Shown here piece after piece: positions 1 through 64,000 of a DNA stretch of 64,000 nt (position 1 is its first letter; the number at the start of each line of letters is the position of its first letter). The notes under the pieces are model-generated. The model did not search any database. It saw nothing but the letters and a program-made list of their open reading frames with translations, and had not been told where the DNA came from. The DNA comes from Lingula anatina (Eukaryota; Animalia; Brachiopoda). The stretch spans positions 50,012,788 to 50,076,787 of the forward strand of contig CM120640.1 in assembly GCA_051362555.1 (NCBI GenBank), read 5' to 3'. A program made the translations under genes and the position numbers.

Positions 1-1941
1 TTATAAAGCGACATATCAGTCTGAATAAGAAGACGACTTTGTTGTAAGGTTTACATACTCAAACCTTATAAGACCATTTATACAAAATCCATGCTTAGGC
101 GTAGCATCTGGAAATGGTAAACAATCAAAATCCTAGCTGCACGATGTGAGATTAGATTAATAAACACATTTATCGATCGGCGCTTGTTCAACGAGGAAAG
201 CTAGGTAGTCTGTTTCATTATTTTGGCTTGCATTATAGATGATCACTGCTGGCTTTATCACAGCGCGGTAGCGCTAAGGCCACGTTTCTGAAGATAACAA
301 TCATTGAAGTGCCAGTCAATATAACTGATGACAAAGATTTTGAAACGTGTATCGAAGCCGGAAAGCCGCCAATTTTACCGAAAAAGATAACAAGCGAGTG
401 TCTTTTAAGTGCTGTCGTGGCGCACAGGTATATGTAACATATGCAGTCGTGCAATATATCAATATAGGTGAGGTGTGTTCGGAAATAATACATATGCATT
501 TTGAGTAATCGGATCAAGACCATTACGTATCTCAAACGAAAGCATTAGACTTTTTAAAGTGGTATGTACATTAGATTTCAAGAGAAATTATTATTTCTGA
601 TTGGTATGGTAATATGATATCGGGAAAAAATTGTGCATGCTCTAATGACTGTATACGAAGCAATCAAGTGCAATTAAGGCCAGTTTTTGTCATTCATGGT
701 TATTTGAAAAACACTGGTATCAGGACGTATCTTGTAAGGAAGTTAAAGACATAAAATCCAGTTGTTTTCATCCTTTTCAACTCGCATAACAAGCAGTGGG
801 TTTGGGTAGGCCCTATTCAGGTGTTAACATGCCAAACTTTTTATAATCCATTTTATCACAGCAAGTAATAAAGGTTAGAACGATTAGTCGGTTACCAAGA
901 GACACGGCGATTACAATGACACATAGGATTTAGAATATTTAAACTTTGTGAACGCCGAGTCGAATAGTAGTACTTGTGTGTGGTTGTGAACAATGCATAC
1001 ATGACAAATTGACAGAAAAGCGAAGGAAGTGTTTAATCAAAGCTTTCTAAAGTAAACATCAAATAGGGTCATTTTTTGTGCTGTTTTTTAACATAACCAT
1101 TGCTGTATAGATCATTGCTTCTAAATAACCGTGGCGCCTTGTCGACATTCACCTTAAGGTTTCATATCAGAGTAGGCCTACTTGTGAAACGCTATCATTT
1201 ATCTTATGAAATGCATCATTTAATGAAAATATGAAACACGATTTAATACGTAGCAATAAAATAAGGGCGTAATGCCAAGGCACTTTAACGGTACTTTTTG
1301 TATTTTAATTCATGTCAAGAATATGACGAAGTCGACAAATATTGACTCAGCAGGGCGGCAGAAGTTTAATTGTTCGCTTATATGATAACAGCCGCTGTGA
1401 CATCTTTCATCCCTCCTCCAACATAAAACAATGATATTGTTATAACGTTGCAATACAGATGTTATATTATGCTTTGTGCTTCCAAAAATATGTTAGAAAA
1501 AAAATAACAAATAAAACGGTAAATGAAAGTTGCGGCTTCCAACTGACGAAAGTAAGTCTGATTGATCACCGTGGCTGAATTGCCAGATACTGTATCCAAG
1601 GTAGTACATTATTGAGATACACATTAGTTGTAGGAGGAGAAGAGCTTCACTGGATTGTGTATATTTCGCATAGACCGTACAAACAGAGCTCGGCAGGTGA
1701 TAAAACAGATCATGATTTATATCTATCATAACTTTTTTTTTTTCGCACGAGAACTATGCACCTATGCTGTATGATATCTGCACGTAAAGAACAAGTTAGT
1801 TTGTGCTAATGTCATTTCACCGTATCAGGTGCTATTTTTCTTTCTTTTCAGATAAGGCAAAACAGACTGAAGGAGAAGAAATTCTGCTATCCTTTTGGAT
1901 CGCCATATCGATAGATTTCTCAACCACTGTCACAATCAACC

Positions 1942-2363
1942 ATGGCAACTCTTGGTGCCCAACTTTCACCCCCAGAAAAGTTACCTCGGATCCGCAGGGA
2001 CCAAAACAAACGTCTAGAAGAATCATTTAGCCAGTCCAGGAATCCAACAGAATTCGAACTTGAATTGCTGGCTGCTGAAGTCGGGCTCACAGATGAAGAG
2101 GTGGTGGTGAGGAACAATTGACTTATGTCATAATATTTCCAACAACTTTTTATCTTAGAATAAAAAAAACATAATCCATCGTGATTCCAAAGGCAAAACA
2201 CCTATTATTTATTAAAAATTACGCCTGTCCTTCACTATTTGCCAAAGGTTATATTAAATATTAATGAGATTTCATATTATTTCAGACCTGGTTTAAACAT
2301 CGTCTCGCATTATGGCGCAAGCAACAAGGTCTGCCTGCCAATGAGGGTTCGATATATGATTAA
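1942..2363 (+). CDS. HOPX: Homeodomain-only protein (80 aa, 2 coding exons)
   Basis: Exons 1942-2106 and 2286-2363, GT-AG phase-0 intron. Translation MATLGAQLSPPEKLPRIRRDQNKRLEESFSQSRNPTEFELELLAAEVGLTDEEVV|TWFKHRLALWRKQQGLPANEGSIYD*; matches the HOPX signature IAAEAGLSEEETQKWFKQRLAKWRRSEGLP. Intron falls between homeodomain codons 46/47. AATAAA at ~3256. Confidence 0.93.
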
Positions 2364-4196
2364 CTGATTTCATCATACTGTCATCATGGCGGATAGCAGA
2401 CGATCGATCTGAAGTGTGCCACCACGCCAGATGCGTCTTATATGCGGTGCTTAGCAACATATATTATCATACAGTCTCCATTGTCTTTATCAGCATTCAT
2501 CATCTGTACATTATCATTGAAGGGTTTTTTTGTTTGTGGGAAAATTTTGATTTTACGAGTTTGTAATTTAATGTAATCAGTACTGCTATGCGGATATAGG
2601 GTCAGGAAAATGTTCAAGGGTGTTTAGTTGTATCGTTATTGGCTCTTCAAGTGACCTCACTGACTTTCTCATTAATCCTTATTATGTGAAGAAAAATATT
2701 GAATATTGCTGTGATATAGTTTGTTGGCTACTTGTAATTTTTTCTGCACAGAAAATAGATTTATTTTTTTCTCCTTCGGTATTCAGTGTGTGTTTTTGCA
2801 ATATAGACACATATGTGAACTATGCGCGTTTTCGAGCATATAAAGGAAAGGAATATATGCTGAGTCTTTTAGCCAGGATGATCTGCGTGCTTCAAGGAGG
2901 ATGAAAACCTGTAGAGGTGAGCCGTATCAGGAAACGATCTGGCTTTAAAAGCTGCAAACAATGCGTTTCCTACCGCCGTTCGATATTTTCGAGAAAATGT
3001 ATTTGTGCAGGAAATATAACACGTCATGACGGCCGTTCTTCCATCCGGCTTTCAATCAATAGTTCGCGGCATCTTGAGAAACATTTGGTAATTTGTTATC
3101 AAATTAACGTACAAATGAACTTATTTCTCTTGATATACACGCCTTGAACGTTCGAACAGTCTGTGCTTGATGCATTTACTTAAAAAGAAGAAGTTTAAAA
3201 CAATGCATTGCCGGTGAAATGATGTAATTTTCTTTCTTTTTTATATAAATACAGTAATAAAGCGAAATGTGGTCAAATGTAGTTTGGTGAGTTTATACTA
3301 AATAAAAACACTCTTTTGCACTTTTCAGTGGTATATTAAACTATAATACTGATATCGTACAATTGTAAAACGTCATTTGATGGCAACTTTAGTTACTTAA
3401 TAATCAGGGCTAAGTGGCGACGTTGAACATGTTATTGATTATTTTTTGACAAAAATTTGCTAATAAAAAGACCTTTCTATAACGCCTTAGACTTCGAGGG
3501 GGAGGGGGCATATCTTGGAGTATGACATAAATGATATTTTCAGTATTTTTTTTTTCACCATAAGTATTCTTTTTTTTTTTTTCACCATAAAGACACAACC
3601 ACTCAGAATAATTCTGTGGTGCCATTGGATTTGTAGAAAACAAAATATAAATTTGAATCAAAACAAAAATACACAGTTGGTTTAGGAGCGTTTTAATCGT
3701 TATATAATAACTACGCTGATGAAGTTTAGTCACCCTGGGTTCCAGAGGAGGTGAGTTTTCAGTGTCCTTTGAAACTCGGGGTGAGTTTGTAGATTCTGTA
3801 TACGAGCTCACATCTAAGCAATATTCTGATGTAATTGTTTTTAAACGCAGCTTCAGGGCGCTAAATTAAGTTGGTTAGCGAACCCCCGATGTGAGTCTGG
3901 ATGGAGTTACCTTTATTATGGTAACATTGTTGTCTTTGACAGCAAACGATTACATGACAACGTTTCACCAAAAATAAACATATCGAAAACATACATGTAC
4001 TCGATCATCCCTCTCGCTGAAGATGGCATAGACCTTGCCAGAGGCACCTTAAACATAATAAAAGAAAAATAAATGATTGCTTACCTGCAGTGTTGTAAGT
4101 GACCGTATAAAATTGAAAACACATTAGTGATAATTGTCCTACGCTCAGACAATGCATGTATCGCTGTGTATCCCACTCCTATCCTTAAAAAGAAAT

Positions 4197-4432
4197 ACTA
4201 GTAAAGCACATCGAGAGCGCAGACCTCCGCCAAGGCAGGAATTTTTCATTAATATTGATTATTGGTTGATTCTTGGTCCGGATCACCACCAAAAACTAAT
4301 CATCTGTTCCTTGGCCCACTTCTGACATTTCCTGAAAACTTCATCAAAATCGGTCCATAACTTTTTGAGTTATGTTGATGACAAACAATCAAACAAACAG
4401 GGGTGAAAACATAACCTCCTTGGCGGAGGTAA
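4197..4432 (-). mobile_element. Non-autonomous Helentron/DINE-1-like element, copy 1
   Basis: Subterminal inverted repeats ACCTCCGCCAAGG (4223-4235) / CCTTGGCGGAGGT (to 4430), internal (CAAA)n microsatellite, short terminal hairpin next to CTAG; homologous to copies at 14275 and 31095. Confidence 0.75.
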
Positions 4433-7400
4433 ATAGGCCTATAGCACTCATAATCATTCAGTAAATGATTGTTTCCATTCATGAAGCTGGGAATAATCCT
4501 TCATATGTTATTCTAAAAACAAACTTTAGATTTAAGCTTTTGTTATACTGTAAGCTATATATATAGGCCTATGTGACTCAAGGTCCTCGTGAAAAGAAAA
4601 AAAAAATCCGTCCTTTCTTGGTAATTTGGATCTGCCGATGAATCCTGTGAATTTTAGTATTAAAAGAACGAGACGGTTAGGCCTATTTAACATCATGATG
4701 CCATAACAAACTCGTGAGACCAATAAAAAAAATAAAACATTACCACCGGCTGGGTTCTTAAAAAAAACAAACAAACAAAAAAAAAAACAAATAAGTTACA
4801 TTTATCGTATATAGCCTATATAGGCCTATATGATATTCACTCCTTTGGGTGTGCTGGCTTTCATCATTTTTAGCTTTTTATCTTGTACTCTCTGAAGGGG
4901 GGAGGGGTCTTGAAAGAGCAGATTTGTGAAAATGATAAAAATGGATGACCCCTAAATCAGGGAGGTTTTTCTTTAATTTTTCTTCATCTATGCAACCTTC
5001 TATCCCAATGTTACACATGCCCCCTATCGTTACAAGCATGTCGCTGATATATTCACGGTGCTACAAAGGGGTATAGCTTTGTTTAATTAAAACATCTGAC
5101 GAACTTGAATGATCCCAAGACACCTGCAACCTTATAGTCTGCGGATCCTGCGCACCTGCAAGTTAAATAATCCACTACAGTTGTCAAGATGAGTCAAGAT
5201 CTTTATCGCCACCTATCGGCCCTCAATGTAACTATTTACGTTATTGAAAAACTTAAGTCCGAGAAAGGGAATATACCGAGATAACAAACGTTGGGTTACT
5301 GGTTCAACTCCAACTTGTGTGAAAAGAGTGCCATTTAATTATCTGTGTACATTGATAGAGACATTGTGAAAATGCTTACAGACTTTATAGACAAGGTTAA
5401 CACTTGCAAGGCATGCTGGGAAGTATAGTGTTTTGGAAACATGGCGGATTATTGAATTCCTGGAGATGAAATATATGTCAGCCGTTCATTTGTTCAAAGT
5501 GAGGATGTTTTAGGGCTATTTAAACCAGTGCTGTAGGTGAGTGACAGGAGAATTTATTCTCTTGGTTTGATGTACTGATATTTTGATGTCTTGGCACAGA
5601 TGGTTAAATATCATCTTTTGAAGATTAGAAACAACGTTCGGAATTTGTCAGACTTTTGTGAAGCTGAGCCACTAATATAACAATCCATTGTCCAGTACAG
5701 TCAGAGGTACTGTAATCGCTGACTTTGGATTAAGTTCAGGTGAACATGTGTACTGCTCAGAACAATTTTGCTTTTATGACTTAATATTTTGTCATCCATA
5801 TCATGCTTTTTTCACATTTATAATATAATTATATTTACAGTGTTTGCTACTGTTATGTACAGTTTCTGTGAGTGTGACAAAGTGCAATTCTAAATTAAGT
5901 CTACAGTTGACATAAAGTACATGCATTTACAGGGTGTTTTTTGTTTGTTTTGCCAGTCATAAAAATTGTGTTCAATATCAAGCCTCTAAAGTAAACTAGC
6001 GAGGAATGTTCCCAGCTTTGAATACCAGAACCTCTGAGCATCACTTTTTAGAGTTCTCTCTTTAGGTTCATACCACCCCATTCCCCTGCATCATTACTTC
6101 CCCACATCATTTCACCCCCTAGCAAAATGATGTTGTTACCCACATTGATTCCCCTCCCTCCACCTGCACTGTTACCTTGCTTCATTGGTATTTGAATGAT
6201 GTTTCAAATAATAATAATGATAATATTGATTAAATGATGTTTCAAATAATAATAATAATAATGATAATAGACTAGAAATAATAAAACAAAATAAAAATCA
6301 TATTCCCAGTTATTTACAGCAAGGTTTATAAATAAGAATTGTATTTTATTTGTTGCATTTTTGCTGGTGTGGTCTAAGTAACAATGCAGGGAAGTACTAG
6401 TAATGTTGTGGGATAGTATCAGTCCAGAGATATTCATTTTGCTATGGATGGAAATTTGCCTTTTTAAAATTATTTACTATTATTTACTAAAAGTATAATA
6501 CATATGTAGCTCAAGTTTGGCAGGAATGTTGATAAGAGCAAACCAAATTTTTTGACGTAAAAACTTCAAAAACATTGAATAGTTTTGTGAGAAATATTAA
6601 TAATTGATCACAACAGACAGAAAAAAATGGACAAGCTTTTTTGTCAATCTATTTAATAACTTCAAAACTCTGCTCTGTGAGTGATTTGTTAAAGACAAAA
6701 TGCATTGATGTGATTATTTCGTTATTTTAACTTTACAAATGTAAGAGGTGAGTTTGGGAAGTAAAATGATTTTTTATGAAATTATAAAGATAATGTGTAA
6801 TTACAGATGAAAGATTATGGACAAAAAATTGTCATGGTGCAAAACTTATACTTAAACAATAATAATAACACTTTTTATCACAATTTACCATTAATTCAGT
6901 GGAAAAATATTTGCACAATAATTATTAATTTGTCTTAAATGATGAAGTTTGCATTTACTGGTAATACCATGCAATGTGATAGTTTAGATAATATCATTAG
7001 CTAAGGAGCTAGTCTTTTCTAATGATATACAAGCATGCAATATACTATTAGTTAGAGTCAACTATACCTTATACCTTGATGGAGCTATTGTAAAATATTG
7101 GAGAAGTCAATCATCAGTCTAATGGTTAATGATCCTGAGAATCTTTTGTGAGGATGTTGATGGCTCAGTTCTATGGACATGAACATCACAAATCCAAATT
7201 GTCTTCTAGAGAGAAGCTTAATAATTGCTTAGAATTGTTAATTAAAATCCATTAACTAATCAAGGAAACCATGATCAAGATGTGTAACTGTTTCATCACT
7301 AGTTGTGACCAGTTAAATACTAGTATTTGCTCATCTCTTTAATCAGTGTAGAAGTTAACCAAACCAGTAGTATAGTGCCAGAATAAAGCCTAAGCCACCT

Positions 7401-8535
7401 GTCATCTTTGATTAATTCCAGTCAGTAATTATCTTAACTAGTCATCTCTCAGGTATAGAACAGGTAAATGACAGATATCTGATCAAAAAGAAAGCCCTAT
7501 TTCATCTTCTACAAACTGCAAACAAAGGAACTGAAAATAATTAGAAGCCATAATCATACGTGATGTGTAAGCAATTTTTTACTATTCAAGTTTACTAAGC
7601 ATACAAGTTAACATGACTTGGCAGGTCACATAGCTCTATTTGATATCAAATTATGCATTAATTGAATAAGGCACCCGTTAAATATTTTTTCAATTTATAT
7701 TAATGAAACATAATCTTTATCTTTTTTAAGTAAAAAAAGACTGGAATCAATAAAATAAGTGTGCTTCAATGTATGGAATCTCTATGTACACCCCTTATAC
7801 CCAGGTCACCATCCCTTTCCATTTGTAATGATGATTTTCCATCCATCATGATATTTAATTAATGATTTTATTTATTTAAAAAATTTGTTTTAAGAAAATT
7901 CATATTTTGAATTTTCTAGGTTAATTGATTTCAGGATATGTAAAGACATACTAGTCAGTAAAAGTCTTTTATTCTCACGTTTTCCTTGAAGTTGTCTGTG
8001 TAATTTGTATGCTACAAGTTTATTGAATACATTTTATATGTCTAGTTTATTGCATGCAGGGGAACAGTTTTCATTACACTAATTTCATCTCTTACAATGA
8101 AACATACATGTCATAATTGGTCCTTCAAGCAAGTAATGGGATATACTAATATTCTCAGATTTCCTGTTATTAGAGGAAGGTAAGTCTTTCCATCCTTGAA
8201 ATTAGTGATTGTTTGACAAGTGACATTTATGGAACATGGATAAATGGGTTACTGGGAAGAACAAGTCTTGTTGGAATTACAGCATATACATTTATATTTG
8301 AGCCTTAGGCAGTGTATCTCATTACTTCCACAGTTCTCCTGCAAATTGAAAGAAGAGTTGAAAGGATTCCACTGTAGCCGTAGTGCATTTTACATTAGAT
8401 GTTCGCGTGTTAGCAATGATCATACCTAAAATTCTTTTGTTTAGCTCAATACATGTTTTACACTATTTTTCAGAAGATGGAATAAAAGCACAGGTGGTAG
8501 TGAAGTAAGCCTTAGCAGCTTTTATAGTCAAGACA

Positions 8536-11500
8536 ATGTTTTTTATGGAAGATGATGATGACGAAGAGGATGGAGGAGAGTTTGATATTCGAGAAGTTGA
8601 AAAGACGATTGGAGCTCTCAGACAGTGCTACTCCATCTTCAACCCTGGGACCCATGTGTGTAAAAGGAACAGAGACCATGCTATGAGCTTTGCCCACTGT
8701 GGGAGTGGTGTTGTCATTGGAGAGAAATATGCAGAAATGCACAGGCTTATGGAGAGAAGGGCACGACTGGAGTTCATGCGCGATTATACCAATCGCATAA
8801 ATGCAGTGAGGTTGTTTATTGCCCACCTCGAAGATCTTTGTCAAGAAGAGTATCAGACGTGGTATGCTGTCAAACATGAACTTGACACAGGAGAGATCAC
8901 AACAAATCTGGAAACTCTAAGCCACATCTGCGAAGAACTCCGCATGCACCATGTGAATCACTGGAACTCTGTCAAGCAGCATTTACACACCAGTAAGTGG
9001 CTGAGGCCCCAGCTCCCTGAGTTGTGTATGGAGATGGACCACATGCGACTGATGTTGATGCAGTACAGAGACGTGGCCCTGTGGTGGGTGGAGCAGATCA
9101 TCAGGATAGGACTGGAGGTGTTTGCCCACATGGACGTGGACAACATCACTCAGACAATGTTGTGGAATGTTGCAAGGGGAATTGAAGACTTCAACTCTAT
9201 TTTACAAACAGTGAGACACATCAACTCTCATGACATTCACCCACATAGAACTTTAAATGTTGACGGAAAAGCTGCCCTGCACTCAGCACTTTTTAATTGT
9301 GTCTCTAACAACTCCACAGCTCATGTGGCAAGCAGTGTCAAACCCATTCCCTTTTCCAAAGTGCTACACACTTTAGCTTTAGAACGTTCCATGGTGGCAG
9401 CCAAGGCCTTACATTCATACTTCACTATGAACCAAGAATTCCTTTCTCTCCAACAAGCCAATAGGTTCAGTGAATTTACCTGGGAATCGGTTGTTAATGG
9501 GGACAATGGAAAAAGTATATCCTTTGATACAAGAACTTCAGATTACCACAGTTCATCCAGTCAAGGGAGCTGTTCAGGGTTGAATGTCAAAATAGGGAAC
9601 CTGATAGTGCCTGACCTCACTGGGCTGCCGAACCCCCTAGGGGAGTTTGGTAGACAAGAGAGGGAGTTTGCCAGTAGTTTCCTGGGCGTTGTCTGCCAAT
9701 CTACTACACTGCTACGTAAGCATGTGGTGAAAGGCGGGGCACATTGGGGTAAAAAGTTCAGCCCAAGGACACAGAGACATTCATCTGCATTTAGGTTTGA
9801 CACTGAGTCAAATTCAAAACCCCCTCTGCTCTCAGAATTGAAAGTAAAAACAGCTGAGAAGAATGAAGAGAACTCCCAAAAACTAGATGCCCATTTTTCT
9901 AGACATGACCCCAAGCGTAAGTCAGTCACTTGGGGTGACAATGCAGACTCAACTGTCAAACTCCAGTTGACTTCTAGGTACATAGACCTGGTGTGGAATG
10001 GCATTGGGAATAACTTGTGCTTGGTGTTTGAACAGCATGTTTGGAACAGAGGTGATGGGGTAGCACAGGGTTTGGGGCATGTGGGTTTGTGTCCAGACTC
10101 TTTACTCATGGTGATTGTATACATGATTCAGCAGGGAGTTGCAAAAGGTAGGTTTACTGGTCTGCAAACAAGCAGTGCTCACTTTTATGCAAAAAATACA
10201 GCACATCATTTGATATTGATGTTTTTGATGCTTTATTCAGTGAGACTTTTATTTACTTATTTATTTTGTTTATTTTATTTTATTTTTTATTTATTTTTAT
10301 TATTATTTTTTTCTTTTTAGTTTCCAAGAATATATACCATTTTGAATTCTATTACAAATTTTTTTTATCAAAGTGTATCAGGAAGCAGTTTTTAAAAATG
10401 TTCAGTGGACAGTTTGTCTTAAGAACATCTGACATTACAAATTTGGTGAACCGTGCTTCATCCAATGAAATCAAACCTGTATTTTTATGACTTCTTCATA
10501 AGAAACACTTCTGAAAGAGTATCATGGTACTCTGTGCATGCCACATTAAATGTGACTGACAGGATAAAACCAGAATCCATACATAAGTAATCAATACGGA
10601 TCTGTTTTCATATATTCAAGAGGTTGTTTTGCATGTAATTTTGTCCATTGTACTTACTGTTTATTAGTAGCAGGAAATATTTCAACGTCTCATCTTAATT
10701 ATCTGTGGTGAAATAAGATATTTTAATGGTGTTAAATTAAATAATGCAAGTTGCTTACGTATATATGTAGTTACCACTTAGATGTCAGCATGGATACAAT
10801 AAAATATCCAAAAACATGTTGTACTATTTCAGAATTCTTCCCCGCCCAGTTGGAGGAGCCCCTACAGTCAGTTTCCAGAAGGTTGGTGGCATCAGCAGCA
10901 TGGGCCAAGTGGGAAGAAGGTTGGTTCATGGTGGCCTAAGCCTATTGAAATGAGTGGTTTTAAAATGAGTCATGTTTTCTTTCTGTTGATAAGAAACCAT
11001 AGTAACAATACGCTTTTCAGGACTTCTGTGATAGATATTTTAAGACTTAGAAAAAATGATGATGGAGAGCATGCCAAATACCATTTATAGTGAGTTACAT
11101 ATGAGTTAATTCATAGTCACTAAATAAAAGACTTTCCCTTTTTGGATTCATTACTGAAAGTAATCTTTTTACTTGATGTCTTCTCCCCAAAATTAAACAG
11201 TATAATATTTTTATTTCTTATAGCTATATGTGGTGCCCTAGCCTCCTCCACTGTAGACAAGTGCAGCCCTACACCTTTAGCTGCAGGGGCCTACAGCACT
11301 GTGACTGCAAAGCTACTGAGAGATACATTCAGGCCACTTCTTTTTCTTGTCACATCTGTAAATAGTATAAAGACACAGAGAGACTCCTCAGAGGTGTTAA
11401 AACAGTCAGCAGAGGTTAGAAAAGAGAGTTTGGAGATACTAGTGCCTGCCATTGCTCGTGTGCTGGCTACGTGTAGCGTGTCTCTCAAATGGTGCCATGT

Positions 11501-13596
11501 CAAGACATTTCAGTTTCTGTCAGGTTGGGCTGTCAGCCCTTTTCTCCTAGTCACACAGAGTGACATCAAGGTAAAACTTACTGGTTAGAATTTACATTCA
11601 TAGAACATGCTATTACTTGATAGATATCATGAATATAATAGTGGGGGTAAAAACTAAGCCCCCGTAAGTAAAAACAAAAAAGGCAGTTAAAATCGTACTA
11701 TTTGTTTCAGTTTGACTGTTTTTTATTCTGATTGGTCATTTGCGGTATAACAGTTATAACCTATTTTGTTTGTAATGTATATGTAATCACCATGTGTTGT
11801 AGGTGCTAGCTGATGAGAGTAAAAAAGCTCTCACCCTTGTAAAGCCTTTCATCCCAGAGCCTCCCAAGTCATCATCTAACCAGGTGGAACATCAACTGGT
11901 CCTGCAACTGACAGCACTAAGTTTACAAGTGGGAGAGCAGTGTGGCCAGTTGCAGGTATGGGGTTTGAAGCTTTTGGTAATGCTAAAGCCAGTGCATTGC
12001 GCTGCTATTACAGAAGAAGATATTAAGAAAATGATGGAAATAAGTTTAAAATCTTATTTACAATTCATAACTCATTTACAAAGTATCAGTTATGTGTTCC
12101 GTTATTGATGTCAATTAGTCTCAGTGCTGCTCAGTGATAACGCTCCCCTCAATTTGTTTACTGTGGTTTTAATATAAGAAGAATGTTTATATTGTTAACA
12201 TTCATGTACAGTCACTGTGATATCCTTGGCACAGAAAATGGGAGATATTAAACATTACCAGTCACAGATGCAGTAACCAAGGAAGAAGATAACTTTAAAA
12301 ATTTCCTACATTGCTAGATGTTATCTGGAAGTGCTGTCAAGCAGTTTGCTAGCAGCCTCAAAGCCATGGCCAGTGACTTCTTTCAAGGTGCTATGCCACT
12401 AGGCAAGGTTTGGAGGAAGAAAAGCAATCAAGGTATTATGAAAACTTTATTGATTTTTGTCTGTTGCACCTTTACTTGTTAATTGCACATGCTCTCTAAT
12501 CCCATATTATTAGCACCTGTATGAATTTCAACATATTGTCATGCGATATTAGTCTTGTGAGTTTGGTCTGGCTTAATTGTCTAAAAACCTTGAAAATATA
12601 CAGGGATGCTAGTCTTCCGGTTTTTACCGGAATTCCGGTTTTTTGCGTCCAGTTATAAAATTTTCTGGTACTATATTTTGTTTCGGAATTCTCGTTTTTA
12701 ACGTGGTCGCGGACTGGACGAACGATGCGTCAGAGGAACGTCGCATTTCAACCATTGCGACAGAGCTGCGTTTCAACACAATATCTAGTCACAACCGTAG
12801 CACGTGATTTATTTATGGCGCTTGATTGGTTGGAAATGTAGGCTTTAATGTCGGCACCCATGTGGAAAGTTTTGACACCGCGTGCGCGGAATTTTGAACT
12901 AAACCAAACTAAATGGATTTCGCGGAGAGGGGAACAGACGATATTAGCCATTACCAATCTTTGAAAATGATAAATGAAAGGGATTAACATTTAGTGACTA
13001 TCATTATCATGCTGGTGATTATCAAGCTTACGTGAGGGATCATTACTGTCTACTATGGGTGGTAGGTGTTTATGTACTGATGGCACTTCCATCTTGTCAA
13101 TGTCAAGATTATCCTTGGAAACAACTGTTGAAAATTACCATGAAGTTGTGATGACATATATTGCAATATATTTATTAAATAAAATTTGAAATATAGTAAT
13201 TGTTTCATAATCAATTTGTCACCCCCCCCCCCCCCCCCCCCCGTCTTTGCCAAAAAAAAGTTCAGGTTTTCTTTCCGGACCCCACTAGCATCCCTGAATA
13301 TATCATGTCTTTAATATAAAAAATGATAATGGAGGATATTTGCATTTGATTGCAATTTGAGAATATCATATATAATCATTTGTAAACTTAAATTTTAGAG
13401 TTTCCCACAGATCCCAATGAGTATGTAAAGCAAGCACTGGATACTTTAGTTGTGCCCATCTTAATGGGTGTGGTCAACTTGAAGACCACAGCTCAGCTTG
13501 GGACACTTTCAGTCACTGTAGTCTCTGTTTGTGAGACCTGGACTGAACTAATACTGAAAGAAAAGATCAAGTTTAGGTAAGAGAAGTAAATATTGG

Positions 13597-13663
<67 letters not shown>

Positions 13664-14792
13664 AAATCCTCCTGAAACATTCCAAAATTATTATGACTTG
13701 ATTGAAAAATATCACATAGCAACAACAGATGTTTAACTTTCTGTCACCAGCAATGTTGTTTTGTCCTATATTTGGCTTGGTATTATTGAAGAGATTTCAA
13801 TAATTTGCAATTTTGAAAGAATGTGTAATTCATCTATTTTTGTTGATTTTAGCCTTTATGGTGCACATCAGTTGTACCTGGACTTCCTGCATGTGCGAAC
13901 ATGGCTCAGTGAGAGTATTCAGAATGATGAAGTGAAACAGAGCATATTATCTCTGGACATATTCAAGTATTTGTTTGGAGCTGTCTCTCTCCTCAAGAAA
14001 CAGCCAAAAAAGAAAGGGTTGGCTACCACTGTAAACAGAGAGGAGATGAGTAAGTCTTTTCCTAGAAAATTTTGTGTGGATTAGACTTTTTTATTATGAT
14101 GCGTTACTATCAGAACTCCCTACTGAGTTTTGAATGCTGTTAGAGGTGTTGCAGTTTTTCATGAAATTGTAACTGAAACACTGAGATAGAAGTCATCTTT
14201 TTATTTATTTATTTATTAACCAGATATTGAAGATTAATTTTAAGAAATTTATTTAACTCTAATTTCTGAATTAAACTAGAAAAGCACTCCGAGATCGCAG
14301 ACCTCTGCCAAGGCAGCAATTTTTTATTATTATTGATTATTGATTGATTATTGATCCGGATCACCACCAAAAACTAATCACTTCTAAGTTAACCCATTTC
14401 CCACCAAAATCGGTCCATGCTTTTTGAGTTATGTTGATGACAAACAGACAGACAGGGGTGAAAACATAACCTCCTTGGCGGAGGTAATTATCTACCTTTT
14501 GAACATTCCATATTAAATATGTTTACCAAATTCGGCTGCCTTGTTACTTGCAGGTACAGAAGTCAGCATCACCAGCACCACATCCCAGAGGAACAATTCC
14601 CTGTTAAGCTTTGGGGAAGGATCTGGTCACACCAGTGAATGCAACAGTGACCACGATGATGTCTCAGTACCAGATCTAGACAATGACAACTACAAAATGC
14701 CCAATTCTGTAGACTGGCTGGCTCTTAGAGTCCATGGAGGAGCTAGGAGTTGGAAATTGCCTTCTTGTTTTAACAGAGAAGTGAATGACTGA
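8536..14792 (+). CDS. CCDC142: Coiled-coil domain-containing protein 142
   Basis: Frame-consistent GT-AG exons 8536-10147, 10833-10919, 11224-11570, 11803-11955, 12318-12432, 13399-13576, 13853-14049, 14554-14792. C-terminal motifs KIKFSLYGAHQLYLDF and NSVDWLALRVHGGARSWKLPSCF resemble CCDC142 (IRFSLQGALQLKQDF ... NQQAWLALRQHQRPRWHLPFFSC). Probable 5' non-coding exon ending at the donor at 5536/5537. Confidence 0.85.
12601..13296. mobile_element. hAT-like non-autonomous DNA transposon in a CCDC142 intron
   Basis: Terminal inverted repeats CAGGGATGCTAG...CTAGCATCCCTG, repeated subterminal TTCCGG motifs, CpG-richer interior. Flanks share AATATA (not a clean 8-bp TSD). Confidence 0.7.
13599..13661. 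repeat. (TA)n microsatellite
   Basis: Perfect TA dinucleotide run in an intron. Confidence 0.98.
14275..14487 (-). mobile_element. Non-autonomous Helentron/DINE-1-like element, copy 2
   Basis: Same subterminal IRs and core (GATCACCACCAAAAACTAATC, CAAAATCGGTCCAT, GGGGTGAAAACATAACCTCCTTGGCGGAGGT) as 4197-4432, with a (CAGA)n microsatellite. Confidence 0.75.
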
Positions 14793-16343
14793 GCATGTTC
14801 ATTTATGGTTGGACTAAACTTTTTAAACATTTTGTAGTTCTGTCGTCTGCTGTGATATCAGTTTTGTGACACTTTTCATTAATAGAAGTCAGAACTTACT
14901 TGATATGCCATATTAAATCTAGTCCAGATTAAGTTTTTTAGCTTGTCCCTAAGTCAGATTCTTGTGCAATATCTGACACATTACTGGTCTTGAATTGGAC
15001 TGGAGACCTTGGTACTATATATTTTACATGATATTTAATTATATGGATGCTGTTTTTATCAACATGGTCACTTATTATTTGAATTGGAATGTGCACACTG
15101 GAAAGGGACAAAAATGAAGGTGAAGTAAAATAATATTGTCACAATTTTTTAACACAATTTGTATAGGTATGTCTGGTTATATGCACTGTGGACTCAAAAG
15201 AAATAGTATGTGTGTTAGTATAGTATGTGTGAAATAGTCAGAAAATGTTACTTAAGTGTCAACTCAGATGTGGCCTTTACTTATTATAGATGTGCGGCAT
15301 ATCGTGGAGTTCCATGCTGCCTTAAGCAGTCAGATAAGATCTGCTTTAAAATTGCATTTTAAATTTACTTACATTTTAACTACATGTCCCAAGTGTTAGA
15401 GCAATTCGTGAGCCTTGTCACCCAAGTATACAACCATGTTTGGTGGAAGTAGGGCCATTTTTCTGCAAGAATGTGAAGCTTGTGGATAATTATAACATTA
15501 TGAATGGGTGGATTCTGTCCAAGTGTGGGTAGTTATATATTCCAACCCAAAAATTTTCCCAGTGCTTCAGAGCAATGTCTTGAAAGCATAGCAACACTGT
15601 GATATATATTACTCTTTATACACAAAGCATTGTAGTTTTTGTTAGCTTGTGTCAATGTGGATAAGATGTAGTTTACACATTTTAATCAATTCCAATATTT
15701 TTTCTGTAAATTGGTTTTCGACTGAAGAAGAAGAGAAATTTGTATGATGAAGGAGAATTTATTTTAGGACATTTTGAATTTCTCTTGTAGATTTTCGAAG
15801 AGATTGTGAATAATTGAACGTTAATAATTTTTATCTTGGAACATACATTCTTGGAACAACAATCTCAAAAATCTGCTTCTGTTTAATTTTTGTGTTACGT
15901 TATTATTTACTAGTATTTTAACTTTTTAAGTATTAACATGTACGTTCAATAATATGTCAGGTTTTGTTTTCCTCATTCACGTAAGAAATCCTTTGTTATG
16001 TTGTCTTATTTATTGAGAATGTCACAATCAAAGTAAGTGCGGTAACTTGTATCATACGTGACACCTCCCAGTATTAATTGTTAGTTATTATAAATAAACC
16101 ATTGAAAATTTTCCATGGGATTTGTGATTTGAAAAAAAAAAATGAACATTTTGTACGGCGTGCTCAGAAGTTCTCAACACAAGTAGCTTCAAAACAAAAG
16201 TCAATATTATATTAGTCCTTAAACGGGGCGTGTGAACTTTGTCAAGCAGATCCTTCAAACAACTAATTCCAGTAATACGTTGTAAGCATACAGGCAAAAA
16301 AAAAACAAACTTTAGGTGAATACAATTTGTCAATACTTCAAGA

Positions 16344-19300
16344 TTATACCACGCATTCACAGTTCTCGTCATCAAACACCAAAACTACCGAGTCGCTATT
16401 CTGTCCATCTGAGGTTACAGTTTTTGCATGTAGTTTCTGGTTGGCAATCTGGGCTCCTTTGTGTAAATTGTCAACGTCTTCCTCGTGTATCGTATGGGCG
16501 CTGTCGCCAGACAGGTAGCGTGTGCGCACTGAATCGAATGTCACTGTCTTATTTTGCTTGTGCGGTTTCCACATTTTACTTTCATCATTCTGTGGATTAT
16601 TTCCAGTCGCAGCTACTACTACTGATTCTTTGCTGGACTGCTGAGTTGATCCAATGTAACACTGGGTTTGAGGGAATGGTTTACAAGAAGGAAATTGCTC
16701 GTGGTGCTGCGCTCTTTCGGACCATTTTCTAACGTCACACCTTTCTTCGATTGCATCAAGACGCTGATGTATAGTCTTCATAACAGTGCATAATTCAGAT
16801 AGTTTCTGGTGGATGCTTAAATCCGCATTTGCCTCTTCATTTTCATGTTCATTTAGGCCGATTTCTAAAATTGGTTTAAGCATTTCCCATACATCCCGCT
16901 TCTTTCGTATCTCACGGTTCTCAAAGTATTCATCGAGACTGACTCGACTTTTTAGAAGTTGGGCCAGCCATGAGTCACTTAGATGGAGGTAAAGCTCTAT
17001 GGACATTATTTGCTGTTTCATCTGTGCTATGTGCCGCACTGCCTCCACATCTCCTACAGCTAGACCAATGAGCAGGTTGTTCAGGATGATCACAACTAGT
17101 AAACAAAAGATTATCAACATAACTACACCTAAATCGTACTGTTGCGTCCTATTGATAAAATTCTCATGGTAACCGAGCTCGCCGAAGCTCATCAAACCTA
17201 CTGTTATAATCGAAACGCCAGCCGTTTGAAACATGGTGATCGAGTTCTTGAGGGCGTAGAAAGCCAAACCAAACGCTATTACAAACGTGAGTAATATCCA
17301 AATGACTTTGAGAAGGGTACCCAGTAGTATCTTGATCATATGGACGTATATACCAAAGACCGGGATGAGTTCTAGAAACAGAACAAAATCCAACCACGCT
17401 AAGAAGACGGCTACGGAACCCAGCTGCATTCGGACGTCATCGCTGAAATAATCTTTTGGTAAAAACTCTCCAAGTGCCCCGAGAGTGAAAAGAAAACTTG
17501 TGATATATAAGGCCCATTCTATAAAATTGTCAAACTCCATGTATGCTGTTATTCCCTGGACTTTCAATTGACACAGTTCTTTTATCATCTGGATAAGTAT
17601 GGTTGCCATGACAATTGTTGCCAGAGCGGTGTGGTAATTCCCTCCGTGCAACACTTCCGCATATTTCTCGGAGGTGCTATTTAGATTATGGGTAATATTC
17701 ATGTAATGAATATCCGTTTCCATAACTATCAAAGAAGTCAGTAGGCACAAAAACACCACAAACGTGAAGAAATTCAAGAAGTAGACATACACTCCAAACT
17801 TCTGCCAACTGACCGCCACTAGCTTTTCGACCACGGGGTGGTGCATGCATCGTACGTACGTAGCGTTTTCAACCGCGTCCATCTTGATCAAAGCTTTTAG
17901 TGGAGTATTGTCACCGTGGCCTTTCAGATACCTGAAGTCGTAACGAAAGCGCTGGAATTTCTTCTGGCGAAAGGAAGACGTATTACCCTGGGGAAGTTTA
18001 TCGTATAATTCACGCAAGTTTATTTCCCCGTCACCATTACGATCGAAAGTGGTAATAATTTGGTCAACTTCCTCCTCTTGGAAATCGGTCCCCATCATCT
18101 GCAATCCTTGTCGGATTTCGTCTCGAGACAACGATCCACTATTGTTGGTATCCAATCGCTCAAATATAGTTTTGATTCGTAAACCCTTTTTTCGTGCGTG
18201 ATCGAACAGCTTAATCAGCGGATTGGAATCTTTTTCTTGTTTCTCCTCTTCCTGGGTGACGAACTGATCTAGAAATTTTTCTGCGGCGTCCGGCATTTTC
18301 TGCATTATTTCTGGCAGTTGAGGGTGGCCGTCAGGGCTGTTTGGCAAACGCAGGAATCTAAAAGACAAGGCGTGATGGATGATGAAAAAAGGTGTGCAGC
18401 GCATGTTTAATATTGTGAAAACTAAGAAAAAAGAAAGGTTGTAAATACTTTTCAATTTACATCTGTAAGATGACCAACAAGTTTCGTTTGTTTATTGATT
18501 ACCATCCTTCAAAAATGCAAAACAGAAGTAGAAATCAATGCAACATAGTTGCTTACCTTGCCCAATCAGGTCGTGACGCCAAAAGCAGTACAACATCTTC
18601 ATTGCCTGCAACCATAGCGACATCCAAGACGTTTTGTCTATGCCAGTTGTAACTAACCCTGCACCCCTGGTCCAAAAGAGCTTTCACGAGCTGAACGTGG
18701 CCTTGACGGGCGGATACATGGAGAGCTGTGTCCCCTTCACAATCAATCATATCCAATGAGGAGGAAAATACATTTAGGAGTTCTGTAACGCAATCTAAAC
18801 TTCCCGACTTTGCTGCCAAATGAAGAGGAGACTCCCCTTTTATGTTCTGAGATACGGAGGCCTTAAATTTGATCAGAGCTTTCACCATGGCGGCATTTCC
18901 AGCAGAACACGCTAGGTGCAATGGCCTGTTCTTAAAGTCGTCCTCGCAGTTGACAACAGCACCTCCGTGGACTAATTCTTTTAAGCATCCCGTAACGACT
19001 GTGTCAGAGGTGTAGTGAATAGCATACCTGCCGTAGCCATCACGGTCGCTGATGTTCCCCCCATATTGCAGTATCAAACGAACAGCTTCAGCGCTTTCCC
19101 TGGCAGCGTAATGAATGGGGGTGCAGCCAACCTTGTCAAATCTCTTTAATAAAGGTTTTGCTTCGTGTTTTTGTAACAAGAAGTGCAGAAGCTCTGGGTT
19201 TGTGACAGCTAGATGTAGGATATTTTTGTTCTCATCATTTGTTGTGTCAAAACGCGCACCGTTACTAAGAATAGCTTGCACTGACTGAAGGTTACCACGT

Positions 19301-20097
19301 AACACAGCAAGCGCCAGTGGTGTGCAGCCACTCTCATCTCTGGCCTCAATGTTCGCGCCGGCTTCTACCAACAATGTGACGATGAGGTTGCCATCTGTGA
19401 GAGAGCTGGCAGTGTGTAATGGCGTGAGGCCCTGGGTACCGTGAACATTGACATCTATATCAGCGTGGCTGAGTAACGCCTTTACAATGTTTACGTTGCC
19501 CGTGCACACTGCTGCGTGAAGCAGACGATCTTCTGTTCCATGCAAAGGGACATTTACATTGGTCGAGCGTCTCTTTGAAAGCGTGCGTTCTAGTTCTTCT
19601 TGATTTTGACTCAAAATTGAGTCCAAAATTATCTGACAGTTTAAAATATCAAGCTGAGGATCATTGGCATGCTCTCTTTTGTTTGGTTTCTCGGTTTTTC
19701 TAAGGAGTTGAAAGTTAAAACTGGGCGAGGAATCGTCTATCCAAGAAGATGGTCCGAATTCAAATAAGTTACTGTTTTGGAGATCTACAACTAGGATTTT
19801 CTCCAAAAACCACAAATGGCCAGAACCTTTCGGTACAATCTGCATTCTTTCTGGACTCCCTAAATTTTTAAACGTCTCGATTTCCATCCTAGTAACCTTC
19901 CCCTGTCGATGAAAAGTCCACGTCTCCTTGCGTTCATGGTTACCAAATAAGGTGATAAGTGATTCTGACCCCGCCAAATTTTCTGTGTAGTTGTCTGCGT
20001 ACACCAGAACTTCATACTTAAGTGAACTTGGTTTATCTTTACGAATACTATCCGTGTAGATAATTTTCCTATGTTTTAAACTCCCGTTTCTTTCCAT
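16344..20097 (-). CDS. TRPA-family cation channel with N-terminal PLAT domain, ~10 ankyrin repeats and an inserted EF-hand pair (~1184 aa)
   Basis: Exons 20097-18557 and 18357-16344 joined by a 199-bp GT-AG intron (AG|gtaag ... ttttag|A) that restores the frame (..PDWAR FLRLP..). TRPA hallmarks: MPDAAEKFLD, RYDFRYL, HPVVEKLVAVSWQKFG, six hydrophobic segments, pore MSFGELGY, NNLLIGLAVGDVEAVR, C-terminal coiled coil. Start codon is the first ATG of the ORF; an upstream exon is not excluded. Confidence 0.9.
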
Positions 20098-21096
20098 CTT
20101 CACTCTCTTTTGGCACGTAAAACGGTGAGATATGAACAAACTTGCACGTTCTTTAAAACCTTCAAAACACTTATCGCTTAGTCTGTAAACTCTGTGCGGA
20201 AACAATAAAGACCATAGGAATCAATACATCAAGCACCAGCCAATTGAGCAGTTTGGTAAAAGTTATGTGATCGAGAACATTCTTCATTGATAATCGATGG
20301 TCTTTCCTGTTGGAAACAAGCTAACTTGTTGTTACCGCTGCTGCCCCGTTAACAGATTAACAGCAAACCTGAACAAAGGCAATTTCTGAAATTCCAGAAG
20401 AATTCGATACATTTGAACCTAATTGCCTATAACTGATTTCACTATTATCATAATATCCCGGCCCCTTCATCAATGCTCAGTTCCAAGTTTTGGTTCCAAA
20501 AATATTGTGTCATTTCGTAAAGCGGTTAACGCAGATCTTGTAATCAATGCGATTTCACACTAATTGATCACTAAACTGCACAAAAAAGAGAAACAGCTTC
20601 ATCAATATCTTAAATAAATAATGAAGTAAATGAAGTAGACCAAATTAAATAAAGATCCAAATGATGTTTCTCCATCAGAAGATACCTACATGCTTAAATG
20701 ATATGCAACGGGACTTTCTAGTCGTGACGTCTAGAGTAAACCAAGTCAAAAGCACAGAAGTTTTTCCTGCTTTAGGTGATTATTGCTGCAATTGCATTAT
20801 TACTGCTGTTCATATGATAAATCAGTTACAATGTAAATAAATCTTGTTGTACAATGAATCACTTTACTAGGATCAGCAAATTACAGTGCCCTAGTAATAC
20901 AACCGGTTTATACAGTATATACGTTCACATACGCACTGTTGATCCCTCCTGCTCCTATTTCTTTTCCCTTTGTGTAATATTCGCTGATAAATGTGCATGT
21001 ATAAAATGTGCATGTTTCTATCACAGTGGCAACATCCATATATAAAGAATATGTATATCTAAAACGTGTTGTATCATATTTATTGAAAGATTGATT

Positions 21097-24000
21097 TCAC
21101 TGCAACAAGTATGTGAAATCAGATTGAACGCTTTCTGTTGACGGATGGGCGTCCCTTTTGAATATCACCACTGGTTGGACAAAAACCAGTCCTTTCATCC
21201 TACATGTCCCAATATCGTCACAATAGTATAACATGCACTCCAGTTTTATGTCCGTTTTCCCAGTTCTCCTCCCTCTGAACTCCAGCCAAGGCTGGTGGAC
21301 TAGGTCCGTCAGGCTGCCTTTAGCAGGAGATTCGCATTCAGTGACATCATCTACAATGTGAAGAAAAAAACTTATGAATACCTATTAAAATTCATTATCT
21401 AATTTTTAAGACTGATTGACTGTGTCTGTCAGGCTGCCTTTAGCAGGAGATTCACATTCATTGACATCATCTGCAAAGGGGAAAAAAATGATGAATACTT
21501 TTTCAAGTTTATTATTTAATTTTTAAAACCATTCCCATTATTTTGTCCAACAATCTGATCTAATGCCCTCTGATGATTCGTCTCATATGTAAGCATGTAA
21601 TACAAAAAAGGCCTACTGTATTCAAATAACACTAAATGAACCATTTTCAAGGGCCATATAAACACATAAATGATACAGCTGCACCTACCTTCCAGCCATA
21701 TCTGCCATGCACTGGGTGCCCCCTCTGTCAAGTGCCAGTGTTCAGGTAACTGTATATTGAGGTGACACAGTAACAGCTGCCCTTCCAGCAAATTTAGCTG
21801 CTCTAGAGTGACAAGCTCTGCCCTGGCTGGGGTCAGGCGTTTGAAGACTGGCTGTGGAAGGGAGTCAGTGCAGTCTAATTCTGTGAGCGTAGGGAATATC
21901 ACAGGGAACTGAAATTAATTTTTTTTCTTTTTTATTTGCAAATGGTGTTGATGAAAAACAGGCATTTTTTTGTTACAAAACAAACTAAATAAGTAAATAC
22001 CGTGAAATTGCTGACATATGGATTCTGTCATTCAGAATGAGTTAGGTTGACAGTTTCACTAGCTAGTATGCATTAATTTAACAGGGATTTTGGACGATTG
22101 CAATCAGATTAGCATGCTTCTTGTTTCCAACATACTGGCATAACCACCCCTTTCTGTATATTCTACTCAATGGCAGGAGGTGTGTTAGTCTGTTAATCTG
22201 ACTGCATTCAGTAAATGCGCATTCCCATAGATTTTAGATCGATCTATCCCCGTGGGGAGTCTCACTAGATTACTGTCAGATAATCCGGCTTAAATGTCCG
22301 TCCCGCCTACTACAAGCTGTAAGGGGATAATTAACTTTCGTGCCCCCTCGGCTGACAGGTATTTAGCGTGAACCCCCAGGGAGTTGGGTCGATCTAGTTG
22401 GATCGATCTAATCTCTGGGAATGGGGTCTAAGAGTCCCCATGGAGTTACTGTGCACTAGCTAGTACAACTCACTCTGAATGGTCCCTTACAAAACAGTTG
22501 TTTTCAATATATAAAATGCTTAAACAAAAAAAGAACACATCAATCATTCACATGTTAGAGGCACTGAAGTTGTGACTGTTATTTCTGATTTGTAAAATGA
22601 TGTACCTACCTCTGCCACCTCCTTGGTGGATAGATCATAAACTTTGATGGAGTGGTTATTGGTATCAGCAATGTACAAATACTGTCCAGTTGGGTCCAGT
22701 GCCAGCCCTCCTGGTTCATTAAAGGCAGCATCTGTAGCACTGCCACACCTGTTCCCTGGTTCACCTTGGCCCAGGATGGTGGTGCTGGTCTTAGTTGATG
22801 GATTAATTAACTTCACCTTCAGAAAATAGATATTTATAAACAGGTGATGGCAATTTTCATAGTTACATCGACTACATTTACATTAACTGCAAAAGAAATC
22901 TCTGTAAGGGACCATTCACAATGGATTTTATCCGCCTAGTTACTGCATGCTAACTCCACTGGACTTCGCTTGTTTCTAATGTACTTGTAAAATCACCAGC
23001 TTTTCTGTATTCTACAGTACTCAATGCCAGGACATACATATTACATTTACATCAGATGAAGTAGAGGTCTTTACTTGGAACTCGGTGCCCTGTTCTGTAA
23101 GTAAGCATGGTCCATAACAAACCTTGTGGTTGTACGAGTCAGCCACTGCCACCTGGTCTTCTCCAAACATAGCCACACCCAAAGGATGCTGCAACTTGGC
23201 ATCAACACCCTTGCCATCTACATCTCCATAGGCAAACAGATTCTGAAAGGTTGGCAAGGATATTTATTTCTTTGAAAATTGATCAATTTATTTTATTTCA
23301 ACAAGGATAGAAAAATTTCATGTTTGATGTTCCAGCCCTAGCAATAATAATGTATCACTTTGATTTGAAGCACGTGTAACATGTTAAATTTCATAAAGGA
23401 GGCTTTGATTAAAAACTTTTCAACTTTTTGCTAGAAATGTATACATTCCCATTTTCTCCCCAAGGAGGTATCATATCAAAACTTTTTTTTAGTATTTGTC
23501 AGAGAAATGTTTGCATTCTACAGATCTTGTAAACTGAAGTTGTGTGATGAACTTTCAACATGAAACATTTTATTTAAAAAGGGCATACTGACACATACCA
23601 TAGGATCCCTTTCCCCACCAACAAGTGCCTTCACACTACCATCTTGCAGGGAGATCATACGCACTGTTGAGCTCTCACTATCTGCCACATACAGCATATT
23701 CTTAGTGGAATCTAAGGCAAGACCTGAAGGCTGTGCAAAACAAGCACGGGCTGGGTAGCTGTTGTTACGATTCTCCTCTTTTCCACTTCCAGCAAACCTT
23801 ACACAGGTGCCTTTACTGTATTGGCTGTAAAATTTGGTAAAATAACTTAATAAATGTGCCATTACTTCAGCATAATTGTATATTCTAGAAAGTATAAATG
23901 CTTATAATAACATGAGTTTTATCTACAAACAGAAATCTACTTCATAATTAAACCTAAAACCTTATAGTGCAACACTTCAATATATTTTAGTAGTACAACA

Positions 24001-26416
24001 AAATAACTAAACAATACAGACAGATATCAAAATCAATTTCGCAGTCAATGTAAAATAAAAATAAACAGTACCTTCCCTTCAGCCACTTCCCATCCTCCAG
24101 AAAATACATCCATATTTGATGTATTCCAGCCATAGCAATAAATAAAACATTTGGGTCTGATGAACCTGTAAATACAATCAAAGTAACATGTTTTTTTACA
24201 GGTAACAATCAAATTATATTACTATATTTTTTTCCATGAAAAACATTTTTACACTTATTAATTAAACAAAACCTGAACTTACACTAAAATCTTAACACTA
24301 AAATACAGGAAAATGGTACATTTGAATACAAATACAGCACCTACACATGTCACACTGTCAACGTTTGCCTGTCTTACCCACAGACTTCCCCAGGACAAGA
24401 TCCCAAGGTGAGCTGATCTCCTGGTCAGTCCCCTGCTGCCCCCCTTCATGATCATGGCCCTGCTTTCCTGTACCACACACAGTCTCAACTTGCTTGGAAT
24501 CCAGGCATATCTAAAATATTATAACTTAATTTGACTGCATATAATTTAATTGGAATCAAAACCAATGATATATGAAAATAAAGGTGAAAAGTATAAAATG
24601 TTTGCTCACAAAAAGGCAAAAGCTGAAAATCTGAATGTAAAATTGGTATTCAGAATAAAAAAAGGTTCTTTCAAGCTTGCTGAAATGTAGTTAATTATCA
24701 TATACCTATCCAGGACAAAAAAGCAAAAAAAAAAAAAATATATTTTAAAAACCTCTGTTGTATAGTCTCTAACCTTTCTGACAGAATGGTTCTCTGTATC
24801 AGCAACAAATATTACATTCCCCAATGCTGCCACACCCTGGGGACTGCTAAACATAGCCTCTGTAAAATGTCCATCTCTCAGACCAGCCTTTCCACTTCCA
24901 ATACATTCCTGGAATATCATCATTTGACTCAGTTTCATTCATACCTATTTAATCAAAGCTTAATTCTGCTACTTGGTAGCATGATAAAATGTCAATATTA
25001 AAATCTCTCTAACAGTATAAGTCGATTTTCCTTAAGATAATCATGTTCTAAAAGTACATATTGATGTCACGAATACTTGAATTTCGTTTGAAACTAAAAA
25101 TCCACTAAACAAGAGTTATCTACCTGGACTACTCCCTGTCTATCTGTGACCAGTATCCTATGGTGTCCACTGTCTGAGATGACCAGGCTTTCCTCAACAA
25201 CACAAACCTTGCCAGGAAACAACAGAGGGGAAGGTGGGATAGAATCTTTATACAATTTCATCTCAACACTCGCATCAGATATCTGGCCACGAGATTTGAA
25301 GTAGTCAAGTGCTACGGAAACAAATTCTAGGAGTTTCTCTCTGTGTCCTTCACCTACAAAGGTGTATAATAACTGTCCTTCTGGGCCTAAAACCAGGAGT
25401 GTCGGCCAACACTGGATGCTCAACTGGTGCCATAGAGAAGCATCAGCATCATTGACAACAGGATGGGTGATATTGTACCGTAATACAGCACTGAGAATGT
25501 TTGCTGATGTTTTCTCATTGTCAAACTTGGCAGAGTGTACCCCAACCACCACCACACCATCCGTGACTGTGAACTGTTGTTCCAGGGCATGGAGATCAGG
25601 CAAGATGTGGATGCAGTTGATACAGCAGTAGGTAAAAAAATCTAGCACTACCAACTTGCCTTTGAGGTTTCCATACAAACTGAGAGGGGAAGGCACATTG
25701 AACCACTCTAAGCCTGTAATAAGAGAAAATCCTGCTTGCAATGGTAAAATTACAACAGTAAAAAAGATTATTAAAGTGAAAACTGAACACCTGGTTACAT
25801 ATACTAAATGTAATTCTGTCTTAAAGTATACTCACTATTCTTTTATTTCAAAGGGCAAATGTAAGGAATAAAATGGCATTAAACAAAATATGATACAAAC
25901 TATATTAAACCACAAATAATATTTTCCTATTAATGATTCAGAAAGGTGGCTAATACAGGATGTGACGTTACTGTTGCCATTTAAATATTAAAATATCACT
26001 AATTCTAACGCATTTTAATTTCCAGCTTCAAAAAGGAAACAAAATACAAACACAAATTTAAACATATGCTCGAATGTATATTAAATAAGAAATCGCTGAT
26101 AAGAAGTAGGATAAAAACACTTGAAGACTAGAAGACTAGTGCTTTAGACCTTCATTTTGGTAATCACACTTTTCTTGTACCGGGTAGTGCCAGTAAGACC
26201 GGTTATTGAGACATATACACCCATGAAAAACGGAAATTTTTAGACAAGAAAATTACCCTGCTTAAAATCCGGACAAACTGTGTATTTTCCTTTGGTTAAT
26301 TTCTTCACATGATCTTGGATGTATTGTCGACGTTCAGCTTTGTCGTCTATGCCAGTTAACTGTTCTTCCAGCTCAAAACAAGCTGATTGAAATGCTGTGA
26401 CATTCACACCCGCCAT
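21097..26416 (-). CDS. NHLRC2: NHL repeat-containing protein 2 (thioredoxin-like + NHL beta-propeller + C-terminal beta domain)
   Basis: Exons 26416-26257, 25713-25124, 24908-24774, 24510-24378, 24165-24072, 23824-23599, 23242-23123, 22816-22610, 21908-21689, 21350-21097, all frame-compatible. Diagnostic [51 protein letters not shown] motifs. Confidence 0.96.
21290..21530. repeat. 120-bp tandem duplication spanning the NHLRC2 last-exon acceptor
   Basis: GTCAGGCTGCCTTTAGCAGGAGATTC.CATTCA.TGACATCATCT occurs at ~21308 and ~21428, with continued similarity in the intronic flanks. Confidence 0.9.
22220..22423. mobile_element. Fold-back MITE in an NHLRC2 intron
   Basis: CATTCCCATAGATTTTAGATCGATC at the left end pairs with GATCGATCTAATCTCTGGGAATG at the right end; GC-richer than flanks. 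Confidence 0.55.
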
Positions 26417-27330
26417 ATTTTGTGACCTACTTTCTTAGCAATTTGATTGGAGGAAAGCGAGGAAATCCCAACTGATTTTTTGATCACATGGGAAGGGAAT
26501 TCCCAATAAACGATGAACGCAAGAGTTGCAAAATGAATCGGGAAATTAAAACACCACACGCAGTATGAAATATGATAACAAAATAAGTTAGCCTCTGCAT
26601 AATATATTTGCATAGAAAAACTGATGGCAAGTGAAAGGCGACACTCCTGCTTTTTTTCATTTTCTAGTAATCAATGTAGGGCTACTGTCGGCAGTACTGC
26701 AGATTAACGAGGTCAGGTTTATTGAAAAACACCCAAGGCGAAGGTACTCGACAGATGCCACAGGCAACATTTGTGTCGGCATGAATAATGTGAAAGTAAT
26801 TTTATTACTTGGTGGAAAGAGAGACATACTGGCAATTGTGTCGATGTGAGTGGACTCACATCATTTTGATAAGGCAGACAGAATATTGGTACGTACATTA
26901 GCCTAGCTATTTCATGAAATAATCTATACCTTTATATCTAGAGATTCAGAAATATTGTAATATTTGTCACCCATAATTCGACTAAATTTATGAAATCAGA
27001 ATAAATGTGCTCAGATGTCAAAAGTCAATTATAAATATACTAGTAATAATGACTGAGAAATTATTTCCATGTACAAATGTGTAAGTTTTAAATTATAACA
27101 GTTAAAGATTATACTGCCAGTAGAACCACATGTATATGTACCAGTTGGGTCTATGCATACAGGTCCCAACTGCCATTTATTAAAAAAAATTATTAACTTT
27201 TATGGATTCTTTAATGTTCGTTAGATTCAAGTGCGATCGCTCAAGATACTAGCCATTTTGTAGCCATAGCACCGATAGCACCCTCAAGATGTTACCGCGC
27301 CTATAAAGAAATAATAAAAAGTCTGCTGGC

Positions 27331-30300
27331 ATGGCCGTCCAGAGATTGAGGAGCGAACCCCGTGGGAGACGGCGGATCAGGGTGGATCACATTAGTCCAG
27401 TTGTAAAATATGTATTGTTCTGGTTCAATTTTATGTTTTGGGTAAGTTCACTCTACTTTCAGTGTTTTTACGTTCACCAAGTGTTTGATTACATTCATTA
27501 TTTGAACAATGGCATTAAAACGTTTGAGCTTGTAGGCCTTATTTAACTACAATGGACGGCATGGTATGTTGCACGAATTAATGCATAATGATATTTGTCT
27601 CGAAATATACATTTATATACACGATTACAGTCGTTTTAATGTACGAATATCTAGTAGAAGTGCATACGTTTATACTGAACTTTTCATTGATTATTATTGC
27701 CCCAGCTGGCGCACCTAATGAATCTAGAGCACTTAAACGAATCAATGTCTGTCGAGAGACAGCTGGAAATGAAACAGACCTCTGAGCCCCTCCAGCCAAC
27801 AGTAAACATGTTTTCTATCTACAAACTGTCTGTTGCCATAAAAAGCTACAATGAATTCATATACCAACGAAGAAGGGGGCTGTTTATATATTGAGAGCAA
27901 ATAAATAAGAGAGAGGAGGAGGGAGAGGGAGTAAGAGGGAGGGACGGAAAATTGTGGTATATAGGGATATGAGGATCTTTTTTGGCTAATCTTGAGGATC
28001 TCATTGGGGGGGGGGAGCACAATTCACAGGAAATAAATTAATCATTTCACAAATCACAGTAAGTAAAACTTTATTCAAATCTAATTGATAGTCCTAAAAA
28101 TTCTGAAAATCACGATGCACCGGGTATAATGACTTCGTTTCACGAAGGGCAAAAAATAAAAAGCAGCATTCACGGGTCACGGAAATGGGGTGCTTTGCAG
28201 ATCACGCTAAATAATATGAACGTTTCACGCATCTCTGGACATAAAAAGTGGCTTTCACGTGTAAGAAAATTACCCAGTGAGAATTTCAATTTTGTATGGG
28301 GATCATAATCTTACTGTGATATTCAAAGCACAGGGGTGGAACATAGCTTTACTTCGTCTTGTTTCGCTTATACGTTATAGTATGGACAGAATTACAATTC
28401 GTAATTTTGCTCATGGTTTTAGTTAAATTGTTGAAGGGGGAGGGGGGGGGAGAAGCAGTCTAACCGAAGTAACAGGTGGCCCATTGTGAACCCTTCCCTA
28501 CCCCCATCAAAAATTGACCAGAAGCAGCGATGAGACTGAAACACACGTACATGTAACAAGCTTGTGTTTCTTGTGCAATTTGACATTGAATTGTTGGCCC
28601 TTATACCGGCGCTTCTTTCTCAATTGATAGCAAAGTTGTTCCGCGCGAAATAACCAGAAAACGAACAGAGAAGATTATTAATACGGTACAAATGATAGTT
28701 CATTTATTATAATTATTTATGTATTTTACAGGTTGGTGGCGCATTGTTAGCGGGCCTTGGAGCATGGGTTTTGATAGAAAAAGAAAAGAAGTTGCGAGAT
28801 GTCCTGGATTTTTTCTTTGATCCCGCCATAATTATGTGTGCAGCGGGTTGTATCATATTCGTGTTAGCATTTTTTGGCTGCATAGGAGCACTGAGGGAAA
28901 ATCTTTGTCTACTGCAGACTGTAAGTATCAATAAAACAGCAATTGGCTGATTTTCTTCGATCAGGTTATATTAAACACAATTTCTATATGTACGTCACAA
29001 CTAACACAAACGCAATCTGTAAAACATTTTCATTGACTTATGTATTCTTTATGTTTAACAAGGTATCAGGACTTGCATGGACTTATTTATTTCAGTTTCA
29101 CTACGTGTTGACGATACTGCTGGTTATACAACTGTTGCTTGGTGCAGCCGTGTTTATTTTTTACTATGTTCCTGGTTTACGTCAACATATGCAAGCTCTC
29201 CCCGATGACGATCTCAAGCACGCAATTATAAAGTACAGAGATGATTTAGACTTAAGGGACCTTATTGATAATATACAAAAACAGGTAGTGTGATAGATGT
29301 CGCTAAACGAAATAATTTGTTTACAGTAGTTATCACCATGCATATTAACAGCCAAGTAAATCTTATATCACAGCATGATGAAGTAAGATAACATATTGCT
29401 CTTTTCAAAGCAACTTTAAGATTTAGTGGGTCTACTAGTATGAGTGTTCAAGGGTCCATAATTTTAAGTACTCAATGATCCCATTTTTTCGAAAAATTAT
29501 TTTGTCATTAGACTTTGTTTTTCAATTTTTGAAAAGCACATTTGATTTACGTACATCAAGTAATAAGTTATGGTTATATCTGCAGTTTGAATGCTGTGGA
29601 GTAAGCAATAGTGACGAAGGATACAAGGATTGGGTGGCAAACATGTACTTTAACTGCTCAGACACTAACCCTAGTGTGGAGAGATGTGGAGTGCCGGCCT
29701 CTTGCTGCAAAATGAAACCGGTAAGACGAAAAAAATGTCAACGTGTGGCAACAGGGAGATTTTTTTTAATAAATAAAGGAATAATGATAATTAAATGTGT
29801 AAAATTAAGGTAATGTTTACTGAAAAAATTATTTTAAAAACCTATCTTTATCAGCCTGCACGATCGGTTTGATAAGGATATACATGTAGTTATTCAAGGC
29901 ATACAATGGCACAACATAGGCGTTTCTTAATACGAGGAAATATTTTTTAACGTGTTGAGAAAAAATAGTATTGGCATAACCATTTTCTATTACAGGGAGA
30001 GATGATAAACGTAATGTGCGGATTCGATACAACTAATAAACCTGTGAGTAAACCAACGTGTCAATTATCACGCTTTTTAAAAGTAAAATAATGCATGGGT
30101 TGGGTAGCATTCCTATCTTACAATGATCATATATTATAAAGCATCTATAAATGAATAATATATACTATTTCGAAAAATTATAGCACCACACGTGCCTTTA
30201 CAGAAACGTGACGTTGAGCACCTTATCTACACGAGGGGATGTCTGAAGGGATTTGGTTCTTGGCTGGAAACTCACTCCATTATCATTGGTGCAGTGTCAC

Positions 30301-30677
30301 TAGGAGTTATCATTCCACAAGTAAGCGATAACAGTATTCTAGACCTACAATTTAAAAAATTGACCATAAATATGCTTCTCTTTTAAAAGATTTTAACCAT
30401 GCGCTACATGCTTACCCGAACGAAGAAGGTGACAGCTAATTTTTGTTGTAAGGCTCTTAAACTTAAGTATTTTAGCACAAATATGCATCTTGTTACATAA
30501 ACCATGGTCCTCTATAAAAATAATTTAATAAATGAGACAGATACTAATACTGTTGCTTTTCTGTGGATTTAGCTTTTGCCTTAAAATTTTGTGATTTCCT
30601 TATAGTTCCTGGGCATATGTCTGGCGCGGACGTTTGTGGAACAAGTCCGTCTACAAGTTGCCCAGTGGAAACATTAA
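27331..30677 (+). CDS. TspanC8-subfamily tetraspanin (TSPAN33/5/14/17-like, 286 aa)
   Basis: Seven exons, all phase 0: 27331-27441, 28732-28920, 29096-29284, 29586-29720, 29996-30043, 30204-30320, 30606-30677. GCIGALREN, CCG, DW..NMYFNCS, ERCGVPASCC, MCG, IYTRGC give 8 cysteines in the large extracellular loop (ADAM10-trafficking TspanC8 class). Confidence 0.93.
27994..28287. mobile_element. Probable MITE with dispersed TCACG/TTCAC motifs
   Basis: Imperfect TIR GAGGATCTCATTGGG / CCCAGTGAGAATTTC and many same-strand (T/A)TCAC(G) motifs inside. Confidence 0.45.
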
Positions 30678-30726
30678 AGCACGTTCAAGTCATCTAATGG
30701 CAAGGAAGTCAAAAACACTGGACATA

Positions 30727-31550
30727 CTTTGTCAACGTTTAAAGGCGATAACGGACGCTGGAAGCTGTTTTCATTAATTTATTTAAACAGACTTTCACAT
30801 TTACTTTAATATATAGTAGTATGCTGTATTTTATTTGCATCATACATGTACACGTTTGTACTTTAAACGAAGAAGTTGATGAAGCGTTTTTATGCTTTGA
30901 AAGTTACTGTGACTCCTAAGATTTTTAAAAGAAAATGCAACTTTTTCAACGTTTAAAAGTCATTATGGATGCAGACCGATAACCGTTTTCATTCAATTTT
31001 TTTTTAAATACACTTGTTCACATCTGCTTTAATGTAGTATATTTCATCTCATTCGTACCTTAGTACTTTTAACATAACGATCGGTGAAGCGTTTATACTT
31101 CCGCCAAGGAAATCGTTTTCACCTTCGTTGGTCTGTTTGTTTGTCACCGACCCAGTCAAAAGTTATGGATGGATTTTGACGAAGTTTTCAGGAATAACTT
31201 AAAAGTGAGATGATTTTGGTGGTAATTCGGTGTGACAGGAATTGTAGACCACCAGCAGTCATCCAGACTACCATTCCTGCCACACCACATCACCAGCAGG
31301 TTCCAGGAAATTTTAAAGGATTCTTAACCATTGCAAGATAGGGCCATTGGTCAGTTTTGCTTATAACTCCACAAATCATGCATTTAATTTTTAATGAGAA
31401 TTAAACTGATTAGTTGACTGGTGAATGATTGATAATAGAATAACCGAGTTGCCTTGGCGGAGGTCTGCGCTCTTTGAGTGTTTCTAGTTATGCTTCGGAA
31501 ATTACTGCAACTCCTAATCAAGTTTTTTTTTTTTTTGAAGAAAATTTAAC
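30727..31550. repeat. Diverged ~215-bp tandem duplication downstream of the tetraspanin stop; second unit interrupted by a transposon
   Basis: TCAACGTTTAAA, GTTTTCATT, GAAGCGTTT..TATGCTT, TTACTG..ACTCCTAA and GAAAAT landmarks occur twice in the same order. Confidence 0.75.
31095..31487 (+). mobile_element. Non-autonomous Helentron/DINE-1-like element, copy 3 (opposite orientation)
   Basis: ACTTCCGCCAAGG...(GTTT)n...CCTTGGCGGAGGTCTGCGCTCTTTGAGTGTTTCTAG; reverse complement of copies 1 and 2; inserted in a T run. Confidence 0.75.
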
Positions 31551-33264
31551 TCTGTGGAGAAACAGTCGTTTTCCATGTATAATTGGTTCCTAATGACATA
31601 AGTTTCTGTATTTTGATGTCAATCATTCCTTAAAGCACGCCGAAGGGTTCTCAACGTAATTGTAACGAAATAACAATGGATAGCACGAACGCCGTTATTT
31701 GTATTTGCCAAGTTGAAACGTGTAAAGTTGTAAATGAAGATATTGCAATTATGATACTTTATTTAGACAGCAAATCTTTATTAAGACCTAATATAATGAA
31801 ATGACCTGTAAGGGATCAAACAGATAATAATCATCCGGAAAACAATATACCTTCACCCGAATAAGTCAATCACATTAAAAAATGCAGAATTACATGAAGC
31901 TCGAATCCAAAATATGAAGTTGCAAGTAAGAAGCTAAGCCCTTACCGACTCCAATACCTTTATCGCAAATAACATGATACGACAATATATGATTTCGGGA
32001 GGCTCCTGTATATACAAGACAAGAGCAAGAAGGCTCAGGTAGGCTGCATTTTGATAACAGGCATCGTCTGCTGAGACAAGCACACATATGGTGCGCGCGT
32101 CTGCGCTGTGAACATATAAGTTTGTGTGCACACAACTATGACCATGGTCCCTAAATAGAAGGTGGATATCACACTTAAATAATGTCTTATATCCATATAG
32201 TTCTAATGCCCATTGACTACCATGGCAAACCCTATGCTGACATTGCAAAACTAATACACTGCCAACTTTCTTATTTAGTTATACCATGTACGCAAATATT
32301 TATTTCTTATGCTTCTAGCAGAGGTAGCATCCGAGGTAACATCCGAGGTAGTATCAGAGGTAGTCGTGCTAAGCATAAGCTTAAGTTCCTTATATATTTA
32401 ATGTGTAACCATTATACAACTGATACCTCTATGTATTTTGTTTTAAAAATACCAGATATTAAATTCAAATCAATACAACCATTTGCTAATTCTATGAAGG
32501 GCCATAGAAAATTAAAGCATTCGAGGCAGTTTTAAGCTATTTTTGGTCCATTATTGGGTTTTCTCGAAAAGATTTTTAAAGCTAGACAATATGACAAAAT
32601 ATTCTGTTTTCCCAAAGAGCATATTTCGGCACGTGAAAGACGAAATGTACAGATCCAAGTATCACTGTATGACACCCAAGCTTCGAGATATTCCAGATGC
32701 CACTTCATTTTTAGCATTGCCAAATAAAACAACTTTTATACAGGGTGCCGTGTGACAAAACACAAGCCAATTGTTACAATTCTTAGTACATTTACAGACC
32801 ATTATCTTATTGACATAAAACAAATACTGTGCTTCACAAATGGATCTTTGAAAATTATTGTCCCCAATCCAACCTACCTTTTATTTTTGTCTCGTGCAGA
32901 GAGGTGCAGAGCGTGAAAGGAAACCTCTTAACCTACTTACAAGTAGCATCTCAAACATTAAAAGATGTACTATGGTGAAAAAAACCTTTACCTTAATAAC
33001 AGGTGGTGTTAAAAAGTTTTCAAAATGTGCAAAACATTTTAAGACTATACAATGCAGGAGGACCTATGAAATTAACTAAGAAAAACAGTGGGTTTAACAA
33101 AAGAGAGCTAATGCATCTGTTTGACATCATAACTCACATTTTACCTCATATCTATTCAAAACAGGGATAGAAGGAAATATATGTGTGTATATATATATAA
33201 ATATATATGTTTAAATATAATTGTTGGGAACTAATATAGCTGTATGCATTGATTAAAACATTGA

Positions 33265-33600
33265 AGGGATAATAACTCTTCGTATTATATCTATATTTCA
33301 CAATAAAAACATTGTGAATAACTCATAGAAATATAACATAGTCTGTTTTACTACAAAAACGGCAGTTATAGCTATTATTCTGATATCTGAGCTTGTCTTT
33401 AGACCACGTGACCTCCATTAACGGCTATACTCTGTTAAAATCTCTTAAGAGATTTTAACAAAAAACCCAACTTTTTAGAAAAAAAAACAGGGACTACTTT
33501 GAATGTAAAAATGGATTCATTAACCATTGGTAAGTATGGGAAAATTGTTGTTTACTCCAGGAAATTCATTTTTTGGCCGAAACGAAGAGTTATTATCCCT
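33265..33600. mobile_element. Kolobok-like MITE
   Basis: 19-bp TIR AGGGATAATAACTCTTCGT / ACGAAGAGTTATTATCCCT, flanked by TTGA and TTAA (degenerate TTAA TSD). Confidence 0.65.
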
Positions 33601-35071
33601 TTAAGTGTATGTATGGGTAACTAATGCTAGAGCCTACCTAGCAGCACAGAAAACATGGCTACCTATAACAACAATCACGAAAGAGAAAACGTGAACACAT
33701 TGCAAGTGAACCACACAAGTATATGGTACTGGCTCAATGAACACAAACTTACCAACAGATCATTTTGAAAATACATACATAACTAACACTTACTGCAATC
33801 TTGGGCTTTTTTCAAACTCCTGAACATATTCCCACAAAACTTATCAACTGAGGTTAGGAGTTATACTGTTCAATCGTAAAGATGGTTCACAACAAAAAAG
33901 AATTTGTCATAAATCAGCAACAGGTGTATATCTAAATCCAAAAAACACTTTAAAATGATATTTGACATCATCAAAACATTTGCCTTTAAAAAGGCATTAA
34001 AAGTTAATGGACTGGCATCCAATTAATGAACACATTTACTTTAGGAAGTGTTAATTTTTCTGTATCATTCAAGTTTGTAAAATCAAATTAGCTACTGAAC
34101 TTGAAAATAATTGCACAACAAAAACAATGAAACACATTTAAGTAGGTACAAATACCAATGTACTGAATAACAAATAAAATATTTCATAACATAAGTTTAT
34201 ATTATAAAATATATTCCATTTTTAAAACCATTTGAGTGGTTTTTTATGCCAATATATTCGAGCAGACCATCAAAAATTGCCTGCCACGAAGAAAATCTAG
34301 ACATAATCCTTGAAAATGAAACATTTGCAATGCATATCCATAATTCAGCAATAAATAGTTGTCATAAAGAAAGCAACTTAAAGATTTTGAGTCTTATATA
34401 GGCTACAAAAATCTTTTAACTGGCCACCTACCTTTTAAATGCTTGCATATGACTAAATTATGAATTTTCACATTTTCTTATTTTTTATCTTTATAAAGAA
34501 ATTGCACCAAAAATACATTTCAGCTGCCCATTATATATAGATGACAGTAACAAATACACTATTCAGTTGCTTTATTCCAAAATTACATTTGGCTCAATCA
34601 GATTATTTAAAATCTACATATACTCTTAATTAAACAATAATTAGTGAAGTATAAATATATATTACCTATACAAATAATGAAAGTTCAGTCTCATTCCTAA
34701 AAGATACAGAGTGATCTTTAAAACAATCATCCTTACCTAGACCATACCTATACTTTCTTATTTCAATAATGAAAAGACAATAAAGAGATGCACTAAATTA
34801 TGAATAAGGCTCTGCTTCTAATGTTCATACCCTGTGTACTTACATAAATGTTTAATATTTCACTTACCAGAAGAAGTTTACACAGTTATTACAAAGGCTG
34901 AGAGTGTGAGGTGATGGGTTTAGACATTCAACATCAGGGGTCACTTCATTTGCACTCTTCACAATATTCAATATAAATCGTGTCATCAATTTCTTCAGTT
35001 AACCTATGAAGCCAAATGCAAATGTGCATTACACACATTGTTTCAACCATGTAAACCCATCATCAGCATAA

Positions 35072-38000
35072 TTAGATATCTTTCTTTTCTTCTGGGACAA
35101 CAAGAAGCAACTTCTGTAAAGTGAGAGTGCAGGCATCTGAAACAAGAAAATTCAAGTTTTATAAATTTTTTTTTTGTATTTCACAAATAGAAAATTCATT
35201 TCCACCTTTTTGGATAAGGAAGAAAGATACTCCTAATGGAGCATAAAAAAGACATGAAATTCATTACAATGACTAAAAATTTTATCAAATTTTCTATGAC
35301 TTGATCACACATGAACATAATCATTAATAATTTTTTTGCAGAGTGAGAAACTGAAATCCCATACCAATTTTACTCTGAATAGCCTTTGGTTTGGTCTTCC
35401 AGCCAATGAATATTAAATAAACTGGAATTCCAGTAGCGATGATAAGGCATCCAAATCCTGAAATTGGTGGAAAAGGTCTATGATTCTTTGAACTAATATT
35501 ACAGATTATGCTATTATTTGAAATTAGGTCAGCTGACCTGATAGCTTTAAATTACATAAATCTGTTCTTAGCACGAATGAACATGAATCACTTTTGATGA
35601 AAATCAAACTGTGTTAAACCTGGAGTAAGGCACAAAAATAGATAGGAACACATTCCCCACTGTAAATCTTTCCAAACTTTATGCCACTGCTATTGTTACC
35701 AAATTATAAATTCATAAGGCATGTCCTACAATTTTTCACTTGTGTATTTGTATTTATTTTTTAACTTCAAGGTTTGAAGAAACATAAGGAGATAAATATC
35801 AACTGACCAGTTTCTACTGGGCTGGCATACAGAGGCACCACGACCAGGAAAACAGAGGCTGCTGTGTAAATTATTGGCCACACTAAGCTCACCTGTAAGG
35901 TAAAAAGAAAATAAAAAATAAATCTTCACATCAGTAGAGGTCACCTGAAAATGTAAGGATGCCATGTCATGTACCATTTTGTTACAGTAATTACTGTTGG
36001 CAAGTTGAATAAACATCAAAAAGCAATTCATTATGCACATTAATGCACAAAATATCAGAACTGACTATGTTATCAAAATTCAGATTAAATTATTCTTTGT
36101 TGAATTGTTTGTAATATTTTACAATATATGGAAATCTATTTATAGCTTTAAAAGGTACCAAACAGGTTTTTTAACGTACCTTAATCGGTCTGTTGGCATC
36201 TGGCCAACTGTACCTGAAGTACAGCAAGGCCACCACAGAGAGACCAATGGCAAGCCACGTTACAAATCCAACATAGTTTATGAGAGCATACATGTCAGTG
36301 GACACCAGGTAACACAAAGTGGTCAGTGCCTGAAACGAGGTACATTATCTGATCAATAAATTTATCATAACACATGGCCATCTTTATCAGCAGCTTCTAA
36401 ATGCAAAACAGAAAATGCCACAGTATACTGATGATCCAAAGTTGAGGATACCAAACTGCCTGCAGATATATCAGAGTCAGACAGGAATCAAATTACAACC
36501 TTTTTCTTTATCAGTTCAGTGACCAAGTGCATTAAATATGATGACTAAATACAGCTCATTTTGGATCATCTTCGCACATTGTTAAGATGCAGTCATACTT
36601 GGTTGAACCTTTTAACCTACCACAAACAGGACTGCTGGTGCAGGGGTCAGTCGGTTTATTTGTACTGTGCTGAGGATCATGGGCATGTGTCCTTCACGGG
36701 AGCCAACATAGAACAATCTGAAAATTACAGATCAAATTTAATATTATAATCCTAAATGACCAAGTGCTAAAATCTCACATAATAACTAAAAATGCTGATA
36801 TAAAAGGTATACTTAAATTTTTCCCAAAATCGTATCCTGCAAAGCTGCTAATCTTTCCCTATTCAGACCTGAAAACTAATAAACACCTCAAATGGAAGAA
36901 CCTGGCATCAATAGTTCCTCCTGAAATGTACAGGAAAACATGATGACTGACCACTCGTTTTGTATATAATTAAACTAAAAATGGAATAAAACATCAAATC
37001 CAAGTGCAGGGAAAGCTCCAGCAATGATTCATGGAGAAAACTGCTTTTTTCCTGAGAAAAATTAACTTTGGTGGGTAAATCCTATATAGAGTACCCTTTT
37101 TCATCATTGCTAAAATTCATAAATCTGTGAAAATATTAATGTCGTTAAAAATGAATTAGCTCAGAAATCATTGGCATTTAGCTCTAATCAATGGTGTTTA
37201 ATTGCTTGATAATTAGAAAATGGTCTCTTAGCAGGCTGAGATTAGTAATAATTCAATTATATTCAAGTGAGGAACCTTTCTAATAAAAAAACTTCACAGC
37301 CACATCAGTACCTTGGTGTGATTTATCTCACAGCAGAGCAGTCTCTTAAGGAATAAAGAAGCTGATGTACTCTCTAGAGACACTCCTTTCTTATCCTAGC
37401 TTCATTAAAAAGAGTGCAAACATAGTTCTGATAGCAATGGGTGACATGTAGTTCCGTTTCGCAAAGTTGTCAAAACTTCCTGTGACATGGGTGTTCTTAA
37501 AATGCTACAGAAATTGCATCAAAAGCAATTATAATTCCATCATCTCTTTTTAGGAGATTTTTTAAAGGCATCATTCTAAAAGAGGAAAGGTAATGAAGAC
37601 TGATAGCATTTTGAAAGAAAAAAGAAGCTATTTGGTTAAAAATCAAGCAGATGTTGATTGAGCTTTGGAGCAAAAAAAATGTTGGAGAATAGCAAATTTA
37701 CGCTATATATTTAAGGCAAAGTGATATTTCTTTCCCTGTGTACCATACCAAAGTTAGAGCGCTACAAAACCTCTTCCCTGTGCAGCTTTCACAATCAATT
37801 CTTTGCAATATTACCCATTCTAGTAGAAGTACAGTATGACATGGTCCAGGACCAACCTCCCAAAACACATCTGGTGTCTTACCTGGCAGTGGTGAACATG
37901 ATGCCATTGACACCTCCAAAGGTAGACAGTGCTACAAACACTGGCATGATCCACCACATCACTCCATACAGACGCTGGGAAAATGTCTGAAAACACAAGA

Positions 38001-38200
38001 CAGATGAAACAATATCATTATAAGTAGCATTTGTCTACCTACACTAATTTAAGTAAACAAATAATAGTTACTGGCTAAATAGCACATGATGTAGAGAAAA
38101 ATTCTTGCCCAATATGTTAGACTACAAAATGATTAAAGAATACAAAAAATTCCAATGTAAGCCTGAGTGGATACATTTTTAGCAGATGCTATTTTTAATA

Positions 38201-38264
<64 letters not shown>

Positions 38265-41200
38265 TACTGACAAAGGGGACAATAAAATTTCTACATATAA
38301 ATGTAGGTCTAACAAAACATACATCAGATTATATTCTTATTGTTAAATTTTTGCATATTAGCATTTAAATGTATTCGTTCAAAAGAGGTTTACTCCTAGT
38401 CAGCCCCGTTGGAAACAAAAAAAACTAATGGCTAACAATTGAACATCCAGGTTCAAAAGTTGAACAAATTTCTTGGATTCTCATTAAGAAGTACTTCAAT
38501 GCAAGGCACTAACAGATGATGATGAACATGTGTCATAACCACAGGGCAGGTATTGATCAAAAACTACTTAATGCAAAAATGGAATCTCACATACAAGAAC
38601 ATGAAAATTGCAATAGATATATACTTTGAATTCCCTGTAACCAAATAAAATTTCACAAAATGTATGCAGATGAGACAAATGAGCCGAAAATGGTTACCTT
38701 CCAACTTTTAGTATCTTTATAAGGTCAAATATGGTAAAATGCTTATAAGTAACTAGTATAAACAAAACATGCTGGACAGATTATTTCTCTACGTATCAGG
38801 TGAGCCTACTCATCCACAACAGCCACCTGTAGATGTAGGAAAGACAACATAAGTTGTGCCTTTTAGTGTTACCTGACATATTTATGCCTACTTTGATATC
38901 AAGAAATAGCAATCAAGAACTAAAACTGCAATAAAAAAAAACATTTAAAATTGAGGTTGTTACCAAAGTATCTTGAAATGGATCAGAGTGAGAAGACATT
39001 GAATTAAAGTATACTTAGTTTATATAAAACATGGGTACATTTAAGAAACTTATGATTCAAATGGAATGAGATTTTTTTCAACAACCGGAGTTAACCAAAA
39101 ACAATATACTAGGTTAAAGCAGCATTAAAAATACCCTTCCATCATATTATTCAAATCTAATGTACTGTAAGGTTTCTGAGCCTGTAGATAATTCTTTTAT
39201 GTCATATTTATTCTCCTGTAGACGTGACATTGCAAATTTGACCTTAATGTCATTGGAGCAATAGACATGCATTTACAGTTTATGACATGAGAGTGTAAGG
39301 ATCTGGGAGTATAAGGGAGGGAGGGGGGAGGGGGGGGGCAACAACCTCTGAGTGTCCTTGACAACCTGGCTGACAATTGTTTATAAAATATTACAAGGTA
39401 CAGACACACTTGTTGACCTGCTCTTAAACACATGAGGTTTTGTGGCATGTGGACCTTACCACTGCCACGGCAGATGACTCCAGGAGTTCCTTGGGGGTGA
39501 CTGTGGTGAAATAGGCTACATTGGCAAGAACATACACAAACATCACCAGGATACAAGATATCCATATGGCTCTAGGGAGATTCCTGAAATATACAAATAA
39601 TTTTCATTCATAATACCGTAACGTGACCGTTCATACATTTATATATAGTGAAATTGAATGTATTTTATATCTTTCCTCCTATTGCTTAATTTTCGCTAGT
39701 GCTAATTAAATTAGTGATTTTTACAAATCTTCTTCAGAAAAAAATGCAATATTGCACTGCTAACCTACACTGTCAAGACTAAAATCTTTCTTAAACAGGG
39801 CAACACTTTGCCTGGATAATATAATGTTGAGGTGAAGATTTTTTACCATTTCTTAAAAGAAGCAAAGTTTTCAATAAACTTACTTTTCGGGATTCTTTAA
39901 CTCCTCTGTCACACAATTTGCATAATTCCTGCAAAGAAATTACATTGATCTGTCTTAAACAAAAGATCAAGTGAACACAATTTCAGTTGCTCAAACAACA
40001 CATCAAATGATATTTCAATAAAATTAGTTTTTGATATAAAATAGAGTGCTTACATACCACCTCAGATAGTTTTCAACTTTCATTTTTAAAACAAATGAAA
40101 TTGAATGTTCAAACAATTTATCTATTGTGGCCTGGATTTGTATGCTGTGCCTTAAGGATAACCACAGACAATAACTGTTAGGCAGAACTACCTATTTATT
40201 CTTTGACCACATACTAATGCCATATATTGACATTAAAAAAAATTAACTTGGAGTGACTTAATAAAGGTTAAAAAGCAGGAACAAAAATATCAAATATCAT
40301 AAAAACTGTCACAACTGTTCATCGTATGACCTATACCAGGCCCACATCCTTCTTCAAAATAATAAAACTAAGGTTTTAAATAAAAATCAAACTTATTCAA
40401 GGTTAAAAAGCAGGAACAAAAATATCAAATATCATAAAAACTGTCACAACTGTTCATCGTATGACATAAAACCAGGCCCACATCCTTCTTCAAGATAATA
40501 AAACTAAGGTTTTGAAAAAAAATCAAACCTTTGTAGTAACGCAGAGGTTGTGTATCATTTTGGTCCCCTTCTAGTAGTGAAATGATGCATATAAATAGGA
40601 GTTCCAAGTGGTAACAAGCAGACACATAAACAGTATGCTGTTCCACCCTCACTGTGTACCAAAAATTAAATCTTTCTGTCATCAAATGCTAATAATTTTA
40701 AGGGTTACGTTTAACCAGCTGATTTACAGGAATATAATTTCCACTTTTATCAAAACATTTTTAAGTGTTGCACTTTACATTCTTGTATTCAAATACTGAA
40801 TCTTTGATTTAGCCAATCAATCCCAATCACTTATAAGAAGAAGCTTTACTTATTAGTATATTAGTGGACACTTCATACAGAGAATAGAAGAGTGGTAAGG
40901 TCTGGAGTTTTTTTCCTCGGTTCATTGGGTACAAACAGAGAAGGGTGCTATCATCATTATCTATTCACTCTGCGAAGGACCATGCTGGGCCACAACATGA
41001 AGCAAATGTGCTGCCCTGCAATCAGGAATCAATCATAATAATAAACATGTTTGTTCAATTTGTTCTAGGATCCAAAATATTTATTTATTTTGGATCCTAG
41101 ATTTGTTCTACCAAATATATGGTCCTGGGAACTGCAAAAAGAAACTGCATCCCATGAGTCAAAGATCAAGAAAACAGTTTAAATATTTTTTATTAAGTGT

Positions 41201-44200
41201 GTAAGTTCTGATCATATCCCGAGGAGAGAGTTCATAATAATGAGTTCTCATTAACTGAACACCTGTCCAAGCTGAGGGTTAAGTTACCTGGTTACTGCAG
41301 TGTTTGCTACATTAGGAGCATGTGTGTTCAATTATAAGATCTTATTAGGTGACTAAAAGATAACCAATAACTTTCAGAACAGTATGTATAAACATAGAAT
41401 GAAATATGAGAAGGAAATCATAGTACAAGTCCACATAGAAAACATGCCAGCACAGGATAAAGCACTTTATCTTATTTAATCAAAAATCTTGCTACAGTGA
41501 GTGCTATGGGAACTGACCAAATCTACCTGTTGATCTGCTATTTTTTCAGCAGCCTGCATGCTAAAATAGTACATATGCCTTACATGGTTTTACACACCAA
41601 CTGAAAATTTTAAAAGCGCTAAAATTATGAAATTTATAAGATCCTCTTTGAGATTTTAATAAAATATATAAATTTGTTGTTTCCATATCTGAATTGTTTT
41701 GTTAATAAGCTGTTATATCAACAACTGACATAACAGAAAAGCAAAGCAAAGAAACCATGTCAAACAGAAAGTCAAGTTCCATGATATATAACTTACAGGG
41801 GAACAAACATTCTGATTTTTGTCAAGAAAAATTGTAAACAGAATGCAATGAAAAAGGCCCTCCTCTGAACCGCATAGCCATACCATTCAGTTTTATCTGA
41901 CTTCTTATAATCTTTTTTTGTTTGATAATACTTCGCTGCGAATTCAGATAGATTGATACCAATTGCAATGGCTATAATCTACTAGTACTCATATAGGAGG
42001 CATATAGGGTTTCTGGCCAGACTTTGATAAACTGTTATTTTCTTACACCTGTCAGATAATATTTCAACCTGTTCTGCTTCAGCTTTTGTTCTGCTGCATC
42101 AAAGCAAGTAGCTATATTTTATGTTCTTAGGAACTGGCATGAGCCTATTGCTAATTCTCACATCTAATAAAAATCCATCACAGGCCAAATACATTATAAA
42201 CAACAGAAAAGTGGACATTAGTGTGTCTACTCCTTTTTGCAAAATTATTCAAAAACCTTGGTGGAGTGTAGATTAATCCTATTTGGTTGGACAACTGCTG
42301 TCTACATATGAGAAGGGGCCATTCAAGTTTAAGCAGTCATGATATGCTATAAACTTAAATGACTGTGCTCACCTTAATTGTTAAGCTGGGTCACATTTTG
42401 CCTGGAGACATATGAGACTACCCATATGGTCCAATAGCTACAGCTGACCTTTTATGAAAATTTCAAAACATTACAGCGGACATAGATTAATTCAAGTGAA
42501 GAAATCCACGATAAGATCAACTAAAATGATTGAAGTTTGTAGTTTAAATATGTCCATGTAAAAAAAAAAGGTAAATAACCTGTAAAAATTGTACAATTAC
42601 CATTTTGGTTTTGAAGATTTTTAAGTTTTCTAGATCTTTGTGTCAGGGAGAAAGCACACTGATAGCAAACCGTTATCACTGTATCAAAATGGATAATATT
42701 ATGCAAAATATGCATTATGATACCTATTGCACCACCAGCAGTGTCTATTAACATCAAACAACAAACTTAAAACTTGAAATCTATTCAAACACAAAATACG
42801 TTTTGGCCTATTCAACAAATTGAGCTCCAAAGCACTTAACAGTGAACTGTGTCATAGAGACAGTCCTCTTAGAGATAAAGGTTTGATATAACTAAGGTCT
42901 GTCGTGATGAAGGTTCTTATTCTGAAATACATGTACAGATGGAACGCAAAAACAAGAAATTTAATGAAAATAAACTTAATTAAAAGTAAAATTAAAATTA
43001 CCATGAAATTGCAATTGTGAAATTGTGTATTAGTAAATAATGTAATACAGGGCTCAAAATTAATGGTAGCAAATGCTACTCAAAATTGTGAAACTGGGGC
43101 AAAATGCTATTAACTTTAAATTTTAGTAATGTACTGTAACTATAATAAAACTAATTTCCTGGCACTAAGTTGCACCTGTGCATGCTTTCCAAAATTTCAT
43201 GATTTTGTACAATGTGAGTGATGAGCAAGCTTAATGAACTAGAAGAAAAATTTGAAGCACCTAGTTATCAAAATGAAGGAGTCTATCTTAATTCTTTTTC
43301 AGAATACTAAACCTTTGTCATAGTGAACCCATTGGAATACCGTACATTGTGCCTTCAAAGAAGTGGCCCTTCATCAATGCAAACCCCAGATTTTAGAGGT
43401 TAAAAAAAAGTTGATTTTAGCAATTTTTGGCATTTTTCAGAATAGCAAATCTTTGCTGTAGAGAATCTTTGAATCTATGAAAGAGCAGGTCACAATACAC
43501 ATCTAATAACATTTAGACCAATTTAGGAAGAAAGATTTAAATGACTGAAGTTATTCAAAATCAGGACAAAGCTTCTGCATCTAAGTCCATGTGTATACAA
43601 TGACTTTATACAGATAAGACCATGGATGATATGACTTGGGTTGCATGACTTTGCACTGCATTACCTACCATGTTCTAGATTCATCAAATACTTTATAAGG
43701 CACATAGAGCTAGTAACTGTTGGTGGTAACCAAGACGAGAAACATCAGCTACTTAACGGTAATAAATGGTAATATATTACTGACGTGTTCTACCCAGTCT
43801 TAGTAACCAATTATTTCTTTATTTAAAAATGCAAGCATCTAATATGAATATATATCATTATATCACTTTTAAATTAAGTGCTTTTTGGGGCATTCTACAG
43901 AGATGCTAGGGGGCTATGGAATTTTTTCTCCAGTTTTTAGCAGGGATAGGGAGCCAGTACCACCATTTTTTTTTTTTACTGAAAAGTGTCTGGCTTTGCA
44001 CATATCTGACTTACGCCCATTTACCTATCCTGAACTTCAAACTGGTCTATCAAAAACCAATGCAGGGTTTTCCAGTTTTCAAAGTTATTATACCATATAT
44101 CACTATTTTTAAATCTTATCTTACCAGCCATTGTATGCAAACAGCCCTGAGTAGAAAGCAAGAGATGCTGCTCCAACATCATTGGTTGTATTCTCAAATG

Positions 44201-47200
44201 GAGCCAGAAAATTTTCATAGTACCCTGTAAGATGAATAAAAAAAATTAAATCATGAAAAAGAGAAAACAGTGAAATGAGGACTACATATTAATTTGTCTG
44301 TTAAGTTAATTTTGATCTTGTCAGTTGTAAAACACAATATTCTAACTTACTTCATCAATAGGGAGGATTTTATACCATAGTACATAAATAAAGTATATAA
44401 TTGGGCCCAGCATAGTAACAAAACCTCAAAATTGGGTTGTGTGGCAAGGTTTGGGGGTTACATTGTGTTTTTGGATTGTAGTCCATGTTGTGGTTAAAAC
44501 ATCATACCTGTCCAGGATTTGGGAGAAAAACTTGGGCAATATGAAATGAAGTCATGAATCTTATCTATACATGAATAGACACAATAATTGATCAAAGATT
44601 AACTAAAGTAACCTTAATCTGTTTTCGCTCAATACAACTATGGCTTTCAGTGCAAACCAGATTGCATCATTCAATATGGTGATAAAAATCAATAATCTGA
44701 CTTGTGGCTACAGTCTGGTCTTACTTTAGATTAGATTTAAATTAAATTCACTCTATGAAAGATGATGCAAGTACATTCTTGGACATGGTGGAATTGTTTT
44801 ATTCAGTACAACACAACAGTACTCTAAACAGTTGAAGAAGTATGTTTCACAGTTTTATAGAAAGATGGATTTGATGTTTATGTCTTGATTTTCACTATAC
44901 CCTGATATTTTATAATCATACAAATTGACAGCTTGTAGATTATTATACTGAATTTATAAATTTAATGTTCATGCAGTTTTAAATCTTAACAAAAAGAAGA
45001 TATTGCAAATGTGGAATAAAATTTCCTAAAATTATTGTATTACAAACCAGTTTTATACTTCAATATATAGTGAAAAATACTTGATCTAGTATAAACAGCA
45101 GGAATGCCTTAACGTAAGCCTATCGAAAACTTCCAGGGATTTGTATTTGTTTAATAACTTAGCAATAAAAAAGATTTATTTATATATTTTAACTTCTTTT
45201 TTATTATAGACTTTAGAATACTTTCAAGATCATAACTGGGTGCAACCAGCTAGCATTTACATAACCTTAAGAACAAATGTAAATAATGTCTGTGCATGTC
45301 CCACCTAGTAAACTCTAAAAATATATATATAGTGAAAAAAAGAAAAAAAAATGGATAACAAAGTACAATTATTTTATTTAAAGCCAATTTAAAATAACTC
45401 TTTTTAAAAGAAAAAAACATACTTCAAATAAAATATGTCATATGGGAGCACCAAATATCCACCAAATGACAAACAATGCCCTTTGGTATTTAGGTTATGT
45501 TATTTAAAGCAATTAGGTGGCATTTGGTCAGTTTTTTTGGCAAAAATTTGACTTCAAATCAATGCATCTTTAGGAGTACATTTTGAAGTTATAAGTACCT
45601 GTATGTTCATAAATGAAGGAGGTCTTCCAAAGCTCATTCAGCATTTGCCCATGTACAGACACTTTTTACCCATGCTAGCTTTTTGTCCACAACATTGATA
45701 AATGTACTTATAAATACTACCAGAAAAGTATTCTGTAGGTAGATACTGCTCACTAATTTGACATACTTTACATACATGTGGAGTGATCAAATTAGAACAG
45801 AGAGCTGATGACAGATGTTCCCTGGTTAAGCCTTGTAACTACTTGGGAAACCTGATAATGTCCAATTTTGACCACCAGACATTAATTTCCCAAACTAACA
45901 TGAGATATGAGCCAGTTATACCCAATAGTTACCCCAGTACCAGTATAATTTACAAGGTAGTGAAAATGCAAGCTTCATGAATCAGATCGACCTACTTTTG
46001 TTTATAAATCAGGCCTACTTAATAGCTGAAGTCAATAACCTTACTTTTAGAAAAACCATTTACGTCACTTATTATGTAGAAGGAAGAGAATACAAACAAG
46101 CCTAAAGGGAAAACGTGTAATATTTTGAATATTTGTTAAGCACATCAATTGTTTCTCATTGTACTGATTTTAGGACAAGTAATACACTTGGAAAAATTCT
46201 GAACAGACATGTATTAGTAGGAGTATTTCGTGAGAAAATCATAATTACAAAGTCATTTTGTTAATATTACTCACTTAAATTGATTTTAAATTAACTTTAA
46301 TAAAAAAAAAAATAGTTTCATCTTGTTTACCAGTGAGATGATTCTATGTGAAGAAAAGAATCCTTACCTCTTCCAATCTGTACAAATCCAGTGATGATGA
46401 TAAGAATCAAGGCAAGCACCTTGGCATAGGTAAAGACATCTTGCACACGTGTCGCCCACTTTACATCAAAACAGTTGATAAAGGTTAGAGTTACTGAAAT
46501 GCAAAAAAATTGGTTTTTAAATAACCAACTGTAAATACAAATGGTATTCACTCTCCTTCAAATTAAAGGTAATGAAAACTGAAAAAAAATATTTTTCGGT
46601 ATGTTTGATAATTATGTTACTTCTTTAGTGGCAGTGTTTTTGGGATGATGTGAGATATGTGCAGACATACGTGCCATTTAGACTGAGAAGAGCCGAGTGC
46701 TAGCTGGTCCAAGGCCTAAATATGGCGGACCTCCACGGAAGGAAGACTGTAATGGTCCCTATGCCTCTTTCTCGCCTCCCCACGTGTCCTCCCTGCAGGG
46801 GCACAGTAATTAAATCTCATCTGAATTTGACCAGTCGAGGGACGACATGTGGGGAGGCGTGTGAGAGGCGGAGAGACCATTACAGGATTAAGCGGTCTTT
46901 CTTTCATGTTGGTCTGCCATATTTAGGCCGTGGACCAGTTAGCACTTAGATCTTCTCATTCTGAATGGCCTCATACATTGAAAAAATTACTTACGAGTAC
47001 ATAAAATAGATTTTTAAAAACTATGTGCGACAATGTAATATCTGAGCTAAAAGTATCAAAGTAAATGATATTGAAAGGCAATGTAGTCACATTGTCGTAT
47101 TTCATCCCCATTCAAACAATGCACCTGTATGCCAATATATAACCTGCTGTTGAGTAACAATTTAAGAATACTCAACAGACCCATATGCTATACAACGAAT

Positions 47201-49337
47201 GTTTCCCCACATATTTAATGCATCTGTTTTGTGGGGGTCAACCTACTGCTGTGTGAATAAGTTATAAGCTTGGCATAATAATACTGCTAATGAACCATAC
47301 GAAGAACCACTCCCTAGCCCAAGACTGACCAAATAATTCATACACCATTTTAGTTTTCATTCATTTCAAGTTTTGTGCCTGTACATTCCCTTTGATCTTT
47401 TCTTTTAGCTGATAGAACAATGTCCAGTGTTTGGTTCTAAATGCTATATTAATCAGGATAATGGTCTAGTTTTGTATTTCTGCTTGGATTCAAAATCAAT
47501 GTAAATGGTTCAAGAACATGCACTGCAACAATTTCTGTAAATCTGTTACTGGCACCGCTCCTTAATTTTGGAGGGAAACCATCTTTTATGTTGCCACGTG
47601 GATGGGCTATATGCAATTACATATAAAGACCACTACCTTTATGTGCAAAGGGGAAATGAATCAGGTCCACCTGATAGCTACATTCAACAACTGGGATTTT
47701 CAAGTAAAAGAAAATAATTTACTTCACCGATAAGCAGTTTCACAAAAGACCTTCTAGTACATTTTAATTATCATTACAAAAACATGAAATTATCTCTGAC
47801 AAAGCCATTTGACATTTGAGTATTGCATTCTTATCTTCTTTATTTTGAAGTGTAAAGTTAAGAAATGCCAAGATGATACCAGACACAGTTCAACTGGTAT
47901 GGTGTAGGAAGTGTTATCATCCACTGTCCTTTTTTTTCTCCTTTATTGCTTGGTAGTTCTCACTTTGTGGTGATGAGTACAACCATAAAACTGCATCAGC
48001 TCAGGATAACTTCAGGTCATGGGGATTGAATTTGATACTTGAACAAACTGTACTACAGGGCTACCTGCATCAGTGGTGTATTTCCTGACAATGTATGTAA
48101 TTTTAGAGAAAAGGAGGAGGCATCAGCTTTTAGTAGTGTGATTACATAACATCTATGGAGGGGAATATGAGTATTTTGAGATAAGGAGGCTGGTCCATTG
48201 CAGCAGTTTACATTAGTGGAAAGGGGATGAGGACTATACTAAAAGGGGATGCGTTTCTGTCTGGCCCAGTAAATTGTCATGCAAGAAACCATGCCATCTG
48301 ACCATGACTGGTTTCATTCACCAACTTCATCTTTATTTGGAAGTACATGTGTGTCTTAGCTAAACTATATCTCGATGTTTGTGTACAAATACATCTAAAA
48401 TGACCCTGACACAAGTAGTTTTCAATGTAACTGTAAAATCCTGCTAAAAAAAATCAAATAAAATTATCTGGATACTGCCTTATTCACATCATATGGATTG
48501 TGTTGACCACCAAATTGATCTAAACTTGGATAAGAAGTCCAGCATGAGGGCAATGGACAGTTGAGGACAGATGTCATCACCTCTAACGTGACAAAAACAA
48601 TAAGACCAATGCATTAGAAAGTCTTCATACCACATGTAAAAATAAATGGATGAGGTGGGTGATAAAATCATGGCTGTTTGATGCTGTACTGTATGTATGA
48701 TATTACAGGTAATATGGAATAAGAGATGTACTTGGACGATAATATGAATACTAGTTGATATTACAAATGTTACCCCTAGTATATAGCAGAAATTTATCCA
48801 AATATTTCATATAAAATACTTACATATACAGAAGGCTGCCAACAATCTGACAGCAGATGCAGGCTGTTCACAGTCAGGGAAAAGAGGCTCTATAATGTAA
48901 TTGGCAAATGTCAGTGATACAATTGCTGCTGAACAGGGACGAATGATCAAACATTCAACCCACAGTCTTAGAAAGGCTAGAAATGGTCCAAATGCTTCAA
49001 ATATATAAGCATAATCTGCACCAGACTTCTTGATCATTGTTCCTAATTCGGCATAACAATACGCCCCAATTAATGAAAATATACCACATAATGCCCAGAT
49101 GATGAGAGACAGTCCAACACTGCCTGCTTCAGCCAGAACTCCTTTGGGGCTAACAAAGATGCCAGAGCCTATAATGCTGCCCACAATAATAGTACAAGCA
49201 TTAACCAAGCTGATTTTAGGTTTCAACTCTATTTTGTTGTTACTTTCCCCACTACTTGCTGCTTCTGATGTGCTAGCTACATCCGCCGACGGTTCCGCCT
49301 GGTCAACTGCAGAGTATTCTTTCTGATTAGCAGACAT
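35072..49337 (-). CDS. SLC7 heteromeric amino-acid transporter light chain (LAT/y+LAT-like)
   Basis: Eleven frame-consistent exons: 49337-48824, 46493-46368, 44224-44125, 39928-39884, 39583-39460, 37986-37883, 36717-36621, 36329-36180, 35892-35808, 35457-35365, 35136-35072. Motifs [37 protein letters not shown] (heavy-chain disulfide Cys), [30 protein letters not shown]. Confidence 0.95.
38203..38263. repeat. (AT)n microsatellite
   Basis: Perfect AT run. Confidence 0.98.
40264..40528. repeat. 135-bp near-identical tandem duplication in an SLC7 intron
   Basis: AAGGTTAAAAAGCAGGAACAAAAATATCAAATATCATAAAAACTGTCAC...AAAATCAAAC starts at 40264 and again at 40399. Confidence 0.95.
46673..46969. mobile_element. 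Palindromic (fold-back) MITE, PIF/Harbinger-like, copy A
   Basis: Nearly the whole element is an inverted repeat: GCCATTTAGACTGAGAAGA...CCTAAATATGGCGGAC / GTCTGCCATATTTAGG...TCTTCTCATTCTGAATGGC; core shared with 61272-61569. Confidence 0.8.
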
Positions 49338-52300
49338 ATTGCCGACTGGAGACCGATTCTTCCGATCAAATATCTGATCTGTACAAAATCCTGATAATGA
49401 ACAGCAGTGTGCTCTGTAGTTTAATTCATACACTTCGTCAATCCTCCGTTAGTCTTTTTTCTACAATGTAAGTGGTCTCAATCATGAAGGTCCACCTATA
49501 TCAAATAGAAGCTGCTACGTACTTGTACACAAAGCAACCACGTGTGTCAGTGACTGAGTGCTGTATATGTCTGTAGGCATGGCGGCATAATGCTAAGAGG
49601 TCGTTCCAATATTGGATAGAAATTGAATAGAAATTAGATTATTCTTTGGACTTCGATTCTAAGCTTATTACATAATTTTCACTATAAAAATTTTATGTGG
49701 AGAATGTTTCCTTGAGCAGAGTAATCAATTATAACAGATTAAAACTGTACGTGTTTTCAAGATATTATATTCATTGTACCTGCTCAACCCAAATAATGGA
49801 CGAGTCAATGTCGACGTAGTGACGTGAGCAGTTAGCGCTTGTGTACAGAAATGATGAAATACGGGAAATACTCCATGAAAACAACTGTCATAGAAAAAGC
49901 GAAAGAAATTCATTATATTCATTATTCATTAAAAGGCTTTAGTTGACAAGATTACAAATGAAAAATAGCTTATTTAATTTTTTGCCTTTGAAGGTTCTCT
50001 ACCTGTTGACATTAAAAAATCCCCGCTTTTCAATAAAAGATAGTAAGGTAAACTTAATTTTGTCACGAAATTTCCCGTAAATTGGACTTTGAAATGCATT
50101 CATACAATGATTTTTAAAAATGTTTCCGATGTTTAATGGATTTACTCCAGTTAAGTACAAATGTTAGAAATTATTGGCAGATCCAAAAAGGGAGGTTGGC
50201 CACAAAAATTCCCATGTACTAGTAGCCATGTATCCATTTACTCATAAAGTACTAATTGATATTAGAGGTACATATAATAGATTCTTGTGTTCTCTCTGTG
50301 GGCTATACATGCTCCAAGAAGCTTAAGTTAGTAACGGTACAGACAAAACTATTACAGGTAAAGGGGGGGGGGGGAAGGTGATGTACAATACTCCTCTTGC
50401 ATAAGCCTTGTATTTAGTGAAATAAATATAGAGAAATTTTATACAAAACGTTTCTCAAATATTCCTCGTCCCTGCACTTGAATATGCTGAAGTTGGCAAA
50501 TTTTATTTTTCACTAATTTATGTAGTGATATATTTATTTATTGGTATGTATGTTCAATCATAACAGGCGTAGCAGAGAAATAATCTGTGCACTGAGTATC
50601 AGAAAATGTAAAAAGTAGTACTAATGCATGGGTTTTCATGCTAAAAAGGAGGAGTAGTGGTTAAATTTAAGGTCTAACTAATAGATTAATATGCCACCCT
50701 GTCATGTACATTATAAAAACATAACAAAAAACAACCACGATGTACAAAATTTATTAATCTACACACACTGCGGACAAACAAATCCACAGGAATAATTTTC
50801 AATACATAAAGCTTTGGTTTAATTAGTAATGATTTATATGAGCAAACAATTACAGTTAAGAAAATACATATACACAAACAAAGCATCAATATATACAGTA
50901 GAGAGAGATGGATGACATGCACTTAATGAATAAAGGCACTTAGAAAATGGATTATATCACTTATCTCCACAAAGGAACGTATATATACCAATAATTATAT
51001 TGCTAGTAGACTCAATTAGATTTTTTTTCTTTTTGTATTTCTGTAAAATGCTGTTATTGCTCAGAGTCTGACTAGTCTACTACCCCTGTATATATGTAGT
51101 AAAATGCATAATCAAAATAAAATGCTTATTTGAAAAATGCAGATAGATTAAAGAGTCCACTTTAAATACATCATAATTTCCTGACAGGGAGAAAGTTTTT
51201 TAGGCAATTTAAATAATTAAGATACATCGACACCAAAAAAATTAAGCCTTGGAAATACACTGTATGCACCATTTTCATATTAGAAAGAGCCAAGTACAAA
51301 TTAAAAGTCTATAGACACTAAGTAAAGTTTAAATGTCCCTTTTGACTGTAATTTAGTACAATTTGAAATTAGTACAATTGCTTACATCTGTCTGCCATGA
51401 CAGTATTTCAAGTAGGTAATTTAATTTCTGATGTACTTGTATTGAAGCTAATTCATCAATGCTAATTAGCTAACTGCATTTTCCAAAATTTCAAGAACTT
51501 TTAAATATTAAGATAAGTTGTAAGATTCTAAAAAATATATACATACACTAAATTTGACACCACTTAAACAATGATACCTTGCTGTAGTTTTTGATTAATT
51601 CAAATTTGTTACTACCAAAATATTTGAGCTCTTAAAACAATTCAACAGTACATTGCATTTTATAGTGGTATCTGCTTAAACTTCCGTAACAAAACTGAAT
51701 GCTCTTTGTCTAAAAAAATTCATTCTCATGGGTAAGATATGTCATAAGCTTTCCTTTAAAAAATCTCAAAATATATATTACTTTTAAATTTGAGTGCATT
51801 CATACTATGAACAAAAATAATATCACTTTACTATATATATATACTGTTCTTACATGAAGTATAAAAAATATTTTGGTTTACATTACAATAATTGCAATGT
51901 GTTACGTATATTGTCACATTAACATATTTTTATATATTTACATGTGTACATAAATAATTCACGCTGTGCTCAGATTTGAAAAAGAAGTACATAATAAAGA
52001 AAGAACCTTGAAAGGACAAGTAAAAGAATTTAGAGTGCAGTGAATACTCTCATAATTAAATGTAGACTCAAATGGACTTGAATTCTTTTAAAGAACACTG
52101 AAACTCTTTTCTCCACCCCATCAATGGGTTTTTATCCATAACAAAATTGGACATTCTGGAAAGGGGTGGATATCCTTCATACCCCCTGCCAAGGTCATCA
52201 AGTGCTCCACAACAATTTAACTTCACACATGATCTTCCATGTGAGTAAACATAAAAATGAGAGCATCATGTAAAAAACTTGTGAAACAAACCCACTCTAG

Positions 52301-53068
52301 TTATAATGCTGCAAACACTGAAAACACCTGATTGCTGACAAAGGGTTACATCTCAACTTATTGCATACAGAAAAAAGCAAAAAGGACTAGAAAAAACAGC
52401 TGAGATGGAAATACAAGACTAGATTCTTAGAGTCCTGCTGTTAGGACTAGTTTGATTAATGGATGCACAAACATGATTTCTTTCCCTTCAAGGCAATAAT
52501 CCTTTGCTGGTTATTACCCTCCTGTGGTCTTGAAACTGAACCTCTTGATGGCTGAGCATAATCTCCTTCATACTGGTATATAATCAACGATCCCAATATC
52601 TTACATTGAAATTCTTGGTTATTTACTCAGAGATCTAAGGGTTGGGACAACAAAAGTGCACATTCCCTTCATGCTGTCTTTTTTTTGCAGGAAGAAATGT
52701 TGCTCCAAGTGCTTCTTTCTGATTTGTAAAATTCTGTTTCCATCACTAATCATTCAAGATATTACTGTGTTATATACAGAAAAGTATATACCATTCTTAT
52801 ATATGTACCTTAAAATGATCTAGTTTAGTGCCTATTTAACTTCAGAAGTAATCAATATAAAATTAAGGGATCGCTGTATATTATTTCTTTGTCTTTCATC
52901 GACAATTTGGCACCAGCATTATTGAAAATAATGCCAATCTTATGACTTATGAAATAATCACTGAACCTCTGGCTACTGATTCATGCTGTCATCTTCCTCC
53001 AATTATCATTTTTTGGTACAAATACTAATTTTTTGATGTAATTTTGGTTTCAATATCAAAGATCTTCT

Positions 53069-53740
53069 TTATACTGGAGCTGACTGCCTCATTGTGTTTG
53101 CAAAGTCTCCATAGCATGCCATGTCATGTTTGCATACATTCAGTGAGCGAGTTGTGTCTCCATAGGTGTTACCGAAATTAAATCGCCTCTCTGAAAAATA
53201 AAATTGTCATCAATAATAACAAAAATGTGATATTGATTTGAAAACAACCAAAGGCCATCAAAATGATAACAATACCTTGATCTTTTAAATTCAGATGTTT
53301 GTTTAGGGAAATGAAGTTCGAAATGATCCTGTACTTTTTAGTACTATGCCCATTGTATTTGTTGAGATTTGCTTATAATAATCACAACAAACACATTCTA
53401 GCAACAGTAATAGTTAACTGTGAGAATGGCCTATTATGTGTCATTCATTGTATTAATATACGCACATTAAAAACCGGCAAATTGGTGGGAAAATGCACAT
53501 CAATTATTTTTGTAATCTCTTAAATAAATATTAAATCATATCTCTAACACAGTAATCATGAGACTTAAACTTACGTGGACAATAGCCTGTGTACTTGGGA
53601 ATCATGCCATCATGAAGATATAACCGCCTAGCATAGGAAGGCATTTTGACAAGGTCATCCCCTCTGGAAGAACAATTAACATCATGAAAATTACTATTAT
53701 TAACATTTGTCAAAACTGCATACATCTGATCTCTTATTAC

Positions 53741-53798
<58 letters not shown>

Positions 53799-56393
53799 GA
53801 ATAAAAGATGAATATAGACACAGTATCAAAATATTTGCACAGAAAATACATATGCTGTACCTTTCAACTTTAATTGGCTCTTGTTGGACTGCAAAATGAT
53901 GCATGGTTTCCTTTGCAAAAGATTCTAAGCCATTCTTGGTTGTAGTGTGGTAGCGCCCGCCAAGACCAAGCTCTGTTGTACCAATGCGGGGGATGAAGCC
54001 CTTGTAGCCAGGGATTGGGGGCTCAGTAAATGCCTTCCTGTCCTCTGAAAAAAGCATAAATGAAAAATTTTGATTACTGTTTGAATATTAATGTGATCAA
54101 CTGTATATCGATGCTGTACCTACCATATTTAAACTGAAATTCAAGCCCAATCACTATGCACACTGTTTCTACTGGTTGTATGTTTTAATAACCCTTAAAT
54201 GCCCTGTAGATAATGTTGCACTAACAAAAACACACCTGTGCCTTACAACATGAAAATATGTTAATAACATTAAAAACTCAACAAAATGCCACAATGTATG
54301 CTGACCTATACATTATTTGCTATATATTCATTCGTATGAAAGGTGAGATCACCATTAAATGGAAAGGAATTATTAACAAATGGAGAATAATTTACAAACA
54401 TAGATACCACCATCACAATTGAAACAAATATTATGATTTACTTCAGAAATGAAAGCAATCTTTAATATTGCTTATAAAGAAAATATTCCATACTTGATAC
54501 CTATGTCTGCATGTGGGACTTATAATACAATACTTATAATTGAGCCAGATAATTTGCAATGCTCAGTTATGAAAATTTGAAAAATAAAAAGCTTAATAAT
54601 AACATTGAACAATGTCCCTTTAATACAATTTCCTCAACTTGAAATTGTTTGGATTATTAGTTAACACTTGTGTTATGTACATCCTGAAATTGAATTGTAA
54701 ATAAATATATACTGTCTTTAATTTCACAAAAGAATGTCAAACATCAACATGTATTTATATATCACTGTAAAGTACTGCTGTTCAGTTGCAAATTCATGCG
54801 ATAACTAAATCCAAAGTAAATTAATTTGTTTTAAACCTTATCTTTTTTCATTCTAAATTTAAAAAGGGAATGAATGAGTTAAATTTTCTTGCAAAATAGA
54901 CATTCTACTAATCATTCAAAATTGCCCCAGTATAGAAGTATCTGACAATCTTACCCATAAACAAAGGTCTTGTTGGATGTGTATCTCTGTACTTGTTTAA
55001 TTCATCCCGAACTTTAGGATCTTGAGCTACAGCTTGTAGTTTGGGGTATGATCTCACTGTACGCTGAAGGTCCACTCTCTTAATGTCCAGACCATCTTTG
55101 GTTGTCAAAAATTCATCTATACATACATCACAGCCCTCCTTATATGTGTTACCATATTTGAAGACCATCCTTGGGATATAACCTAAAATAGAAAAACATT
55201 CAGCTTTTTTACTGAGTTGAAGATACTTTGATATCTCATAAAATAATATTCATTGTAAGAAATAATTGTTTTTGATTTTGATATTTCTAATATTGTAGAA
55301 AGAAAATGACAATATTAAATCTTTTAATAAATATACAGTAATTACTTGACAACCATATAATTATTTTTCTTCTATTTTTGTTCAAATGCAATTTGTAATC
55401 GTCCAAAACTTACCCGTATATCCTGGTACCATTTTCTTAGTGTATCGATTATCTCCTGAGGAGTCTGGAAGCCTGGACTGTTGAACACCAATAGGAACAT
55501 AGCCAACTGGCTCTGCTGGCTGTTTGTGATCCCAAGTCTAAAATTCCATTTCTCAAATATAAATATTGGGACAACTTAAACTTGACTGTTATAGCAATAT
55601 GTATGGATTATTCATTATATCTAAATTTTTCTTTGAACAGTTTCATTATTTCTTCAGGTAAAATCAGAGTAATTTGAACATACTTAGATTGGCAGTATTG
55701 TATATATATATATTTCCCAGGGTACAAAATAATTAAAACAATGTTTCAAACTGACATACTAATTTTCTTAATTTCATTTTGTAATATTTCACACTGAATT
55801 ACTGACCTGGGCAAGCTCATTAGTATTATCTCCATATGTCCTCCCTACACGATACTTTATCTGAGGGCAATAACCCCGATAGCTGAAAAATATATGATAG
55901 TATAATATAAGATTAAAATTAAATACTATGACAACATAATATATAAGGTTAAAAATTTTAAAAGACACTTTGGGAATATGACAAAATGCTATTTCTATCA
56001 AAAAAAAAAAAAAAAAAAAACACATGGCTGAGATTTTGGCAAGCTTTGCTTATATGCTTGGAGGCAGGTAGCAACGATCATTACAGTAACACCAATAAGG
56101 CTTATAATATGACACACTATTTTTTTTTAAAAGTTCATTCAAAACTTTTATGAGGAAGACTGTTATTGACTTTTGAGACAGTGTTAGCACTGTCTGTCTA
56201 TAGGCTACACTTGTGTCCAGTCCATTAAAGATATCTATGTCAAAAAGAAAACATTCCCGGAGTCATGTGTTATGTCTATCTTCGTAACAGCAAAACACAC
56301 CACTTACCCAGGGACATGAGTTCCATATTTCAGTCCAGCAAATGCCCTTCTTTGCTCTAGAGTAGGGCCTCCTCCGAAAGCTATCGAGGTCAT
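53069..56393 (-). CDS. FAM166/CIMIP2-family ciliary microtubule inner protein (302 aa)
   Basis: Exons 56393-56308, 55882-55807, 55537-55414, 55182-54955, 54044-53861, 53663-53575, 53190-53069, frame-consistent. Repeated PGY-x-GY-x-P...G-x-TYG motifs (HVPGYRGYCPQIKYRVGRTYG; MVPGYTGYIPRMVFKYGNTY; PIPGYKGFIPR; MIPKYTGYCP..RFNFGNTYG). Confidence 0.88.
53741..53796. repeat. (AAT)n microsatellite
   Basis: Perfect trinucleotide run in an intron. Confidence 0.97.
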
Positions 56394-57046
56394 TTTAACG
56401 AAATGAAAATTATCTTAATAAATCAAAAAGAGTCAGCACATCTATTTTGCTGTGATAATCTATGACCAAACAGGCTGCTTGGTTTCAATGAACACTCAAT
56501 GTGAGCAAGCGTCACCAGTTGCTAAGGCCCCGTTGCCAGCCTCCACTTGACCTAGGCGGCCTATGCCCCTTTTGTTGTCAAACACTTGAGCTCGGCACCA
56601 ATCAGGGCAAAGCTTGGGGTTGGCATGGCGGCTACTTTGCTTTATTTCTTTTGTCAATATGCGAGAAAATTGAGCGCGCCATATCAATTGCAACTTTTGT
56701 TCTCAAATGAAAAGCAAAAGTCAATTTTGCTAATTCATCTGCACTTGCGCACTCGTTCGAGTACCTGGGCTGCATCTAAATTTGAGATTTAAACTATCTT
56801 TGGAATCATAAATTAGAAATAAAATCATCAAATATTATTCATTAATTCAAATGCTATTTTTATTTTACTTGGTATATATGTTCATCATTGATCTAATGGT
56901 GATCGACATTATTTTATCGCTCCATCCAGTTTACATTAAAATTTAGTATAAACCGTGTTGTCAAGATGTAGGACGAAGTCTTGACTGTTCTCTACCTCGT
57001 ATCCGTCCATATTTTGTTTAATTCCGTCCACGACAATATTGCCGAG
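56394..57046. promoter_or_regulatory. Putative bidirectional promoter with X-box (RFX)-like motifs
   Basis: 653 bp between divergent ATGs; GTTTCAATGAACAC (56482-56495) and GTTGCTAAGG (56518-56527) resemble RFX X-boxes; locally GC/CpG-richer. Confidence 0.5.
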
Positions 57047-60000
57047 ATGGGTAACATTAACACTAACGTTACCTCTGGTATGAAGGCTCAGGGGGACTCT
57101 AAATCCAAAAGCCTGTACAAGTATGTAGATCTGAACGGAGGTGGAGAACTTGTGGAGCTGCAGAAAGAAGCGAATAGATCCAAGCAGTTTGACAAGATAG
57201 ATGAGAAAATACGATCTGATGAGATCAAGGGATTCTTATACAATGGCGGAGATGGAATGTTGGTAGATATTAACAAGTTGATTGAATATCGAAACCGAGA
57301 TCGTGGTGGAGGAGGAATCAGAGAGAAGAAACCTGGAAAGACTGTTGGTAAGTCATCCGTTTCTGATACCGTCAGCACTGGGACAGCCGCCACTACTCTC
57401 AGCGACAACGATCTCCAGATGAATGAAATTAAAGGGAAAGAAGTTAAAGTCACAGATGATGCAGAGCAGCGAAATGGATCAGTGAAAATCAATTCTGAAG
57501 GTAAGAAGGTTAATTTTTATTTATTGAAAATGCCATTGCCATTCTTGGAACATGCAGTGTACAGTACTGTACTGTATGTGTACTGGTAGAGGTAAAAAAA
57601 ATCACATCCGTCCTTGGTGACTCTTTGGCTTCGTTCACATGGAAAGTCTATTTTCTAAAAATCTATTTTCTATTCGCAGTATCTTATGATCACGGTCTGT
57701 GCCCTGAATATCCTGCGGCGTAATTACTGGCAGCTCGAGCCAGTTACTTATACAAAGCTGTAATTAATTCTCGGCTGTGCTCGCATTCTATAAAATCTCA
57801 TCCTCCATTGCTGCATCGCTTGCCGTCGGATCATGACAGTTGCACTCGTATCTGTCGTGTGCATAGCTTCTTCATCTTCTTCGTCTTGTTGTTGCACAAA
57901 ATCGACAAACACATTTTTCAAAGCAACCGCGACCGCCATTTACTTTCTGACTTCCTACTGCGCATGCGTCAAGGTATCAGAATCTCCTCCGAGCACAGCC
58001 GAGAATTAATTACAGCTTTGGAAGTAAATGGCTCGCACTGCCAGTAATTACGCCGCGGGATATTCAGGGCACAGACCGTGATCACAAGATATACCGCGAA
58101 TAGAAAATAGATTTTTAGAAAATAGACTTTCTATTCGACCGTTTACCAAATTGTACTTATTTGAGCATTTCCTATCTATTAATTTCACTAAAACTGTTAC
58201 AACAATATGTCCAGATGTTTGGTTGTAGTCCCCCTTTCCAAATGTATATTTCATGTTCACTTTTTAGGTGCACAAAAGAAAGAAATGTGTTGGCGACTAG
58301 ATGAGCGTGGTACAGTTGGCGAATCAATATTGCATCTTTGCTTGCTAAATGCTACTTCTGTTCATGCTGATCTTGCCAAAAGACTTCTTCAAGTATATCC
58401 CAAACTTATCAATGACATTTATGTCAGTGAGGAATATTATGGTAAGTTACATCTTTACTTAAAACTTGGTTAAACCACCACATTTCCCTTATCTTAATGT
58501 TAGCCAACTTACTGTTTTGCAATTAATTTTACCTTGGTTTTTTAGAAATGGTATTCAGGAATTCAATCACAAATGCTGTTAGTACTTTTTGAGGGTTTTA
58601 ACTTACAATCAGATCAAAATTTTTTTCATTGACAGATTTTCTTGATGCAAGCTTTTGTCAGCATGATAATTTTATTGTGCATTTATATACAGAGGATCTA
58701 GGCGATCATACATTTGATAACTTAAACCTCTCCCCTTTTTAGGTGAAAATGTACTGCACATGGCAATTTCAAATGAGGACCCTGCTATGGTGAAATTTCT
58801 TTTGGACCATGGTGCAGATGTTCATGAAAGATGCTGTGGAAATTTCTTTTGTCCGGATGACCAGAAAAAAACTAGGTCAGATGTGTATGACCAGGAATGG
58901 GTGGAAGTCAGCCAGGAAACAAATTATGATGGGTAAGCAAAAAGATGATACATAAAATGACATTTCTTTGCTCTACTTAAGACATAGGGACATTGGCTTT
59001 AAAATTAAATTGAAGATAAGCCTCATAAGCTTCTAGTAGGATTAAGGTTCAATTTAGTATAAAGCACCTAAAATGTGTAATTTACTTAATCTTTAAAAAG
59101 ATGATAACTTAATATTTTCACCAGTTTATCACAGAAACATGATTGCATTAAAGAATATGCATGTTAACATGACTCCATTATATGCTTTATTTTAATACCT
59201 TGAATCAGTCATGACTTTTTTCATAGATCTTTCTATTTCTGTAGTAAAATCCCTTAGTTAAAAATGCATATGCACTCAGTCAAAAATATATATGTGTGTG
59301 TTTGTGTGTTTGTTATCACAAAACATCTTGTGTCCTTCAGTATGCTGTATTTTGGGGAGTATCCCCTGAGCTTTGCTGCCTGCCTTGGCCAAGAAGAATG
59401 TGTTAGGTTGCTTGTGGCTAAGGGAGCTGACCCAAATCTTCAGGACACGAATGGGAACACTGCTCTTCACATGATTGTTATTCATGATAGAAAGGTATGT
59501 TATTATCTAGCTAAGAGAATAAGCCATCAGTTTTGACAGCTTGGTTGGTGGTAACTTATTTGGATTGCCTAAACTTTGTGTTCACATACTGTGCATTAGA
59601 AATTTCTGGACTTGCCACTGGAACATTCTTCTGGTTTTGTTGGTTTTTATTTATTTAGATTATACATGAAAACAAAAAGCACAACTTTACAGCCATATTT
59701 TTTTTCTAAATTATGTACCTCTAAACCTATGTCTATATCTGAATGCTTTTTTTTTCAAAATAATTCCATTTTCAGTCAAATGTTGCACTGTAGTGTATAT
59801 CATAAATGATGGTAGTCAGCAAGTTTTGAACAACAACTTGCTGTTTCATGACACTGTATGATAGAATGGGAGTTTCCAAGTACAATATGAAAAAACTAGT
59901 ATGGCCATGTTTGTGTGGTACACATATTTGTTTTAACATTATCCATATCCAACGTCTGCAGACTGGTATGCTCTTAACAATGTTAACTTATTTCAACAAA

Positions 60001-63000
60001 GAGTTGAGTTGCCTCTACAGAAGATGTGAATGGCTGTGGGGAGTTTGACAGATTGGTTTCTCTAATGCACTATATTGATTTCTCACTTTTCCCTTTTTTT
60101 CTTTTGTTTCTTCACCTTACAGAACCGCCATCGTATTGGAAAGGTTGGTGTACTTACTGATATTTGTGTTTGTGCATAGAGCTTGTTCACTTATTATTGT
60201 ACAAAAATAAATATCCTTACCAAAATGTCATCATTACCCTTCCCGTGTTCAATATACCCAGTGATATGATCTAAATTATTATTTTAACTAAATATCCAAT
60301 TAAAAAAGTTAACAGTTATGGTTTGAGTGGGGTTAGATATTGTACCCTAATATAAGACCCTTTTCTGTAGTAACTGTTCACATATTTGTAAGTATTAATA
60401 AATGATAAAGAAAAAACTTTGTCCTGTCTGATATTTGTTTTTTAAAGTTGTTTATTCCAACTTAAGTGTTGTGTAATTTGGAAATACTAACCGACTACAT
60501 ATTGCTTGATTTCCATATATCCAGTGCAGCTCTCAGGTGGGAATGATCATCAAAGAGTGTTTACCAATATGCCTTTTGCAAAAATACAATTCTTGTAATG
60601 CTCACACTTGCTCTTGTTGAGGCTAGCTCAGATCTATGTATTAGTGTTATCCATCGTTTTTTTGTGCTTGTTGAACTTGGCTAGTACATGTGTTTAGATG
60701 TGTATACAGTAAAGCATTTTCCATAGGAGACTATATTGATTATTGCATGATGAATTATGCCAATGCTTCTGCACACTTGAGCTGTCTTTTTAATAAGGAG
60801 TGATTCAAAGTGACAATTGCAACTGTGAATATGATAATTTAGAAAAGCTTTCTTGTGTGCTTTATTGATTAGATAGTAGGATTGAATTGCTGGCAGAAAA
60901 AACATGCATGGACACAGACATTCATGCACACACACACACACACACACACACAGAGGTGGATCTGGGGGGGGGGGGGGGGGGGAGACAAGTCCACCCTGTT
61001 TACCTAACTAAAATTTGGTTTTAGTCTGTATTCTATATTTCTAAAAGGAGAGGTTATATCCATCTTTTGGGACAGAGTGTTCTAAATTGTTGAGACAAGG
61101 GTTATATTGCATGGAGGGAGTGATAAAGGCCCCCCAGTCTTGATTTCCTAGATCTGCCATTTCATATCAGTTATGAGATTTGGGCTTTATTTTATGCAAT
61201 TTTGTATAGTAGCCTACACTTTTTTTCAAATATCTGAGAGGCACATTTTCAATTTGATGAAATTTTAGATAGGCCGTATTCACATCGAGTTGAGCCATGG
61301 CTCTACAAAGCCACGACCTAAATATGGCGGACATACATGAAAAGAAAACCGCCTAATCTTTTAACAGTCTCTGCCTCTCACACGCCTCCCCATGTGTCGT
61401 CCCTGCAGGGGTACAGTCATTAAATCTGGGTCCATTGGGATGACACATGGGGAGGCGTGTGAAGGCGGAGAGACTATTAAAAGATTAGGCAGTTTTCCTT
61501 TCATGTACGTCTGCCATATTTAGGTCGTGGCTTTGTAGAGCCATGGCTCAACTCGATGTGAATGCAGCCATAGTTAACATAAGTTACTTTTAAACTTTCC
61601 TGCATATCTTAAAATGTGTTAACTTTATTGTAAGGTAAATTTTTTTGCAAACAAAATCCATTGCAAATGACACTTGGGTTAAATTTGAGCATTGTTATTT
61701 CTTGTTTACAGTAATATGTTTATTTATTTTTTTTTTTTAGAAACTTGTTCTTATCAATATGTGCATGTAATGGACATTTAAAAATGTTAGGTGTAAGCAG
61801 ATTTTCATATTCTGTAGTAGTATGTTCAGTGAGCATGACTAATATGATTATTTGCATGAATTATTGACAAAAAATTGTAGTCTAGTAAATTCTGGGACGT
61901 AATACCTACAAAATATGTGACTCTATGTATGTACGTATGTATGCATGCATGCATGTTTGTGTGTAAATTTATAAAAAAAATGAGGCCACTGACCATTGAT
62001 CTGATCACAAAACCTGAATTTAACCCAAAGAAAATGAAGCATGTTGAAGGAAATCATCTGTTAGAAGTGATGTTACAATTTCACTCCAATCAAATTCTGA
62101 TTGAGTGTTCATTATCTTATGAACCCTCATTAGCCAACCAGGAAGGCAAAAAACCATTACAAGCAATGCTATTTCTCTATCATTAGCTCTTGAAAGATTG
62201 ATATTCTAATAAAAAATGTACAGTTCAGAAAGCTACTGGTTTCTAGAAGTATATGTAAAGGTATTAAAACTAATAGATGTTATGCATCTTTTAAGGATAA
62301 GTAATGGTTTCAGTATGGAAAGTGTTATATATATGTAATAGTTGTAATTAGAATAGTTCCAGACCATCCAGCTAGTTCTGTAAGATTTTAATCCTACAGC
62401 CCTGAAGGCATATTAATATTTTTTCTGCCAAGTGTCATTATCTTCAACCTGGGCAAGCAGTTTAAGCAACTGGGCAAGATAAAGACATCATTGTATCAGG
62501 CTGCTCAGGCATCAAACTGCCTAATGGTATTTGGATTTTTTTTCAGTTTATTTTGGTAATTTTTGTCATATTTGTCATGCATGCTTTATAAGATCCCCAT
62601 TTTCTGGGATAAGATATCAAGGTGGACTACGTTTGTTTATATTGTATTTTGATTTCTTTTTAATTTCAGGATATGTTCGATCTGTTATATAATTTGAAAG
62701 ATAAGAATAAAAACAGAATAGCAGAACTTCATATTAAAAACAACCAGGGACTGACCCCTCTTACTCTGGCTGCAAGACTATCAAGAAAAGATGTAAGTGA
62801 AGAAACCCTATTAACATAAAAAATTTTCAGCAGTTATACTAAAAAATAATGGCAGTTATTTAGTTCCAAGGATCTTGTACCAGTACATAGCATCAGCAAT
62901 GATTCTGACTTTTAGCCCATAAGTTTTTGCCCATATGTTTTGTGTGTTTTAGCATGTTCACATGTGAAAAACTACTGCTAAAGGCAATCATTTGGAAAAG

Positions 63001-64000
63001 AATTAACCTTTTGCAAAAAGTGGTATCATACTTGTTCCAATATCATACTCCCTTTAACACAGAAGACTGGGTTCCTTATTTCCCAACACTGCTTCTCACT
63101 CCAGAGGGAAAAGAGTGCAGCCAAATTTGAGGTTGAAATAAAAGTATAATGTTGAACTGACCAGTTGTAGCCAAAAAAAGTAAAGGGACAGAGTTTACTA
63201 GCATACCCCACTCCAAATGTGCCAAATGTTATTGAAAATTATGTTAACTTTTTGTTTTTCCCAAAACATGATACCAATTTCTCTTTACAGATGTATGAAC
63301 ACATTCTGGAGATAGAGCGTGAAGTCTACTGGATGTATGGCAATGTGACATGTGCAAACTACCCACTACAGGACATAGACACTATTGCACCTGATGGCAG
63401 AATCAACCCCAGATCTGTGTTGCGTGAAGTTGTGTATGGGGTGAGGAGCAAAGAATAGCAATATTTCAATATTTTTGTATTATGACTTGCCTAGAGAGGT
63501 GCATTCATCTGCTATAGATATCATACCTTAGATCAGGTCAGTTTAAAATATCTAATGGAGAAATGTGGCAATTTTTAGTCATTTTTTTTGAGACTTAAAC
63601 TTTAAGATGGTTTTAGCATAAAGGAATGGAAGAAAATTATGGTTTTATTTTTAGAAACTTCCTGGTCATATTGATATGATGGATGGAGTTGTAGCAAACT
63701 TACTGGATGAGAAATGGAAAACTTTTGCGAGATACAGGTAAAAATATTTGATAAAATCATTAACTTACATTTTTCAGACAACAGGTTGTTTTAAATTTAT
63801 TTTCAGTGGTATTTCAGTCAAAGAGTGTTAAATCAGTCAAAGAGTTCTCACATTTTTTCATGGAATTTTGCCATAAGTAATTAATGCATTTTTTCTGCTA
63901 ATAGAGTTTTTTATAATACCAGGTTCTACCGCCGATTCCTGATGTTTTTCTTGTATTACGCGATTTTGGTGGTGGCCTTCATGCTGCGTCCAGGGGCAGA
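57047..64000 (+). CDS. nan: Nanchung/OCR-type TRPV channel (5' part, truncated by window end)
   Basis: Exons 57047-57500, 58268-58441, 58743-58932, 59341-59494, 62670-62792, 63291-63440, 63655-63737, 63923->64000. [85 protein letters not shown] match insect Nanchung. Confidence 0.92.
57627..58131. mobile_element. Long-TIR fold-back element in nan intron 1
   Basis: ~140-bp inverted arms (GAAAGTCTATTTTCTAAAAATC...GGCTGTGCTCG and CGAGCACAGCC...AAAATAGACTTTC). The left end GGCTTCGTTCACAT is Harbinger-like; the matching right tip is missing. Confidence 0.85.
60926..60952. repeat. (CA)n microsatellite followed by a poly-G tract
   Basis: Direct observation. Confidence 0.9.
61272..61569. mobile_element. 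Palindromic PIF/Harbinger-like MITE, copy B
   Basis: Near-perfect fold-back GGCCGTATTCACATCGAGTTGAGCCATGGCTCTACAAAGCCACGACCTAAATATGGC... with a 3-bp ATA duplication on both flanks (61269-71, 61570-72). Confidence 0.88.

What the first reader, a model, noticed from the sequence alone, without database searches (positions are those of the whole stretch)
16344..20097. TRPA-like channel with PLAT-ankyrin-EF-hand-channel architecture
Seen: one spliced ORF encodes a PLAT/LH2-like domain, ~10 ankyrin repeats, an EF-hand pair and a TRPA 6-TM module. Known: TRPA1 is ankyrin repeats (~16-17) plus channel; among TRP relatives PLAT occurs in PKD1-type polycystins and an EF-hand in the PKD2 C-terminus, not in TRPA. 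Inference: a domain-shuffled TRPA subfamily combining up to three Ca2+/lipid sensors, possibly an undescribed lophotrochozoan sensory channel. I do not recall this architecture being described but cannot check.
Basis: partly seen in the sequence, partly recalled or inferred. Interest (0 to 1): 0.9.

Follow-up and report, generated by a model that had tools for sequence, protein, structure and literature searches.

The report
TRPA channel with built-in calcium sensor
This lamp-shell (Lingula) gene encodes a relative of the wasabi receptor TRPA1 that has lost the irritant-sensing cysteines and has a calmodulin-like module spliced into the domain that works the gate, so it is likely opened or tuned directly by calcium inside the cell.

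Summary
A two-exon minus-strand gene (199-nt GT-AG intron) encodes 1184 aa: PLAT fold, 10 ankyrin repeats, EF-hand pair, TRPA-type channel. It is Lingula anatina RefSeq 'TRPA1-like' (9 substitutions from each of two entries). Ankyrin, EF-hand and Ion_trans pass Pfam cut-offs. PLAT does not score in Pfam but is clear by fold (top ten matches all PLAT, Z 12.8-6.0). One other, unnamed organism has the same parts, and there the EF module is 81% identical, against 56% for ankyrins and 41% for PLAT. The pore and the S2-S3 calcium site are kept. Likely a directly calcium-regulated TRPA; whether calcium opens or closes it is untested. Not supported: a broad lophotrochozoan subfamily (two organisms found) and PLAT as a calcium sensor. 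Splicing rests on a few reads. No description was found in ten literature searches.

The parts
18557..20097 (-). Exon 1 coding part (aa 1-514): PLAT, helical linker, ankyrin repeats
   Evidence: an upstream exon is not excluded
18358..18556 (-). Intron, 199 nt, phase 2, GT-AG
   Evidence: sequence; depth arithmetic on a few RNA fragments; RefSeq protein is joined here
16344..18357 (-). Exon 2 coding part (aa 514-1184): coupling domain with EF insertion, S1-S6, TRP-like helix, coiled coil, tail
19699..20025 (-). PLAT/LH2-fold domain (aa 25-133), in place of the first six or seven ankyrin repeats of TRPA1
   Evidence: ankyrins align to human 276-600 only
18574..19533 (-). Ten ankyrin repeats (aa 189-508)
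17955..18245 (-). About 90-residue insertion between coupling-domain strands β1 (aa 547-551) and β2 (aa 649-654): basic amphipathic helix 560-570 plus EF-hand pair
18117..18152 (-). EF loop 1 (aa 583-594), canonical D-x-N-x-S-G-x-L-S-x-x-E pattern
18009..18044 (-). EF loop 2 (aa 619-630), canonical D-x-N-x-D-G-x-I-N-x-x-E pattern
17058..17786 (-). Six-transmembrane TRPA-type channel module (aa 705-947)
17517..17579 (-). S2-S3 calcium site: E774, Q777, N791, E794 = human E788, Q791, N805, E808
17163..17189 (-). Selectivity filter; E907 = human D915
16974..17051 (-). TRP-like helix without a WKxxR box
16719..16823 (-). Predicted C-terminal long helix at the place of the TRPA tetramer coiled coil
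   Evidence: the role is inferred from TRPA1
16347..16388 (-). Terminal acidic + C-E-C-x-V motif, kept in both organisms (7 of the last 14 residues) after a poorly conserved tail
   Evidence: function unknown, possibly a PDZ-type ligand or lipidation site (inference)

Best explanation
This is a TRPA-family cation channel whose coupling domain carries an inserted EF-hand pair that likely acts as a tethered sensor of cytosolic calcium and would open or potentiate the channel, in place of the electrophile sensor it has lost. Shown: the architecture, the insertion site in the β1-β2 loop, two canonical EF loops, loss of C621/C641/C665 and an A-loop 11 residues shorter, a kept pore and S2-S3 calcium site. 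Inferred: it forms a Ca2+-permeable homotetramer; Ca2+ binding changes the EF lobe, which moves the three-stranded sheet and the contact with the last ankyrin repeat of the next subunit, and so the TRP-like helix and the S6 gate; the channel would then amplify Ca2+ rises from receptor signalling or other channels. The PLAT likely handles membrane or protein docking and trafficking, as in polycystin-1, and is not needed for sensing.
For: Insertion: 112 and 111 residues between the C641 and Y662 equivalents in the two organisms, 19-25 in 32 of 32 other TRPAs; flanked by β-strands 547-551 and 649-654 in the model, with EF helices at pLDDT 71-81. EF module 64 of 79 identical between the two organisms, on a par with S4-S5/S5 (34 of 42) and pore-S6 (48 of 65), above ankyrins (136 of 245) and PLAT (45 of 109). 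None of the 9 differences between window and RefSeq falls in residues 351-732. Four of four loops fit the canonical pattern. C641 is Cys in 30 of 32 other rows, Phe in both. In fly TRPA1 this same loop forms an inter-subunit contact with ankyrin repeat 16, and the K677A/K678A mutant doubles heat-evoked current (PMC10073219, section 9 read), so the site can tune gating. Channel module best matches TRPA1 (E 7e-35; next family TRPV6 E 0.02).
Against: No functional data. The direction of the calcium effect is not determined by any result here. In the fly paper, disrupting this interface kept the heat and NMM responses, so it modulates and is not essential, and cysteine mutants kept their NMM response, so loss of the cysteines does not prove loss of electrophile sensing; C621 and C665 are Cys in only 8 and 13 of 32 other rows. 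The model is a monomer (pTM 0.59) and its coordinates could not be examined for contacts. Human E920 is kept in Lingula but is Ser in the second organism; the Y799 equivalent is ambiguous by one residue. Expression is low, about 1x depth.
Confidence: 0.5

Rival explanations
1. The EF pair is a built-in brake: a fused stand-in for the calmodulin C-lobe that drives Ca2+-dependent desensitisation, and another stimulus (heat, lipid, an unknown ligand) opens the channel.
For: Vertebrate TRPA1 needs the calmodulin C-lobe bound at a distal C-terminal element for rapid desensitisation (PMC12485084, introduction and passages read). A pattern for that element finds it in eel TRPA1b and not in either EF-bearing protein. 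One EF pair is the size of one lobe.
Against: The pattern is also absent from nearly all invertebrate TRPAs here that have no EF insertion (1 clear match among 34 rows), so its absence is no special sign. The loss of the electrophile pocket leaves the activator unexplained.
Confidence: 0.27
2. The EF lobe is a Ca2+-dependent docking site or local buffer that recruits partners and does not move the gate.
For: It sits in a surface loop with poorly conserved linkers (1 of 6 identical before, 10 of 23 after). A conserved basic helix (560-570) and a conserved terminal motif suggest protein contacts.
Against: The loop is part of the gating sheet and an inter-subunit contact in fly TRPA1; high conservation fits either role.
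Confidence: 0.13
3. A heat- or force-gated TRPA in which PLAT anchors the shortened ankyrin array to the membrane as a tether, with the EF pair secondary.
For: PLAT domains bind phosphatidylserine and PI4P in polycystin-1 (PMC9672506, passage read). Invertebrate TRPAs include heat sensors.
Against: PLAT is the least conserved folded domain (41%) and nothing here tests lipid binding or force.
Confidence: 0.08
4. The architecture is an annotation or assembly artefact joining two genes.
For: No joint was listed by the read tool; one unspliced fragment in X9; in the second organism the two halves are separate protein records.
Against: EF pair and channel share one exon; PLAT and ankyrins share one exon. 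Alignment to human TRPA1 runs on through the junction (residues 193-549). Depth values fit spliced fragments. Both halves of the second organism come from a contig of the same length, 5154 nt.
Confidence: 0.02

Closest known systems
Human TRPA1 (PDB 6V9V, 6PQO and others)
   Same: Ankyrins colinear with residues 276-600, coupling-domain fold, S1-S6, S2-S3 calcium site, filter acid, I957/V961 gate, TRP-like helix.
   Different: 10 rather than 16 repeats; PLAT at the N-terminus; 90-residue EF insertion; C621, C641, C665 replaced; A-loop 11 residues shorter; no distal calmodulin element; one intron in the coding sequence.
Drosophila TRPA1-A (PDB 7YKR)
   Same: Best whole-model fold match (E 1.8e-29); the β1-β2 loop is an inter-subunit contact there.
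   Different: That loop is a short charged turn in the fly and an EF-hand domain here; 17 repeats against 10.
Divergent TRPAs of Saccoglossus (P0159), Branchiostoma (P0106) and an unnamed JGI record (P0086)
   Same: Nearest rows in the trees; P0159 also has Phe at C641 and a short A-loop.
   Different: No EF insertion and no PLAT; the joins involve long branches and may be false.
Polycystin-1 (PLAT) and polycystin-2 (EF-hand)
   Same: PLAT fold (8Z6B, Z 6.0); EF-hand domain on a TRP-superfamily channel (PMC12980990 passage).
   Different: Group-2 TRPs without ankyrins; PLAT and EF lie on different polypeptides and at other positions.
Calmodulin-like EF-hand lobes (SCaMC-1 N-domain, CDPK, centrin)
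   Same: Best PDB sequence matches of the insertion (E 1.4e-10 to 7e-9); best database match is a fluke EF protein, 54% over 57 residues.
   Different: Only one lobe, embedded in a channel; the donor gene was not identified.

Membership tests
TRPA family | N-terminal ankyrin array followed by a 6-TM module most similar to TRPA1 | tested here: met
   (TRPA1 E 7e-35, TRPV6 E 0.02)
TRPA family | TRP-like helix without the WKxxR box of TRPC/N/M | tested here: met
   definition from PMC10795286 passage
TRPA family | Homotetrameric Ca2+-permeable cation channel | not testable with these tools
   filter acid, gate residues and C-terminal helix are kept; no current measured
TRPA1 clade (orthologues of vertebrate and insect TRPA1) | Groups within the TRPA1 clade on the channel module | tested here: inconclusive
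   Falls outside it in both unrooted trees, but holding the pair with 12 TRPA1-clade rows is not rejected (AU p 0.13); no TRPN/TRPC outgroup; no painless, pyrexia, water witch or TRPA5 rows identified in the set
TRPA1 clade (orthologues of vertebrate and insect TRPA1) | About 16-17 ankyrin repeats | tested here: not met
   10 repeats
TRPA1 clade (orthologues of vertebrate and insect TRPA1) | Electrophile pocket cysteines C621, C641, C665 and full A-loop | tested here: not met
   P526, F546, G660; loop 11 residues shorter
PLAT/LH2 domain | Pfam PF01477 at or above the gathering score | tested here: not met
   no hit for Lingula; 22.7 against 23 bits for the second organism
PLAT/LH2 domain | Eight-stranded β-sandwich superposing on solved PLAT domains | tested here: met
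   (Z 12.8, rmsd 2.2 over 109 residues)
PLAT/LH2 domain | Ca2+ or lipid binding | not testable with these tools
   the acidic loop motifs I recall from lipoxygenase and polycystin PLATs look absent in both sequences (alignment), but that consensus is recalled, not from a call
Canonical EF-hand pair | Two helix-loop-helix motifs with 12-residue loops, D1, G6, E12 | tested here: met
   4 of 4 loops in the two organisms
Canonical EF-hand pair | Measured Ca2+ binding | not testable with these tools
   needs ITC or a mobility assay
TRPP (polycystins) | Group-2 channel module, no ankyrins | tested here: not met
   ankyrin array present; no polycystin among the 24 PDB sequence hits of the channel module

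The most novel reading that the evidence does not exclude
A TRPA that swapped irritant sensing for direct calcium gating: a captured calmodulin-like lobe in the coupling-domain hairpin is the primary ligand sensor that opens the pore, making this a natural chimera that shows how force on the β1-β2 loop gates a TRPA channel.
Probability: 0.33. Interest if true: 0.78.

Novelty: new variant of a known kind. Interest (0 to 1): 0.57.

Why it matters
How calcium first boosts and then shuts TRPA1 is still called poorly understood, with several disputed sites (PMC12485084, introduction). Here a true EF-hand pair is wired into the coupling domain of a TRPA that keeps the S2-S3 calcium site and lacks the electrophile cysteines. 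Two point mutations would separate the contributions, and a structure would show how the β1-β2 loop talks to the gate. It is also a clean case of two domain captures in one sensory channel. The limits are its narrow known range and the lack of any function.

Tried and rejected
No whole genome is held, so other Lingula TRPA paralogues and synteny were not examined; tblastn found no second copy in the window. PLAT by sequence: no Pfam or PDB hit for Lingula; the word-indexed search with residues 20-230 returned itself and five ankyrin-Roc-type proteins matching through ankyrins only. Search for more family members: among the best 150 of 229,331 representatives (cut at 271 bits, crowded by ankyrin arrays) only P0002 and P0042 were close; a two-row profile of linker+EF+pre-S1 against proteins of 113-361 aa gave 23 hits, all EF-only. 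Short fragments or distant members can still be missed. ESM Atlas: PLAT clusters at 0.85-0.87 for the N-domain, a lead only; no usable hit for the insertion. In the full-length model the PLAT region is low-confidence (pLDDT 32-57), probably because other rows' ankyrins were aligned over it, so the separate model was used. No RNA holder was listed by index; 8 raw-read runs were laid, X3 gave 0 reads and X2 also had 4 reads in the opposite orientation. The primary human TRPA1 structure papers were not held; residue roles come from reviews. No complex was folded: a tetramer exceeds the size limit. Earlier findings of the scan: nothing.

Full report
Gene. Two long ORFs lie on the minus strand at 18553-20220 and 16344-18491. 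Removing a 199-nt GT-AG intron (18556-18358, phase 2) gives a 1184-aa protein from ATG 20097 to the stop at 16344; without splicing the frame ends after residue 514. The protein is that of Lingula anatina RefSeq XP_013402082.1 and XP_013397108.1, both named 'TRPA1-like'. The window differs from each at 9 positions and they differ from each other at 2, so these are likely alleles. An upstream exon is not excluded: the frame is open for 41 codons before the ATG, and the second organism's ORF starts about 55 residues earlier.

RNA. Eight of nine listed raw-read runs were laid, each read in part (6-30%). Both exons have about 1x depth, and in X1 all reads over the gene have the orientation expected of a minus-strand RNA. 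No joint reached the tool's threshold. The 41-nt depth bins are reproduced exactly by two mates spliced at 18357/18557 in X5, one read across a 199-nt gap slid by two bases in X9, and two reads ending at the acceptor in X2; one X9 pair runs through the intron (model 1.15 against 1.1 observed in one bin). The coarser bins of X1 and X8 also fit reads ending at the acceptor. This is my arithmetic on a handful of fragments, not a listed junction.

Domains. Pfam passes ankyrin, EF-hand and Ion_trans models. The channel module matches TRPA1 structures at E 7e-35 and the next family, TRPV6, at E 0.02. Residues 193-549 align colinearly with human 276-644, so the first six or seven repeats of TRPA1 are missing; the model has ten repeats. 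In their place, residues 25-133 fold as a β-sandwich whose ten best VIA-align matches are all PLAT-bearing proteins, Z 12.8 to 6.0, against 5.1 for the best other fold (Foldseek agrees). Pfam does not see this PLAT in Lingula and gives 22.7 bits (cut-off 23) in the second organism, which is why automatic annotation lists ankyrin, EF-hand and Ion_trans but no PLAT.

Where the EF pair sits. In an alignment of 35 proteins (P0042 left out of the counts as it ends earlier), the stretch between the human C641 and Y662 equivalents is 112 residues in Lingula, 111 in P0002, and 19-25 in 32 of 32 other TRPAs. In the model the insertion lies between strands 547-551 and 649-654, with a third strand at 990-994: the three-stranded sheet of the coupling (nexus) domain. 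[quoted passage not shown] Both loops are canonical in both organisms.

What was lost and kept. Human numbering is read from the printed alignments. C621, C641 and C665 correspond to P526, F546 and G660, and the A-loop is 11 residues shorter. C641 is Cys in 30 of 32 other rows; C621 and C665 in only 8 and 13 of 32, in gap-prone columns. These residues are the covalent sensor in human TRPA1 (review passages), but fly cysteine mutants keep their NMM response (section 10 read in full), so electrophile insensitivity is likely, not shown. The S2-S3 calcium ligands E788, Q791, N805, E808 (PMC8036557 passage) are kept as E774, Q777, N791, E794 in both organisms, as are the filter acid (E907) and gate residues I944 and V948. 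The distal calmodulin element of vertebrate TRPA1 (PMC12485084, passages and introduction) is not matched.

Second organism and range. The scan of 1.84 billion representatives returned P0002 (EF + channel, 59%) and P0042 (PLAT + ankyrins, 51%). Each comes from a single unnamed Logan contig of 5154 nt; I infer one contig and one gene. P0002's match starts at the Lingula exon-2 boundary and P0042's ends at residue 433, which suggests a shared intron and an extra one (inferred; the DNA was not seen). Identity by region: EF module 64 of 79, S4-S5/S5 34 of 42, pore-S6 48 of 65, ankyrins 136 of 245, PLAT 45 of 109, distal tail 25 of 114, last 14 residues 7 of 14. No other fetched protein matched the PLAT, and only two EF-only arrays matched the insertion; 0 of the 17 other top hits scanned had EF or PLAT models. 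The family is therefore known from two organisms; a brachiopod range is a guess.

Tree. On the pre-S1 to TRP-helix region (insertion excluded), the two form a clade (100/100) on a long stem (2.68 changes per column) outside a 30-row group (97/91) that holds the TRPA1 clade and a second clade (36 rows). With 22 rows (14 left out, among them the longest branches) the picture is the same, but forcing the pair into the TRPA1 clade is not rejected (AU p 0.13). There is no outgroup. It is a TRPA; its subfamily is open.

Mechanism. Shown: anatomy, insertion site, residue losses and retentions, conservation. Inferred: a Ca2+-permeable tetramer in which the EF lobe binds cytosolic Ca2+ and acts through the sheet and the inter-subunit contact on the TRP-like helix and gate. 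I put opening or potentiation at 0.5, because the usual activator site is gone and the lobe sits beside it; built-in desensitisation at 0.27; partner docking at 0.13. The PLAT likely serves docking or trafficking, by analogy with polycystin-1 (PMC9672506 passage); nothing here shows it senses calcium.

Literature. Ten full-text searches were run; those aimed at this architecture listed no paper describing it. TRPA1 + brachiopod + ankyrin gave 0 papers. The one paper with TRPA, PLAT domain, ankyrin and EF-hand (PMC12980990; passages and one supplementary table seen) uses PLAT and EF-hand for polycystins, and 0 of its 8 Lingula entries is a TRPA. PMC8539334 and PMC10795286 (passages) do not describe it; bioRxiv 10.1101/690933 (passages) does not mention Lingula. 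Subscription journals, figures and most supplements were not searched, and databases already list the EF-hand among this protein's domains.

Verdict. A real, apparently undescribed variant of a known channel family, with a specific and testable mechanism but a narrow known range and no functional data. Interest 0.57.

Noticed in passing
window 8509-10320 (+) and further + strand ORFs to about 14100: A 603-codon open stretch with a weak Pfam CC142_N match (E 0.13, below cut-off), probably a large exon of a CCDC142-like gene. RNA reads of the opposite orientation at 15800-16200 suggest a + strand transcript ending close to the TRPA gene's 3' end.
   Followed up: partly
window 25094-25831 (-) and 20900-21400: Thioredoxin-like + NHL ORF, an NHLRC2-like gene by recall. 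A minus-strand transcript with about 20x depth in X1 ends near 20916, some 800 nt upstream of the TRPA start, so the promoter space is short. That the two stretches belong to one gene was not checked.
   Followed up: no
window 21270-21480 (-): A near-duplicate stretch of about 60 nt (around 21352-21290 and 21472-21410), each after an AG acceptor: a duplicated exon start of the upstream gene. Reads splice in at 21352.
   Followed up: no
window 48807-49448 (-) and 56972-57589 (+): Amino-acid permease exon (E 1.4e-18) and a weak phosphofructokinase match (E 0.04).
   Followed up: no
P0032 (Hydra vulgaris XP_065650592.1, 2370 aa): Holds two TRPA channel modules in one record, sister to each other in the tree: a tandem pair merged by annotation, or a real tandem channel.
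   Followed up: no
P0086 cluster (JGI/Logan, 1066 aa): A full-length TRPA called as one ORF on 4-5 kb metagenome contigs, so intronless or from RNA; among the nearest rows to the Lingula pair.
   Followed up: partly
RNA runs over window 15800-21600: Most reads are only 90-99% identical to the window: high polymorphism or cryptic species under one label.
   Followed up: no
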